64,000 nt of DNA from Nitrospirota bacterium (GCA_963737155.1 CAVTRN010000002.1:960001-1024000), one strand, 5' to 3'; counted from the first letter of the stretch, positions 1 through 64,000 are shown. Program-made: numbers and translations. The notes: generated from the sequence alone by a model not told the origin.

Positions 1-2
1 GG

Positions 3-788
3 CGCATCGCTGGCATGGGGATCATGACAGGTCGCGCAGCCCCGCTGTGATTTAATGGGCGGGTGAATAAATTTGGCCGTTTTGAGCGCGTCCTGTATGT
101 CGGAATGGCACTGGTAGCAAAGCGCCGCTCCTTCCGCGGCGAGGAATCTTTTATAGGGGGATCCATGCGGATTATGACAGGCTTCGCAGCCCATGTCCAG
201 GGCTGGATGCTTCACGGCTTTTTTCTTGATTTCATCCTGCATATCGACATGGCACGTGAAGCAGAGGTCGGGGGTCGTTTTCACGACCAGGTGCTCGTTG
301 TCCGATTCATGGGGATTGTGGCAGTCTGTACAGTCGCCGGTGGCCGCCGGGCCGTGCACATACTTGAAGTCAACCTTATCGGGGTGGCAGGAAGTGCAAA
401 GATCCTTGAGAGGTTGAACCAGGAGCTTCGGCTGTGCCGAATCATGCGGGTTATGGCAGGTCGTGCACTGTCCGTCTTTTACCGGCGGATGGATGTGTTT
501 CTTGGTCCCGAACTTGTCATGGCATTGATAGCATAAAGCGGGGACCTCATCAACGAGTTTGAACGTTTTCACGTTTTTCTGCGGATGCGGTGTTTTGATT
601 GACTGGTGGCAGGTGTCGCAAGGCTCCGCCGCAGGATGGATATCTTTGGTCTTCAGCATGTCTGCATGGCACTTATTAGTCACGCAGCCCGGGGGCGCCG
701 CGGCGGTATCGCCCTGTGCGCGATGAAGATTCAGGGAAAACATAGTTATCAGAACAATCAGGCTTGAAACAAATAATGTTTTTTTCAT
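3..788 (-). CDS. Periplasmic multiheme cytochrome c (paired-CXXCH type), 3' end runs off the window
   Basis: Manual translation from ATG at 788: MKKTLFVSSLIVLITMFSLN (signal peptide), then CVTNKCH, CDTCH, CYQCH, CTTCHNPH, CTSCH, CTDCHNPH, CFTCH, CEACHNPH, CYQCH, CATCHDPH. No stop before the edge. Absent from the ORF track. Confidence 0.93.
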   Translation of the reverse strand, partial: MKKTLFVSSLIVLITMFSLNLHRAQGDTAAAPPGCVTNKCHADMLKTKDIHPAAEPCDTCHQSIKTPHPQKNVKTFKLVDEVPALCYQCHDKFGTKKHIHPPVKDGQCTTCHNPHDSAQPKLLVQPLKDLCTSCHPDKVDFKYVHGPAATGDCTDCHNPHESDNEHLVVKTTPDLCFTCHVDMQDEIKKKAVKHPALDMGCEACHNPHGSPYKRFLAAEGAALCYQCHSDIQDALKTAKFIHPPIKSQRGCATCHDPHASDA

Positions 789-1108
789 GGTTTTCTGGCC
801 TTCAACGAATAATGTTGCTCCTTTTTGAAATGGTAGGATCGTATCGAAAATAGTCCGAAGTCGCTAGTTAGCCGTTCAGCGCGAAGAGAAGAGCCACTTG
901 TATCTGATTCGGAAGGAGACTCTGAGACTCTTACAGTATTGGAGCTTGCCCTGAACAATATTTTTACTTCGCCGCGCTCAGCGCAGAATAATGATGAAAG
1001 GGTCTAAATGACAGTTTTTGCAGAGAAGCTTTGGACGTATCGCACTGACGAGCGTGATTGCCGGAGGTTGGTGGTCCTGACTGCATTGTCTGCCCGAACT
1101 GTCGGATA

Positions 1109-1137
1109 ATTATACGGTAAATCCCGTTTCGATTCAA
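1109..1137 (-). promoter_or_regulatory. Candidate sigma70 promoter for the cytochrome gene
   Basis: Minus strand TTGAAT-N17-TATAAT, about 320 nt upstream of the ATG at 788. Confidence 0.55.
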
Positions 1138-1206
1138 GCAAAAAGAAAGTAAAAAAACGCAACGGGCCAGCCTCGATATAACTTCCCCGGAATACAAATG
1201 CCGGCT

Positions 1207-1854
1207 TTAGAGAGAATATTTCTCCAATTTCTCCAGCACTTTTATATGCAGGAATTCAGACGGAACAATACGGAATTCCACAATATTGATGTTTCCTCCC
1301 TGGGGATTTGCCGGTTGAGCTGCACTCACAAAAAAGGCGGGATACCATGCCTTGAGTTCGGGTTCCCCCTGTGCCATAGCGTCCTGAATGAAATCAGTCA
1401 CCAATTGCGCCTTCATTCTTTCCACGGCAGTGGCTTCGTGCAGGTCGGTGGAGGGGTAGTGGGCTATGATCAGGATGAGACTTATATTAGACCTTGTATT
1501 AGGATCTTTCATAAGAGACAAGAATATATGTGCGAGTTTGTCCAAGTCGGCTTTCGCGGAGGCCTTTACCATGCCGTTCCCATCAAATAGCAGCGACCTA
1601 TCCAGGAGAATGGAGCTTGACCTGACTTTTATTCCTTGCATGGAGTCTGTCCCAAACTCCTTCTGGAAAGTCTGGTTGATATTCTTCGCGAATTCATTTC
1701 TCGGCTGGGAAAGGGCAAGCGCCGGTTCCAGAAACCGCTGTATCTTGATTGCCCGATAATAGGTGAGGGCGCTCAGTATTACCAGACCGACAAGCAGTAG
1801 ATTGAGAACGGGGCCCGCCGGCGGCGCGTATCTCCATAAGGATTTGTCGGTCAT
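1207..1854 (-). CDS. Single-pass membrane protein with degenerate OmpA/MotB-like C-terminal domain
   Basis: N-terminal TM (VLNLLLVGLVILSALTYY). ILLDRSLLFD..LDKLA..ILIIAHYP..KAQLV..IVEFRI follows the OmpA-C layout but lacks GHTD and RRVE. Confidence 0.6.
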   Translation of the reverse strand: MTDKSLWRYAPPAGPVLNLLLVGLVILSALTYYRAIKIQRFLEPALALSQPRNEFAKNINQTFQKEFGTDSMQGIKVRSSSILLDRSLLFDGNGMVKASAKADLDKLAHIFLSLMKDPNTRSNISLILIIAHYPSTDLHEATAVERMKAQLVTDFIQDAMAQGEPELKAWYPAFFVSAAQPANPQGGNINIVEFRIVPSEFLHIKVLEKLEKYSL

Positions 1855-2741
1855 GCCGCTGACTCCTCCAGCAGGTCAATTTTTTTTTCCGCTGTTTTGA
1901 AGTCTCCTTCGCTGATGCCGGCCGGCTGATGGATGGCCTTGTTCCTCAGTCCCAACAGGTCGCTGAACAATTCCTTTCTGAAATGGCTGATGCGGCGCTG
2001 CTGATCCATCTCTTTCAGACAATCGGACAATATCGGGAATGTTCGTCCGATTGTGCGGGAGGTGAATGCACGCAGACGATTTTCAATATGATAGCCGAGC
2101 AGGAGTGAAGCGACGACCTTTTCCCCGGATCTGTAATATTCCAATGCTTGTTCAACGGACACGTCGCCCTTGACAATACGGATGTTTTCCCGCGACTCCC
2201 GTTCGCCGGGTGCGAGCTGCTGTATTTTCTGATATACTTCCAGGCATTTATCGAGCATGTTCTGCTCAAGATAGGATTCCGCCAGGAGAAAGAGCTCTCG
2301 GATGCTGTCTCTGCCCTCGCGCTGCTGGAGGGCAAATGTATAGGCGCGCCGGATGGCCTCCGTCTTGTCGTCTTTCTTGTCGAGCACGTCGAAATGCCTG
2401 GCCCAGCGCTTGCCTTTCAGCACATTGTCCTTGGTGAAACGGAATAAGCGCTCCGAAACTTCGCTCTTGTCGAGCTTGCCGCTGATGACGATGATGTTCA
2501 GCGTAGGATGGGTATCAAAGAGCTCGGGGAGGGCATCAATTCCTTCCGTCATACGGTCAAACTCAATATCGAGCGTCATGAGATCGAACAACTGGGCTGT
2601 CAGCGCCTTGAGTGCGTCCCGAACGCTGACTGCCTCATGAAAACGCAGATCCGGTTCGTCCTTGCCGATGGCACGCTGGATTTCGAGCTTCAGGAGCTCC
2701 CGGTCCTCGAAGTCGTCATCGGCTAGCAATATCTTAAACAT
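1851..2741 (-). CDS. Response regulator: REC + TPR-like + HEPN-like C-terminal domain
   Basis: KILLADDD, TLDIEF (phospho-Asp), VISG; TPR-like LAESYLEQNMLDKCLEVYQKIQQLAP; C-terminal LRNKAIH (R-x4-H). Confidence 0.75.
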   Translation of the reverse strand: MFKILLADDDFEDRELLKLEIQRAIGKDEPDLRFHEAVSVRDALKALTAQLFDLMTLDIEFDRMTEGIDALPELFDTHPTLNIIVISGKLDKSEVSERLFRFTKDNVLKGKRWARHFDVLDKKDDKTEAIRRAYTFALQQREGRDSIRELFLLAESYLEQNMLDKCLEVYQKIQQLAPGERESRENIRIVKGDVSVEQALEYYRSGEKVVASLLLGYHIENRLRAFTSRTIGRTFPILSDCLKEMDQQRRISHFRKELFSDLLGLRNKAIHQPAGISEGDFKTAEKKIDLLEESAA

Positions 2742-3777
2742 CCGGTGCCTCCTCCACGAAGGGAAGATTGATTATAATCTCCGTGCCCGCTCCAGGAGCC
2801 GTATATTCCTTGCCGACCCTGATCCGTCCGGCATGAAGCCCGATGACGTATTTGGCGAAATAAAGTCCCTGGCCCCAGTTTTCACCGGACTGCTTCCCCT
2901 TGTAAAAACACTGGTCCGCCTGCTGCTCATCCATTCCCACTCCCTCGTCCCGGACCGAAACCGTAACGTAACGTCTGCTTCCGTCCCTGTCTATGGAGCA
3001 GGAAACAACAACACGCGCCCGGTGTTCGCCCGGCTTCCGGTACTTGATGGCGTTGTCGATGACATTTTCGAAGACAGTTTTCAGCAGCGGGGGGGCGGCG
3101 TAGATCATGGGAAGCGATAAGCTTTTTTGAATCGTTATCTCAGCAAGATCGCTGTATTGGTCCGTGAGATCGTCGAGCAGTACCCTGATGTCGGTTTTCT
3201 TGAAATCTATGAGGCCGGCCTCCCGCTCATCGGAAATTTTCTTGAAAATATCGATATCGGCGAATAGTTTTTCGAGGTTGCCATCGATGCGCTCCCTGGA
3301 ATCTGCAGGGAGGCCGGGGAGCAGATCGATCCGCCGTTTGATCCTTCCAAGATTGTTTTTGAACTCATGGCCGATGGTAGCTGATATATAGCGGATAAAT
3401 TCGTTTCGCCGCGCGATTTCCTGGTTTTTCAGGAGCAGGAACATGTTTTCCCTGGCTCTTCGCTGCTTTTGCTGGTAGATGACGGACAGGTACATGATGA
3501 ACGATGCAAAGGATACGACCATGGTTGTAAAGGCGTAATTGGATATCCTGACTGAAGCGTTCAGCTGGTCCTGCATGCTGGCGAGCCGCATGTCGATGGT
3601 CGCCTCCTGAGCGATGGGGGCCTTCCACGGCATCAGCAGCAACTCCAGCCGATCAAAGGGCGGGATGAACCGGTTTGTGTAGACCATGCCCAGAATCAGC
3701 CAGATTATGACCATCAGGGCCGTTAATGCCAGCAGTTTGATCCGGCCGGCGGGGTTTGATCGCCAATCGCTGTCCAT
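2734..3777 (-). CDS. Membrane sensor histidine kinase
   Basis: Two TM segments; H-box GHEFKNNL; N-box ENVIDNAIKY; G1 DEGVGM; G2-like WGQGL. Confidence 0.9.
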   Translation of the reverse strand: MDSDWRSNPAGRIKLLALTALMVIIWLILGMVYTNRFIPPFDRLELLLMPWKAPIAQEATIDMRLASMQDQLNASVRISNYAFTTMVVSFASFIMYLSVIYQQKQRRARENMFLLLKNQEIARRNEFIRYISATIGHEFKNNLGRIKRRIDLLPGLPADSRERIDGNLEKLFADIDIFKKISDEREAGLIDFKKTDIRVLLDDLTDQYSDLAEITIQKSLSLPMIYAAPPLLKTVFENVIDNAIKYRKPGEHRARVVVSCSIDRDGSRRYVTVSVRDEGVGMDEQQADQCFYKGKQSGENWGQGLYFAKYVIGLHAGRIRVGKEYTAPGAGTEIIINLPFVEEAPDV

Positions 3778-3902
3778 GGTTAAATGTATTACAACAATAA
3801 ATTTTTTACAATATAAAAAATAGATCGGTAACGATATAACGCAAAGAGAAGGGATGCCTGGCCAAAAAAGGGCTAGGGCGGGGATGTTCTGTTATGGATG
3901 AT

Positions 3903-5129
3903 TCACACATCTTTTTTTTCTCGAGTTTCCGAAAAGTATCCCACATCCGGGTGTTCCAGGAGGGGGAGTATCTGCGGTTTTTTTACCTCGCCGCGCAGTT
4001 CACGGAACAGCAGGTTGAAAAAGGTTCTGGTTATCTTTTCGTCGAACTGTGTGCCGCAGCACTTCATGACTTCATCGAAGGTTTTGTCGAGCCCCAACTT
4101 GTTACGGTAAGGCCGGTCCGTGGTCATGGCGTCGAAGGCATCGACCAGCGAAAGGATCTTGACTCCCTCGCTCAGTTCCGCTGCCCGGAGCGCATCGGGA
4201 TAGCCTTTTCCGTCAAGCCGCTCGTGATGGTGACGAGCGAAATCATCGATGTCCTTCCAGGGGAACTTGACTTTTGAAAGAATATCGTAGGATACCCGGG
4301 GATGTTTTCTTATTTCATTGACCTCTCCGTCTGTCAGTTTTTCGCCCTTTATTATGACTTTTGTGTCAACAACAATTTTACCGATATCATGGAGCAGACC
4401 AGCAATATATATTCCCTCCACATCTCTCTTTTTCCAGCCAAGTTCCTTCGCGATTGCAACAGCGTAACTGGCGACCCGGTAGGAATGGTCTTTGGTATAC
4501 CCGTCCTTGGCATCGATGGCGGCCGCGAATGCCTGAATAGTATCATGGTATATTCGCTGCATATTTTTATAGAGCCGCCTGTTTTCTTCTGCTTTCTTTG
4601 CCAGTTCTAAAAACAGATGCGCATTGTGAAGCGTTATAGCCATTTGGTGTGCGATGATCCGCAGGACATCTTTTTCTCCCTGCCGATAGGGCACGCCACC
4701 AAGCTTGCGGCCGAGCGTAAGAGCGCCGACGAATTCCTCTTTCGCGAAAAGAGGAAGAAACACCTTGGCCTTCAATTTGGCAAAGGCCTCCCGGTTATGC
4801 CTGAAAAACGCGGTGCTCGCCATGTCGCGGATCATGTGAGGATCATTCATGGTAAACTGTTTGATATGCTGCGTCTGGGCGCTCAGCCTGATTTTCTGAA
4901 GGTTGCGGCGGTCCCGTGTCCCTTTTCCGACAAGGAGGTCAAGTTCCTTTCGCACGGGGTGGTATACGAACAGGGCTGCCATGGGTACGGAAAGGGTTCC
5001 CGTAATGACATAGAGGGCGGCTTTCATTTTCGCTGAAAGGTCCTTCGAAGAGGTTGCCTCCTGCCCTAGATCAATCAAAGAGTCGATACTGAACATGAGG
5101 CGTTTCAGATGCAGGTTCCTTACGGCCAT
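3903..5129 (-). CDS. GAF + HD-GYP cyclic dinucleotide phosphodiesterase
   Basis: HSYRVA, LLHDIGK, HHERLDGKGYP, DAFDAMTTDRPYR; N-terminal GAF-like region. Confidence 0.92.
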   Translation of the reverse strand: MAVRNLHLKRLMFSIDSLIDLGQEATSSKDLSAKMKAALYVITGTLSVPMAALFVYHPVRKELDLLVGKGTRDRRNLQKIRLSAQTQHIKQFTMNDPHMIRDMASTAFFRHNREAFAKLKAKVFLPLFAKEEFVGALTLGRKLGGVPYRQGEKDVLRIIAHQMAITLHNAHLFLELAKKAEENRRLYKNMQRIYHDTIQAFAAAIDAKDGYTKDHSYRVASYAVAIAKELGWKKRDVEGIYIAGLLHDIGKIVVDTKVIIKGEKLTDGEVNEIRKHPRVSYDILSKVKFPWKDIDDFARHHHERLDGKGYPDALRAAELSEGVKILSLVDAFDAMTTDRPYRNKLGLDKTFDEVMKCCGTQFDEKITRTFFNLLFRELRGEVKKPQILPLLEHPDVGYFSETREKKDV

Positions 5130-5130
5130 A

Positions 5131-5484
5131 TCAACCTCTTTTGCTCAAATAGCTGAAAGCGTCGTTTTCGTCCTTGAAAACTTTTACATATTTCATCAAG
5201 CCCGCCATTTCGAAGATCTCCCGATGGTCTCTCTTCATATTGGTGAAGCAGAGCAAACTGTGGTAATCCAGGGTCTTCTGCACCATGCCTAGGAATATGG
5301 AAAGGCCGATGGTGTTGATGAACTGGACGCCGGAAAAGTTCACGATGAGCTTCCTGATGCCATTGCCCAGAAATTGCTCGCTTGCAAGCTCGAGGGTCTC
5401 TGCTCCGATGTTGTTGATGTATCCCTTCGGCTCCATGATGGCGATATCCTGCTCGGATTTTGATGATAAGGAAAAATTACTCAC
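5131..5484 (-). CDS. STAS-domain anti-sigma factor antagonist
   Basis: 117 aa; LIVNFSGVQFINTIGL corresponds to the D-S-S-G phospho-loop; IFEMAGL. Confidence 0.88.
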   Translation of the reverse strand: MSNFSLSSKSEQDIAIMEPKGYINNIGAETLELASEQFLGNGIRKLIVNFSGVQFINTIGLSIFLGMVQKTLDYHSLLCFTNMKRDHREIFEMAGLMKYVKVFKDENDAFSYLSKRG

Positions 5485-7150
5485 GGTTCGTCATATCCTC
5501 CCTGGGGATGGCTGCAGACTTCTCGATTTTTTTAATCAGAACTACCTTTGTGCCGAGAGCGGTCTTCTCAAACGTGACCTCATCGGCAAAGCGCTTTATC
5601 AGCTTGATGCCCCAGCCTCTCTTCGGCGCATTACCAGCGTTATGATCATGGACTGGTTCACCGGTTTCCTGAACGATGAATTCGTGCCCTGCGCTTTCCA
5701 CGGAAACCTCTATCCGGCCCCCGTCGACGGTGATGCCGACATAGACCTTTTTCCCGATGCCCTGCCCGTGCTCCATCGCGTTGATGCAGGCCTCGATGAC
5801 TGCAATCTGTAACTGGCCGATGGCGTCCTGGTCCAGGTGGAAATTCTTTCCTATCTGGTCAAGGCATTGGGCCGCGATGAGCTCCGCCTCCTTGACCATC
5901 GGAAGCGTCATGTCGAAGTGGACGAGGTGTTCCTTTTGCGGCAGAAGCCGTTCAAGGAAATCCTTTTCCAGGTCATAAGAGGGCTTTGCGAGGATCTCTC
6001 GCATGTAGAGGTTGTCGATTATATCCAGCAGTACCCGGTCATCCATCGCCCTGAACAGGCCGAATTCACCTCGCAGGAAACCAGCGAGGTACAGGGCGTT
6101 CACGACGGCACTTGCCTGACTGTCGGTCATTGAAAAGGATTTCGCGATTTGTTCGCACGAAAGGGCATCGGAGGAGTGATAGATTTTATAGAGCAGTGTA
6201 AGGGCTGTTTTTCTCCGGCTGAGATCGGGCAGATAGCCCTTCAGGACTGAAGACCAGAACAGGGAAAGGGCCCCGTCCATGACCTCCCTGATGTAGGCGC
6301 CCCAGAAGTCCTTCTCGTCGGGATTGTGCTTCGCGCAGGCCCTGGTGACAACGCGGCCCAGGTAAAAGGGGTTGCCCCCCAGATGGCGCAGAAGGAGAGG
6401 CGGCGCACTGATACCTTCCGATCCGTAATCCTGGAGTAGCGAAAGAATGCGTGACGAGGTTGCCTCCGGTCCGAGGGGCTGAATGGCCATGCGCTCAAGG
6501 TCATTCACGACGGAAATTTCCTGGAGCTCGGCCATGTTCCCCGCGATGACGTAGGGCGTTTTCCTTTGGGAAACCGGCTCCTCGAAAAGGGCGACCAGGC
6601 GCTGCTCGGGGAAGCCGTCGCGATGGAGACCCGCCAGCCGGTGAAAATCATCGATCAGAACGGCAACCGGCATTCCCGTAGACAGCGCCGAGCGGTGCGG
6701 AGCATTAAGCGCTATGCGGAGTCCGCCTACAGGATCAGCGGATCCCTGCCTGTACTCGTCGAGCAGATCTCTTGCCCAGTAAGCTTCCTGCTCTTCGGCA
6801 AGCACGGAAAGGTCCTCGATTGTTATTCCGTCGCGGTACAGCAGGGCCTGCTCCTTTTTTTGGAAAGCCAATCTCTGGCAGATGAACCGGGTCAGATAGC
6901 TTCTGGAAAAAACAGATGCGGATAGCAGCGCGGAGCTGGCCAAGTAGAAAAAAGGCGCCACCCGGTTCTGTTTCCAGAACAGCTGGCTGAAGAGATGCTT
7001 GAGAAGTTCCGTCTTTCCGATGCCCCGGGGGCCGGACAGAACAATGCTCTGAGCCAGGCCAGCATCCGCTTGGAGGGCCCGTTTGAGGAGGCTGGCCAGC
7101 TCATCCTGCCTTCCTGAAAAATCTTTTTCCTGGAGCGAACTGAACGACAT
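5477..7150 (-). CDS. P-loop ATPase + winged helix + RsbW-like anti-sigma kinase (HATPase_c_2) fusion
   Basis: Walker A GPRGIGKT; Walker B VLIDDF; wHTH-like LSCEQIAKSFSMTDSQASAVVNALYLAGFL; C-terminal EACINAMEHG and RGWGIKLIKRFADEV. Confidence 0.8.
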   Translation of the reverse strand: MSFSSLQEKDFSGRQDELASLLKRALQADAGLAQSIVLSGPRGIGKTELLKHLFSQLFWKQNRVAPFFYLASSALLSASVFSRSYLTRFICQRLAFQKKEQALLYRDGITIEDLSVLAEEQEAYWARDLLDEYRQGSADPVGGLRIALNAPHRSALSTGMPVAVLIDDFHRLAGLHRDGFPEQRLVALFEEPVSQRKTPYVIAGNMAELQEISVVNDLERMAIQPLGPEATSSRILSLLQDYGSEGISAPPLLLRHLGGNPFYLGRVVTRACAKHNPDEKDFWGAYIREVMDGALSLFWSSVLKGYLPDLSRRKTALTLLYKIYHSSDALSCEQIAKSFSMTDSQASAVVNALYLAGFLRGEFGLFRAMDDRVLLDIIDNLYMREILAKPSYDLEKDFLERLLPQKEHLVHFDMTLPMVKEAELIAAQCLDQIGKNFHLDQDAIGQLQIAVIEACINAMEHGQGIGKKVYVGITVDGGRIEVSVESAGHEFIVQETGEPVHDHNAGNAPKRGWGIKLIKRFADEVTFEKTALGTKVVLIKKIEKSAAIPREDMTNRE

Positions 7151-7151
7151 A

Positions 7152-9179
7152 TTAGGAGAAGACCTCTATCCGGTTTTTGCCGCTGTTCTTGGCTCGATAC
7201 AGCGCCTTGTCGACATTTTCAAGAAGGAGTTCCACCGTTTTCCCATGCTCTGGATAACAGACAACGCCGATGCTGGCCGTGAGGGAAAGCGGTTCTGCCG
7301 CGGATTCATCCCGGGGCAGCAGCACATTCTTTATTACATTGGTCCTCAAGCGCTCCGCGATATCGGTTGCAAGCGGCTCACGGGTTTCCGGCAGAATGAT
7401 CATGAATTCATCTCCTCCGTACCGGGCCACGATATCCATTGATCGGACGGTATTGAACAAGGTATCCGCAATGTTTTTCAGTATCTTATCGCCGAAGAGA
7501 TGTCCCAAAGAGTCATTGCAGGCTTTGAAGCCGTCCAGGTCCACCATGAGCAGGCTGAGATGGTGACCAGTGCGTATGGAACGGGCTAATTCGACTTTCA
7601 GCCTTTCGTAGAGGTACCGCCGGTTCAGGAGGCCTGTCAGGGGATCCGTGATCGTCAGTTTCTTGAGCTCCTCCCTTTGGTTGAAGAAGACGTTCCGCTC
7701 CATGACTATCGCCGCATGGGTCGCAAAGGACTGAATGAGCTTCATATCCTCGTCATCGAAAACTTCACCCGTCACCTTGTCCGACAGATTGAGCACGCCG
7801 ATGATGCGGTCATCGATTTTAAGCGGCACGCTGATGAATGATGGCGTTTTATAGTGCTGCCTGTTCTTTTGATTGGTTCTTGGATCTTTTTCTACATTCC
7901 TGACCAGGATAGCTTCTCCGTTTTCAGCGACTCTTCCGGCGATTCCCTCACCGCAGTTGATCCTGAGCTTTTGAGCAATGTCGTCGCCGAGTCCTTTTTT
8001 CGCCTCAAGGAGAAGCACATTGGTTTCGTGATCGAGGAGCATCAGGGAACCCTGTTCGGCCTTCAGCAGTTCGGCGGACTTCTCCAGGATTGTCTGGAGC
8101 AGCGTCCCGTAATTATGAATCGGAGATATTGTTTTGGTTAGATCCGAAATCGTGACAAACCAGTCAAACTTTTTATTCAGGGCTTGATGCAAATGATAAT
8201 TCTCGATGAAAAGCGCAGTTTGTTTGCAGAACCCGGAAATGATCTGTATATCGTTTTCCGTGAGAGGCTGGTCGCTGACACTGAGGATGCCGGTCACGCT
8301 GTTATTAATCAAAATGGGGAAATAAAAGCCGAACCTCGTCTCCTCTTTCACCATAATGCTGTGTTCGCCGGCAGACTCGGGAAAATGAACGAACGGTTTG
8401 CCACCCTGGAGTACCTTGATAACAGGGTTCTGCGCGTTGATATTCGGCACCTTCATCTGAACTCCGCTTTTGGACAGGCCGTACAGACTGGTATAGGCGT
8501 TCAGTTTTTTATCAAACGAATAAACGGTGATCCTGTCGATGTTTAACAGCGTTGAAAGGTTGTAGAGCATGTCCTGGAAACGGTTTTCCGGCTGCTGTGC
8601 CGCGGAAGTTCCCCAGCGCGAGAAAACGCTCTTGAGACTCTCGACCTGTCTTCTCAGAATTGTGATTTCCTGCATGTTGTTAAGAAGACGATTGACAGTG
8701 CCGGCCACGAATCGGCATGTTTTCCATGCCTGCTGCGAGGTCGTGTAGGTGAGCGGTATTTTTAGAGTGACCATGTCTATGCCGCAAGAGCTCGCCAAGT
8801 CCATGCAGTTTCGGAAATCGTCATAAGTGGGAAACGATCCCTGCCCTTGGATCACGGCTTTTTCCCCCATATATTCGATCGGGAGGACAAAACTCATGAT
8901 TTTTGCATAACACTGGTAGACCTCGGGCTTTCCCGTTGAGAGGGCGTTCATGATATAGGACTGGCAGGTTGAGCTACATTGGGATTCGAAACGGGGTGAA
9001 GAGAGGTGGAAATTCTGGCAAAGGGGAGCGTCACCGAGGGAAACGAAGATCGGTTTCCCTGTTTGAGAATAGATGCTCAGAGAAAAACCGAGGCTTTCAG
9101 AAAGGGATATGAAATGTTCCCGCCATGTCTCAGTCCTGAGGATGTCCTGTAAGTGCTCCCCTGTAATAATCTCCAGCAC
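7152..9179 (-). CDS. Diguanylate cyclase with PocR-like and GAF sensor domains
   Basis: DPLTGLLNRR, RYGGDEF, I-site RSMD; Cys pattern of PocR (LC..C...C..YQCYA); two GAF-like regions. Confidence 0.92.
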   Translation of the reverse strand: MLEIITGEHLQDILRTETWREHFISLSESLGFSLSIYSQTGKPIFVSLGDAPLCQNFHLSSPRFESQCSSTCQSYIMNALSTGKPEVYQCYAKIMSFVLPIEYMGEKAVIQGQGSFPTYDDFRNCMDLASSCGIDMVTLKIPLTYTTSQQAWKTCRFVAGTVNRLLNNMQEITILRRQVESLKSVFSRWGTSAAQQPENRFQDMLYNLSTLLNIDRITVYSFDKKLNAYTSLYGLSKSGVQMKVPNINAQNPVIKVLQGGKPFVHFPESAGEHSIMVKEETRFGFYFPILINNSVTGILSVSDQPLTENDIQIISGFCKQTALFIENYHLHQALNKKFDWFVTISDLTKTISPIHNYGTLLQTILEKSAELLKAEQGSLMLLDHETNVLLLEAKKGLGDDIAQKLRINCGEGIAGRVAENGEAILVRNVEKDPRTNQKNRQHYKTPSFISVPLKIDDRIIGVLNLSDKVTGEVFDDEDMKLIQSFATHAAIVMERNVFFNQREELKKLTITDPLTGLLNRRYLYERLKVELARSIRTGHHLSLLMVDLDGFKACNDSLGHLFGDKILKNIADTLFNTVRSMDIVARYGGDEFMIILPETREPLATDIAERLRTNVIKNVLLPRDESAAEPLSLTASIGVVCYPEHGKTVELLLENVDKALYRAKNSGKNRIEVFS

Positions 9180-9225
9180 GGTATCTCCGGCATCGTGAGG
9201 TATGCTTCTGATGTATGTATTTTCC

Positions 9226-9351
9226 TAAACTTGCCATTCCCCGCAGCTTCCTGCGGGCCACCTTGTAGAGGGAAGAGTGAGAGAAACCGTAGGTTTCTCT
9301 GTTGAAAAATCTGCTTTGATACCCCCGCCAGCTCGCTGCGAGGTGTTTATT
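9226..9351. repeat. ~125-bp three-hairpin dispersed repeat, copy A (MITE-like)
   Basis: Aligns end to end with 43778-43903; hairpins CCCGCAG/CTGCGGG and AGAGAAACC/GGTTTCTCT. Confidence 0.85.
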
Positions 9352-10123
9352 GGATGGTAAAAGAGAAGGTTCTCACCACGTAATAATTTGTAACATAAGG
9401 CGTGTGAAAGGTCAAGAAAAAAAATAATATTTTAAACATTTTTTAATGGTCTAATATTGTACTATCTAAAAATTGAAACAAAAAAATAGTGTTTTAATGC
9501 TGAGGGAACTGGGTTTCTCGGCAGGACTTTTTGCTCCGGATTTTACCTCGTCTACGTTGTTTCCCAACGGTTTGTATCGGCAGGGTATGCTGAACTTCCG
9601 TCAGAGGAAATGGTATTCCTGTAAAGTTAAGTGTTTCCTCGTGTAAATTGCCGCTTGGCACAGCCTGCGGTCAAAAATATAGCTGCCGGATGCGGAGGTG
9701 GGAACAGAAGTAAAAAAAGATGGAAAGAGAATAATCAATCGCGTCGGGACGTGGCTATTCACCATCCGGCTACGGCGTGGTGCTTCAGGCAAATAATAAG
9801 GGGCATTCGGATTTTTCGGTTAGTCCATAGAGTTGGTCGAAAGAAATTCTTCTGGGGTCATTAAGTCAATGACCTCTTTGCGTGGGAACAAATATCAACC
9901 AGATAGACCTAAATATCCTTTCTATCAGAATTTTACAGTTATCAACCATTAAATCCGAATACCCATAATAAATAATAGTTCTTGAATGTGCTGTGTAAAA
10001 AGAGGATAATAAAAAAAGAAATGTGCATTCACGCTGCTGCGATACTGTCCCCAACAAGCTAAATTTTCGTTCGGGCTCTCCTGGTACGTGAAAAACACCT
10101 GGTTATGCTTCAAGGAGACCATA

Positions 10124-11629
10124 ATGAACATACTTCTCGTCTATCCGCAGTATCCCATAACCTTCTGGAGCTTCAAGTACGCTCTAAAGTTTATCGCAAA
10201 GAAAGCGAGCTTGCCGCCCCTGGGACTTATGACTGTTGCCGCCATGCTACCCCCGGCGTGGGAGCAGCGACTCATTGATCTGAACACCAAGAAGCTAAAG
10301 GACGCCGATCTGCTCTGGGCAGACTACGTGATGATTTCCGCCATGTCCATCCAGAAGGACTCCGCCGATGCGATTATTGAGCGCTGCCGACGGCTCGGTG
10401 TGAAAGTGATCGCCGGCGGCCCGCTCTTCACCGCCCATCAGGGGGATTATGGTCATGTGGACCACCTAGTGCTGAACGAGGCCGAGGTCACTCTGCCACA
10501 GTTCCTTACCGACCTGGAACAGGGGCGGCCGCAGCGGGTGTATACCTCTGAGCGCTGGGCGGACCTCGCCAAGACCCCCTCGCCACGCTTCGATCTCGTG
10601 GATATGAAACATTATGCTTCCATGAACATCCAATATTCCCGTGGATGCCCCTTTGACTGCGATTTCTGCAACATAACGGTGCTCTACGGCCGGGCACCGC
10701 GGACCAAGGGCGCGGCACAGATCGTGGCCGAACTCGATGCGCTCTACCTCCGGGGCTGGCGGAGCAGCGTTTTCATCGTGGACGACAACTTCATTGGGAA
10801 CAAGGGGAAGCTCAAGAATGAGGTGCTGCCGGCCATCATTGCTTGGATGGAGCAGCGCAGGCATCCTTTCAAGCTCTATACTGAAGTGTCCATTAATCTT
10901 GCCGACGATGAGGGACTGATGGCACTCATGGTTCGTGCTGGGTTCGACCAGGTGTTCGTGGGCATCGAATCCCCGAACGAGGAAAGCCTTGCTGAGTGCA
11001 GCAAGCGCCAGAACCGGAACCGCGATCTGATCGCGAACGTCCGTAAGATCCAGCACGCCGGCCTCGAGGTCCAGGCAGGGTTCATCGTGGGGTTCGACAA
11101 GGATCCCGCTGCGATCTTCGAGCGGCTGATTGCCTTCATCCAGGAGAGCGGCATTGTGACCGCCATGGTGGGGCTTTTGAACGCTCCGGTGGGCACCAAA
11201 TTGCACCGACGCCTGGAGCAGGAGGGCCGAATCATCACGACTGTAAGTGGCGATAACACCGACTTCTCGATTAACTTCGTCCCGAAAATGAGCAGCGACG
11301 CCCTCGTCAGCGGATATCGGCGGATCCTGGGTACCATCTATTCACCCAAGCATTATTACGCACGGGTTCGGAAGTTCCTGCAGGAGTACCGGCCGCCGCG
11401 GAAGACCGGAGGCCGCCTCCGGCTCATGCATGTACGGGCCGTGGTCCAGTCCATTGTTCGACTCGGCATCATCGGCAGGGAACGTTATCAGTACTGGAAA
11501 TTGTTTTTCTGGTCCCTGTTCCGGAGGCCGCGGCTCTTTCCGCTCGCCATCACTCTCTCGATTTACGGCTTCCATTTTCGCCAGGTCTTCCGGCGTCACG
11601 AGAAGCGGTACCGTACGGAGCGCATATAA
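10124..11629 (+). CDS. B12-binding radical SAM protein (DUF4070-type)
   Basis: PPLGL B12-binding N-terminus; RGCPFDCDFC (CX3CX2C); DDNF; RBS AAGGAG before ATG at 10124. Confidence 0.92.
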   Translation: MNILLVYPQYPITFWSFKYALKFIAKKASLPPLGLMTVAAMLPPAWEQRLIDLNTKKLKDADLLWADYVMISAMSIQKDSADAIIERCRRLGVKVIAGGPLFTAHQGDYGHVDHLVLNEAEVTLPQFLTDLEQGRPQRVYTSERWADLAKTPSPRFDLVDMKHYASMNIQYSRGCPFDCDFCNITVLYGRAPRTKGAAQIVAELDALYLRGWRSSVFIVDDNFIGNKGKLKNEVLPAIIAWMEQRRHPFKLYTEVSINLADDEGLMALMVRAGFDQVFVGIESPNEESLAECSKRQNRNRDLIANVRKIQHAGLEVQAGFIVGFDKDPAAIFERLIAFIQESGIVTAMVGLLNAPVGTKLHRRLEQEGRIITTVSGDNTDFSINFVPKMSSDALVSGYRRILGTIYSPKHYYARVRKFLQEYRPPRKTGGRLRLMHVRAVVQSIVRLGIIGRERYQYWKLFFWSLFRRPRLFPLAITLSIYGFHFRQVFRRHEKRYRTERI

Positions 11630-11932
11630 CTTGCGGGGATCATCGAGGGGAGCCCCTTTGCTGAAATCTGTGCCAGCATGTCTGCTTTGACCGTATCTAA
11701 AACCAGCGCATTATAGGGACGGTATCAAAGCTGGACCGATCCGCAAATTCATTTATTAATTCAGACAGGCTGACATTCGGAGCAACCATGTCGGCGCCGG
11801 ATGTCCGCATTCCCAATTTCCAACCTCAAAAAAATACCAATAAAACACAGAAATACAAGAGTCATAAACCCCCGCATTAAAGCGTCTCGTTATAAAAAAT
11901 CAAAATTGGCCTTAATAATGTGCCGATAATTC

Positions 11933-12004
11933 AGGATAAAATAAGTCCTAAATTATGACTTGACATGTTTTCCTCTTTATGTTAATAAGGACTAAATAAG
12001 TCCT
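11933..12004 (+). promoter_or_regulatory. Two 17-bp imperfect palindromic operator candidates flanking a TTGACA box
   Basis: AGGATAAAATAAGTCCT (11933-11949) and AGGACTAAATAAGTCCT (11988-12004); TTGACA at 11960. Confidence 0.55.
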
Positions 12005-12830
12005 ATATTATTTTAAGGAGCGAAACTACCGCTGTGTGACGGAAGTCCAGAAGTATTGTCCTAACACTATGCTGGTAAGCCGCGGAATATCCCGATGGTC
12101 CAATGCTATGTTTCGAGAATTGGCTCATGATGTGCTTTGGCGTTGATTTGGTGGCCGCTAGGCGAGAGAATCACCTGATATTGTTAGATTGTGAACAGCC
12201 GGATGGATCTTGTTCGCTTTTTTTGAGGATGCGGAGTGGAAAGCACCTTGCTGCAATTGCGGCAGTATCAAAGAACTGCCAACAACGCCTTCCCGATTAT
12301 TCAGGCAATGAGGACGACAGGTATCATCGGCGGTCGCACGGGCCGGGTTCACGTCGAATTGCTGGAAGGGCATGCATCTGACACGTTCTGCAAACGGTCG
12401 GATAACGCCGTCAATATATACGCCTCATTTTAAAAAGAATTGTTTCCCCAGATCTGTAATTTTATGCCCACGCTCTACGTCATCCTGGCCAGGGGCCTTG
12501 ATCTCCACGGAGTCAAGTATGGGTAAAGACAAGCTTCAGGACGGGAGGCCAAAAGTGAAAGCCCGACTATCGGTTTGCTCTCTGCTATAATATAAGGCGT
12601 ACGCCTAGGCGATCGCACGGTTCGTTGTTTTACAGATGGGTTGCTCTGCAGACCCATTTACTTATCCGTTGAGAGGAGTTCTTCGCTGAAGGGGCTGAAG
12701 TGATAGAAGGAGGAGGGAAAACGGTATTGCTAAACTTCTATAATATATCATTTTTGTCCAAAAGTTCTTGTGTTCTAAATTAAGAAATTTACAGCTGCAA
12801 TTGTCCTGATTCGATGAGAAGGAGGTTCCT

Positions 12831-14138
12831 ATGGACGTCGTATCGTTAAGCAGGTTACAGTTCGCCGTAACGAGCATGTTCCACTTCATATTCGTCCCGC
12901 TGACGCTGGGGCTGTCAATCATGACAGCTTACATGGAAACGCGCTGGGTGCAAACGGGGAATGAAACGTATTTGAAAATGACCAAGTTCTGGGGGAAGCT
13001 GTTCCTGATTAACTTCGCCCTCGGCGTAGTCACGGGCATCACCATGGAGTTCCAGTTCGGCATGAATTGGGCGGAATACTCCAAGTACGTGGGGGACATT
13101 TTTGGGGCGCCTCTTGCTATTGAAGCGACGGTTGCATTTTTCATGGAATCGGTCTTTATAGGCCTTTGGATATTCGGCTGGAACCGTGTCTCGAAAAAAG
13201 TACATGCCCTCTCCATCTGGCTGGTGGCGTTTGCGACCAATCTGTCGGCACTCTGGATACTTCTGGCCAACGGATGGATGCAGCATCCGGTAGGGTATGT
13301 GCTCAGGAACGGTCGTGCGGAAATGGTGGATTTCGGAGCTCTCATCACGAACCCTACTGGATGGTATAAGTTCTTGCACACCGTGACGTCAGGTTACGTG
13401 GTAGCGGCTTTCTTTGTTATGGGGATCTCCGCCTATCACCTTTTGCGGAAGAACGAGGTCGAGTTTTTTAAGCGGTCCTTCCGAATGGCAGCCTTCTTCG
13501 GACTCGTTTCCACCATCCTCGTGGCAATAGGCGGGGATTTCTCTGCCGCCAATATGGCCAAAACCCAGCCAACCAAATTCGCAGCCGCAGAGTCAATCTG
13601 GGAGACGCAAAAAGGCGCGGGATTTAACTTCATCGTTTTTCCGAACGCGGAGCGCGAATGCAATCAGGTAGAGGGTCTCTGCATACCGAATGGCCTCAGC
13701 CTACTTGCGTTCCATACTCCCAATGCCGAGATTAAGGGGCTCAAGGCCTTTCCCAAGGAGGAACGGCCGCCGGTCGGCCCCACCTTCGTCAGCTTTCGGC
13801 TGATGTTCACCTTGGGATTCATTTTGATACTGCTTTCCCTCCTGGCCGTTGTGTATGGAAGAAAAGACACGTTGGTTTCACATCGGTTCTTTCTGACCAT
13901 TATGCTCTATGCCATTCCGCTTCCGTATCTTGCTGCCCAACTCGGATGGATCGTGGCTGAAGTGGGCAGGCAGCCTTGGATCGTATATGGTGTGCTGAAA
14001 ACATCTGCGGCAGTTTCACAATCCATCAGTACGGCGCAGGTCTGGGTTTCCCTGCTTGGCTTTACCCTACTCTATGGCAGTCTGGGAGTGGTCGACGTGT
14101 ATCTGTTGACGAGGTACGCGAAAAAAGGGCCGCAATGA
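12831..14138 (+). CDS. cydA: Cytochrome bd ubiquinol oxidase subunit I
   Basis: LSRLQFA..FHFIFVPLT, GITMEFQFG, QPTKFAAAE, EVGRQPW. Confidence 0.97.
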   Translation: MDVVSLSRLQFAVTSMFHFIFVPLTLGLSIMTAYMETRWVQTGNETYLKMTKFWGKLFLINFALGVVTGITMEFQFGMNWAEYSKYVGDIFGAPLAIEATVAFFMESVFIGLWIFGWNRVSKKVHALSIWLVAFATNLSALWILLANGWMQHPVGYVLRNGRAEMVDFGALITNPTGWYKFLHTVTSGYVVAAFFVMGISAYHLLRKNEVEFFKRSFRMAAFFGLVSTILVAIGGDFSAANMAKTQPTKFAAAESIWETQKGAGFNFIVFPNAERECNQVEGLCIPNGLSLLAFHTPNAEIKGLKAFPKEERPPVGPTFVSFRLMFTLGFILILLSLLAVVYGRKDTLVSHRFFLTIMLYAIPLPYLAAQLGWIVAEVGRQPWIVYGVLKTSAAVSQSISTAQVWVSLLGFTLLYGSLGVVDVYLLTRYAKKGPQ

Positions 14139-14181
14139 CAAGCTCTCAGCAAAGTTTATTAGAAAAGAGAGGAGGCATAAT

Positions 14182-15210
14182 ATGGAATTTCAGGTGATTT
14201 GGTTTGTTCTTTGGGCTGTGTTATGGGCTGTATACTTTATGCTCGATGGCTTCGTACTGGGTTCCGGGATGCTGCACAATTTTCTCGGGAAGAGCGATGC
14301 GGAGAAACGTGTTATGATCAATGCAGTGGGCCCCGTGTGGGACGGAAACGAGGTCTGGCTCCTTACGGCAGGCGGCGCCACGTTTGCGGCCTTTCCCAGA
14401 ACTTATGCATTGATGTTCAGCTACCTTTATACCGCCCTGCTCCTTTTGCTCTTTGCACTGATCATCCGTGGGGTATCAATTGAATTCCGGGGAAAGGGCG
14501 AAGGTGCCGGATGGAAAAAAGCGTGGGATATCGGCATCGGGGTAGGCAGCTTTTTGCCGGCGCTGCTGTTCGGCGTGGCTTTTGGGAACATATTTGAAGG
14601 CCTGGCCATGGATGCCGCCGGGTATCACGGGTCGCTCATCTCGCTGCTGAATATTTATGGATTGATCACGGGCCTGCTTTTTGTTTTGCTTTTCCTAGTT
14701 CACGGCTCGTTGTACCTCAGCTTAAAAACCACAGACGATTTGAGCAAAAAAGCCGCCAATACGGCGAAGAAGACATGGCCGGTCCTCCTGATTGTCGCCG
14801 TCGTATTCCTGATCGCAACGGCTTTTGCGACGAGGTTGTATGACAACTACCTGGCAACGCCGTTGTTGCTCATTGTCCCGATCATCGCGGTCAGCGCTCT
14901 GATCGGCATGAGAATATTCATGGCGAAGGGGGCCAATCTGCTCGCTTTTGCCTCGTCCTGCATTACGGTGGTGGCGGTGGTTTTTACCGGTGTAATCGGG
15001 CTGTTCCCGAACCTGATCCCGTCGAGCATAGATGCTGCCTCCAGTCTTACGATCTATAATTCATCGTCCAGCGCCTATACGCTGAAGATAATGACCGTTG
15101 TGGCGTTTATTTTCGTACCTATCATCATTGCGTATAAAATCTGGGTCTACAGGATTTTCCGTGGCCGGCTCAGTGTGGATGACTTAATAAAAGATCGGGA
15201 AGCATACTGA
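14182..15210 (+). CDS. cydB: Cytochrome bd ubiquinol oxidase subunit II
   Basis: LDGFVLG, GPVWDGNEVWL, FAAFP; follows cydA. Confidence 0.97.
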   Translation: MEFQVIWFVLWAVLWAVYFMLDGFVLGSGMLHNFLGKSDAEKRVMINAVGPVWDGNEVWLLTAGGATFAAFPRTYALMFSYLYTALLLLLFALIIRGVSIEFRGKGEGAGWKKAWDIGIGVGSFLPALLFGVAFGNIFEGLAMDAAGYHGSLISLLNIYGLITGLLFVLLFLVHGSLYLSLKTTDDLSKKAANTAKKTWPVLLIVAVVFLIATAFATRLYDNYLATPLLLIVPIIAVSALIGMRIFMAKGANLLAFASSCITVVAVVFTGVIGLFPNLIPSSIDAASSLTIYNSSSSAYTLKIMTVVAFIFVPIIIAYKIWVYRIFRGRLSVDDLIKDREAY

Positions 15211-15239
15211 GAAGAACGTCTAGTCGCGCGCAAGCCTGA

Positions 15240-15269
15240 TGCGGCAGGAGATTATCGGCTCCTGCCGCA
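15240..15269 (+). terminator. Stem-loop after cydB
   Basis: TGCGGCAGGAG/CTCCTGCCGCA 11-bp inverted repeat; weak U tract. Confidence 0.5.
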
Positions 15270-15426
15270 GTGTTCTTATCACCTGAATCCTCAAGCGCAA
15301 TAAAAGTTTAAACTGCCAAAGAAATGTGAAGCACATTTAATTTGATTGATGTCCCGGTTTGACCTTATGTGGTGCGACGCATAAGGCCGTCTTTTCCCCT
15401 CCTGACAAGAAACAAAGAATCCCCTC

Positions 15427-15455
15427 TTGACCCGGTGCCCTCCTTTCTGTATGAT
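15427..15455 (+). promoter_or_regulatory. Candidate sigma70 promoter
   Basis: TTGACC-N17-TATGAT upstream of the ATG at 15489. Confidence 0.5.
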
Positions 15456-15488
15456 TCATGAAGAACTGCCGTCCATTCAGGAATTACC

Positions 15489-16658
15489 ATGACAATAAAT
15501 AGCGCCATATTCGAGAGCCGCACGGATTTCAATGAAGATATTCAGCCCACGCCTAAGGATCTTGCGGCATTTCTTGCGAATCCTGGCAAGGCAGTCGGCG
15601 AGGATCCGCGTATCAACGATCTGGATGTTTACCGAAAGTTTCTCAAAGAGGCCGATGAATATAAGCAACACCAGGTATCAGCGGCGCCGGACATCCAGCA
15701 GCGGATATTGTTCGGCGTGCTCGACCATACAAAATTCATCAACCCTGTACTCCTGTCGGAAGTGGAGATGTATGCCTATCAAGTGCACAGACTCGAGTCC
15801 CTCGATTTTAAGAACCCTGCGACATTCATCAAGGCGGCGGAACATGAAATGACCCGCCTCAGCATAAAGAAAATCAACGATGTGATGAGGATGGAAAGAC
15901 TCCGGCAAATGATCGCGGAACGGAAAAAGGTTCTCGCAATACTCAAGAAACAGTGGTTGGAAATAACCCCTGAACTGCGCCGTATCGCGCTGTATGTGAG
16001 GCAAAATCTGGTCAGGCTTGAAAAACTCTGCGAAACGTCAGTCGTCATTCTCGCGGAAGCCGGCATCGGGCGAACAAAGGAAAAGCAGCTGATTGAAAAT
16101 GTTAATAACTTTTTCAGGGAGCTTCTGAAAAGAGCCCTGCACCAGGGCAAGATTACCAGGCAGAACCTGGAAAAAGCCAGGGATGAAGTGGAGATGGTAA
16201 CAACGGAGTTGTCAGTACTCATCACCGAGGATGGTGACGCTCTTACAAAATGGTATGAAACGATACATGATCATGTAAAAGCGTCGTCGAAGGACATTGC
16301 CGGCTTGCTGGCCGACATCGAAAGCAAAAAGAGTGGGACTGTTCTGGAGAACCTCAGGCTTTTCAAGCAGCTTGAGCATGTCCTCGTGTCGCTTTTGTCG
16401 GGTTGTCGCCTTGAAATAAAACCGGCCAGGATTGGCCAGGGTACGCCGCACGACAGCATTGTCAATGCAAAAAGAATGGAGATGCTCGACTATCTCTTTG
16501 AACAGGTGCATAAGGAGCGCAGGACCCGGTCGGACCGCAGGGGCCGGCCGAATCGGAGGAAAGCAAATGATTCGAACTATCAGGGGCCTGAAAGGAGAAG
16601 CGGTCGGGACAGACGAAGCGTAAAAAGCCGCAGAAGCTCGATGGCTGCATCTCTATGA
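15489..16658 (+). CDS. Hypothetical helical/coiled-coil protein with C-terminal (E/D)RR repeats
   Basis: 389-aa ORF ending ERRTRSDRR..NRR..YQGPERRSGRDRR; overlaps next gene by 4 nt. Confidence 0.75.
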   Translation: MTINSAIFESRTDFNEDIQPTPKDLAAFLANPGKAVGEDPRINDLDVYRKFLKEADEYKQHQVSAAPDIQQRILFGVLDHTKFINPVLLSEVEMYAYQVHRLESLDFKNPATFIKAAEHEMTRLSIKKINDVMRMERLRQMIAERKKVLAILKKQWLEITPELRRIALYVRQNLVRLEKLCETSVVILAEAGIGRTKEKQLIENVNNFFRELLKRALHQGKITRQNLEKARDEVEMVTTELSVLITEDGDALTKWYETIHDHVKASSKDIAGLLADIESKKSGTVLENLRLFKQLEHVLVSLLSGCRLEIKPARIGQGTPHDSIVNAKRMEMLDYLFEQVHKERRTRSDRRGRPNRRKANDSNYQGPERRSGRDRRSVKSRRSSMAASL

Positions 16659-18865
16659 AAAGATACTGTTACTGTCTGTTTCTGGCGATATTTCTTTGTT
16701 CATGCGGCGGGCGTTTCCCGTTGTTGCCAAGAGAGCGAGAGCAGAATCCTTTTTCCTATTGTGACTTGCTCAATGTGCCTTCGCAACCCTATCCTATCCT
16801 GAAACCGAAAACCTATCTCGGCATATACCTGGCTTCCCAGAAAGTTGAAAAAGCCCCCCCGCAATGCAAGGAAAACTATTTTGTGCAGGTTGGCGGGATC
16901 ATAAACGGTTCTCCGGCGGCAAAGTCCGGTCTTATGAACGAGGATGTCATCCTGTCACTGAATAATAATCCCATCTGCGGTGACGCGGTTCATGTCGCGC
17001 AATTATTTAAAAAAATGATCGAGCGGGAACAAATCGGATCTCTCGCCATGCTTGAAATTCTTCGCGGCGATCGTACGCTATCGATCCCCGTCACACTGGA
17101 GGAGCTGCCCACCCATGAGCAGAGGGAGGCGAGTCATCCTGAAATCGGGACATGCCCAACCCAAACCTCTTTGCTGGACAATGCCCTGGTCGCGCAAGGA
17201 GCACTTCCCGCATTGAAAGTTGTTTACGACGGCTTGTATGAGCGGTCGGACATCGTTCACAACCCCGGATCGGCACTGGAAAATAAATCGCATCCGCTCC
17301 AGCTGGAAGAAGTGACCTACCTGTTGCGGCACCCCCTGCAGGCTGGAGAAGTCGCGAAAGAATTGTCTCACAGCATCAGCGAGCCTTTCGAAAACGATGA
17401 CTGGAATCCCGCTGAGGGCGTGCGTCGCGCCGCGGCACTTGTCGATGTGAGCCTCCCGTCTCCGGAAAAACCGGAGGAAATCACGTTTCCCGCGCTCCTT
17501 CATGTTATGGAAGAAACAAAGAAGAGAATTGACGCCGCTCTGTCCAATCTGACGCCGGATGAAAAAAAGCTGTTGGAGGAAAAGGCCCTCAATCCCTCAG
17601 ACGACAGCCAATGGAACAGGATACTGGAAGTCTCCCTGAAGGTGGATCGCACCGCGCTGTTCCAAGCCTTTACTCCTTTCCTCGCTTTTCTCACACGCGA
17701 CAATCTGTCGCTTTTAAAAGCGGATGTGATAAAGCGTTTTGGCGGAAACAAAGGACCCATTCTCTATGAAGCCATGAGCCCCATCGGCAAGGTGATAGTC
17801 GGCGGTAAGGGGCCGAACGTATATACCGACGATGCTGCACTTATTCTCGATCTTGGCGGTGACGACCTCTATCTCAACAATGCAGGCGGGACAAGGCCCG
17901 GCATGCCACTCGCTTTAGTCATAGACTGGGGAGGAAACAACCGCTACATAAGCAAGGAAAATTTCTCCCAGGGTGCCGGCCTCTTGGGCGGCGGCTTTCT
18001 GATCGATCTTGGCGGCAACGCCACCTTCATTTCACGGGATGGCAGCCAGGGCGCGGGCTTCTGGGGGATCGGTCTCCTTTATCACGGCGATGGAACAGGA
18101 GTATTCAGCTCCCGGGAATTCAGCCAGGGTACGGGACAGATGGGTATCGGAATTCTTGTGAGCAGAAAAGGGGATGACCAATATCTTTGCTCGTACGGGG
18201 GGCAGGGGCTGGGACTGTTTGGAGGGGCGGGAATCCTGTTTGATGAAGCAGGTAACGATTTTTATCAGCTGGGAGGCCTGGAACCGGATTTTCGTGATCC
18301 CAAGATGTCTACGCAAAGCATGGGCCAGGGGTTCGGCTTGGGAGAAAGACCGGATAAAGACAAGAACGGGGTGCCAGGCGGCGTTGGTATGCTGATCAAT
18401 GGCGGTGGAAATGACACCTATATTGCCGACTATTTTGCCCAGGGAGCATCCTATTATTATGGTTTGGGCATCCTGGACGACAGGACGGGCAATGACCAGT
18501 ATATATCGGGACGCTATAGCCAGGGCGCGGGGATCCATTCCTCTATCGGCGTTCTCATTGACCGTTCGGGTAATAATTTCTATTATAACTCCTTCGGGGT
18601 GGGACAGGGGATGGGACACGATTACGGCGTCGGATTTTTCGAGGATGACGGCGGAGAGGACCATTATCAGGGAGGGACTCTGGTGCAGGGTGCGGCAACA
18701 AATGGGGGTCTCGGAATATTTATTGATTTGGCGGGAAAAGAGGAACATTCCTTCGTCAGCCAAGGGCAGGGATATGTTGAAGGGGAAAAGGGGATCGGCA
18801 TTTATATTAGCGGGGGAAGCCTTGAACAAGCACCTGCCATCAAGATCGGGACAGGGAAGGAATGA
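16655..18865 (+). CDS. Lipoprotein with PDZ domain and Gly-rich (GxDxY / QGxG) repeats
   Basis: Lipobox FLCSC; PDZ motif GSPAAKSGLMNEDVILSLN; repeated D-xxGND-xY and SQGAG units. Confidence 0.8.
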   Translation: MKRYCYCLFLAIFLCSCGGRFPLLPREREQNPFSYCDLLNVPSQPYPILKPKTYLGIYLASQKVEKAPPQCKENYFVQVGGIINGSPAAKSGLMNEDVILSLNNNPICGDAVHVAQLFKKMIEREQIGSLAMLEILRGDRTLSIPVTLEELPTHEQREASHPEIGTCPTQTSLLDNALVAQGALPALKVVYDGLYERSDIVHNPGSALENKSHPLQLEEVTYLLRHPLQAGEVAKELSHSISEPFENDDWNPAEGVRRAAALVDVSLPSPEKPEEITFPALLHVMEETKKRIDAALSNLTPDEKKLLEEKALNPSDDSQWNRILEVSLKVDRTALFQAFTPFLAFLTRDNLSLLKADVIKRFGGNKGPILYEAMSPIGKVIVGGKGPNVYTDDAALILDLGGDDLYLNNAGGTRPGMPLALVIDWGGNNRYISKENFSQGAGLLGGGFLIDLGGNATFISRDGSQGAGFWGIGLLYHGDGTGVFSSREFSQGTGQMGIGILVSRKGDDQYLCSYGGQGLGLFGGAGILFDEAGNDFYQLGGLEPDFRDPKMSTQSMGQGFGLGERPDKDKNGVPGGVGMLINGGGNDTYIADYFAQGASYYYGLGILDDRTGNDQYISGRYSQGAGIHSSIGVLIDRSGNNFYYNSFGVGQGMGHDYGVGFFEDDGGEDHYQGGTLVQGAATNGGLGIFIDLAGKEEHSFVSQGQGYVEGEKGIGIYISGGSLEQAPAIKIGTGKE

Positions 18866-19053
18866 AAAGGTTTTGGCGGATGGATCATAAATTTTGGGTC
18901 ACATTGTTTTGAGGTTTTAATCTTCGGCCCATGGCCATGCTTAAGTATCAGTATAATATTATCTTGATTTTACAATCAGTGACACAAACAGTGATAACCT
19001 TGACTTTGACCTTTTTACTCATATAATAATTGCATATATTAGAGGTGCATAAT

Positions 19054-19280
19054 ATGCGTGTAACATTAAACATACCTGATGACTTTACTGCTGAGGCTCA
19101 GCATGCAACCGGCGAAAAATCCGAGACTAAATCATAACTATCGCTATTCAGGAATTCATCCGACAAAAGAAAATGATGGATTGATCGCGCTCCGAGGTAA
19201 AATCAAGACCGATTACGACGGGGAAAAAGCGGAAGAACGCGAGATTAAAGCGCAGCGGGGCAGGGAGAATTTATTTATTA
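19054..19280 (+). pseudogene. Frameshifted VapB-like (DUF2191-type) antitoxin
   Basis: MRVTLNIPDDFTAEAQHATGEKSETK / IITIAIQEFIRQKKM / LIALRGKIKTDYD read in three frames; RBS GAGGTG; no toxin gene follows. Confidence 0.7.
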
Positions 19281-19353
19281 TAGAAATTCACCGAGTGGTC
19301 GACGTCTCTCGTCGTTTAGCTTATAATTTGCAAAAGAAGGAAAGGAGCACAAT

Positions 19354-19728
19354 GTGAAAAAAATCTTAAAGATCACCTTTTATTCATTTGTATTTACTCT
19401 CGCAGCCATTTCCTTTTGCAGGACCATAATGGCATGCCAGGTTGATGAATTTTTTCTCACCAAGCCGGGATATTTGGCCTCTTCCAGCCCCGAGCGGCTG
19501 CAGGAAGCAAACCGTTATGTACAGGCCGGCAACAAGAGTAAGTTGGACGACCTCATAAAAAGCAAACTTGTCCTGATGCTCAAAGACGGCGTGAAAGTGC
19601 AGGCCTTGGAATGGTCAGTTGAAGAGAAGATGATTAAAATCAAGTTCGAGGGCAGCAAAGATTTCTACTGGGTGAACGATGGAGCATTAAAGCAGATCAA
19701 AGCCATCGACACATGTGAAAAAAAATAA
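19354..19728 (+). CDS. Hypothetical exported protein
   Basis: Signal-peptide-like N-terminus; RBS AAGGAG. Confidence 0.7.
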   Translation: MKKILKITFYSFVFTLAAISFCRTIMACQVDEFFLTKPGYLASSSPERLQEANRYVQAGNKSKLDDLIKSKLVLMLKDGVKVQALEWSVEEKMIKIKFEGSKDFYWVNDGALKQIKAIDTCEKK

Positions 19729-19828
19729 AGATATGGACGTAACTTTTTTAAGCCATAAGAGCGGACAAGCGGAAATGGCGAAATAAGAACCCTGCTCGAT
19801 CTCGTAGGTAACTATCAAGAACAAGACC

Positions 19829-21010
19829 GTGAGTGTTTCCACCACTTCAAAGGATGTCATCATCATCGGCGCTGGTGCGTCGGGCCTGCTCTGTGCGATC
19901 GAATGCGGGAAACGAGGGCGCTCGGTGATAGTTCTCGACCATGCGGAACGGACGGGATCGAAAATCCGCATCTCCGGCGGCGGAAGGTGTAATTTCACGA
20001 ATCTGAATGTGTCTGCGGACCATTACCTTTCTCAAAATCCCCATTTCTGCAAGTCAGCCCTGGCGCGCTTCACTCCCCATGACATTCTTGCCCTTGCTGG
20101 TAAGCACCACATTGCATTTTATGAAAAAGAAGCAGGCCAGATTTTCTGCTTGAAAAGCTCCCGCGATATCATTGCCATGCTTGAACAGGAGTGTGATAAG
20201 GCCGGTGTGGAAATGCTCATGAATTGCCACGTAACAGGCGTTGTGAAAACCGGAAATTTTCTGATCGAGACAAACCAGGGGCGATTCTGTTCGGACTCGC
20301 TGGTTATTGCAACTGGCGGACTTTCCTACTCCAAGCTTGGGGCCAGCGGCTTTGGCCATGACGTGGCCAGGCAGTTCGGGCTTCGAATGACACAGGTAAG
20401 GCCGGCGCTCGTGCCCTTCGTTTTCTCAGGAAAGGACCATCAGATCTTTCGCGAATTGGCAGGTGTTTCACTCGAGGCAGCCCTGTCCTGTGGTTCCCGG
20501 AAGTTTCGCGGTAGCATCCTGTTTACACACCGGGGACTGAGCGGGCCGGCGGTGTTGCAGGCGTCGCTCTATTGGGAGCCGGGTTCGGCGCTAACCATAG
20601 ACTTCCTCCCGGCGACGGATACCCTTAAAATTATGCTTTCCCGGAGAAGCAGCAAGATGCTGCCGCACAATCTGCTTTCCGAGTATCTGCCGAAGCGGTT
20701 TGCACAGATTTGGTGCGGCCTATTGCCCGATGCGAAGCCTATTAATGAGACGTCGGACAAGGAGTTGAAGGCGTTCGCTGACCGGCTGCACGCATGGAAA
20801 GTCATACCCAAAGGCACGGAGGGGTACGCAATTGCCGAGGTAACAGCCGGCGGCGTGAACACCGATGAACTTTCGTCCAAGACCATGGAATCAAAAAAGG
20901 TGCGCGGCCTGTATTTTATCGGTGAAGTTGTCGATGTAACTGGGGAACTTGGCGGCTATAATCTCCATTGGACCTGGGCTTCGGGATTTGCTGCAGGACA
21001 ATTCGCCTAG
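19829..21010 (+). CDS. NAD(P)/FAD-dependent oxidoreductase, HI0933/YhiN family
   Basis: IIGAGASG, ISGGGRCNFTN, ATGG, FTHRGLSGP, VTAGGV, GGYNL. Confidence 0.95.
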   Translation: MSVSTTSKDVIIIGAGASGLLCAIECGKRGRSVIVLDHAERTGSKIRISGGGRCNFTNLNVSADHYLSQNPHFCKSALARFTPHDILALAGKHHIAFYEKEAGQIFCLKSSRDIIAMLEQECDKAGVEMLMNCHVTGVVKTGNFLIETNQGRFCSDSLVIATGGLSYSKLGASGFGHDVARQFGLRMTQVRPALVPFVFSGKDHQIFRELAGVSLEAALSCGSRKFRGSILFTHRGLSGPAVLQASLYWEPGSALTIDFLPATDTLKIMLSRRSSKMLPHNLLSEYLPKRFAQIWCGLLPDAKPINETSDKELKAFADRLHAWKVIPKGTEGYAIAEVTAGGVNTDELSSKTMESKKVRGLYFIGEVVDVTGELGGYNLHWTWASGFAAGQFA

Positions 21011-21438
21011 AGTTGACATATGGACTGTTTATTTCAACAAAGGCAGTGCGCAGAAGGCAGAAAACGGCGGCGGGAGTGGAAAGTTGTCTTGTCACTCCTA
21101 AAGAGAATCAAATTACTGGCATGAAGAAGATGCCGGCATGGGTTAGCAGGTTCTGATCGCTTATCTTAAAAAGCCAATGGACAAGCATTTCTTTGCCCAA
21201 AGACGAGAAAAGAAAAAAGCTTTTAAATTTACAATATGTTTTAATCATATCCTTGTATGCTCTGTGATAAGTTGACTTTATCACCGGCGATCTTGACAAA
21301 TATGGAAAAGCGTTCATGGGTCAAAATGTGCATTTCTTGCTAAAATGATTCGTTCAAAATGGTCTGATTCAATCTTATTAACAGATCAATTAATTATAAC
21401 TCATTAATCTTAAACCGCAATTTAATCTCCTTTCATAG

Positions 21439-21454
21439 TGGCACCCATCTTGCT
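21439..21454 (+). promoter_or_regulatory. Sigma54 (-24/-12) promoter
   Basis: TGGCAC-CCATC-TTGCT matches the TGGCAC-N5-TTGCW consensus, in an AT-rich region upstream of 21581. Confidence 0.75.
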
Positions 21455-21580
21455 TTTATTTATAATTAACAATAATTCCATAAGCTGCACAAGTACGACA
21501 TACATTAGTATTATATCCAGTTTTTCTCAAATAAATAACGGCATCAAAGCTGATCTCCAACTTGAAAAGGATGGTGCTTT

Positions 21581-22408
21581 ATGATGAGAGTACAAAGTGA
21601 AATGTCGCAGATTTCTGTGCTTTTAATCAGCGGTGATGATGAAACACTGGGTAACTGTCGCCTCTTGGACATCAAAGGCGAAAAGGCGGAACAATGTTCA
21701 TTCGGGTGCTATGAAGACAGACTCAGCCGGTGTGAGGCCGGCGTTGTTGTTCTCGACAGCGGCTCTGAAGTATGGAGGGGGATGTCTGTTTTGCGACAGA
21801 TCAAACTAACCCATCCTGAGGTTCCCGTCATCTTCCTGTCTGATCAGAGATCGGATGAAACCGTGGCCAGCGCTATGAATCTTGGCGCGCAGGAGTATTA
21901 TCAAAAGCCTGTGAATGTCATCAAACTCCAACAGCTTGTGGAAAGCCTTCTAGCCACTAGGAAATCGACCGACGTCCCGGCCACAAATGCACCGGTAGGT
22001 GATACGTCGGTTCCACTCGATAAAACAATATTCGCTGACAAACCGCAGAACATTCTGCAGGTTGTGGCCTTCATCGAAACAAACCTCTGGTCACCGATGG
22101 AATTGGAAAGTCTCGCGCAAAAAGCCAACCTCAGCAAATTCCATTTTTGCCGCGTATTTAAACGGTATACTGGCCTGAACCCCATGAAATTTGTGAACGC
22201 CCGGAGGATAGAGCGGTCGAAGGAACTTCTGGCCGGCAATGAGCAAAGCATTTCGTTGGTAGCCAGCAAGGTGGGGTTTCGGGACCTGAGTAACTTCATC
22301 AGGCAGTTCAAAAAAAATACCGGCTTTACACCGACCGCCTATCGGGATATGGCCAAAACACAAAACAAGCCCACGCCAACGGCATTTGCTCCTGGCCACC
22401 AGCAGTAG
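21581..22408 (+). CDS. Response regulator, REC + AraC HTH
   Basis: VVVLD, PVIFLS, YQKP; LAQKANLSKFHFCRVFK and VGFRDLSNFIRQFKKNTGFTPTAYR. Confidence 0.92.
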   Translation: MMRVQSEMSQISVLLISGDDETLGNCRLLDIKGEKAEQCSFGCYEDRLSRCEAGVVVLDSGSEVWRGMSVLRQIKLTHPEVPVIFLSDQRSDETVASAMNLGAQEYYQKPVNVIKLQQLVESLLATRKSTDVPATNAPVGDTSVPLDKTIFADKPQNILQVVAFIETNLWSPMELESLAQKANLSKFHFCRVFKRYTGLNPMKFVNARRIERSKELLAGNEQSISLVASKVGFRDLSNFIRQFKKNTGFTPTAYRDMAKTQNKPTPTAFAPGHQQ

Positions 22409-22918
22409 TTCGAAGGGGATCAAGCTTGCGATCCACGGACAGAGATTTTGCTTATGGCAAGCCGCAGATTTGGAAAATCATTCATGCTTCATACGATGCG
22501 AATTCACAGACAAATTTCCAGGAACGTGTGCAGCGTGAGGGATGATGATCGTTCGGCCTCGGCTTGACGATGGGACGTGAAGCCAGGTTGCAGAAGGCGA
22601 TGGGATAGAATGATCGGAATTACAGCTAGGAAACTAAAATCGTGGCGCCCGGCGAAGCCAATACGGTGAGAAGTCCATTGATGTTGACGCGATGTTTCCC
22701 TATAATTTGTTGAGCATGTCTTCTACAAACTTGACCGCCTGCGTGAAGTCTACCTCAGAAATCATTTTTTCAGATTATGAGAGGCGTATGGAACATATGG
22801 GCGGTGAAAGCCGAATGATGCTGGTCATGAACCGTAGTCAAACAGCAAATGCGGATCAGACCAGAATAAGCCGGCCCCAGGCTTTTTTTTGCGAGCCCCC
22901 TATCGTCGTTCGTGATAG

Positions 22919-23470
22919 CTAAAAATGCGTGGCCACGCCGAATTGCATGGTGAAATAGCTGTCCGAAATGAGGTGTTCAAGAGCGAGGGCGAAAATGCTT
23001 ACCTTGGGATTCACGAAGAATTCGACGCCTACCCCAGGCGTAATGCCGACGTTTACTTCGCTTTTTTTCTGATTTGCCCAACTATCATAACTGTCAATGC
23101 TTGTTTCCAGCCCCGCTTGTCCGAAAACCCTCAACTTCTCCACGATCGGCACATAGTAACGGGCGCTGATTATGAAGGGAAAGCGGGTGTACGTGCCGCT
23201 GCCCCAGGGAAAGTCGTGCGTGAACTGGTAAAAAGACAAATCAACCCGCGCTTGAAGATTTTCGTCGATTTCTTTAAGATTATAACCGCCACCGAAGTTG
23301 ATGCCGAAACCGCTATCATAGTTTCCGGGACCGGAAGCCGGACCAATTGAACCGTCGAATTCATAGAGACCCGTCGTTGCTCCGTAGGAGTTTGGATACG
23401 TAGCATATGACGGAATCCCCAAGCACAAAATAAATAATGCCGCAACCAGAGTAATGACGATTCTTTTCAT
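22919..23470 (-). CDS. Outer-membrane beta-barrel protein
   Basis: Signal peptide MKRIVITLVAALFIL..SYA; alternating beta-strand pattern; C-terminal Phe. Confidence 0.8.
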   Translation of the reverse strand: MKRIVITLVAALFILCLGIPSYATYPNSYGATTGLYEFDGSIGPASGPGNYDSGFGINFGGGYNLKEIDENLQARVDLSFYQFTHDFPWGSGTYTRFPFIISARYYVPIVEKLRVFGQAGLETSIDSYDSWANQKKSEVNVGITPGVGVEFFVNPKVSIFALALEHLISDSYFTMQFGVATHF

Positions 23471-23642
23471 AATATGTTCTTCCCCTTTCATGTCAATGAA
23501 ACGGTGCTGTGCTGAAGATGTTGCCTCGTCCTTGCGTGCTAAGCCGACAATTGTTATACTCAGTTCTAGCGGTTTTTGTCAAGGCAAATTTTGGATGGTA
23601 GCGGTCTCGTCGCGTGCCGTTTATAAAAAAATGTACGCCTTT

Positions 23643-23671
23643 TTGACAGTTCGGTGATTTTTGCGTATAAT
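23643..23671 (+). promoter_or_regulatory. Consensus sigma70 promoter of the groES-like gene
   Basis: TTGACA-N17-TATAAT, perfect match. Confidence 0.8.
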
Positions 23672-23717
23672 AATGAAGAATTAATTATTCTTTGTTAAAT
23701 TTTCCAGGAGGAAAACC

Positions 23718-24326
23718 ATGAGTCTGAAACCGATGCATGACTGGGCTGTTATCGTGCCAGCGGAAGCAAAATCGCGTACTGCCGGTGGATTGTACATTCC
23801 TGATACGGCAAAAGAGAAGCCCGAGGAAGGTGTTGTTGAGGCTATCGGCCCGGGCGCTTTAGAAGAAGATAAGCGGTTGAAGAAGTCCGGCGAGAAAAAG
23901 GAGCGTCGGTTCCTACCCACGGTCGTGAAGCCCGGGGATCGTGTCCTCTTCGAGCGTTACGCGGGACAAACCTACAAAGTTGCCGGCGAGGATAGGATCC
24001 TGGTTCGCGAGCGCGATATCCTGGGCCTGCTGCTGGGCAAAGAACCCCTCATCGAATCGCGATCAAGACCGCTTCAGATCCCGCCATCCACGTCCACGTC
24101 TTCTGAGACCAAAATTATGCCGATCTCTTCAAAGGCATCGACCGCATCGCGGCAGGGGAATATCCCGGCTAAAACGGGGAAGGAAGCGGTGAAAAAACTG
24201 GCTGAGAAAAAGAACGCTGTGAAAAAAGCGGTGAAGAAGAAAACGGAGAAGACAAAAACAGCAGCGGCAAAACCGGCCAAAAAAAGCGGGCCTGCCACGT
24301 CAAAAAAATCGGGACGTAAGAAGTAG
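23718..24326 (+). CDS. groES: Co-chaperonin GroES with long Lys/Ala-rich C-terminal extension
   Basis: LKPMHD, TAGGLYIPDTAKEKP, VKPGDRVLF, ERDILG; about 95 extra residues. Confidence 0.88.
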   Translation: MSLKPMHDWAVIVPAEAKSRTAGGLYIPDTAKEKPEEGVVEAIGPGALEEDKRLKKSGEKKERRFLPTVVKPGDRVLFERYAGQTYKVAGEDRILVRERDILGLLLGKEPLIESRSRPLQIPPSTSTSSETKIMPISSKASTASRQGNIPAKTGKEAVKKLAEKKNAVKKAVKKKTEKTKTAAAKPAKKSGPATSKKSGRKK

Positions 24327-24401
24327 AGCTTCTTCAGGCGCTTAGACCTCCAATAGGTGGCGCTAAGGTTCGCAGTGGGAACATGATAGGCGGAAAGGCT
24401 C

Positions 24402-24971
24402 GTGATGGAAGACGAGTTCGTTGCACGAGAAAAAAAAATACTGTCCATTCTTGAGCAGGAGATCACGGACGGCGAAGAGATGATTGCGGCTGTCAAATAT
24501 CACGCGGAGCGCATGCTCCTCGGAGAGAAAGGATATACGGCGGCCGAGATAGGGAAGCATGTCTTTTTCAATGTTGTCCTTGGCAGGGAGATTGTGCAAT
24601 CCAGCGTGGATTTTATTGTGTCGGTGGACGGCAGAAAGGCGATGGTAGTCAAGTGCGCCGCGGGGTCACTCTCATCCCGTGAGCGTCATGTGGTCGCTGC
24701 CGCGCGGGTCCTTGACAGCATGCCCGTACCCGTGGCAGTGGTTATGGACCCGATGAGCGCTGTGGTGCTCGACGTAATAACAGGAAAAGTTATCGGCGAA
24801 GGATTTGAATTCGTACCGACGAAGGAGCAACTCATCACGATGGTTGCCGGACATGAAGTGAAGCCCCTTGCTCCCGAGAAACTCGAACGGGAAAAGCGCG
24901 TCCTGCTGGCCTTCGACGCCATTCGGTGCTGCGTGCCGCAGGGTACTAACGGCGGCGTAGCACTTGAATAA
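24402..24971 (+). CDS. HsdR N-terminal-like (HSDR_N_2, PD-(D/E)xK-like) domain protein
   Basis: LLGEKGYTAAEI, VDFIV, MVVKC, SRERHVVAAAR pattern; no other R-M genes nearby. Confidence 0.6.
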   Translation: MMEDEFVAREKKILSILEQEITDGEEMIAAVKYHAERMLLGEKGYTAAEIGKHVFFNVVLGREIVQSSVDFIVSVDGRKAMVVKCAAGSLSSRERHVVAAARVLDSMPVPVAVVMDPMSAVVLDVITGKVIGEGFEFVPTKEQLITMVAGHEVKPLAPEKLEREKRVLLAFDAIRCCVPQGTNGGVALE

Positions 24972-25476
24972 CCGTACACCTCCGGCGGGCGAACCTCCGG
25001 AGGAGGGGCTGACGAACAGACTGGCACGTGAACTCATTCTCTTTATCGCCCAGGGAGCCTATGCGGGGAAATTCCCTGTCGCGCCGGGGACCGCCGGAAC
25101 GCTCTTAGGCGTTTTGATCCAGTATGGCATCAGAAACGCGAGTCCTCTCTTCAACATATCAATAATTCTTCTACTCTGCATCGTCGGGACGTGGACGGCC
25201 GGAAGGGCGGAGATTATACTCGGCCGGAAGGACAGCCCCTCCATCGTGATCGATGAGATTGCCGGGTTCCTGATCGCCATGTTCATGGTGCCTCTCGGAT
25301 GGGGATATGTTGCCGCAGGTTTCGTGCTGTTCCGGCTATTCGATATCACAAAACCGTGGCCGCTTCGCAGCCTGCAGGCGCTCCACGGCGGCGTCGGCAT
25401 CATGATCGATGACATTGGTGCGGGCATCTATACGAATATTGTGCTTCAGCTTGCCGCATTTCTTATCGCAAGATGA
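24964..25476 (+). CDS. pgpA: Phosphatidylglycerophosphatase A
   Basis: APGTAGT, DSPSIVIDEIAG, FRLFDITKPWP, GIMIDD. Confidence 0.95.
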   Translation: MNNRTPPAGEPPEEGLTNRLARELILFIAQGAYAGKFPVAPGTAGTLLGVLIQYGIRNASPLFNISIILLLCIVGTWTAGRAEIILGRKDSPSIVIDEIAGFLIAMFMVPLGWGYVAAGFVLFRLFDITKPWPLRSLQALHGGVGIMIDDIGAGIYTNIVLQLAAFLIAR

Positions 25477-26315
25477 CCCAGATAACCGAAGAGACCTTCG
25501 AAAAGACCCTTCAGACTTTCATAAATTCGGAGCAGATCGATCTGTGCGATGTTTCCTTCATTGATCCCTACGGCATGCTGGGGCTCCTTGAAATCGGCGA
25601 ACTTTGCATGCTCGAAGACATAAAAAAAACCATCATACTCCCGCGTTCCGTCGAGGTTTGCGCGTACCTCGAGCGGATGGACTTCTTCAGTCATGCGCGA
25701 AGATACTTCCTGTTTGATCAGCCGCACCACACACCTCTCCCTGGTAAAAACCGTAATCAGGAATCAGACGTGCTTCTCGAGATCACGCCTATCGAGCGGT
25801 CGAACGACATCCACTCTATCGTCGGGACGGTAAGGGACCGTGCACAGGCCATTCTCTCAAACCACCTTCACTATGATGAGCGGGCGATCAACAACTTTAT
25901 CGTGGCCCTCTCCGAGGTCTGCCAGAACATCATCGAGCACAGCGAGAACAGGGGTTTCGTGGGGATACAGAAATACCGGTTCACAAGCATGAACAAAAAC
26001 GTGGTCAGGATCGCGGTAATGGATGTCGGGATCGGTTTCCGGAAATCCCTATCCGTCCGATTCAAGTTGCGGGGCGACCTCGATGCCATTGAAAAAGCTT
26101 TGCTCCACGGCGCCTCGCGATATGAAGACGAGGGAAGGGGGCACGGTCTTGCATCAGTGCGCCGGTTCGTTGATCAATGGCACGGCAAGCTCTCGATCCG
26201 CTCAGGCACAGCGCGCCTGTCCATCATCCCGCCATGGTCCCGGGGCCGGGAACAGGAAGCGAATCTCACCTTCTTTCCGGGAGCACAGATCAATATACTC
26301 CTGCCGGAAATATAA
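25473..26315 (+). CDS. STAS-like + HATPase_c (anti-sigma-kinase-like) protein
   Basis: IDLCDVSFIDP, YLERMDF, EVCQNIIEHS, DVGIGF, GRGHGL. Confidence 0.8.
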   Translation: MTQITEETFEKTLQTFINSEQIDLCDVSFIDPYGMLGLLEIGELCMLEDIKKTIILPRSVEVCAYLERMDFFSHARRYFLFDQPHHTPLPGKNRNQESDVLLEITPIERSNDIHSIVGTVRDRAQAILSNHLHYDERAINNFIVALSEVCQNIIEHSENRGFVGIQKYRFTSMNKNVVRIAVMDVGIGFRKSLSVRFKLRGDLDAIEKALLHGASRYEDEGRGHGLASVRRFVDQWHGKLSIRSGTARLSIIPPWSRGREQEANLTFFPGAQINILLPEI

Positions 26316-26484
26316 ACCTCCAGTCACTCCCTTTGAGGAGAAACCTCATTCCAGTTTCAGCCCTGTTAAAATTCGTTGGAAAAAACCGCTTGACAAATCT
26401 CATGGATTATGGTTCAATTGAATCAATTGAACTAGCATCAACGCATCTTCCATGCTGGGCGAAGCGCCCCCGGGAAATATTGGG

Positions 26485-26524
26485 TTGACTTTTATATTGG
26501 TATTACCTAAAATTAGGTATTACC
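26485..26524 (+). promoter_or_regulatory. TA promoter with two palindromic operator sites
   Basis: TTGACT-N17-TAAAAT; GGTATTACC at 26499-26507 and 26516-26524 flank the -10 box. Confidence 0.7.
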
Positions 26525-26540
26525 GACTAGGAGGTAGGAA

Positions 26541-26795
26541 ATGTCCACTATAACGAAAAAAGGACAGGTAACGATCCCCAAGCCATTCAGGGAAAAACTA
26601 CACATCCGGGAGGGCGATTGCCTCGACTTCGAGGTCAAAGACGGAGTGCTAATTTTACAGAAAAAGGCGCGTACGTCGATACTCGACCTGGGTGGGATTG
26701 CGAAGGGGAGAAATGTTGGGACCGGGAATGAGCGGGAATATGCGAAAAAAATGGTTGCGCGAAGAATTGCGAAAGAAGGATTGAAGAATGGTTGA
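26541..26795 (+). CDS. AbrB/MazE-family antitoxin
   Basis: ITKKGQVTIPKPFREKLHIREGD. Confidence 0.92.
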   Translation: MSTITKKGQVTIPKPFREKLHIREGDCLDFEVKDGVLILQKKARTSILDLGGIAKGRNVGTGNEREYAKKMVARRIAKEGLKNG

Positions 26796-27198
26796 TTCCG
26801 TATTCGTTGATACCAATGTTTTTCTACGTTTCTTCGTAAGGGACGTGGAGTCGCTATACGAAAAGGCGTATGACCTGTTTGAAAAGGCGGAGAGCGGGAA
26901 GTTGCGGCTTGAGACAAGTGAACTTGTCATCGCGGAAATCGTCAGGGTGTTGGAATCACTTTACGGATTTACGAGAAATGAGATTTCAAGCATTCTCAAC
27001 ACACTGCTTGCCGCGAAGAACCTTAAAGTCGCCGGTCACGCGAGGGTCAGGGAGGCCGTTGGGCTGTATTTCACAGGTAATATGGATTTTATAGACGCCT
27101 ATAATATCGCATATATGAAAGCAAAGGGATACGGAAGGATAGCGACCTTCGATTACAAACATTATAATAAAGCGGAAGGCATAGCTTCCGTTTGGTAA
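26788..27198 (+). CDS. PIN-domain (VapC-like) toxin
   Basis: VFVDTNVF, VIAEI, DFIDA, IATFD; overlaps the antitoxin gene. Confidence 0.92.
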   Translation: MVDSVFVDTNVFLRFFVRDVESLYEKAYDLFEKAESGKLRLETSELVIAEIVRVLESLYGFTRNEISSILNTLLAAKNLKVAGHARVREAVGLYFTGNMDFIDAYNIAYMKAKGYGRIATFDYKHYNKAEGIASVW

Positions 27199-27312
27199 CG
27201 TATTCTCGCCCGAGGAAAGAGGATCGGGAGGGGGCGGGGAAGCATGTGAATGTTTTGTTGGAATTAAAGTGCAGAGACCTTCGTATGCGGCTACTATGGA
27301 CTCAGGATTATT

Positions 27313-27873
27313 ATGACCAAATATGACCTCTCTAAACTCATAAAAGACGAACTCGGCAACGGATCAAAGGACCTCGTCACCCGTCCGTCGGGCCAGGCGA
27401 TTCGGGAGCGGATTGAGCAGGACATCCAAAAAGAGCCCGATGGTTCCGTGATCGCCCTCGATTTTTCGAAGATCGGGGTGATCGACTATTCCTGCGCAGA
27501 CGAGATCGTGGCCAAGCTCGTATCGCGCCTCCTGGCCGGGGAATACGGGGACAAGTACCTTCTTCTCTATGGACTCAACGAAAACCAGAAGGAGAACGTC
27601 GAAGTCGCCATCGAACGCAAGGACCTGGCGATCGTTGCGGGGATGTTGGATGGCAGCAGGATTGTCCTGGGGAATCTCAACAATTATCTCAAGGACACTC
27701 TCGACTTCATCGTCAGAAAAAAGAAAGCGACGGCCAAGGAGCTGTCGGACGCAAAAAAAATAGAGGCGAATACGAGTGGAACCCGTTTGTTGAACCTGTT
27801 TAAGAAGCGGCTCGTAAAACGCGTTGAAGAGGTTCGCAGCGACGGGCGAGTATGGTCCTACGAGCTTCTGTAA
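27313..27873 (+). CDS. STAS-like (DUF4325-like) + winged-helix protein
   Basis: TRPSGQAIRE, LDFSKIGVIDYSCADE; C-terminal ATAKELSD..SGTRLLNLFKKRLV. Confidence 0.75.
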   Translation: MTKYDLSKLIKDELGNGSKDLVTRPSGQAIRERIEQDIQKEPDGSVIALDFSKIGVIDYSCADEIVAKLVSRLLAGEYGDKYLLLYGLNENQKENVEVAIERKDLAIVAGMLDGSRIVLGNLNNYLKDTLDFIVRKKKATAKELSDAKKIEANTSGTRLLNLFKKRLVKRVEEVRSDGRVWSYELL

Positions 27874-28035
27874 AGGCTTTTTCGTTGACTGCTTCCGAGC
27901 AGCGATGATACAACGACGATGGTCGCCAAATATAATGTTTTTGCTGCATAGAGCAAACGGTGTTGCAGGAAGAAAAGGACTCAAAACCTATGCTCTATGC
28001 CTCGTGCGATCCTTTCTTTTCAAAGGGAATAACTT

Positions 28036-29271
28036 ATGCGCGCTGAAATAATAGCCACAGGCACCGAACTTCTGACGGGGGGCTCCCTTGATACCAACTC
28101 CGTTTTCCTTTCCGAGGAACTGATGCTCATCGGCCTCGAAACCGCCTTCAAGACTGTAGTTGGCGACGATGAAAAAAACATGGAAGAGGCGCTGAAGCGG
28201 GCGCTGGAGCGGGTCGATGCCGTGATCATTACCGGCGGTCTCGGGCCGACGGAAGATGACATCACCCGTAAGGTCATCGCCAAGATCACAAAAAAGCGGC
28301 TCATTCTGAATGAGGATGCGCTCAAAGCGATTCACGCACGGCTCGCGGGCAGGGGCAAGGAGGTCGTCATCCCGAACGAGCGACAGGCCCTGGTCCCGGC
28401 AGGTGCGCGGCTTCTCCAGAACCCGGCGGGCATCGCGCCCGGTTTTTATATTGATGAAGAGAGGCTGTTCCTTGCTGTTCTTCCCGGTGTTCCGCAGGAA
28501 ATGCGGGCTATGTACGGCGAGGGGCTCCGGCCCGCTCTTGAGCATCGCTTCGGTGGGAAGTCTTTTATCAGGCGCAGGGTACTGCGCACCTGCGGCATGT
28601 CCGAGTCCGCGGTGAACCAGGCCATCCAGGATATCATGCGGCGCGGCGATCCGGTTGTAGGGTTGTCTGTAAAAGGGACCGGCGTCGATATCCGCATCAT
28701 TGCCCATGGATCGACCGCGGAAAACTCCCAGGCATTTACTGATCGGACTGAATCAGCCATCCGGGAGAAGCTCGGCGACTCCGTGTACGGAGTCGATGGC
28801 GTGGAAATGGAAGAGGTGGTCGGCGCGCTCCTGAAGCAGCGCAAGCTGACGCTCGCCGTCGCCGAATCGTGCACCGGCGGCCTGATTGGCGCGCGTATTA
28901 CGAATATCGCCGGAAGTTCCGAGTATTTTGAGCGCGCCGCGGTGGTGTACAGCAACCTTGCAAAGACCGAGATGCTCGGTGTTCCGGCGGACATCATAGA
29001 ACGGCGCGGCGCTGTCAGCAGTGAAGTCGCGTCAGCCATGGCGGAGGGGATTCGCCAGGCCGCCCATACGGCGCTGGGGCTTTCCGTCACCGGCATCGCG
29101 GGCCCCGAAGGCGGAACCGAGAAAAAACCTGTCGGCCTGGTATATATCGCGCTTGCTTCCTCGCAAGGCGTCAAAACAACAGAGCACCGTTTCCTCGGCA
29201 GCAGGGACCAGATTCGTCTCCGGGCATCGCAAATGGCGCTCGATATGGTGAGGAGATATTTGATAGGATAG
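28036..29271 (+). CDS. cinA: Competence/damage-inducible protein CinA (NMN deamidase domain)
   Basis: GTELLTG, GGLGPTEDD, LPGVP, AESCTGG, TGIAGP. Confidence 0.96.
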   Translation: MRAEIIATGTELLTGGSLDTNSVFLSEELMLIGLETAFKTVVGDDEKNMEEALKRALERVDAVIITGGLGPTEDDITRKVIAKITKKRLILNEDALKAIHARLAGRGKEVVIPNERQALVPAGARLLQNPAGIAPGFYIDEERLFLAVLPGVPQEMRAMYGEGLRPALEHRFGGKSFIRRRVLRTCGMSESAVNQAIQDIMRRGDPVVGLSVKGTGVDIRIIAHGSTAENSQAFTDRTESAIREKLGDSVYGVDGVEMEEVVGALLKQRKLTLAVAESCTGGLIGARITNIAGSSEYFERAAVVYSNLAKTEMLGVPADIIERRGAVSSEVASAMAEGIRQAAHTALGLSVTGIAGPEGGTEKKPVGLVYIALASSQGVKTTEHRFLGSRDQIRLRASQMALDMVRRYLIG

Positions 29272-29312
29272 CGCAAAGGCAGAGGAGAGAAGACCGTCGG
29301 GTCTTTTGGGCG

Positions 29313-29338
29313 TCATTCCGGCTTGCAAGCCGGAATGA
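29313..29338. repeat. Perfect 26-bp palindrome (REP-like)
   Basis: TCATTCCGGCTTGCAAGCCGGAATGA equals its own reverse complement. Confidence 0.75.
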
Positions 29339-29364
29339 TATCAAAGACTGGATATCTGATTATT

Positions 29365-29922
29365 ATGCGTTCCTTTATCGCTATAGAGATCCCCGATGAG
29401 ATCAAGAAGGGCCTGATTGAAGCGCAACATCGTATTAAAAGCTCGGGTGTGGATGCGAGCTGGCCGCGCCCGGAAGGCATGCATCTGACTCTCAAATTCA
29501 TGGGAGAGGTGCCGGAGGCCAGGATAACGGAGATCATGGACGGACTACGGCAGTCAGCGGCCGGGACCGCGCCGTTCAGGCTTGACGCCGGAGGCATCGG
29601 CGCCTTTCCCGGCCTCAGGAACGCACGCGTGGTATGGATCGGACTCTCTGGAGATACGGAGACGCTCGGGCGACTGCAAGCTGCGGTTGACGACGCCATG
29701 GCCCGTCTCGGAATGGATCGCGACAAACGGGCGTTCACCCCGCATCTGACCCTCGGCAGGATCAAGTATATCCGGTCCAGCGACCGATGGCTCAAGGGAT
29801 TGGATGAGATGAAAAACTTTCAACTGCCGGGATTCGATGTGACGTCGATTAGCCTGATGAAAAGCGAACTCAAACCATCGGGCGCGGTATATACAGAGAT
29901 GGGGAGAGTGGAATTGAAGTAA
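29365..29922 (+). CDS. thpR: RNA 2',3'-cyclic phosphodiesterase (2H family)
   Basis: MRSFIAI, HLTLKF and FTPHLTLGR (two HxT motifs). Confidence 0.93.
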   Translation: MRSFIAIEIPDEIKKGLIEAQHRIKSSGVDASWPRPEGMHLTLKFMGEVPEARITEIMDGLRQSAAGTAPFRLDAGGIGAFPGLRNARVVWIGLSGDTETLGRLQAAVDDAMARLGMDRDKRAFTPHLTLGRIKYIRSSDRWLKGLDEMKNFQLPGFDVTSISLMKSELKPSGAVYTEMGRVELK

Positions 29923-30038
29923 ATTCAGCGTACAAAGTTCAAAGTTTGGAATATGAGAGAATAAAGCACCGTGTACAGAGCAAAGCGAAAGCAGATTATA
30001 ATCAGGGATAGCCGCACGGCGGCGGAAGGAGAAGGAAC

Positions 30039-31157
30039 ATGGCGGACAAGGAAAAGTTAAAGGCGCTGGAGTTGGCCGTTAGCCAAATTGAAAAACAGTT
30101 CGGCAAGGGGTCCATCATGAGGCTGGGCCGGGAGGAGGTCCCTGCGGGAATCCCGGCGATTTCCACCGGCTCTCTGGGACTGGACATCGCCTTGGGTGTA
30201 GGCGGCGTACCGCGCGGCAGGATCATTGAAGTCTACGGGCCTGAATCATCGGGAAAGACGACGCTGACGCTCCACGTCATTGCCGAGGCGCAGAAAGCCG
30301 GCGGCCAGGCGGCCTTTATCGATGCCGAGCATGCGCTCGATGTGACATATGCGCGCAAACTCGGTGTGCGGACCGACGATCTGCTAATATCCCAGCCTGA
30401 TACCGGCGAACAGGCGCTTGAAATCACCGAGACGCTGGTGCGGAGCGGCGCCATCGATGTCATTGTTGTCGACTCCGTTGCGGCGCTTACGCCACGGGCC
30501 GAGATCGAGGGCGAGATGGGTGACGCGCACATGGGGCTTCAGGCACGGCTCATGAGCCAGGCACTCCGGAAGCTCACTGGCGCCATTAGCAAGTCCAATA
30601 CCACGCTTATATTCATCAACCAGATCCGCATGAAGATTGGCGTGATGTTCGGGAACCCCGAGACGACCACGGGCGGGAATGCCCTCAAGTTCTACGCATC
30701 GGTGAGACTCGATATCCGCAAGATCTCCGCCGTCAAGGAAGGCGACGACGTGACCGGTGGCAGGGTGAAGGTGAAGGTCGTGAAAAACAAGATCGCTCCG
30801 CCGTTCCGTTCCGCCGAATTTGATATAATGTTCAACGAAGGCATCTCCAAGCTCGGAGAGATCATCGATATCGGCGTTGAGAAAAATATTATCGAGAAGA
30901 GCGGGGCCTGGTTTTCCTACTCGGGGACGAGGATCGGCCAGGGCCGTGAGAACGTGAAGCAGTTCCTGCACGACCACGCGGACATGGCCGCGGAGATTGA
31001 AGCCAAGGTGCGCCAGGCAAATGGACTTCCGGGCACGGCTGCTCCCTCGGTCGCCGTCGATGAGGCGGCGAAGGAAAAAGAGAAGGAGGCCTCTGTTGTG
31101 GAGCGGCCTACAAAATCGACGAAGGGACAAAAAAGCGAAAAACATCTGGAGGCTTAG
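30039..31157 (+). CDS. recA: Recombinase A
   Basis: [37 protein letters not shown]. Confidence 0.99.
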
Positions 31158-31203
31158 GTGAACTGCCCCGACCTTAGGGCCGGGGCCTGGGCACTGGTTA
31201 TAT

Positions 31204-32370
31204 ATGAATTTAAACGAACTGCTCAAGGTAACTTTTGAAAAAAAGGCTTCGGATCTGCATGTGAAGGTGGGGGTTCCGCCTATCCTGCGCATTGACGGCA
31301 GGCTCGTGCCGCTCGAAACGGAGAAGAGGACGACCCAGGAAGATGCGCTGAATGTCGCGCTCAGCATCATGAATGCTTCACAACGGGCCAGGTTCAAGGA
31401 AAAGAACGAGCTCGACATGGCCTATGTCGTGCCGGGGCTCGGCCGGTTTCGTGTGAGTATGTTCCAGCAGCGCGGGAGCGTTGGCATGGTTTTCCGGCAG
31501 GTCCCCTCCAAGATCGTGAACTTTGAGGATTTGATGATGCCGGTTGTGCTTCAGAAAATAGCCGGCGAGCAGCGCGGTCTCATCCTCGTTACCGGCACGA
31601 CGGGAAGCGGCAAGTCGACGACCCTTGCAGCGATGATCGATTACATCAACACCTCACGTACAGCGAATATCATCACAATCGAGGACCCGATAGAGTTTCT
31701 ACACCGGGACAAAAGGAGCATCGTGAACCAGCGGGAGATAGGCTCCGACACCTTCAGCTTCAGCGAAGCGCTCAGGAGCTCCCTACGCCAGGATCCGGAC
31801 GTCATTCTCGTGGGCGAAATGCGCGACTTCGAGACGATTTCAACGGCGCTCACTGCGGCGGAAACGGGGCACCTGGTTCTCTCCACGCTCCATACGCTGG
31901 ACGCGGCGGAAACGGTCAACCGCATCATCAACGTGTTCCCGCCCTATCAGCACAGGCAGGTGCGGATGCAACTCGCATCGGTGATCAAGGGCATCATATC
32001 CCAGCGCCTTGTTGTACGCGCCGATGGCAAGGGCCGCGTTCCGGCCGTGGAAGTCCTACTCGGCACGCTTTCGGTGCGCGAAGCCATTATCGACGATGCG
32101 AAAACACGCCAGATCCCCTCGATCATCGCCGCCGGCATCACCCATTACGGCATGCAGACCTTTGACCAGTCTCTTCTGATACTTTACAGAAAAGGCTACA
32201 TCACCTATGATGAGGCAATGCTGACGGCAAGCAATCCCGACGATTTCGCGCTCAAAGTCAAAGGCATTCAGTCCACCAGCGATATTGCCTTGGAAGACGA
32301 GGAGAAGCGCAAGACGGGTCCGAAGGCCGGGGGAGCCGAATTCAAAATCGACCGGTTCGGGGACAAGTAA
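31204..32370 (+). CDS. pilT: Type IV pilus retraction ATPase (PilT/PilU family)
   Basis: ASDLH, GTTGSGKST, TIEDPIE, LRQDPDVILVGEMRD, TLHT, GMQTFDQSL. Confidence 0.92.
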   Translation: MNLNELLKVTFEKKASDLHVKVGVPPILRIDGRLVPLETEKRTTQEDALNVALSIMNASQRARFKEKNELDMAYVVPGLGRFRVSMFQQRGSVGMVFRQVPSKIVNFEDLMMPVVLQKIAGEQRGLILVTGTTGSGKSTTLAAMIDYINTSRTANIITIEDPIEFLHRDKRSIVNQREIGSDTFSFSEALRSSLRQDPDVILVGEMRDFETISTALTAAETGHLVLSTLHTLDAAETVNRIINVFPPYQHRQVRMQLASVIKGIISQRLVVRADGKGRVPAVEVLLGTLSVREAIIDDAKTRQIPSIIAAGITHYGMQTFDQSLLILYRKGYITYDEAMLTASNPDDFALKVKGIQSTSDIALEDEEKRKTGPKAGGAEFKIDRFGDK

Positions 32371-32374
32371 AGAC

Positions 32375-32452
32375 GTGTTGATTGCGGATTTGAGGGAGAA
32401 GGAACTGGCGCGAACGAGGAACACTGTATATCGCCTGCTCACTTACCGGTAG
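32375..32452 (+). pseudogene. recX: Probable recX 5' remnant
   Basis: MLIADLREKELARTRNTVYRLLTYR* resembles the RecX N-terminal A..LL.YR.RS helix and sits at the recX position between pilT and alaS. Confidence 0.55.
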
Positions 32453-32554
32453 AGGCTCGTACTCTGCACGGGAATCACAAAACATTTAAACCCTCAAGGA
32501 GCTCAATCTGAGAACGTTGAGGCCCTGATCAGTCCTGTGGTTGGACCTCAATCT

Positions 32555-32580
32555 GGTGTTGAAAGCATTCTTTCAACACC
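32555..32580. terminator. Stem-loop between pilT and alaS
   Basis: GGTGTTGAAAG/CTTTCAACACC 11-bp inverted repeat. Confidence 0.45.
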
Positions 32581-32770
32581 GCGGAAACGGATTTCGCGTT
32601 ACTCGGTTCGTTTTCCTGAACCTGTTTCAAATCTATTGAATTCTTATGCCATTTCTGATATTTTTCTAAGCCATAAACTGCGGTATGGATGGTTTGACAA
32701 CTATTTCAATGCGGATTATAAAACTACGGTTACAAGTTCAGGATTAAAAAAGAGGAAAGGGATCATTATT

Positions 32771-35407
32771 TTGAAAGCCGGCGAATTGCGAAAGCTATTT
32801 CTCGATTATTTCTCCCAGCGGGGGCACAAGATCGTGCCGAGTGCGTCTCTTGTGCCTAAAAACGACCCGACGCTGCTGTTCACCAATGCGGGCATGGTCC
32901 AATTCAAGGGGGTTTTCCTTGGAGAAGACGTTCGCGACTACAAGCGCGCAACGACGTCGCAGAAGTGCGTTCGTGCCGGGGGCAAACACAACGACCTGGA
33001 CAACGTGGGCCACACGGCCCGGCACCATACGTTTTTCGAAATGCTCGGCAATTTTTCCTTCGGCGATTATTTCAAAAAAGACGCCATCGCCTATGCCTGG
33101 GAGTTTCTTACCGAGCAGGTGAAACTGCCGAAGGAAAAGCTTTGGGTCACGATCTATAAGGATGACGATGAGGCGTTTGAACTCTGGCAGCAGGTAGCAG
33201 GGGTATCGTCCGACCGCATCGTACGGCTTGGGGAAAAGGACAATTTCTGGTCCATGGGAGATACCGGCCCCTGCGGGCCCTGCTCCGAAATCATCATTGA
33301 CCAGGGAGAGGAAATCTCGTGCGGCAAGCCGGGATGCGCCGTGGGCTGCGACTGCGACCGGTACCTCGAAATATGGAACCTCGTATTCATGCAATACAAC
33401 CGCGACGAGACGGGCAAGCTTACGCCGCTTCCGAAGCCGAGCATCGACACGGGCATGGGTCTTGAGCGGCTTTCCTCGGTCTGCCAGAAAGTGAAGACGA
33501 ATTTCGAGACCGACCTGTTTCAGCCCATTATCAAACAGATTGCCGCCATTGCCGGCGTACCTTACCATCAGGACGAACAGACGGATATCTCCTACCAGGT
33601 CTGCGCTGACCATCTCCGGGCCATGACCTTCCTCATCTCGGACGGGGTGCTGCCGTCGAATGAAGGAAGGGGCTATGTACTGCGCCGGATTATCCGCAGG
33701 GCAAGCCGATATGGCAGGTTGATCGGCATTACGAAGCCCTTCCTGTACAGGCTCACCGGCGTGGTGACCGACGAGATGCGCGAGGCCTATCCGGAGCTTG
33801 TGGATGCCCGCGAGCACGTTGCTAAAGTCGTCTTGCTCGAGGAAGAACGGTTCGGCGCCACGCTCGATTCGGGAATGGCGCTTCTGAACGAGGCGGTCAG
33901 TAAAGTCAGAGCTACCGGCAAAAACATGATACCCGGAGATGTTCTGTTCAAACTCTACGACACCTTCGGTTTCCCCCTCGACCTTGTGGTTGATATGGCG
34001 CGGGACCTTCATCTAGAGCTCGATGAGGAGGGTTACCGCAAGGCCATGCAGGAGCAGCGGGACAAGGCGCGGGCGGCCTGGTCCGGTTCCGGTGAAGAAA
34101 AAATCAAACCTGTCTACAAAGAGGTCGCCAGTCGCGTGAGGAAGACGGTCTTTACCGGTTATGAAAAGCTAGAAGGAACCGGAGAGGTAATGGCAATCAT
34201 CAAAGGCGATGCGGTGGTGAACGAAGCACGTGAGGGCGACGAAGTGGAAATAATCCTTGATCAAACTCCATTCTACGCCGAATCGGGAGGGCAGGTCGGG
34301 GACAGGGGAGAACTCCTGGGCGAGGCGGCGAAATTCACTGTTCTGGATACAGTCAAGCCCGTGGAGGGTCTCGTCGTCCACGAGGGGAAGGTAAAAAAAG
34401 GCGGCTTCAAGACAGGCGATGCAGTGCTTGCGAAAGTCGAGGCCGAAGACCGCATGGACACGGTCCGGCACCACACAGTGACTCACATTCTCCATGCGAC
34501 GCTGCGGTCGGTCCTGGGCGAGCACGTGAAGCAGGCCGGTTCGCTTGTCTCACCGGAACGGTTGCGGTTCGATTTCACGCATTACACGGCGCTCACGGAA
34601 CGGGAACGTGAAAGAGTTGAGGAACTGGTAAATGAGCGTGTTTTCGAGAACCACCCTGTTGAAACGGCGGTCATGGATATCGACCAGGCAATCGCAACAG
34701 GGGCCATGGCGCTCTTTGATGAAAAATATGGCGATAAGGTGCGGGTTGTGACGGTGAAGGATGTGAGCAAGGAGCTCTGCGGGGGCACCCATGCGACGGC
34801 ATCGGGCGACATCGGGCTGTTCAAGATCGTGTCCGAAGTCGGGATAGCGGCGGGTGTGCGCAGGATCGAGGCGCTGGCCGGGCGCCGTGCCTATCTGGCG
34901 GTGCGGAAGGACGAACAGAGCCTCCAGGAGATCAGCCGGCTGCTCAAGGCGTCCGATCCGGACGTTGTTGGCAAAGTAGAGCGGGTCTTGAACCAGCTAA
35001 AAGACGCTGAGAAGGAGCTGGACAAACTCAAACACAAGCTCCAGTCGTCACAGGCCAGCGATGTGATATCCGGGGCCCGGGACATCAACGGCGTAAAGGC
35101 GTTGGCGAAGCGCGCCGACGGCATGGACCCCCGGGACCTTCGGGACTTCGGCGATAAGCTCAGGGACAAGATCGGTTCTGGGGTCCTGGCGCTGGGGTCG
35201 GTTAAGGACAACAAGGTGAGTCTCATCATAATGGTAACCAAAGACCTGACAAACCGGTTTCATGCAGGCAAGATTATCAAGGAAATGGCGCTGATTCTCG
35301 GCGGAACGGGGGGTGGCAAACCCGATCTGGCCCAGTCCGGGGGAAAGGACCCTGCCAAATTGGATGCGGCTCTCGATGCGTTCTATGCTATAATAAAGAA
35401 AATATAA
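32771..35407 (+). CDS. alaS: Alanine-tRNA ligase
   Basis: DPTLLFTNAGM, HHTFFEMLGNFS, ELCGGTH, GGGKP. TTG start at 32771 follows a purine-rich RBS, with TTGACA-N17-TATAAA at 32694. Confidence 0.98.
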   Translation: MKAGELRKLFLDYFSQRGHKIVPSASLVPKNDPTLLFTNAGMVQFKGVFLGEDVRDYKRATTSQKCVRAGGKHNDLDNVGHTARHHTFFEMLGNFSFGDYFKKDAIAYAWEFLTEQVKLPKEKLWVTIYKDDDEAFELWQQVAGVSSDRIVRLGEKDNFWSMGDTGPCGPCSEIIIDQGEEISCGKPGCAVGCDCDRYLEIWNLVFMQYNRDETGKLTPLPKPSIDTGMGLERLSSVCQKVKTNFETDLFQPIIKQIAAIAGVPYHQDEQTDISYQVCADHLRAMTFLISDGVLPSNEGRGYVLRRIIRRASRYGRLIGITKPFLYRLTGVVTDEMREAYPELVDAREHVAKVVLLEEERFGATLDSGMALLNEAVSKVRATGKNMIPGDVLFKLYDTFGFPLDLVVDMARDLHLELDEEGYRKAMQEQRDKARAAWSGSGEEKIKPVYKEVASRVRKTVFTGYEKLEGTGEVMAIIKGDAVVNEAREGDEVEIILDQTPFYAESGGQVGDRGELLGEAAKFTVLDTVKPVEGLVVHEGKVKKGGFKTGDAVLAKVEAEDRMDTVRHHTVTHILHATLRSVLGEHVKQAGSLVSPERLRFDFTHYTALTERERERVEELVNERVFENHPVETAVMDIDQAIATGAMALFDEKYGDKVRVVTVKDVSKELCGGTHATASGDIGLFKIVSEVGIAAGVRRIEALAGRRAYLAVRKDEQSLQEISRLLKASDPDVVGKVERVLNQLKDAEKELDKLKHKLQSSQASDVISGARDINGVKALAKRADGMDPRDLRDFGDKLRDKIGSGVLALGSVKDNKVSLIIMVTKDLTNRFHAGKIIKEMALILGGTGGGKPDLAQSGGKDPAKLDAALDAFYAIIKKI

Positions 35408-35456
35408 AAACCTATGCAGTAAACGGTGAAGGATAACACAAACTAAGGAGGCAATC

Positions 35457-35777
35457 ATGATGGTTTCAGACGTCATCAAGAAGGCTATGCTGGTGGGGCT
35501 GGGAGCGCAGGAAAAGGCAAAGGAATTCATCGATGAACTGGTGAAGGCAGGGGAGCTTTCCAAGGGCGAAGGTGCCACGCTTGTCAAAGAATGGGTCACC
35601 AAGGCTGAGGAAAGCACCAAGGACATGGACCACAAGGTCAAGGACGCGATATCCGCCGCCTTTGAAAAGCTGAACATCCCGAATCGCGACGATCTTGTCA
35701 GTCTGGAAAAAAAGGTCCAATCCCTCTCCGCGAGGCTTGCAAAGCTGGAGGGAGTAGACAAAAAGGACGCGGATTAA
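35457..35777 (+). CDS. Phasin-like / PHA granule-associated family protein
   Basis: KKAMLVGLGA, IDELVKAGEL, KLNIPNRDDL; upstream of an ubiB-like gene. Confidence 0.8.
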   Translation: MMVSDVIKKAMLVGLGAQEKAKEFIDELVKAGELSKGEGATLVKEWVTKAEESTKDMDHKVKDAISAAFEKLNIPNRDDLVSLEKKVQSLSARLAKLEGVDKKDAD

Positions 35778-35798
35778 GATAGCATCCTACGTGCACCT

Positions 35799-37505
35799 AT
35801 GTCGCCTATCGGGTTTGGGAGAAGAAATATCCGGGACATCCCGCGTATCGGCCGGATCATCGCGGTCGCGTCCCGCCACGGGTTTGGCCATCTTGTAGAG
35901 CAGCTTGGATTGCAGCGTTTTTTCTCTCTGGGGAGGCGCATTCTTACCTTTAAGAAGCCGCCGTCCCTGGCTCACCACATCGGAACCCCGGAACGTCTTC
36001 GGTTGATGTTCGAAGACTTGGGGCCTACCTTCATAAAATTCGGGCAGGTGCTGGCGTGCAGGCCGGACATGATGCCTATCGAGTATTCTCGAGAATTTCT
36101 CAAACTGACGGACTCAGTCGTGCCTTTTCCATCCCTGGAAGCCAGAAAGATAATTGAGGAAGAGCTCAAGGCGCCGATCAGTAGTGTCTACGCATTCTTC
36201 GACGATATTCCGGTTGCTGCCGCGTCGATCGCCCAGGTTCACCGGGCAACGCTTCTCGACGGTAGCGAGGTCATGGTCAAGGTCCAGCGACCGAACATTG
36301 ACCGCATGATCTACCGCGACGTCAGCATCATGCGCTGGCTTGCCGAACTCATGGAATCGCGCATCCCCGAACTGGCTCCCTACAACATGCCGGGGATTGT
36401 CAACGAATTCGCGCGCACTATCAAGCGAGAGCTCGATTTTTTTATCGAGGCTTCAAGCGCCATTCAGCTGAGGAAAAATTTCGAGCACAGTAGGGTCCTC
36501 TTCGTACCGAAGGTCTACACGGACCTTTCGAGCAAACGCGTCCTCGTTCTGGAAAAAGTCGAAGGCATCCGCATTGACGAATATGCTCGTCTTGACCGAG
36601 AGGGATTCAGCCGAAAGGAGCTGGCTCTGAAGGGCGGCGAGGCTTTTTTCAAAATGGTTCTGAAGGACGGTTTCTTCCACGCAGATCCTCATCCGGGGAA
36701 CATATTCGTGCTCGCTGACGGCAGGCTGGGCCTCGTCGATTTCGGTATCATGGGGCGGGTCACCGAGGAGAATATGGAGCGCTTTGCATCAATTTTCCTC
36801 GCCCTTGCGAACCACGATTACGATGCGCTCGTCCGGCAATATGTGGAGCTCGGGTTCGTGTCCGAGACGACCGTGGACATCGAGCAGTTCCAGCGAGAGA
36901 TGAAGGAGGATCTCATCGAATTGCTGGAACCCTACTATATCATGCAGGTAAAGCAGATAGACTTCGGCGCCTATATTGACAGCGTCACTCGCATTCTTCT
37001 CCGGCACCACCTCAAACTGCCGTCGAACCTTTATCTGATGGACAAATCGCTTATAACCCTTGAGGGTATTTTGAAGCAGCTTGACCCGGAGTTCAATTAT
37101 TTCGAGGCGGCAAAGCCCTACGTGGCGGAGCTTGTGCGCCGCAAATTAAATCCGCTGCGCACCGCCGAGAACTTCAGGAAAAACATGGAAGAGTTCGCCG
37201 ATGCCTTTGCGCTCCTCCCCAAACAGATGAAAGCGACGTACAGAAAATTCATGCATGGCGACATCCGGGTCACTGTTCACCACGAGGAACTCGGTCGTCT
37301 TATCACGGATATCGATAAATCGAGCAACCGTATTGCGTTCAGCGTCCTCACCGCCTCAATCATCGTGGCATCATCCATCATTATTCATTCAGCCCGCGGG
37401 CCACTGCTTTTTGGCTTGCCAGTATTCGGCCTGATAGGGTATGTTATAGCAGCTCTCCTAGGCTTCTGGATCCTGGTCGGGATCCTGCGCTCTGGACAGC
37501 TCTGA
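35799..37505 (+). CDS. ubiB: AarF/UbiB/ABC1 atypical kinase family protein
   Basis: LGPTFIKFGQ, AAASIAQVH, VKVQRP, FFHADPHPGN, DFG. Confidence 0.9.
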   Translation: MSPIGFGRRNIRDIPRIGRIIAVASRHGFGHLVEQLGLQRFFSLGRRILTFKKPPSLAHHIGTPERLRLMFEDLGPTFIKFGQVLACRPDMMPIEYSREFLKLTDSVVPFPSLEARKIIEEELKAPISSVYAFFDDIPVAAASIAQVHRATLLDGSEVMVKVQRPNIDRMIYRDVSIMRWLAELMESRIPELAPYNMPGIVNEFARTIKRELDFFIEASSAIQLRKNFEHSRVLFVPKVYTDLSSKRVLVLEKVEGIRIDEYARLDREGFSRKELALKGGEAFFKMVLKDGFFHADPHPGNIFVLADGRLGLVDFGIMGRVTEENMERFASIFLALANHDYDALVRQYVELGFVSETTVDIEQFQREMKEDLIELLEPYYIMQVKQIDFGAYIDSVTRILLRHHLKLPSNLYLMDKSLITLEGILKQLDPEFNYFEAAKPYVAELVRRKLNPLRTAENFRKNMEEFADAFALLPKQMKATYRKFMHGDIRVTVHHEELGRLITDIDKSSNRIAFSVLTASIIVASSIIIHSARGPLLFGLPVFGLIGYVIAALLGFWILVGILRSGQL

Positions 37506-37532
37506 AGTGGAATCCGGATCGCGGGGTCATGC

Positions 37533-38594
37533 ATGCAAGGAGCAGTAAAAAAAGGGTTGAGAAAAGTTACTTGGTGGATGTTCTTGATCGCCACGTTGAC
37601 GTTTTTCGTCGTTATACATTTCTACATAGCGCTCTTCGTCCCTCCATCGAAAGAGAAGGTCTGGAAGGAAATTCAGGTTACCGAAGGCATGAGCTTCAAG
37701 GCCATCTCGGCCGAGCTCCAGAAGGAAGGCCTCATCCGTTACCGAGGCTATTTTGAGCTTATCGGCAGGTTTGAGGGTATCAGCCGCAAGGTGCGCATGG
37801 GCTACTATGGCCTAAGCACGAATATGACCCTCTGGGAAGTGCTCGATTCATTGCGCAAGGGAAAGATCATCGAGTACGAGATCGTGATTCCCGAGGGGTA
37901 TAATCTGTACCAGATCGGATGGACGCTTTCCAATACGCCCCTGCTTTCCGATCCGCAGGATTTCATTAACCTGGTGAAGGATAAAAAATATGTACATTCA
38001 CTCGGCATCGAGGCAGACACCCTCGAAGGATATTTGTTTCCGGACACTTATTATCTGCCCAAGGGCATAAAGCTCGAGGATATACCGAAGAAAATGGTTC
38101 AAAGATACAAGGCGGTTTTCACAGACAGCCTCCGGGATCGCGCAAAGGAACTTGGGTTTACCGAACACCAGATAATCACGCTGGCTTCCATCGTGGAAAA
38201 AGAAGCCAAAGTGGAGTCGGAACGGACGCTGATTGCCGCCGTTTACATGAACCGGCTCAAGAAGGGGATGAAACTCCAAGCAGATCCGACCACCGTATAT
38301 GGCACCAAGGCGTGGATCACGAAGGTCACTTTCCAGGACCTGAAGCGTCGGTCGCCCTATAATACCTATCTTCACAAGGGACTTCCGCCGGGACCGATCG
38401 CGAACCCCGGCGAAGGAGCGATTCTTGCCTCGCTCTATCCTGACAAGGTGGACTACCTTTTCTTCGTTGCCCAGGGCGACGGCAGCCATTATTTCTCGAA
38501 GGATTTCAAATCCCACGAAAAAGCCATTAGCAGGTATCGTTCGAACAGGAAAAAAGCGCAACAGCAGACTCTGGAAAATGTGGAACGGGAGTAA
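37533..38594 (+). CDS. mltG: Endolytic transglycosylase MltG
   Basis: IPEG, LEGYLFPDTY, LASIVEKE, LQADPT, SPYNTY, GLPPGPI. Confidence 0.96.
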   Translation: MQGAVKKGLRKVTWWMFLIATLTFFVVIHFYIALFVPPSKEKVWKEIQVTEGMSFKAISAELQKEGLIRYRGYFELIGRFEGISRKVRMGYYGLSTNMTLWEVLDSLRKGKIIEYEIVIPEGYNLYQIGWTLSNTPLLSDPQDFINLVKDKKYVHSLGIEADTLEGYLFPDTYYLPKGIKLEDIPKKMVQRYKAVFTDSLRDRAKELGFTEHQIITLASIVEKEAKVESERTLIAAVYMNRLKKGMKLQADPTTVYGTKAWITKVTFQDLKRRSPYNTYLHKGLPPGPIANPGEGAILASLYPDKVDYLFFVAQGDGSHYFSKDFKSHEKAISRYRSNRKKAQQQTLENVERE

Positions 38595-38595
38595 A

Positions 38596-39000
38596 CTATT
38601 CTATCAGTACGGTGAAATCCGAGAATTCGCGAAAAGACTTTATCGTGTCTTTCAGCCCTGTCTTGCCGAATTTCCCGTACGCCATCGAATCGTCGTATAG
38701 TTTGATAGATTTTTGCTTTCTATCGATGACAAACTTTCCTCCTCCCGCTACGATCCAATCGTGGTCATAAATATCATATCGCTTTCTTTCCGAATCGTAG
38801 CTCCCGTCAATCCCTTTATCGAGGCAAAACCGCTCAACAATGTTTGAGTGATACTTTGACAATTCCCCGGGCGAGAACACAAGATAGAGAGTGTTCCCTT
38901 TCCTGATCTGAACAAACTTGCCGGTGATTATCGGTGGGGCAGGCACTTTGGACAGGGATGTGTAGTAGAAGAGAATGTAATCTACGAGCGTGACAACCAT
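38596..39000 (-). CDS. Hypothetical protein
   Basis: ATG at 39000 preceded by GGAGG; globular-looking 134 aa. Confidence 0.65.
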   Translation of the reverse strand: MVVTLVDYILFYYTSLSKVPAPPIITGKFVQIRKGNTLYLVFSPGELSKYHSNIVERFCLDKGIDGSYDSERKRYDIYDHDWIVAGGGKFVIDRKQKSIKLYDDSMAYGKFGKTGLKDTIKSFREFSDFTVLIE

Positions 39001-39142
39001 GGCTTTTAACCTCCGCTTACTTTCCTGAAATGGAAACCATCGAGGCGAGCCGGAAGATAGCTGCTTATTAGAAAACCCGGAGTGTCTTATCAGCGACAGA
39101 TCATGAGACGAGTACAATCCTCAGTGACTCACTGAGAGCATC

Positions 39143-39997
39143 CTATTCCCGCTGTCTCGGATCGAGCGCATCGCGGATGCCTTCGCCGAGAAGGTTATAA
39201 CCGAGCACAGTGACCAGGATCGCGAGACCGGGGAATAGGGACAGCCACCAGGCAATCTCGATATTGTCCTTACCTGACGAGAGGAGGCTGCCCCAACTCG
39301 GCGTGGGGGGCTGGACGCCCAGGCCGAGGAAACTCAACGCCGACTCGATGAGGATCGCGCCGCCGATCCCCATGGTCGCGGATACGAGAATGGGGGAGAG
39401 CCCGTTTGGAAGAACATGCTTCACGATTATTCTGGCGTCCTTTGCTCCGAGGGCATGCGCAGCAATCACGAACTCGCGCTCCTTGAGGGAGATGAATTCG
39501 GCCCTGATCAGGCGCGCCGGCTCCATCCAGCTGGTGAGCCCGATGACGACCATGATATTGACGATGTTTGGTTCAAGGATGGCGATTACCGCAAGGACAA
39601 GGAATATGGTGGGAATGCTCAGCATGATGTCTACGGCCCTCATGATGCTGCTGTCCACCCACCCGCCATAATATCCGGCGATCGCGCCGAGGATAACGCC
39701 GATGATGGTTGCGATGCCCACGGCTATGAAGCCCACTTCCAGTGAGATCCTTCCGCCCCAGAGCATACGCGAGAGCACATCCCGTCCGAGGTCGTCGGTA
39801 CCGAGTATATGGGAGAAGCTGGGGCCGACGAGGATATTTTTGATGTCGATTGTGTCCGGATTATACGGCGCAATCCAGGGCGCGAGCAGGGACAGCGCGA
39901 AAACGAGCAGCACAAGGCTTCCGCCGCTGACCGCGAACTTGTTCTTCATGAGGTAGTGAAATGTCCGGGATGAGAAAGACTCGGTGTTTGACATCAT
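39143..39997 (-). CDS. Peptide/nickel ABC transporter permease (OppC/DppC-like)
   Basis: HILGTDDLGRD, EAA-loop EFVIAAHALGA, ESALSFLGLG. Confidence 0.93.
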   Translation of the reverse strand: MMSNTESFSSRTFHYLMKNKFAVSGGSLVLLVFALSLLAPWIAPYNPDTIDIKNILVGPSFSHILGTDDLGRDVLSRMLWGGRISLEVGFIAVGIATIIGVILGAIAGYYGGWVDSSIMRAVDIMLSIPTIFLVLAVIAILEPNIVNIMVVIGLTSWMEPARLIRAEFISLKEREFVIAAHALGAKDARIIVKHVLPNGLSPILVSATMGIGGAILIESALSFLGLGVQPPTPSWGSLLSSGKDNIEIAWWLSLFPGLAILVTVLGYNLLGEGIRDALDPRQRE

Positions 39998-40051
39998 CGA
40001 TTCCGCCTATTCATTCTTTTCTGCGCCACGGAACTCAAGCCTCTGGTTCTG

Positions 40052-41023
40052 TCATTTCAGCCTCACCCGCGGATCGGTAAAGGCATACGCGATATCAGCG
40101 AGAAAATTGCCGAGTAGCGTCAGCAAAGCAGCCGGCACCAGGATACCCATAGCAAGATTGTAATCCCTTGAGAACACAGCCTGATATAAAAGCCGCCCCA
40201 TGCCGGGGATGCCGAAGACCGTTTCCATGATCACGCTGCCGCCGATGATTCCAGGCAGTGAGAGCCCTAGAATCGTTATAACCGGCATCAGAGCGTTCCG
40301 GAGCGCATGCTTGTATATGACTATTCGCTCGGGAAGGCCTTTTGCGCGCGCTGTCCGAATATAATCCTGCCGCAGGACTTCGAGCATGTTGTTCCGCATG
40401 TATCGGGAAAACCCCGCAAGTCCGCCGAAGGCGGAGACGAAGACTGGAAGTACCAGGTGATTCGCTTCGTCCACGAGCCTTCCCCAGAAGGTGAGGCCGG
40501 TGATATCCAGGCTGTGAATTCCCGATATGGGGACTAACCCCCACTGGACGCCGAGAAGATAAATAAGCAGCAATGCCAGCCAGAAGGAAGGCGTGGAATA
40601 CCCGATGAAGACGAAAATGGTTGTGAACCGGTCGAGGAGCGAGTACTGCCTGGTGGCAGACATGATGCCTATGGGGATGGCGATCAGGAGAATGAGTCCG
40701 AGAGAGAGGATGTTTATAGTAAGCGTAATCGGGAGGCTTTCGATTATCTTGTCTCTCACCTTGCGTCCGTCAGCAAAGGCTTCCCCGAAATCGAGTGTCA
40801 CGAACTTCTTGAGCCAAGTTCCATACTGTTTGTAGAAAGGCTGATCTGCTCCGTAGAGTTTTCTCAGCCGTTCGCGCGCCTCGGCTGAAGCCTTGGCGGA
40901 AAAATCCATCTGCGCTTCTGCGGGCCCGCCGGGAGCAAGGTGCATGACGCCGTAGCTCAGCACTGTAATGCCAAGCAGGATGGGTATCATGAGGAGCGTG
41001 CGTTTTATGATATAGACTAACAT
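40052..41023 (-). CDS. Peptide/nickel ABC transporter permease (OppB/DppB-like)
   Basis: [32 protein letters not shown]. Confidence 0.93.
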
Positions 41024-41299
41024 GAGATGGCTGTTTTGCGGAAGCCCTGCATTCGATGCATTAGCGATTTGCCGGTTGAGAGCGTTTTTGCTGGTGCAAA
41101 GCTTGGGATGAAATTCCAGACTGTCTCGTGGTAGAATTCCCTATACTCCCTTAAGGTTTATAATAGTATATAATGCCGGCCATTTCAAGATAAAATGATG
41201 AACGGGATGTTTGGAGGAAGACAGGTATTCGGAAATGGGCTCCGCCATGATAATTCAGCCCGCTCTTTTGCCCGGCTGCCGTTCTCCGGACGTTAGCGC

Positions 41300-41328
41300 T
41301 TGACATTGAAAAGGAGTGTGAGTATTAT
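41300..41328 (+). promoter_or_regulatory. Sigma70 promoter of the tRNA cluster
   Basis: TTGACA-N17-TATTAT about 40 nt before tRNA-Pro. Confidence 0.75.
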
Positions 41329-41366
41329 ATGCCCTACGAGTCAGGGGTAAACAGTTGCGATTCAAT

Positions 41367-41443
<77 letters not shown>

Positions 41444-41455
41444 TTCCAATTGATT

Positions 41456-41532
41456 GCGCCTGTAGCTCAGGTGGATAGAGCAACAGCCTTCTAAGCTGTG
41501 GGTCAGGGGTTCGAATCCCTTCAGGCGCGCCA
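41456..41532 (+). tRNA. tRNA-Arg(TCT)
   Basis: ACAGC-CTTCTAA-GCTGT; GTTCGAATC; CCA. Confidence 0.96.
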
Positions 41533-41623
41533 AAAAATAAATGGAAAAATTTGGAAATTTAAGGTATCATGGGCGCTCCGAAATCGTGAATTTTTATTTT
41601 TGAAGTTGAAATTAGTTTTTCAT

Positions 41624-41700
41624 GGTGGGCGTAGCTCAGCTGGTAGAGCACAAGGTTGTGGCCCTTGTGGCCGCGGGTTCAAGCCCCGTCGCTCACCCCA
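41624..41700 (+). tRNA. tRNA-His(GTG)
   Basis: CAAGG-TTGTGGC-CCTTG; encoded G-1; CCA. Confidence 0.96.
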
Positions 41701-41713
41701 CTTTTCTCATATA

Positions 41714-41743
41714 GAGACGGCCGATCCGGCCGTCTCACTTTTT
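41714..41743 (+). terminator. Intrinsic terminator-like hairpin inside the tRNA cluster
   Basis: GAGACGGCCG/CGGCCGTCTC followed by ACTTTTT. Confidence 0.6.
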
Positions 41744-41757
41744 CTGGAGTATGTACT

Positions 41758-41834
41758 GCGCCCGTAGCTCAGCTGGATAGAGCGTTGGCCTCCGAAGCCA
41801 AAGGTCGTGGGTTCGACTCCCGCCGGGCGCACCA
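41758..41834 (+). tRNA. tRNA-Arg(CCG)
   Basis: TTGGC-CTCCGAA-GCCAA; CCA. Confidence 0.96.
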
Positions 41835-41935
41835 AATGTATTTCCCTTCGCAATTTTGCGGGAATGAATCAGAGTTAGGGGCTTTGAGCTGTATCCAAAC
41901 GGTAACTCGGCACTCTGTACTGAAAACTTACATGC

Positions 41936-42012
<77 letters not shown>

Positions 42013-42160
42013 AGAAAATAAATTGTGAAAAATATGGATGGGAACAGGCATTAAACTGAAATAATCGTAGCTAAGTGGACATTTTCTTGTTGCATCCTCT
42101 CGTCCATATAAGTATAATGCAGCCGTTTTTGAACCATGAACTTTCGTAAAGTAGTTGTAC

Positions 42161-42236
<76 letters not shown>

Positions 42237-42245
42237 TAAATTATC

Positions 42246-42275
42246 AAGGACTTCCGAAACATGGAAGTCCTTTTT
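42246..42275 (+). terminator. Intrinsic terminator after tRNA-Lys
   Basis: AAGGACTTCC/GGAAGTCCTT followed by a T tract. Confidence 0.8.
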
Positions 42276-42439
42276 AATTTTTTGGGCACCCGGTAAAATA
42301 CCGCAAAATGAACCCTGCGTGCACTCAAAATGCACTCACTCCAAGAAAATTAGGATAGCAACTAAAATGTTTAGGACCGATCGTCCTAAACATATTTTAT
42401 TTAGTGTCGTATATTCACAGTGGATCGTGTCACTTTTTT

Positions 42440-42930
42440 CCGGAGTTTGTTTACCTCCCTTAATTTATTTCCAGCATAGACAAACCCGCATATATCCGCT
42501 GTGATGCATATTGAAGTGAGCCCAAAGAGCTCGGATACGAGTTTTATCCAGCCTCAAGCAAATGAGACGCGATTCTGTGTCTGCCCTTATGGGGCTAATG
42601 CCGGTTAGTGCTGCCTTCTTAACGATTGTAAAGTGATAGGAATAAGTGCGAGGATTACGCCAGCCAAGGGACGATTCGCTGTTGCCCCGGGGTAAAAGAG
42701 ATCTATATATGGTTTCAGAGCATCAGCGCTCGGCGCACTTATCAATTTCCGTTTTAACTCGTCGATATTCAATGACGTTTTCCAAAATACTGACCGAATA
42801 CATGATTTCAGTTCGATTCATGCCAGTAAAATAATGATTAGCAATAGCCGTCTGCATGAATTTGTGTTTATATTCACCCGTGATTTTTAACAACTTGTTT
42901 ACTTCATCAGTCTGGCCAATCGACTCACGA
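42440..42930 (-). pseudogene. Decayed tyrosine recombinase/integrase
   Basis: Minus-strand fragments DEVNKLLK..YFTGMNRTEIM (box I-like), PHKGRHRIASHLLEAG* and, after a frameshift, LVSELFGLTSICITADICG (box II-like). Confidence 0.75.
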
Positions 42931-43512
42931 AACCTCGTGCTCCTTGAATGGTAGAGGCTACGTTTACCATCAAAATTGCACTGCCGGAATTCTCTATAAG
43001 TGCTGTATGGGCGCCCTTGTCTCCCGAGCTGACTACCGTTTTTTTACGTAAAAAATCCTGAAAACATTTAATCTGCCGCTTAATAAAAAAAGCTTATCCC
43101 TGAGAAAATCTTATGAATAAGTTGGCTCACACTGTATGAATTGAAAATATTTGTGACCGGTATTGACATACAACCTTAGAGTGGTATACTAAAAAAAAAC
43201 GGTGATAAACCTGAATGTTTGGTTATTTCGCCACCAATAAATTTAAGAAACAAAAATTATTGTTATAGAACAACTCGTAATTATAATGTTGCAAAACAGA
43301 AATTTTAGTTACAAAACATCCTAACAATTTGTTTATGATGGTATATTTTTTTCGTATCTTTTTGCATTATGAGTTTATTTTGGGAAGCAAAAATGTGGAC
43401 AGATAATTGCATTGCTTATTTGAATTGTGATAGAAGCACTAAAATATGCGATCAATATAATAATTTGTAATATGATTAAAAACGAGGCATGAGCGAAATA
43501 GCAATTTCTGAC

Positions 43513-43691
43513 GAGAATATATCAAAAGAACACATCTCTCGATGTTCATTTAAGGCAAAAGAACTTGACCGTAGACTCGGGGGTGTAGGGTGAAAAGATA
43601 TAAGCCTATAATTCTGATCGCAGTGGCCGTACTGGTCGCTCTCCACGTGGGATATATAGGACAATATCTACTCGACCAAATAAAAACTTGA
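43513..43691 (+). pseudogene. Truncated duplicate of the cpaB leader and 5' end
   Basis: 43561-43643 aligns with 45019-45103; encodes MKRYKPIILIAVAVLVAL (cpaB: MKKYKSIILIAATILVAL), then diverges and stops at 43691. Confidence 0.8.
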
Positions 43692-43777
43692 TAGGCGTTT
43701 TTTTAATAATTATTGTGCTATAGTAAAATTAATTTGGCTCAAGTCGATATAGTGCGAACAAGTCATTATGATGATTT

Positions 43778-43903
43778 TAAACTTGCTATTCCACGCAGCT
43801 TGCTGCGTGGTCACCTTATAGAGGGAAGAGTAAGAGAAACCGCAGGTTTCTCAGTTGAAAATCTTTCCTTTATACCCCGTCAGCTTGCTGCGGGGTATTG
43901 ATT
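43778..43903. repeat. ~125-bp three-hairpin dispersed repeat, copy B
   Basis: Aligns with 9226-9351; CCACGCAG/CTGCGTGG, GAGAAACC/GGTTTCTC, ATACCCCG..CGGGGTAT. Confidence 0.85.
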
Positions 43904-44261
43904 CGTTTTTTTGTAAGTCGCTAGTACCAAAAGTACGACGACACGACAATATAAAATTATCAATGGTTTACAAAGGATTATAAACGTTGACCTTGCTTCG
44001 TATCGCACATAATGATCACAGAAACTTATAGAACGCACCAACCACAGTACCATGTGGAGAACCTTTAATTTGTGGTGAGTTTGTTTCATTGTTTCCAGAA
44101 GAGACAGCATAAGATGGAAAAAACACAATAATATGTTTCTAAAAGAACCAATTCTGATCATTGGTATAGACGTAGAACAGACAAACTGTTGATTTGTTAG
44201 GCTTCTCCATGGGGAATTAGATTGGACTAGAATTTGCAAATGAAAAAAAAGAGGTGAAGAG

Positions 44262-44444
44262 ATGATAGAGATATTCAGATTCATTAAGATAAAGCTGCAA
44301 TCGGAAAAAGGGGAAGTTAGCGTAGAGTGGGCTCTGGTCGCAGTTATAATGGCCATAATTATCACTGTCGTTTTTTATCCCGGCATACAGACAGGGCTTC
44401 AAACTGCGATACAAAATATTAATAAAGACCTGGCAATAAAATGA
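44262..44444 (+). CDS. flp: Flp-family type IVc pilin 1
   Basis: 60 aa; leader ending SEKG, then EVSVEW plus a hydrophobic helix; RBS GAGGTG; upstream of the tad genes. Confidence 0.88.
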   Translation: MIEIFRFIKIKLQSEKGEVSVEWALVAVIMAIIITVVFYPGIQTGLQTAIQNINKDLAIK

Positions 44445-44581
44445 TACACAGCTAGAGTAAAAACTCTCGATAACGAGTTAACATCTAAATAACTACAGAG
44501 GGTTTTAATCCAAACGAGGAAGGCAAAGCCGGGCTTGCATTGAGGCATCATTTATCTTCACGACGGAAGGAGGTGAAAAAC

Positions 44582-44803
44582 ATGAAAAACATCATAGAGA
44601 TATTCCAGTACATTAAGATGAAGCTGCAATCGGAAAAAGGGGAAGTTAGCGTGGAGTGGGCGTTGGTCGCGGTTGTAATGGCCATAATTATCACTGTCGT
44701 TTTTTATCCCGGCATACAGACGGGGCTTCAAACTGCGATACAAAACATTAATAAAGACCTAGCGCTAACAGGCGGCGGCGGTGGCGGCGGTGGCGGATAC
44801 TGA
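44582..44803 (+). CDS. flp: Flp-family type IVc pilin 2 with poly-Gly-Tyr tail
   Basis: Near-identical to pilin 1, ending in a Gly run and Tyr; RBS AAGGAGGTG. Confidence 0.9.
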   Translation: MKNIIEIFQYIKMKLQSEKGEVSVEWALVAVVMAIIITVVFYPGIQTGLQTAIQNINKDLALTGGGGGGGGGY

Positions 44804-44813
44804 GACTATTCTC

Positions 44814-44845
44814 GAGAGATGTATCGAGAGATCGATACATCTCTC
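44814..44845 (+). terminator. Strong stem-loop after flp2 (terminator or mRNA stabiliser)
   Basis: GAGAGATGTATCGA/TCGATACATCTCTC 14-bp inverted repeat. Confidence 0.65.
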
Positions 44846-44857
44846 AATCTATTTTAT

Positions 44858-45006
44858 TAAATCGTCCTGAAATACCAAGCAGCTCTGCTGCCGGGATGAA
44901 AGGGGATTTCCTGACGAAGTCAGAACAAGCCTTCAGCTAATTTGGGGTGCTTTTTTAAAAGGTTTCCATTTACGATGCCTCGCGGCTCTGCTGTGGGGTT
45001 ATTCAC
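44858..45006. mobile_element. ~150-bp MITE-like insertion with two terminal GCAGC-type hairpins
   Basis: GCAGC-TCT-GCTGC and GCCTCGCGGC-TCT-GCTGTGGGGT; absent from the paralogous leader at 43530-43560. Confidence 0.6.
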
Positions 45007-45047
45007 TATAAGGCGGAAGAACTTGACCGTTAACCCGGGGGTGTAGC

Positions 45048-45938
45048 GTGAAAAAATATAAGTCTATAATTCTGATCGCAGCGACCATACTGGTCGCTCT
45101 CCTCACGAGCGTTCTGTCTTACCGATGGCTCAAGGACAGTGCCATCGCGATGGCCGGAAAGCGTGGGGAGATTGTCACCGCGGTCGTGGCTGCCGAGGAC
45201 TTGAACACGGGGACGATCATAAAGCCGGATATGGTAAAAACCGATCAATTCCTCAAGGGAAGCTTAGCCGCTGGATTCTTTACAGACCAGGGCAAGGTTG
45301 CGGGGCGCGTTGTCATCGCCTCTATAAAGGCCAATGAGCCTATATTCGACTCACGCTTGGCACCCTCGGATGTTACTCAAGGTGGAGTTGCAGCCACGAT
45401 ACCGCAAAATATGAGGGCCATGTCCGTTAAGATGGATAGAGTAAAGGGCGTTTCAGGTTTCATTCATCCGGGATGCAGGGTGGACGTTGTCGCCACCTTC
45501 AGGACGGCAAATTCAATGCTGCCCATAACCATGACCGTCCTTGAAGACATTCCCGTTCTTGCAAGTGGGACTGAAACGCAGATGAACGGCAGGCAGGAAA
45601 AGCCCGTCGATGTGGATGTGATAACGCTTGAAGTGACGCCCGATCAAGCCGAAGTGCTCGCTCTGGCTTCATCGGAGGGGAGTCTTCAGCTCTCCCTTAG
45701 GAATTACAGCGATAATAAAAAGGATTCAGGCACGAACGGTGTTACGGTGCAGTCACTCGTCAGATTGTTAAGCGGCAAAAGCCCTACGCCGGAGAAGCTC
45801 GAGAGAAAAACCAGGCATAAGAATAGCGCGTCTGTGTCTGTATCCGCACCTGAGCCAGTAAGGGAAAATTACTCAAAAGTCCAGTTGATAGAAGGCCATA
45901 AAGTGAACGACGTGAAATTCAAAGAAGGGAGTGAATAG
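45048..45938 (+). CDS. cpaB: Flp pilus assembly protein CpaB/RcpC
   Basis: SAF domain VVAAEDL; MRAMSV, GVSGFIHPGCRVDV, ITLEVTP, LSLRN. Confidence 0.93.
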   Translation: MKKYKSIILIAATILVALLTSVLSYRWLKDSAIAMAGKRGEIVTAVVAAEDLNTGTIIKPDMVKTDQFLKGSLAAGFFTDQGKVAGRVVIASIKANEPIFDSRLAPSDVTQGGVAATIPQNMRAMSVKMDRVKGVSGFIHPGCRVDVVATFRTANSMLPITMTVLEDIPVLASGTETQMNGRQEKPVDVDVITLEVTPDQAEVLALASSEGSLQLSLRNYSDNKKDSGTNGVTVQSLVRLLSGKSPTPEKLERKTRHKNSASVSVSAPEPVRENYSKVQLIEGHKVNDVKFKEGSE

Positions 45939-47349
45939 GATCATGATAAATAAAGCGCGCCGGGGAGCCTTATTAACAATATCTTTTGTTCTCTTAGCAT
46001 ATATTATAATATTTTCCAATGAGGCCAGGGCTACGGAGTCTGTAATCAATCTCAATACTACAGCGCCCCAAAAGGTAAGCCTTATGGTAGGAAGATCTAT
46101 CGTCATCGAGAGTCCTAGCGCGATTACGAGAGTCTCCATTGCCGCGCCCGCTTTCGCGGATGCCATAGTGCTTTCAACCCGGCAGGTGTATCTCGTAGGA
46201 AAGACCCCGGGTTTGACAAACATGACCGTTTGGGCAGGAGACAAAGTCTTAGCCATGATAGATGTAGAAATCTACCCGGATATTGTCAGACTCAAGGAGA
46301 AGCTCCATGACATACTCCCGCAGGAGACGAATATAAAGGTCTCCTCTTCCGATATCACCATCACCCTTTCGGGCGTAGTCTCAAACGCAGCGGATCTTTC
46401 ACGAGCACTTGAGATAGCAGCCCCATTTGGCAAAGTGGTCGACCTTCTCCAGGTCGGCGGAGTCCAGCAAGTCATGCTCGAAGTGCGCGTCTCTGAAATT
46501 CAAAAGAGCCTTATGAGGCAGTTAGGCTTCAATTTCAGTTTTATCTCGGGGAATGGAAAGCAGATCGGCCTTTCGCTCCTAAATAACCTTACGTCGTTGC
46601 CCACAAATGGGGCGTATCCTGCGAATCCTCTTCTCGTTTCGAGTAATGTAAACGCCATATATCAGTTCACGAACAAGGGCGCCTCATGGACGTCGTTTAT
46701 TGATGCGCTAAATGATGAGGGTTTGCTCACTGTCCTTGCCAATCCAACGCTCACGAGCCTAAGCGGCCAGACAGCCAGCTTTAATGCCGGTGGAGAATTT
46801 CCCATCCCCCAAGCTTCGGGGCTCGGTGCCACATCAATCACATATAAAAAATATGGCGTGAGCCTCAGCTTCACGCCCACGGTCATGAGTAATGGGAAGA
46901 TATCGTTGCAGGTGGCGCCAGAGGTCTCGGACCTCGATTACACCAACGCTATCGAAGCAAACGGTTTCGAGATCCCTGCTATTACGGAACGTGAAGTATC
47001 CACGGTCGTCGAACTGGCCGATGGGCAGAGTTTTGCCATAGCGGGGCTATTAAGCAATGAAGTCACCGAAACGGCCAATAAATTCCCGTTCCTCGGCGAC
47101 ATCCCTATCCTTGGGGCACTTTTCAGAAGCTCCGCCTTTAAGAGGAATGAAACTGAACTCGTGGTGATCGTGACTCCCCATCTCGTAAAACCGCTCGACA
47201 TGAGCAAGCAGACGTTGCCCACGGATAAATACGGAGAACCTAGCGATTTTAATTTTTATTTCTTGGGCGCTCTCTCGGGAAGTCCTGATAAGATGCCTTT
47301 AAACAGTCGAGGTTTTGACGGCGAAGTTGGCCATATCGTTCCAGAGTAA
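45931..47349 (+). CDS. cpaC: Tad secretin CpaC/RcpA
   Basis: QVMLEVRVSE, LANPTLTSLSGQTASFNAGGEFPIP, PFLGDIPILGALFRS, ETELVVIVTP. Confidence 0.95.
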   Translation: MNRIMINKARRGALLTISFVLLAYIIIFSNEARATESVINLNTTAPQKVSLMVGRSIVIESPSAITRVSIAAPAFADAIVLSTRQVYLVGKTPGLTNMTVWAGDKVLAMIDVEIYPDIVRLKEKLHDILPQETNIKVSSSDITITLSGVVSNAADLSRALEIAAPFGKVVDLLQVGGVQQVMLEVRVSEIQKSLMRQLGFNFSFISGNGKQIGLSLLNNLTSLPTNGAYPANPLLVSSNVNAIYQFTNKGASWTSFIDALNDEGLLTVLANPTLTSLSGQTASFNAGGEFPIPQASGLGATSITYKKYGVSLSFTPTVMSNGKISLQVAPEVSDLDYTNAIEANGFEIPAITEREVSTVVELADGQSFAIAGLLSNEVTETANKFPFLGDIPILGALFRSSAFKRNETELVVIVTPHLVKPLDMSKQTLPTDKYGEPSDFNFYFLGALSGSPDKMPLNSRGFDGEVGHIVPE

Positions 47350-47433
47350 AGCATTGTTGTAAATTTACGGAATCGAAAAAAAACAAGTCACAGCTGATGT
47401 TTCGTGGCCAAGAGCCATGTCATCCAGGAGGGA

Positions 47434-47754
47434 ATGATGAGAAAAAAATATTATGCGGCAGCAGTCTTGATCATTCTGATTACGGCTGGGTGCTCGCCTT
47501 ACGGGGCGCTTGAGAAAGATTTCGGCAAGTCTTACTATATGGCTACGTCGGGGCAAATCCTGAATCCAGCGGCCTCACAGAACCTGCATGCCGTGACGGG
47601 GTTGGATAGTGATGCAGCGGAAGCGGTTATGAAGAAGTACAACGCCAGCTTCTTGCCTTCATCGGGGGCTTCCCAAACCCCGCAGAGTTTCGCGATAACA
47701 CCTATAGTACCTACTGAAGGTGCAGGGACGGGACAAAATGTTTACGGAAAATAA
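47434..47754 (+). CDS. Small Tad-associated lipoprotein
   Basis: Lipobox ITAGC; DFGKSY..QILNPAA motif; lies within the tad operon. Confidence 0.75.
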   Translation: MMRKKYYAAAVLIILITAGCSPYGALEKDFGKSYYMATSGQILNPAASQNLHAVTGLDSDAAEAVMKKYNASFLPSSGASQTPQSFAITPIVPTEGAGTGQNVYGK

Positions 47755-48154
47755 AGAAAAGGGCTCAGCGGTTGTGGAGTTCGCACTCGTTCTGCCCCTT
47801 CTTCTCATGATGCTTTTTATGATAATCGAGTACGGTTTTATTCTCTATGATAAAGCCGTGATCACGAATGCGAGCAGGGAGGGAGCAAGGGTGGGGATAT
47901 TGATGAGTGATCCGCGAGCTTCGTATCCTACCATAGCGAGCACTGTCAATGCGTATTGCGCAAATAATTTGATTTCGTTCGGTTTCGGGGCAAGACCCTT
48001 CACGATCGTGTTCGGTGCCCCCTGTCCGGCATCCGGTGATGACATAACCGTTACCGTAACTTACCCGTATCACTTTTTGGTCGCGCCAAATTTTTTTAAA
48101 AGTTTATCATGGGATGTCAACCTGACCGCAGTTACTGTTATGAGATGCGAATGA
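47738..48154 (+). CDS. tadE: TadE-like pseudopilin
   Basis: EKG-SAVVEFALVLP, NASREGAR. Confidence 0.92.
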   Translation: MFTENKEKGSAVVEFALVLPLLLMMLFMIIEYGFILYDKAVITNASREGARVGILMSDPRASYPTIASTVNAYCANNLISFGFGARPFTIVFGAPCPASGDDITVTVTYPYHFLVAPNFFKSLSWDVNLTAVTVMRCE

Positions 48155-48167
48155 AAAGGAAGAGCGC

Positions 48168-49232
48168 ATGAAGCCAAGGACGCTATTTGCGAGATTAAAT
48201 AACCGAGAAGGGGCAGTGAGTGTCATGGTGGCACTGCTCCTGATCGTGCTTATAGGATTTGCAGCTCTCGCGTTGGACGTCGGATATATGATGGTGATGA
48301 AGAATGAACTCCAGAATACAGCCGATGCCGCAGCGCTTGCTGGCACAGGCGCTCTTGGCACTATTTACAGTACGATGACGTATTCTGCTCAGCTGGCTTA
48401 TGAAAGCAGTACGTCGGATGTTGCCCCTGCGATTCAAGCACTGGTAACCGGAATGAGCCTCTCCATACCCAATAGTGATATTACAATAGGCCAATGGAAT
48501 CCCCTGACCAATGTGTTCACCGCCGGATTAGACTCTCCCGATGCCGTAAACGTAATTGCCGAGCGAGATAATGCGGTAAATGGTCCCGTTCCCACATTTC
48601 TTGCAGGGGTTTTGGGAATTCATTCTTATCCGGTCTCTGCCAGCGCCACGGCGGCGTTCACCGGACTGCAAAGTGTTCCCGTCGGCGGACTCCTTTTACC
48701 GGTCGGTATATCTATAGATTGGTTCACGACGACCCCGAACTATTGCAGCGCTCCCCAACCAATCACATTGTATCCCACGAGTGCTGGTTGTGTCGGGTGG
48801 AATACTTTTGCTCAAAGCTCTAATAGTGCAGCAGAACTGGACTTGATATTAACCGGGTTGACCAATGGGAGCTATCAAAGTCCGGCAACGACTGCGGGAC
48901 AGACGCAATTCAATTTTGTAGTAGGCACCGACGCTTCATTCTTCGGGGATATGCAACTACTATTCAATTACATGGCTCCACAGGACGATGGAGTATTAGA
49001 CAAGGACGATAACCCCGCTACATGGACTGCCATTGTACCTGTCTATGATGCACCTTGTGGTGTAACTCCTACCGGGCTCGTAAACATCGTAGGATTTGCT
49101 ACGGTGACAATAACCAGTCTTACGGCACCCAATACGGTCAATGCCGAGGTTCTCTGCGGCCTGATTGCCGCAGGTTCGGGGGGAGGACAGAATCTTGGGA
49201 CATTCGGCAGTATTCCTAACTTGGTGCAATAA
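48168..49232 (+). CDS. tadG: TadG-like pilus assembly protein
   Basis: REGAVSVMVAL, ALALDVG, ELQNTADAAALAG. Confidence 0.88.
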   Translation: MKPRTLFARLNNREGAVSVMVALLLIVLIGFAALALDVGYMMVMKNELQNTADAAALAGTGALGTIYSTMTYSAQLAYESSTSDVAPAIQALVTGMSLSIPNSDITIGQWNPLTNVFTAGLDSPDAVNVIAERDNAVNGPVPTFLAGVLGIHSYPVSASATAAFTGLQSVPVGGLLLPVGISIDWFTTTPNYCSAPQPITLYPTSAGCVGWNTFAQSSNSAAELDLILTGLTNGSYQSPATTAGQTQFNFVVGTDASFFGDMQLLFNYMAPQDDGVLDKDDNPATWTAIVPVYDAPCGVTPTGLVNIVGFATVTITSLTAPNTVNAEVLCGLIAAGSGGGQNLGTFGSIPNLVQ

Positions 49233-49252
49233 AAAAGGGAGAGGTCAGTGAC

Positions 49253-50434
49253 ATGCCTGAACAAACGATATCGGTCAAACTCAACATAAAAAATCGCCAA
49301 ACGGAGATCGACTTGGAAGATGCCGTTGCGGATGTCCCGGGTTTCTCAATCAGCCGCAATGGTACTGCCTGCGACGTCATGGTTGTGGAAGTGGGCTTTG
49401 ACCTGGACGAGGAGTTCAAACTCGTAGAACAGGTAAGGTCAATGGGCTTAGCCAGGGAGGTTTTTCTCACGTCCTCTCGCAAGGACCCTGAGGTACTCTT
49501 AAAGGCTTTAAAGATGGGGGTAAAGGAATTTTTCCCCCAGCCGCTCATTAAAGAAGAGTTCACGGCATCACTTGCGAAATTCAAAACAAATTTTAAAGCT
49601 GCAAGCGCGGAAAAGGCAAAACAGAAAAATGGGGTTCTCATCAGCGTCATCGGGAGCAAGGGAGGAGTGGGTGCAACGACTGCGGCTGTTAACCTTGCCG
49701 TATCTCTCCAGGAGATGGATCGGGGCAAGTCCGTGGTGCTGATGGACATGAATCCTCTCCTGGGTGGGATCAATCTATTTCTCGATATAAAGACCTCTTT
49801 CAGTTGGGCCGACGGGGTCAGGGACATCACGCGCATGGATTCAACTTACCTCTTGAACACGCTCTACAAGCATCCAACGGGTATCTACGTTATGCCTGCT
49901 CCTACGAAGCCCTTGGGGCTAGAGACAACAACTTCTGAGAACATGGCAAGGCTTGTGGGTTTCCTGCGGACAGCATTCGACATCATTGTGATGGACAGCA
50001 GCAAGTCCTTTGACGACCTGTCGCTCCGGATGCTTGCCCTTTCGGACACAATATTGCTAATCTCTGAATTGAACATCCTCTCCCTCGTAAACGCCAAGAG
50101 ACTTCTTGAGACCTTCGATGGCCTTGGTCTCTCTTATGGCAAGGACATAAAGGTTGTGATAAATCGCTATCAGAAGAAAAACATGGTATCTCCCGGTGAA
50201 GCGGAAAAGACACTCGGAAGGAAGATCGTGTCCATGATTCCGAATGATTATGAGACGACCATGTCGGCCATCAATACTGGGCAATCACTTTCGGCCGTGG
50301 CAGGGAAATCATCCGTAAAAGAAAATTTCAGAGAGTTGGCATCCCTGCTTATTCATAAGGAAGTGATCAAAAAGGAAAAACTCCTTTTTAACTTGAACCC
50401 TTTTAACTCATGGGGGAAAAATAGCGCCGATTGA
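49253..50434 (+). CDS. cpaE: CpaE/TadZ (REC-like + MinD-like ATPase)
   Basis: SKGGVGATT deviant Walker A; VVINRY, IPND. Confidence 0.92.
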
Positions 50435-50457
50435 AGCTTTTTTGCGGAGGGTTCACA

Positions 50458-51831
50458 ATGCAGGAGGCAAAAGGATTAGGAAAGGCACCTGAAGTCCTGG
50501 GATTTAAAAGTATCTCTCATGCCTTTTCCAGCGAGGGTTTTACAGCGACGAATGAATACCAGGAGCTGAAAACGGCTATCCAGAACAAGCTTCTGGACGT
50601 TATCGACCTTAAGCTTCTGGAAACTATAGAAACGGGTCAGCTTAGGAAGGAAATCAGAAGGCTCGCCGAACGCGTGCTCTCTGAAGTAAAGAGTACAGTG
50701 CCTCTTAATTTCCAGGAGCGCGAAAAGCTCCTGAAGGACATCGAGGATGAGGTAATGGGGCTTGGGCCCATCGAACCATTCATGCGCGACCCTTCCGTAT
50801 CGGATATCCTCGTTAATACGTACCGGCAGCTCTATGTCGAGAGGCATGGAAAGCTCGAGAAGACCGAAGCTCGGTTTAAGGACGACGCACACCTGAGAAG
50901 GATCATAGACAAGATCGTTTCTGCTGTGGGACGGCGGATCGACGAATCGAGTCCCATGGTGGACGCACGCCTCGCCGATGGTTCACGGGTGAATGCCATC
51001 ATAAAACCCTTGGCAATCGACGGGCCGATGCTGTCGATAAGGCGCTTTTCTGTGGATCCGCTCGAAGTCGAAGACCTCATTGGCCTGAGGACCTTGACCC
51101 CCGAGCTTGGGGTCCTCCTCAAAGGCATTGTTAGGGCCCGTCTCAACGTAATGATATCTGGTGGCACCGGATCGGGAAAGACGACACTCCTAAATGTTCT
51201 TTCCCGGTTCATACCGCCAGACGAACGGATCATCACCATCGAAGACTCTGCAGAACTGCAGCTGAAACAGGAGCACGTCGTGCGCCTTGAAACGAGGCCC
51301 GAGAACATAGAGGGCCGGGGAGAGGTCACAGCGCGAGACCTTGTAAGAAACAGCCTACGGATGCGTCCGGACAGGATCATCGTGGGCGAAGTTCGCAGCA
51401 AAGAGGCCGTGGACATGCTGCAAGCCATGAACACCGGCCACGACGGCTCCCTTACCACCATTCACGCTAATAGCCCACGTGACGCTCTTATGCGTCTTGA
51501 AACGATCGTGTCCATGGCAGGGCTGAACATTCCGAACGAGGCAACGCGGAAATACATTAGTTCAGCCATCCACGTGCTGATCCAGTTGGCGCGTCTTGTC
51601 GATGGGACAAGAAAGGTTGTGAGCGTTCACGAAATCGTGGGAATGGAGGGCGACGTGGTGACGATGCAGGAGATATTCTCCTTCAAGCAGACCGGCATTG
51701 ACGACAAAGGAAATGTAAAGGGAGTGTTCGTCACAGAAGGAATAATGCCCAAGTTCATTGAAAAGTTCAAAGTCATGAACATCCCCGTGCCTTACGAGCT
51801 TTTTAATGAAAATAGCACGATGAAAATCTGA
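50458..51831 (+). CDS. cpaF: Tad assembly ATPase CpaF/TadA
   Basis: [45 protein letters not shown]. Confidence 0.97.
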
Positions 51832-51846
51832 GGGAGGGCTGGTGAG

Positions 51847-52809
51847 ATGGAAATATTGATTGGACTGGGAGTTTTTGTTTTGACCCTGCTTTTGATTCAC
51901 CAGGGGTATACCTTCTTATACAAGCCTGAGCAGAGGAAAGTCCAGAGCCGGCTGAAAGATCTCTCCGCATCCAACGACGGAATCGAGGCTGAGAATGTAA
52001 ATATCGTGAAGTCAAAGATCTTGAGCGAAATTCCTTGGCTGAACGATGTGCTCCTTAAAGCAGCGTTTCTTCCCCGGGTCGAGCGCTTTCTCAGCGAGGT
52101 CGGTACGACCCGTCCTCTCGGATTTTTCGTGATTCTTTCGGTGCTGCTTTTCTTTGCCGGGCTACTTCTGGGGTCGGTCATGCAAATCAGCTTTTTTACC
52201 AGGGCGATCCCATCTCTTTTCCTGGCAACGACCCCATTTTTCTATCTTATTCGTAAGAGAAAGAAAAGGATGGAAAAATTCGAAAGACAGCTTCCTGATG
52301 CCCTCGAACTCGTAGCCCGGTCGTTGAAAGCTGGCCATGCCTTTGCCGGAGGATTACAATTGGTGGCAGAAGAGTTCGGGGATCCGATGGGCGTCGAATT
52401 TGGAAAGACCCTTGATGAGATTAATTTCGGGGTGGCTGTACCAGATGCTCTTATGAATTTAACTCAACGGGTAGACTGCGAAGACCTGCGATTCTTCGTC
52501 GTCGCCGTAATCGTACAGAGAGAGACGGGAGGCAACCTAGCCGAAATCCTCGAGAGTCTGGGTCGCCTTATAAGGGATCGCTTCAAATTCCAGGGCCACG
52601 TTCGGGTTCTTACTGCAGAAGGCAGAATGTCGGCGATGTTACTTATCGCTATGCCCTTTTTTGTGGTCGGAGTTCTTTATCTCTTTAATCGTCCATATAT
52701 AAGCGTTCTCTTCTCCGACCCTTTAGGGACGATAGTTATTTTAATAGCCCTCACCTTGATGGGCTTAGGTGCCATAGTGATCAAAAAGGTGGTCTCCCTA
52801 AGGGCATAA
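51847..52809 (+). CDS. tadB: TadB inner-membrane platform protein
   Basis: QLPDALELVARSLKAGH, QRETGGNLAEIL, LTAEGRMS. Confidence 0.95.
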   Translation: MEILIGLGVFVLTLLLIHQGYTFLYKPEQRKVQSRLKDLSASNDGIEAENVNIVKSKILSEIPWLNDVLLKAAFLPRVERFLSEVGTTRPLGFFVILSVLLFFAGLLLGSVMQISFFTRAIPSLFLATTPFFYLIRKRKKRMEKFERQLPDALELVARSLKAGHAFAGGLQLVAEEFGDPMGVEFGKTLDEINFGVAVPDALMNLTQRVDCEDLRFFVVAVIVQRETGGNLAEILESLGRLIRDRFKFQGHVRVLTAEGRMSAMLLIAMPFFVVGVLYLFNRPYISVLFSDPLGTIVILIALTLMGLGAIVIKKVVSLRA

Positions 52810-52832
52810 GGAATTAAGGAGGGGTGTAACTA

Positions 52833-53783
52833 ATGGATAGTAGTTTATTGATAGCAGGCTTGACATTTGTTTTGGTCGTACTTCTGATCTCTATTGCGTA
52901 CTTTTACTCGGATCTGTATAAGAAAAAAACAGGCATTAGGGATAGGCTCCGGAAAGAGAGCGAGACTGAAAAGAACGAAGGTGTTGCGAAAGGCCAGGGA
53001 TGGAGAGAATTTTTTCAGAGCACGCTCAGCAGTTTTGGTGAATCCTTTCGACCGAAAAGTGAAGATGATATATCACGGATCAGAAAACGGCTTATGAGGG
53101 CGGGATATTATGGGAATAATGATCCAATAATCTTTTACGGTTCAAAAGTCTTCATGGCCCTTCTTCTATTCGCTCTCTTTGTGATCATAAAATTCACGGT
53201 TTTGAAGGCCCTGACGGCCCAGCAATTCCTGATACTCGTGATTTTTTTAACCGTTGCCGGATTTTTTTCACCCGATCTGTATCTTCACCGGAAAACACAG
53301 GACAGAAAAAGAAATGTTTTCGAAGGAATTCCCGATGCCTTGGATCTTATGGTTATATGCGTTGAGGCCGGCATGGGACTAGATTCGGCCATTAAGAGGG
53401 TGGGAGATGAAATGGTTCTGAAAAACAAGATCCTGAGCGATGAGTTCCGGATGCTGAGTCTTGAACTCCGGGCAGGAATACCGAGGGCTAATGCACTGAG
53501 AAATATCGCCATGAGGACGGACCTGGAAGACGTGTCGAGCCTCGTGACTCTTCTCATCCAGACCGACCGGTTCGGCACCAGGGTGGCGCAGGCTCTGAGG
53601 GTTCATTCCGATTCGATGAGGACCAAGAGGTACGCGAGGGCAGAGGAGATGGCCGCCAAAATGCCTGTTAAGATTCTTTTCCCTCTGGTACTCTTCATCC
53701 TTCCTGCTCTCCTTTTGACTTTACTTGGGCCGGCCTTTATAGCATTTTATCGAGCAATAAAAAATGGAGGGTTTGGATTCTAA
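52833..53783 (+). CDS. tadC: TadC inner-membrane platform protein
   Basis: PDALDLMVICVEAGMGL, AEEMAAKMPVKILFPL. Confidence 0.95.
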   Translation: MDSSLLIAGLTFVLVVLLISIAYFYSDLYKKKTGIRDRLRKESETEKNEGVAKGQGWREFFQSTLSSFGESFRPKSEDDISRIRKRLMRAGYYGNNDPIIFYGSKVFMALLLFALFVIIKFTVLKALTAQQFLILVIFLTVAGFFSPDLYLHRKTQDRKRNVFEGIPDALDLMVICVEAGMGLDSAIKRVGDEMVLKNKILSDEFRMLSLELRAGIPRANALRNIAMRTDLEDVSSLVTLLIQTDRFGTRVAQALRVHSDSMRTKRYARAEEMAAKMPVKILFPLVLFILPALLLTLLGPAFIAFYRAIKNGGFGF

Positions 53784-54721
53784 TGATTGAAAAAACGACA
53801 AAAGGAATCCTTTTCGCTTGCGTGATTGCAGGAGTTTTGCTATCCGGATGTGCAACGAATAATACCGGGGCCCTCTCAAACGCTGGGAAATACGGAAATC
53901 TTGAGGCGCGCAGGCTGTTGACCACTGATGGTAAAAAGGTTGATGATGAGCCCATAAACAACACGGCCGAGGGTTACGAGCGACTCGGAGATATTAACCT
54001 TCAAAAGGGTGATATCACGACTGCCTTCATAAACTACACAAAGGCGCTCAAGTTGGAGCCTGGAAGGATCTCAGCCACTTATAAGACAGGAATGCTCTTT
54101 TTATATAAGGGCATGACGCAGGAAGCCCGGACGGAATTCGAGAAGATATTGAAGAAGGATCCGAAGAACGCTCTCGCTCATGAGGCGATGGGAAGGGTCT
54201 ATCTTCTCGACAGCGACAATGTAAAGGCTATTGAATATTTTGTGAAGGCCCTGAGTATAAATGATCGTCTATGGGAGGGTCATGATCTGCTCGGCATCGC
54301 TTATGATAGGCAGAGAGAATTCAACTTGGCAATTGACCAATACAAAGCGGCGCTTTCCATAAAGCCCGATGCAATCGCCGTTTACAACAACCTTGGAATT
54401 TCATATTACCTGGCGGGAGACTACAAGAAGGCAAAAGACGCATTTATCACCGCGATAAAGAAAGGCGAGGAGGAAAGCAAGGTCTACAACAACCTTGCTC
54501 TGACTCTGGGTAAACTGGGTGAATATCGTCAAGCTCGCGAGGCCTTTGAGAGGGCTGGAAGCGAGGCGACGGCGCTAAATAACCTCGGGTATCTTTATAT
54601 GCTTGACGGGAATAACAATGAAGCGGCTCTTGCCTTTGAAAAGGCCATCGAGTTGAACCCGGTCTTTTATGATAAGGCCAACGATAACTTGAAGAGGGCG
54701 AAAGAAGCCTTGCATGAATGA
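53783..54721 (+). CDS. tadD: TPR lipoprotein, TadD-like
   Basis: Lipobox LLSGC; multiple TPRs (YNNLG repeats); last gene of the tad operon. Confidence 0.82.
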   Translation: MIEKTTKGILFACVIAGVLLSGCATNNTGALSNAGKYGNLEARRLLTTDGKKVDDEPINNTAEGYERLGDINLQKGDITTAFINYTKALKLEPGRISATYKTGMLFLYKGMTQEARTEFEKILKKDPKNALAHEAMGRVYLLDSDNVKAIEYFVKALSINDRLWEGHDLLGIAYDRQREFNLAIDQYKAALSIKPDAIAVYNNLGISYYLAGDYKKAKDAFITAIKKGEEESKVYNNLALTLGKLGEYRQAREAFERAGSEATALNNLGYLYMLDGNNNEAALAFEKAIELNPVFYDKANDNLKRAKEALHE

Positions 54722-55114
54722 GAAGAAATGAGTGTGTTGTCTTCCGGATTAATCCGGTCTCATCCAACTCTTTGAACCAGCCCCTTTTACTTTTGTCTGG
54801 CCCCATCAAAGAGGGAGAAAAAGCATTATTATAATACCTGCAATGGGACGTGATGAGCTTGGAGCAAATTAGTATTTGAGGCCTTTTACACAAAAAAAGT
54901 ATAATAAAATTGACGGGCGATTCGCAGCAGTACCTATTGCCGATGATTTGATTATTTATACATTTTATTAATATAATTTATAGCATAATTTGATCTTTCT
55001 CGATTCACGCGCAATACCGTACGGTGAGAAAGTTTGATAATGACATCAACAAGCACATTTATAAACTTGGATAAATCGGAATGATAGAAACTTAATCTAT
55101 CGAGGAGAAAAATT

Positions 55115-57772
55115 ATGAAAACATCGATAAGAATATCTTTGGTTGTTTTAATGTTGGCGGCTACACTGTTTGCCTGCTCCGGTGGCGGGGGGGGCGGTGG
55201 TACGGACCCAAACTCCACATATACCGTAACCTATAACGGCAACAACAGTACCGGCGGCATTGTTCCTTTTGATTCAACTAACTACGCGCAGGGACAAACT
55301 GCCACGGTGCTTGAGAATACAGGCAACCTTGTAAATACAGGATATTCCTTCGTGGGCTGGAACACGCAGGCTAACGGGACCGGTACTACTTATACACCGG
55401 GTCAGACATTCCCGATTGGGACGGCCAATGTTACTCTGTATGCGATGTGGACCACAAACCCCACGTACACTGTAACCTATAACGGTAACGGTAATACCGG
55501 CGGCATAGCACCTGTAGTTGCAACCAATTACGAGCAGGGGCAGACCGTTTCAGTAGTCGGCAATACCGGCAATCTCGTGAATACCAATTATACCTTTGCG
55601 GGTTGGAACACGCTGTCTAACGGAACCGGAACGAATTATACCGCAGGCCAGACATTCCTGATGGGGACAGCAAACGTTATCCTGTACGCAAAATGGACCG
55701 CAAATCCCACATATACCGTAACGTATTATGGAAACGGAAGTACCAGTGGCATAGTCCCAGTTGATTCAACAAATTACGAGGAGGGCCAGACCGTTACGGT
55801 ACTCGGTAATACCGGCAATCTCGTGAATACCAACTATACCTTCGAGGGCTGGAACACGATGTCCAACGGAACCGGAACGACCTATACGCAGGGGCAGACA
55901 TTCACGATGGGGACGGCAAATGTTAACCTGTACGCAATGTGGACCGCAAATACCACATATACCGTCACGTATAACGGCAACGGCAATACCGGTGGCATAG
56001 TCCCCGTTGATTCAACCAATTATGAGGTGGGCCAGACCGTTACGGTACTCGGCAATCCCGGCAACCTCTCGAAGACCAACTATGCCTTCGAGGGCTGGAA
56101 CACTATGTCTAACGGAGCCGGAACGACCTATACGCAAGGGCAGGCTTTCACGATGGGAACGGCAAATGTTACCCTATATGCAACGTGGAATGCTACCCCA
56201 CCATCGCCTACCAATGTGCAGGCCACAGCAGGGAATGCGCAGGTGACCGTGAGCTGGGTGGCCTCAGCTGGTGTGATGTCGTATGATGTCTTCTATTCGA
56301 CGTCTTCTGCTGTATCTACAACAAGTTATGCGGATTTGATCACAACAACAACGACTTCTGCCATTGCTTCAGGGCTGACTAACGGTACGACATATTACTT
56401 TATTGTAACCGCCATTAACGGCACGGTTTCGAGTGCGGCGTCCAGTCCAACAGTATCAGCGACACCGTCGGCACCTGTTTCTTATGCTAACCTATGGACC
56501 TGGATGAGCGGAACCAACACCATAAACCAATTCGGCAACTATGGTACAAAGGGCACGGCTGCCCCAACTAATTTGCCTGGCGCGCGGTATTATGCCTCTT
56601 CCTGGATAGACAGCAGTGGCAACTTCTGGCTTTTCGGCGGCTATGGGTATGATGCGGGGGGATTGTTAAGTACACTCAACGATCTCTGGAAGTTCGATGG
56701 AACGAACTGGACTTGGGTGAGCGGAGCTAACTTCGGAAACAACTCTGGCATCTATGGCTCATTTGCCACGGCTGCCCCAACCAATATGCCGGGCGCGCGC
56801 TATGGTGCTGTTTCCTGGATAGACAGCAGTGGCAACCTCTGGCTTTTTGGCGGCCTTGGTTATGATGCTGGCGGAAACCATGGTCAACTCAACGATCTCT
56901 GGAAGTTCGACGGAACGAACTGGACCTGGGAGAGCGGATACGATGTTTATAATTCAAGTGGTAGTTGTGGAACAGAGGGCACAGCTGCTGGTAATAATAT
57001 TCCGGGTGCGCGCTATGGTGCTGTTTCCTGGATAGACAGCGGTGGCAACCTCTGGCTTCTTGGAGGCAAAGGTTTTGATTGTTATGATGACATTGGGTAT
57101 CTCAATGATCTCTGGAGGTACGACGGAACCGACTGGACGTGGGTGAGCGGGGCCTCCTACATAGGCCAATATGGAGTCTATGGTACAATGGGCACGGCTG
57201 CCGGAACCAATATTCCGGGTGCAAGAGCAGGTGACGTTTCCTGGATAGACAGTAGTGGTAACTTCTGGCTCTTCGGCGGCTATGGGGTAGATTTCGGGGG
57301 CGTGTATGGGGATCTCAACGATCTCTGGAAATTCGACGGCAAGATGTGGACCTGGATGACTGGAACCACCACCACAGACCAGGTAGGCAACTACGGCACG
57401 ATGGGTACGGCTGCCACAACCAATATTCCGGGTGCACGCGATTCAGCCACTACCTGGATAGACAGCAGTGGCAACCTCTGGCTCTTTGGTGGTGAAGGAA
57501 CAGTATATGCCACAGGCGATTTGTTTGGTCTCAGCGATCTCTGGAAGTTTGACGGAACCAACTGGACCTGGGTGAGCGGAGCTGACACCACAAATCAATT
57601 AGGCACTTACGGGAAAAAGGGCACGCCTGCCATAACCAATGTCCCGGGCGCACGTTTTGGTGCCGCTCCCTGGATAGACAGTAGTGGCAATCTCTGGCTC
57701 TTCGGCGGCTATGGCTATGATTACATACACGGACCCGGGCAGCTCAATGATCTCTGGCGGTATGAGCCGTAA
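55115..57772 (+). CDS. Surface lipoprotein: 4 InlB B-type repeats + FN3 + 6 Kelch-like blades
   Basis: Lipobox LFAC and Gly linker; four 82-aa TYTVTY..F.GWNT..LYA.W repeats (246-bp period from 55217); FN3 PTNVQAT..GLTNGTTYYFIVTA; six WTW..GAR..WIDSSGN.WLFGG..LNDLW units. Confidence 0.9.
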   Translation: MKTSIRISLVVLMLAATLFACSGGGGGGGTDPNSTYTVTYNGNNSTGGIVPFDSTNYAQGQTATVLENTGNLVNTGYSFVGWNTQANGTGTTYTPGQTFPIGTANVTLYAMWTTNPTYTVTYNGNGNTGGIAPVVATNYEQGQTVSVVGNTGNLVNTNYTFAGWNTLSNGTGTNYTAGQTFLMGTANVILYAKWTANPTYTVTYYGNGSTSGIVPVDSTNYEEGQTVTVLGNTGNLVNTNYTFEGWNTMSNGTGTTYTQGQTFTMGTANVNLYAMWTANTTYTVTYNGNGNTGGIVPVDSTNYEVGQTVTVLGNPGNLSKTNYAFEGWNTMSNGAGTTYTQGQAFTMGTANVTLYATWNATPPSPTNVQATAGNAQVTVSWVASAGVMSYDVFYSTSSAVSTTSYADLITTTTTSAIASGLTNGTTYYFIVTAINGTVSSAASSPTVSATPSAPVSYANLWTWMSGTNTINQFGNYGTKGTAAPTNLPGARYYASSWIDSSGNFWLFGGYGYDAGGLLSTLNDLWKFDGTNWTWVSGANFGNNSGIYGSFATAAPTNMPGARYGAVSWIDSSGNLWLFGGLGYDAGGNHGQLNDLWKFDGTNWTWESGYDVYNSSGSCGTEGTAAGNNIPGARYGAVSWIDSGGNLWLLGGKGFDCYDDIGYLNDLWRYDGTDWTWVSGASYIGQYGVYGTMGTAAGTNIPGARAGDVSWIDSSGNFWLFGGYGVDFGGVYGDLNDLWKFDGKMWTWMTGTTTTDQVGNYGTMGTAATTNIPGARDSATTWIDSSGNLWLFGGEGTVYATGDLFGLSDLWKFDGTNWTWVSGADTTNQLGTYGKKGTPAITNVPGARFGAAPWIDSSGNLWLFGGYGYDYIHGPGQLNDLWRYEP

Positions 57773-57849
57773 GAATCGTTGAATATGCTTAAACCCAACA
57801 TGCTCTGAAGAATCAAGAGAGGATTATTTACATACAACAATGCATCGTG

Positions 57850-58303
57850 ATGGGCGGGTGAAAGCATCATCGGTTGTGGTAAAGCTAAGAACGCAACCGA
57901 TGATTTCACATGACCGATGTCGTGAGCATGAGTTTGGACGGCAGCTCCTAAATGGGCGATAGCAATGCATTTTAAGGTTAATAATGTTCATCAGGCGTGA
58001 AGCGATTGACCCCCCAGGTCTGGAACTCTGGTAAATGATGTCGGAGCCGGAATTGTGGTAAAAAGTTCGCAATCAACTTGGTTGTGGCCGCGAGTCCTAA
58101 TGAGGTCAAGAACAGGGGACCGATCACACAGTTAGATTATGCGGTCATAAATGATCCGGTGAATCTGGGCTTGCGCTTTGAATGCATGAACAAGGAATAT
58201 AACTCACCTGTAAGGATGTGAAGACCAAATTCATCTTCAGACAATTGGACTGCATCAGGGTGAAAGATAAAAAGACATAAATCAATATGTATGATCTTAT
58301 GGA
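57850..58303 (+). pseudogene. Decayed class III adenylate/guanylate cyclase
   Basis: DYAVINDPVNLGLRFECMNKEY (58135) and, in another frame, FIFRQLDCIRVKDKKT*INMYDL resemble YTVIGDxVNLASRLE and RELDxIRVKGK..IYEL; 5' limit approximate. Confidence 0.75.
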
Positions 58304-58438
58304 GCATGCTGATGCCAAACTCTATCTCCTGGAGGCAGGTATCTTCAAGGTGTATCAGAAGCTTGTTTTGCACGTAACTTGTACAAATCAGAGATGAACT
58401 TCAGATGCATGCTCTAATGGAGTTCAATTCATTAAATA

Positions 58439-59104
58439 ATGAATACGTTTGATCCATTTGCCTGGCTCGAGCAGATCGTACCTGCACAGTGGCTGCACCG
58501 GTTTATCCGCGCGGGAGCAATGGCCATCATGCTGTGGTTCATGGTCGCGCGAATCCGGCATTACGACGCTTTCGCATTCAAACCTCTGTGGCTAGCAGAA
58601 ACGGTGCTCTACGCTATTCTGGCGCTTGCATTCATGGTGCGCAGTGATCCTGTTGACCGGTCTCACGGAGCCGTTGAAATTATCATACCCTTTTTCGGGG
58701 CTGTGCTTCCCTTTGGTCTTCTTTTAACACAGCCCAACATATGGGTCATTGAGCATACGGTAATGCTGAGAGCGGTTTTTTTGTGGATGACGATCTTCAC
58801 TGCGTTCATAGCCTGGGGCATGTGGTTTTTGCGCCGCTCCTTCAGCATCACGGTAGAGGCGCGCGTACTGGTGACCGGGGGACCCTATCACTGGGTTAGG
58901 CATCCGTTATATCTGGGAGAAATCCTTGCTTCTGCTGCGGTCGTGGTGTGGCGTTGGTCAACTCTGAACGTCGGCATGTTCATTTTATTCGTGATAATAC
59001 AGTTATTTCGCTCACGCAGGGAAGAGATGAAGCTCTCCAAAACATTTTCGGCATATAGAGACCTGTTGAGCCGAAGCTGGTGGTTTTGGAGGATGCCATC
59101 GTAG
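58439..59104 (+). CDS. Isoprenylcysteine carboxylmethyltransferase/PEMT-family membrane methyltransferase
   Basis: LVTGGPYHWVRHPLYLG, RREE; several TM segments. Confidence 0.88.
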   Translation: MNTFDPFAWLEQIVPAQWLHRFIRAGAMAIMLWFMVARIRHYDAFAFKPLWLAETVLYAILALAFMVRSDPVDRSHGAVEIIIPFFGAVLPFGLLLTQPNIWVIEHTVMLRAVFLWMTIFTAFIAWGMWFLRRSFSITVEARVLVTGGPYHWVRHPLYLGEILASAAVVVWRWSTLNVGMFILFVIIQLFRSRREEMKLSKTFSAYRDLLSRSWWFWRMPS

Positions 59105-59496
59105 GTTGTAGTTCGGGCCACCTGACCGAGAAAAGCCCAATCGAAACTTATAAAGGATGTTACGCCTAATAAAAGACGCGGTTGAACGGTTTATCGTTTT
59201 GTAAGTATAGTCTGCTTTCTTCGCGACGGTAGCTCTTTCTTAGTGGTTACTTTTACTCCTGTGCTGGGGAGTATGTCCGCTAAACGGACCCCGGCTACGC
59301 CCAACAATTTTCCACTCGATACCCGGTTCCGGTATCCGATTGTAGCGGACCGATCCATTCACGCAGGCCTCTACGGCACCTAACGCCAAAAGCTCATCGA
59401 GCTCTTCTTGCACCGTTACGTCCAATATGATGAATGAATAAACCTATAAACGGCAGTTGGGCCTTGCAAATCTGAGTTAACTATTGGATACTATGA

Positions 59497-61445
59497 CCCA
59501 TCTTCTACAGTTGTAGCCGAGAAAAGGGCTATTTGCGTGAGTGAAGTTGTTTGATTTCGCAGAGTTACAAAAAGTTTTTTGGAAAAAGATCAAAATGTAG
59601 TGCCACGTTTATATATAGATTGCTTGCAATTAATAATTATTATGATATATTTATGGTGCTATGTTCTTCCGGGTAAAACGCTCCGAATCGCGAGCATATC
59701 TCCAGATCGTTAATAACCGCCGCGACAAGGGCAAGGTAAAGCAGGAAGTCGTCGCCACGCTTGGACGACTCGATGCGCTCAAGGAAACAGGGGCATTGGA
59801 CAGCCTGCTGCGGTCAGGGCTCAAGTTCTCTGAACAGATCGCTGTTATCGACGCGCATAAGCAGGGCGAAGCAATTGAGACGGATTCCAGGCGTATCGGC
59901 CTTCCGATGATATTCGGCCGGTTATGGAAAGAGCTGGGAATACAGGCGGTGCTTGCGACATTGGCCAAGGAGCGCAAGCATCAATTTTCCATCGAGCGGG
60001 CGATTTATCTTACGGTGCTGCACCGCTTGAGCGTATCGGGTTCAGATCGTGCCGCTGAACAATGGTGCCTTGGCTACAGGATAGAAGGGGCCGACGGAAT
60101 CGATTTACATCATTTATACCGGGCTATGGCATGGCTCGGCGAACCCCTTGCCGATGCTGATCAGCACGGGGCCACCGGATTTTCTCCCCGCTGCACCAAG
60201 GATGTGATTGAGGAAGAGCTGTTCCGACGCAGACGGGATTTATTCACCGATCTACGGCTGGTCTTTTTCGACACCACGAGCATTTACTTTGAAGGAGAAG
60301 GCGGCGAGGATATCGGTGCATATGGCCATTCCAAGGACCACCGGCCCGATCTCAAACAGATGGTGGTCGGTGCAATCATCGATCATCACGGCAAGCCCCT
60401 TTGCTGTGAGTTATGGCCCGGCAACACAACCGATGTCAAGACGCTCGTGCCGATTATAGACCGGCTGAGGCTCCGCTTCGGCATCAATCAGGCGTGTGTA
60501 GTGGCCGACCGAGGGATGATCAGCGAAAAGACTCTGGCCGATTTGCAGGAGCGGAAGATCGATTACATTCTGGGCGCGCGGATGCGGCGGCAAAAGGAAG
60601 TGAGCGAAGAGGTTTTAAGCCGCGGGGGTAAATACGAAGAGGTATACCCCAAAAGCAAGGAGAGTAAGGCCCCTTCCCCGCTCAAGGTGAAGAACGTCAT
60701 GGTAGGCGAGCGCCGCTACATCGTGTGTGTCAATGAGGACCAGCGGAAAGAAGACGCCGCTGATAGAGAAGCCATCATCGCATCCCTTCGAGAGAAGCTG
60801 AAGCAGGGAGGCAAGAGCCTGGTTGGCAACAAAGGGTATCGTAAATATGTGAAGAGCGCAGGCAGTGCTTTTGCCATTGATGAAGAGAAAATTCAACAGG
60901 AATCACGATATGACGGTAAGTGGGTCCTCTCGACCTCGATGCCCATGCTTGCGCGCGAGGTTGCTCTCGCGTACAAGGAGCTGTGGATGGTGGAGCAGAT
61001 CTTCAGGAGCACTAAAACGGTGCTGACGACGCGGCCGATTTATCATAAATGCGATGAGACGATTCGCGGTCACGTCTTCTGCAGCTTTCTTGCGCTTGTT
61101 CTTATGAAGGAATTACAGGAGCGATTGGATAGCCGCAATGAGGAGAAGCTTGAGTGGGGCCAGATGCTCCGAGATCTTGAGGAATTGAAGCAGATCACAA
61201 TTACAAGCGACAACAAGGAAATGATTTTACGGACCGAATTAAAAGGCGATACGGGAAAGGTGTTTCAGGCTGCGGGAGTGGCGATTCCGCCAAAGGTCTT
61301 GATACCGCAGAAGGGAAAGGATGCATGACGCTCATCAGCATGATCGAATTGGAACGAGAGGGGAAAGTGTAGTGCCACGCCACCTTTCGACAGCCGTATC
61401 ATATTGTTTAAGCGAAGTTATTTTTTGGCAGGTGTAGAAGATGGG
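59497..61445 (+). mobile_element. Complete IS1634-family insertion sequence
   Basis: Perfect 13-bp terminal IRs CCCATCTTCTACA/TGTAGAAGATGGG; 5-bp TSD TATGA at 59492-59496 and 61446-61450. Confidence 0.92.
59661..61328 (+). CDS. IS1634-family DDE transposase
   Basis: FFDTTSIYFEG, GHSKDHRPDLKQ, VADRGM, YKELWMVEQIFR, IRGHVFCSFLA. Confidence 0.93.
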   Translation: MFFRVKRSESRAYLQIVNNRRDKGKVKQEVVATLGRLDALKETGALDSLLRSGLKFSEQIAVIDAHKQGEAIETDSRRIGLPMIFGRLWKELGIQAVLATLAKERKHQFSIERAIYLTVLHRLSVSGSDRAAEQWCLGYRIEGADGIDLHHLYRAMAWLGEPLADADQHGATGFSPRCTKDVIEEELFRRRRDLFTDLRLVFFDTTSIYFEGEGGEDIGAYGHSKDHRPDLKQMVVGAIIDHHGKPLCCELWPGNTTDVKTLVPIIDRLRLRFGINQACVVADRGMISEKTLADLQERKIDYILGARMRRQKEVSEEVLSRGGKYEEVYPKSKESKAPSPLKVKNVMVGERRYIVCVNEDQRKEDAADREAIIASLREKLKQGGKSLVGNKGYRKYVKSAGSAFAIDEEKIQQESRYDGKWVLSTSMPMLAREVALAYKELWMVEQIFRSTKTVLTTRPIYHKCDETIRGHVFCSFLALVLMKELQERLDSRNEEKLEWGQMLRDLEELKQITITSDNKEMILRTELKGDTGKVFQAAGVAIPPKVLIPQKGKDA

Positions 61446-61479
61446 TATGATACTTCTTTCAACAAGGAGGTCTCACCCA

Positions 61480-62997
61480 ATGGGTGACTCGATTTCATCT
61501 CCACCTACAGATAAAACAGATAGAATTGCAGTCGATACCTTTGCAGGAAAAGTGCATGTTGAATGGGATTCAACAGCAGCCGTTACACCAATGGGCCAGC
61601 TGGCGTTCTTCATCGATTTTTTGAAGACGGGTGGAATCTACGAACCATGGGTAGCAGACTGTCTACTGCACTACACGAGTCCTAACGCACCCGAGAAGCG
61701 CGATCTTCTCGGTACAGTCCTGTTGTCCGTTCTAGCCGGTCACCATCGTTATTCCCACATGACGAGCGTTCGAAGCGATAATGTCAACCCGGCACTACTC
61801 GGCATGACGAAGGTCGTGAGCGAAGACACCGTACGGCGGGGATTTAAGCAGATGGATGAGCATGCCGGCATCTCATGGCTTACTGAGCACATGAGGCGAT
61901 GTTATGAATCCCTCCTGTGCATGCCATGGATTATGGACGGAGATACGACAGTCAAACCGTTGTACGGAAAACAAGAGGGCGCGGTCATTGGTTACAACCC
62001 GCATAAGCCCGGCAGGCCGTCTCACACCTATCACAGTTACCTGATGGCCAATACCCGGCTTGTTTTGGATGTTGAGGTGCAGGCCGGAAACAAAACAGCA
62101 ACGTGTTACAGCACCCCGGGGTTATGGCAGCTTCTGGAACGACTCCCGCGTCGCTTTTGGCCTGCCTTTTTCCGGGGGGATTCAGGCTGGGGCACGGACG
62201 GCTTCATGAGTCAGGCAGAAGAAAAAGAATTGCCCTATCTCGTGAAGCTACGCCTCACGAAGAACGTGCGGAGGCTTATTGAGAAGGCATTCTATAGTAA
62301 CGATTGGGTAGATGCCGGACAGGGCTGGGAGGGTGTGGAAGAATCCCTTCAACTCATGGGATGGCAGAAATCTCGTCGCGTTATTATCCTTCGACGAGTG
62401 CTCACGGGAGACGTAGCAATAAGCCTGCAGCAGAAGGATCAGATGGAACTTGGGTTTGTGGAAGCGCCCGGAGTTGCCAAGCGATATGAGTATGCAGTAC
62501 TAGCCACCACCCTCAAAGACGAGATTCTCACAATCGCCCAACACTACCGTGATCGTGCGGATGCAGAGAATATTTTTGACGAGTTGAAGAATCAGTGGGG
62601 CTGGGGCGGATATACGACCCGGGACCTTAAGCGCTGCGGCTTCATGGCGCGGACCGTAGCATTAGTTTACAACTGGTGGTCGCTCTTCGTGAGGCTTGCT
62701 CATCCGGACAAACACTTGGAGGCAATTACGAGTCGTCCGCTTCTTCTGCATGCGGTTGGCAAACAAACACGCCATCAAGGGCAGACCATGATGACCATCA
62801 CGAGTGCGCACGCAAGCTCTGGAAAAGTTCAGCGCATTCTCGATGAGATATCCCGCTTTCTAGCAATCCTGAAAACAACTGCGGAGCAGTTGACTCCAGG
62901 TGAACGGTGGCGACGTATCTTGAGCCGTGCATTTTTCAAACTACTGGGTGGAAAACCGTTGCAGGCGCCTGAACTTCTGCCGTTATGGTGTGGATAA
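61480..62997 (+). CDS. IS1380-family DDE transposase
   Basis: MDGDTTVKPLYG, GYNPHKPGRPS, RGDSG, YRDRADAENIFDELK; RBS AAGGAGG. Confidence 0.88.
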   Translation: MGDSISSPPTDKTDRIAVDTFAGKVHVEWDSTAAVTPMGQLAFFIDFLKTGGIYEPWVADCLLHYTSPNAPEKRDLLGTVLLSVLAGHHRYSHMTSVRSDNVNPALLGMTKVVSEDTVRRGFKQMDEHAGISWLTEHMRRCYESLLCMPWIMDGDTTVKPLYGKQEGAVIGYNPHKPGRPSHTYHSYLMANTRLVLDVEVQAGNKTATCYSTPGLWQLLERLPRRFWPAFFRGDSGWGTDGFMSQAEEKELPYLVKLRLTKNVRRLIEKAFYSNDWVDAGQGWEGVEESLQLMGWQKSRRVIILRRVLTGDVAISLQQKDQMELGFVEAPGVAKRYEYAVLATTLKDEILTIAQHYRDRADAENIFDELKNQWGWGGYTTRDLKRCGFMARTVALVYNWWSLFVRLAHPDKHLEAITSRPLLLHAVGKQTRHQGQTMMTITSAHASSGKVQRILDEISRFLAILKTTAEQLTPGERWRRILSRAFFKLLGGKPLQAPELLPLWCG

Positions 62998-63085
62998 GTG
63001 GCTCTGATTAAGGGTAGCTGCTCTTTTTAGTAACTAAAGAATCAAAAGCTTCTCAAAATGGGTAGAACAATTTGGTGAATATGCA

Positions 63086-64000
63086 TTAAACATGCGCCAG
63101 TTGCGGGATTACAGACATATTTCGGATGGTCAATCCCGCAGCGATAACAGCCTTGCCGAGTTTTGAAACGTAGTACTTGTATGTTTTTCCGACTTTCCGA
63201 ATAATGCCGTGGACGTGAAGCCGTTTCAGAATTCTCGTCATGGTACTGCTCGTCACGGATGGCAGCTGTTTTCGTAGAGATTTATTCTGAAGTCCGTTGA
63301 TGTTGAACTCGCCGCGGGCGAGAACCTCGAACAGTTTGAGATCATCGTCGCTGAAGAGATTGAAGCCCTTGTAGGAACGGTCGCCTGTTTCCACGGTCTT
63401 TGAAATTTTATCAAGGTTATTGATTCCCGCGCTTTGGTCGTCGAACGTGGAGATGAACTCAAGATAACGGCGGTTCGAGGCCTTGAAGATCGCCGTAAGG
63501 TCAAACAGGCTGTAGATGTTCTTCTTCATGGGTGCGTTCTTGTGGACAGGATCTCCGATCCGCGACTGGACTTCCCGATAGTGCTTGAACTCCGAGACGT
63601 CGTTGGTCGTGGTCTCAATCCGGAGGATGCTGCCGAACTTGTCGTACATCTTGATGGATGAAGCGCCCATATGGTGCTTGATCCGTGTTCCCTGAATTCG
63701 GGTGTTGAAGTTGTTGCCCATTTCGCCTTGATAATTGCCGTGGAGCTTCCGACCCAGAAAGGTCGCGATATTCTCCGGTTTCACGGAGTGAATGGCGGTT
63801 CGAACGATTTGCTCATACAACGTGTGCAGGTCCGATTGCTTCTTGAAAACGATGTCGGTGGCATATTCCACCTGCATAGTGCTCCAGTGGTAGGTAAGTC
63901 CGTACCCGTTACCGACCGGGCAGTATTGTTTAGCGAATCTGTCCAGTGCATGGTGTAAGTCCGACACCTTGATGCTGTCAGAAAGCTCCTGGGCTTTGGG
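63086..64000 (-). CDS. Rep-initiator-like protein with C-terminal winged helix (putative mobile-element protein), 5' end outside window
   Basis: Frame open to the window edge (PKAQELSDSIKV..); QVEYATDIVF, IKMYDKFGSILRIETT; wHTH ILKRLHVHGIIRKVGKTYKYY. Confidence 0.7.
   Translation of the reverse strand, partial: PKAQELSDSIKVSDLHHALDRFAKQYCPVGNGYGLTYHWSTMQVEYATDIVFKKQSDLHTLYEQIVRTAIHSVKPENIATFLGRKLHGNYQGEMGNNFNTRIQGTRIKHHMGASSIKMYDKFGSILRIETTTNDVSEFKHYREVQSRIGDPVHKNAPMKKNIYSLFDLTAIFKASNRRYLEFISTFDDQSAGINNLDKISKTVETGDRSYKGFNLFSDDDLKLFEVLARGEFNINGLQNKSLRKQLPSVTSSTMTRILKRLHVHGIIRKVGKTYKYYVSKLGKAVIAAGLTIRNMSVIPQLAHV

Follow-up and report, generated by a model that had tools for sequence, protein, structure and literature searches.

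A three-gene operon of a Nitrospirota bacterium raises the question of whether a two-component system could act directly on RNA, that is, whether its response regulator could itself be an endoribonuclease. The operon lies in a stretch of 64,000 nucleotides (GCA_963737155.1 CAVTRN010000002.1:960001-1024000), hereafter the window, and all of its features described below are on the minus strand. According to the ORF list, it comprises a two-TM sensor histidine kinase of 347 aa (HK, positions 2734-3777), a response regulator of 296 aa with a receiver (REC) domain, a TPR-like linker and a HEPN-like C-terminal domain (RR, 1851-2741), and a single-pass membrane protein of 215 aa (P3, 1207-1854). The junction between HK and RR (ATGTTTAA) is an 8-nt overlap and that between RR and P3 (ATGA) is a 4-nt overlap, in which the P3 start overlaps the RR stop codon; both the ORF coordinates and these sequences agree with the overlaps reported in an earlier note on this DNA. 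Moreover, a GGAGGAG ribosome-binding site precedes the start of each of the three genes. The membrane topologies given in the same note were also recovered, as hydropathy scanning placed hydrophobic segments at residues ~14-34 and ~82-101 of HK and at ~13-35 of P3, whereas RR was free of them. The AT-rich intergenic region of 125 nt upstream of HK (3778-3902) is the presumed operon promoter, a role that is assigned by position because a consensus scan of this region yielded no strong sigma-70 match. Over the window, the promoter and terminator scans (5 vs. 2.9 and 5 vs. 3.6 expected from shuffled sequence, respectively) were not above chance, and the Rfam scan returned six tRNAs only, all of them distant from the operon. 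Overall, the combination of the three genes suggests a signalling pathway ending in RNA cleavage, and the chances are judged to be even that they form a self-contained signalling module with its output on RNA rather than DNA.

The order HK-RR-P3 was kept at all 40 loci where the contig permits. In particular, HK was present at each of the 34 loci with room upstream (34/34), and P3 came directly after RR in 39 of 40, the contig of the single exception ending 323 nt past RR. Co-occurrence of the three genes in other genomes, on which the earlier note had staked its proposal in advance, was therefore found. All the loci belonged to a narrow Nitrospirota group, and among 1.84 billion representatives the RR family made up a single full-length cluster at 50% identity.

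HK has the make-up of a sensor histidine kinase. Its two TM segments (TM1, 3676-3738; TM2, 3475-3534) enclose a periplasmic loop that is short (~45 residues) and in which P50-W51 is invariant, and the H-box His137 (3367-3369) is visible in the sequence. Among the Pfam families, HATPase_c was matched with 58.3 bits (cut-off 26.4; E 1.2e-15), and HisKA gave no match. Furthermore, A6, H137, N238/N242, D277/G279/G281 and G302/G304 were invariant in an alignment of 28 sequences, in which the H-box His and the N, G1 and G2 boxes of a histidine kinase were all present.

The third protein, P3, consists of a single TM (1750-1818, residues 13-35), a long juxtamembrane helix reaching residue 67, a degenerate OmpA-like domain of beta-alpha-beta-alpha-beta-beta order (1261-1653, residues 68-198) and a conserved C-terminal helix. 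It had been described as degenerate MotB/OmpA-like, which was upheld by the predicted structure but not by the sequence searches. Starting from the AlphaFold model (pLDDT 83.7), the best Foldseek matches were the ZorB chains of three Zorya complexes (8vvi_A, E 1.9e-9; also 8vvn and 8qyd_F; range 1.9e-9 to 8e-6), with further matches to YfiB (6iki_B, E 1.3e-4), MotB (2.1e-4), MotS (2.3e-4) and TagL. P3 is thus predicted to combine a MotB/ZorB-type single TM with an OmpA-like C-terminal fold, and its likeness to ZorB, MotB, PomB and MotS (Foldseek E 1.9e-9 to ~6e-4) takes in the single N-terminal TM, the long helix and the C-terminal domain. By sequence, Pfam, NCBIfam, PADLOC and PDB searches gave nothing meaningful, and none of 29 P3 members matched Pfam OmpA or MotB_plug at E<=10.

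A protonatable Asp in the TM helix is a conserved stator feature of MotB and ZorB, whereas no Asp or Glu occurred in the TM of P3 (residues 10-36) in any of the 29 sequences. Neither was a MotA/ZorA/ExbB-type partner found in the conserved module, among the 50 ORFs scanned in the window or among the 12 recurring flank families scanned, and other Zorya genes were likewise lacking. With no proton-carrying Asp and no MotA/ZorA partner, P3 is more likely to be an anchor or a sensor than a motor stator. R146, which we take to be the equivalent of the Arg in the Asp/Arg peptidoglycan-binding pair, was kept in 27 of the 29 sequences, and no conserved Asp was found in their beta2-alpha2 loop. An OmpA-like protein also serves as the envelope sensor of a signalling module in the YfiBNR system of Pseudomonas; however, YfiB is a lipoprotein of the outer membrane and works on a diguanylate cyclase via YfiR, while P3 is an inner-membrane single-pass protein encoded beside a histidine kinase.

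It is unlikely, in our estimation, that P3 stands outside the signalling as a co-transcribed envelope protein, be it a target of the regulation or an unrelated structural protein, with HK sensing alone. Such a role would agree with its faster evolution (mean pairwise identity of 51%, vs. 68% for HK and 73% for RR), but hardly with its position directly after RR at nearly all loci or with a start that, in the window, overlaps the RR stop and has its own ribosome-binding site. Moreover, the conservation of P3 is concentrated in the TM (77%) and the juxtamembrane helix (68%), together with the C-terminal helix (72%), and not in the periplasmic fold, as the OmpA-like core reached only 40%; to judge from the sequences, this pattern fits a protein-protein contact in the membrane. 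A periplasmic loop of HK of only ~45 residues also argues against HK being the only sensor. Co-folding of HK(1-135) with P3 gave a median ipSAE of 0.41, compared with 0.00 for the best of three controls, with a contact agreement between runs of at least 63% and a partner pLDDT of at least 71. In the benchmark, the mark was reached by 58 of 80 solved complexes and 2 of 110 mismatched pairs, while scores <=0.60 accounted for only 7 of the 80 solved complexes and for both of the passing mismatches. The predicted contact between HK and P3 is hence a weak-class pass, a class in which errors outnumber correct predictions unless the contact was likely beforehand, and this leaves some room for P3 acting apart from HK.

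Regarding the response regulator, an intact REC domain without a DNA-binding domain had been proposed, in agreement with both the Pfam matches and the conserved receiver residues. Response_reg was matched with 34.5 bits (cut-off 30.2), and no DNA-binding family was matched in Pfam. The REC domain (2364-2741, residues 1-126) shows the alternation of beta strands and alpha helices in the AlphaFold model (mean pLDDT of 78.9 for RR), and the phospho-acceptor D58 (2568-2570) was conserved in 30 of 30 relatives. The same held for D8, D9 and S87 (30/30 each), D10 (28/30) and K122 (31/31), which by analogy with CheY we take to be the acidic pocket (D8/D9/D10), the Ser/Thr position (S87) and the Lys (K122) around D58. 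Thus, the acidic pocket, Asp, Ser and Lys of a receiver are present together with a score above the Pfam cut-off. Foldseek with the whole RR model matched many receiver domains, PorX chains among them via REC, and the same search against BFVD, tried as a route to the HEPN part, returned receiver-domain matches only.

Two further parts of RR precede the C-terminal domain. A basic insert in the alpha4-beta5 region of REC (2364-2468, residues 92-126) was near-invariant, with a mean pairwise identity of 96% and a dN/dS of ~0.014, and its residues 103-114 had a pLDDT <50 in the AlphaFold model; it is a candidate binding surface. The TPR-like helical linker (2157-2363, residues 127-195) has modelled helices at 127-141, 145-159, 163-176 and 181-190. 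It matched Pfam TPR_2 at residues 149-179 (E 2e-4, below the cut-off), and designed consensus TPR proteins came top in a PDB sequence search with RR (E 9.7e-11). When RR 130-296 was searched against the 1.84 billion representatives, only TPR-repeat proteins were matched outside its own family and fragments, and one of these, a protein of 2031 aa (P0256), was dismissed on inspection as a TPR match.

The C-terminal domain (1854-2156, residues 196-296) is all-helical in the model and shows the expected helix order, with helices at 196-204, 208-231, 238-247 (an insert), 253-271 and 278-292, while the fold searches with the whole protein were dominated by REC matches. The residue strings and the R-x4-H that the earlier note had placed at 1929-1946 were located there, RNKAIH mapping exactly to R266-N267-K-A-I-H271 (1929-1946), an Rx4-6H motif of the type that is catalytic in HEPN RNases; it forms the end of helix 253-271, beyond which come a loop and helix 278-292. 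A second motif, E-x3-[KR], appears as E220-N-R-L-R224 (2070-2084) within helix 208-231. R266, N267 and H271 were each found in 35 of 35 aligned relatives, following the pattern RN[KRQ][AF][IV]H, so that the conservation of R and H among homologues, which had been named beforehand as decisive, was complete; E220 was kept in 34 and K/R224 in 33 of the 35. An R-x4-H is trivial in one sequence, and it rises above chance here because it is invariant (35/35) in the least conserved part of RR (mean pairwise identity 61%, minimum 45%), although this invariance was sampled over the limited divergence of a narrow family (identity in the domain of at least 45%). According to PMC3710099, the Rx4-6H of HEPN domains terminates the third core helix, the conserved R is directly followed by a polar residue (N, D or H), and a conserved acidic residue lies upstream, typically in E-x3-[KR]. 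These hallmarks were all found in the RR family, with Rx4-6H at a helix end, N267 as the polar residue and E220-x3-[KR].

The profile searches pointed in the same direction. Among 30 C-terminal domains scanned at E<=10, the four most frequent Pfam families were all HEPN families, namely DUF4145 (23/30), HEPN_Swt1 (18/30), HepT-like (15/30) and HEPN_RiboL-PSP (6/30), and the best DUF4145 match had an E of 2.9e-5. The DUF4145 (PF13643) cut-off of 23.1 bits was exceeded by three orthologues, L027 (24.5), L032 (24.4) and L029 (23.5), and 11 of 29 orthologue domains matched it at E<=0.01, some over the whole profile (3-83 of 88); 15 of the 29 had no HEPN match at E<=0.01. The domain of the window itself stayed below every Pfam cut-off, with HepT-like at E 0.1, HEPN_Swt1 at E 0.11 and DUF4145 absent. 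In a PDB profile search, RNxxxH aligned with LRNIAVH of the HepT toxin (6m6w_B), with an E of 0.96 that alone is not significant, and phmmer against PDB gave 0 matches for one orthologue C-terminal domain and, for a second, a chance match (E 0.64) to a 'fuzzy homolog'. In the ESM Atlas, the nearest named clusters carried DUF4145 or HEPN_RnaseLS, which are leads only because their scores were all <0.9 (<=0.89). Furthermore, a profile of the domain searched against 5.8 billion proteins (53-177 aa) retrieved 17 matches, all fragments of its own family, with no bridge to other HEPN families. The HEPN-like output domain that had been proposed for RR is therefore supported by the Pfam matches of the orthologues, the conserved motifs and the helix order of the model, and none of the three outcomes by which the earlier note would have been refuted was encountered. 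The closest likeness is to DUF4145 and HepT, which gave the top profile matches and resemble the RR domain in the Rx4H and the polar residue that follows its R, in the E-x3-[KR] and in the helix order, including the inserted segment that separates helices 2 and 3. HepT differs in its control, exerted in HEPN-MNT pairs by the MNT antitoxin and not by a kinase, and Table 1 of PMC3710099 gives restriction endonucleases, helicases, Sel1, zinc ribbon, TM, TIR and other domains as fusion partners of DUF4145, with no receiver domain.

A HEPN-like fold could also serve without cleaving RNA, in which case RR would be a phosphorylation-controlled RNA- or protein-binding adaptor that, for instance, sequesters a transcript or a partner by means of its TPR-like and HEPN parts, comparable to single-domain or adaptor regulators like RssB. 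The TPR-like segment, of a type that is typically protein-binding, the near-invariant basic insert resembling a binding surface and the weak profile scores to catalytic HEPN families would all suit an adaptor, and PMC3710099 describes HEPN domains that are inactive binding domains. Such domains, however, have lost the conserved charged residues according to that source, whereas RR keeps R, N and H in 35 of 35 relatives and E in 34 of 35, within its fastest-evolving domain, and an adaptor is on this evidence rather improbable.

The neighbours of the operon varied between loci; those identified were housekeeping genes (radical SAM, shikimate kinase, P-type ATPase, RNase II and glycosyltransferase), and neither integrase nor restriction genes were present among the 12 recurring flank families scanned. 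The module was single-copy in most genomes, with two copies in two MAGs (L016/L019 and L027/L028). Purifying selection is strong on all three genes: the estimates of dN/dS, which the near-saturation of dS makes approximate, were ~0.10 for both RR and HK and ~0.22 for P3, and within RR the HEPN part reached ~0.19. The pairwise distances of the three genes were correlated (r 0.83-0.87), which together with the purifying selection fits vertical inheritance in one clade and not a mobile defence gene of fast turnover. Among the roles named in the earlier note (stress, dormancy and anti-phage function), the last fits this gene context least well. Zorya-like abortive infection, with P3 detecting envelope or peptidoglycan perturbation at phage entry and the phosphorelay freeing a toxic HEPN RNase, is thus very improbable despite ZorB being the best structural match of P3, the frequency of HEPN RNases as defence effectors (PMC3710099) and the two MAGs with two copies, given that PADLOC-DB 2.0.0 matched neither HK nor P3 and gave only two weak matches to RR (REC residues 3-61, E 0.0017 and 0.0045), that no ZorA/MotA-like gene occurs in the module or among the 50 ORFs scanned in the window, and that housekeeping neighbours, purifying selection and correlated distances all speak for another role.

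The mechanism that we favour is that HK, possibly with P3, controls a HEPN RNase through phosphorylation of REC, and a probability of about 0.5 is assigned to it as a whole. An envelope or cell-wall cue would be sensed by HK, probably together with P3. HK would then autophosphorylate at His137 and pass the phosphate to Asp58 of RR, and the phosphorylated REC would shift the oligomeric state or the domain packing of the regulator. The HEPN active site (R266, N267, H271 and E220) would thereby be assembled or exposed, and the putative RNA targets cleaved without a metal ion.

To our knowledge, nearly every two-component output characterised so far affects transcription, second messengers, chemotaxis or proteolysis. 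ANTAR regulators, PorX (REC plus a PglZ phosphodiesterase), CheB and RssB resemble RR in having an enzyme or an RNA-directed activity, in place of a transcription factor, as the His-Asp output, but none of them has a HEPN domain; ANTAR regulators work by RNA antitermination and bind RNA without cleaving it. Csm6 and Csx1 share the arrangement of an N-terminal alpha/beta sensor domain (CARF) followed by a C-terminal HEPN, and Csm6 appeared among the Foldseek matches of the whole RR (8jbb_B, E 4.3e-4; 5fsh_B, E 1.2e-3), an architectural analogy that, with TM-scores of only 0.16-0.23 (T. thermophilus Csm6), does not amount to evidence of homology. Csm6 of type III CRISPR systems differs, moreover, in being CRISPR-linked and activated by cyclic oligoadenylate and not by Asp phosphorylation. 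The nearest parallel in logic is provided by Ire1 and RNase L, in which a change of oligomeric state, brought about by phosphorylation or a ligand, turns on a HEPN RNase (see also PMC3710099), and in Ire1 the trigger is likewise a membrane stress sensor. Both are eukaryotic, however, and hold the sensor, the Ser/Thr kinase (or pseudokinase) and the KEN/HEPN RNase in one polypeptide, while the present operon would spread a His-Asp phosphorelay over two proteins with a third membrane protein beside them, and the sequence kinship is limited to the HEPN superfamily. The full-text literature searched yielded no paper on a REC-HEPN or REC-DUF4145 regulator, and such a regulator may be listed in the supplementary architecture tables of PMC3710099.

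Somewhat more tentatively, at a little less than even odds, we propose that the operon represents a new class of two-component output, in which the response regulator itself is a phosphorylation-gated HEPN endoribonuclease driven by a kinase and a peptidoglycan-facing MotB/ZorB-like partner. It would be the bacterial equivalent of Ire1 in its sequence of membrane stress sensor, phosphorylation and HEPN RNase, but assembled from His-Asp parts, reshaping the transcriptome or inducing dormancy upon envelope perturbation. If this is true, an RNA-cleaving regulator would add a direct post-transcriptional output to the His-Asp repertoire and would offer a simple two-protein system for the gating of HEPN RNases by an upstream domain, a question common to Ire1, RNase L, Csm6 and Cas13. 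A MotB/ZorB-like P3 with neither the stator Asp nor a MotA-type channel suggests, furthermore, that this fold can be reused as the envelope sensor of a kinase. Finally, most genomes carry just one copy of the module, which is strongly conserved in this little-studied lineage of anaerobic Nitrospirota; it therefore probably belongs to the core physiology of these bacteria.

The trio consists of three consecutive minus-strand genes in the ORF list, encoding a histidine kinase (HK, 347 aa, window positions 2734-3777), a response regulator (RR, 296 aa, 1851-2741) and a single-pass membrane protein (P3, 215 aa, 1207-1854). Their coordinates and their 8- and 4-nt overlaps are exactly those given in the earlier note, as the junctions were read to show that ATGTTTAA (8 nt) is common to the HK stop and the RR start, and ATGA (4 nt) to the RR stop and the P3 start. 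Moreover, a GGAGGAG ribosome-binding site was found 8-10 nt 5′ of both the RR and the P3 starts, and an AT-rich spacer of 125 nt precedes HK. In a hydropathy scan HK showed two hydrophobic segments and P3 a single one, RR having none, as expected for the two-TM kinase and single-pass protein that had been described. Beyond P3, a multihaem cytochrome c gene with five paired CXXCH stretches (3-788, minus strand) runs off the window start, and the 418 nt between both genes (789-1206) had no convincing ORF, one promoter-like site (1137-1109) and no match in an Rfam scan.

Judged by their sequences, HK and the receiver of RR are intact. HK scored 58.3 bits against Pfam HATPase_c (cut-off 26.4), and its H-box His137 and the N, G1 and G2 box residues were invariant in an alignment of 28 sequences; only about 45 residues, with P50-W51 invariant among them, make up the periplasmic loop that joins its two TM segments. 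RR scored 34.5 bits against Response_reg (cut-off 30.2), with D8, D9, D58 and S87 kept in all 30 sequences, D10 in 28 of 30 and K122 in 31 of 31. Furthermore, no DNA-binding family was found in RR by Pfam and NCBIfam scans, so that the intact receiver without a DNA-binding domain proposed earlier holds. Residues 127-195 appeared TPR-like (TPR_2, E 2e-4, below the cut-off), and the best PDB sequence matches of RR were designed consensus TPR proteins (E 9.7e-11). Separately, a basic stretch of 35 residues in the α4-β5 region of the receiver (residues 92-126; 2364-2468, minus strand) had a mean identity of 96% across 30 orthologues and a dN/dS of ~0.014, and despite this near-invariance residues 103-114 had an AlphaFold pLDDT below 50. 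The stretch looks like a putative binding surface whose highly conserved partner might be RNA or HK.

The C-terminal helical domain of RR (residues 196-296) had been likened to HEPN nucleases, with R-x4-H at 1929-1946, and the position (RNKAIH, residues 266-271) was confirmed and the likeness supported by sequence profiles, motifs and helix order. A total of 30 domains (the window copy, translations of 28 loci and a single fragment from a database) were scanned against Pfam, and the four most-matched families at E<=10 were all HEPN: DUF4145 (23 domains, best E 2.9e-5), HEPN_Swt1 (18, 2.3e-4), HepT-like (15, 7.2e-4) and HEPN_RiboL-PSP (6, 8.3e-4). The fifth family, HTH_60, appeared in only five domains and all others in at most four. 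The window copy itself gave sub-threshold matches only (HepT-like, E 0.1; HEPN_Swt1, E 0.11). At E<=0.01, at least one HEPN-family match was found in 14 of 29 orthologue domains and none in the other 15, while three orthologues (L027, L029 and L032) exceeded the curated DUF4145 cut-off, and some matches covered almost all of the 88 profile positions.

The motifs and the order of the helices agree with this assignment. The HEPN survey (PMC3710099) places Rx4-6H at the end of helix 3, with N, D or H usually following the R, and describes an upstream E-x3-[KR] in many families and a frequent insert between helices 2 and 3. This domain, in the RR model from AlphaFold (mean pLDDT 78.9; 85-95 for most of residues 211-290), has helices at 196-204, 208-231, 238-247, 253-271 and 278-292, the fourth of which ends in R266-H271. 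R266, N267 and H271 were each present in 35 of 35 sequences, E220 in 34 and K/R224 in 33. Such invariance is informative because this domain is the least conserved part of RR (mean pairwise identity 61%, minimum 45%, vs. 79% for the receiver core and 72% for the linker), and the expectation that R and H be conserved among homologues was thus borne out. Other searches gave leads: a profile of the domain found the HepT toxin 6m6w_B first among PDB sequences, over LRNxAxH (E 0.96, not significant alone), and the three nearest named ESM Atlas clusters bear DUF4145, with HEPN_RnaseLS clusters lower (scores <=0.89, leads only). Foldseek matches of the whole RR model were dominated by receiver domains and included Csm6 (8jbb_B, E 4.3e-4; 5fsh_B, E 1.2e-3) with TM-scores of only 0.16-0.23, and the likeness to Csm6 (CARF plus HEPN) is taken as an analogy of architecture.

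The RR search returned 652 proteins at E<=0.001; the 120 matches listed were 79-100% identical and 293-296 aa long, and those with a name were called Nitrospirota response regulators or CheY-like proteins, while the P3 search returned 353 proteins, all hypothetical. Among 1.84 billion 50%-identity representatives, residues 130-296 of RR found a single full-length cluster and fragments, the rest being TPR proteins. When a single genome from each of 185,579 species was scanned, 40 loci in 38 assemblies emerged, whose labels were Nitrospirota, Thermodesulfovibrionales, Candidatus Sulfobium or similar, with the exception of a 6.6-kb contig binned as Betaproteobacteria, whose RR nests within Nitrospirota sequences in a tree of 30 rows >280 aa (five fragments left out). 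By tblastn, HK lay directly 5′ of RR in all 34 loci with room, the remaining six beginning within 470 nt of RR or inside it, and P3 lay directly 3′ in 39 of 40, the exception ending 323 nt past RR; the three genes therefore do co-occur in other genomes. In one locus (L038:6001-6887), the 887-nt RR match had only 70% contiguous coverage, an apparent frameshift, as a pseudogene or an assembly error. Two assemblies carried two copies of the trio each on different contigs; those of L027/L028 were nearly identical, while L016 and L019 were placed far apart, one in each half of the RR tree, and may be either genuine paralogues or the product of mixed bins.

The flanks varied among the loci. Recurring neighbours were a radical SAM protein (11 loci), TPR proteins, shikimate kinase, P-type ATPase, RNase II, LigB-type dioxygenase and glycosyltransferase; four of the 12 recurring families scanned had no Pfam match, and none of the 12 was an integrase, restriction enzyme or other defence marker. 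An RNase II (RNB domain) gene lay 3′ of P3 in L003, L007 and L039, which are apparently closely related and maybe not independent; such a gene beside a putative RNase regulator is intriguing. Directly 5′ of the trio in the window (3903-9179, minus strand), a GAF and HD-GYP protein, a STAS protein, a PocR-GAF-GGDEF cyclase and a 557-aa AAA_16 and HATPase_c_2 protein (an anti-sigma-type kinase fused to an ATPase) form a signalling cluster, in effect a c-di-GMP and partner-switching set, which lies outside the conserved module since only L026 among the 40 loci has it. Elsewhere in the window, all on the plus strand, were two overlapping ORFs (389 and 736 aa; 15489-18865) after cytochrome bd oxidase genes, with no Pfam match at E<=1e-8, a PIN-domain gene (26788-27198) that probably encodes a toxin-antitoxin toxin, a tight tandem cluster of six tRNA genes (41367-42233) and two DDE transposase genes side by side close to the end of the window (59661-62997).

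Rough pairwise Nei-Gojobori estimates, excluding pairs with dS >=3 or failed estimates (211 of 435 pairs kept for RR, 229 of 406 for P3 and 172 of 378 for HK) and with median dS near saturation (1.3-1.8), gave dN/dS values of 0.10 for RR, 0.19 for its HEPN part, 0.10 for HK and 0.22 for P3. Since these values are low and the three proteins show correlated pairwise identities (r 0.83-0.87), the trio evolves as a single unit that is inherited vertically and held under purifying selection.

Sequence methods were silent on P3: nothing meaningful was found in Pfam, NCBIfam or PADLOC, the best PDB sequence match had E 0.057, and none of 29 members matched Pfam OmpA or MotB_plug. In its model (pLDDT 83.7), the TM helix is prolonged into a long helix that reaches residue 67; a β-α-β-α-β-β domain comes next, and a terminal helix closes the protein. 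The top PDB matches by Foldseek were ZorB of three Zorya complexes (E 1.9e-9, 2.9e-6 and 8.0e-6), then PA0833, a Desulfovibrio MotB-like protein, YfiB, TagL, MotB, MotS, PomB and OmpA-like domains, and on this predicted structure the label of a degenerate MotB/OmpA-like protein is right. Among 29 sequences, the second helix keeps R146 and Q150 (27 each), no conserved Asp occurs in the loop before it, and no acidic residue lies in or beside the TM segment; P3 is no stator subunit in the usual sense. Identity was much higher in the TM segment (77%), juxtamembrane helix (68%) and terminal helix (72%) than in the OmpA-like core (40%). This pattern and the conserved operon make a contact with HK moderately likely beforehand. 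Co-folding P3 with HK residues 1-135 gave a median ipSAE of 0.41 (best of three controls, 0.00), the runs shared at least 63% of their contacts, and the partner's pLDDT was 71 or more. The mark was reached by 58 of 80 solved complexes, as against 2 of 110 mismatched pairs; at scores <=0.60 only seven of the 80 passed, as did both mismatches, and by the warning of the tool a pass of this class is wrong in most cases where the pairing was not already likely. The predicted contact gains weak support, and the rival reading of P3 as a bystander is judged rather unlikely.

In the best-supported reading, HK, probably touching P3 in the membrane, would sense an envelope or cell-wall cue, autophosphorylate on His137 and pass the phosphate to Asp58 of RR, whose phosphorylated receiver would alter RR packing or oligomeric state, making the HEPN site (R266, N267, H271 and E220) active on RNA. 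The phosphorylation steps draw on established two-component biochemistry and the intact residues, and the RNase step on the HEPN motifs and PMC3710099; we infer the gating of the HEPN site by phosphorylation and the role of P3. A HEPN domain serving as a non-catalytic adaptor would suit RR with its TPR-like part and its invariant basic insert, but the catalytic residues are intact, and this is rather improbable. A Zorya-like abortive-infection system, suggested by the ZorB match of P3 and by how often HEPN domains serve in defence, is quite improbable given the housekeeping gene context, the strong conservation, the absence of ZorA and the failure of PADLOC to recognise the trio.

The histidine kinase, receiver, DUF4145-like HEPN domain and MotB/ZorB-like fold are already known parts, and the novelty lies in their unusual combination. 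In the available part of PMC3710099, a receiver is not among the DUF4145 fusion partners of Table 1, and the sole mention of receivers is a TM domain fused to either HEPN or a receiver. A full-text literature search, with subscription journals mostly outside it and a prior listing possible, found no description of a receiver-HEPN regulator. The family occurs in one little-studied lineage only. Its domain assignments are solid enough to act on, and the putative RNase output is an attractive and directly testable idea.
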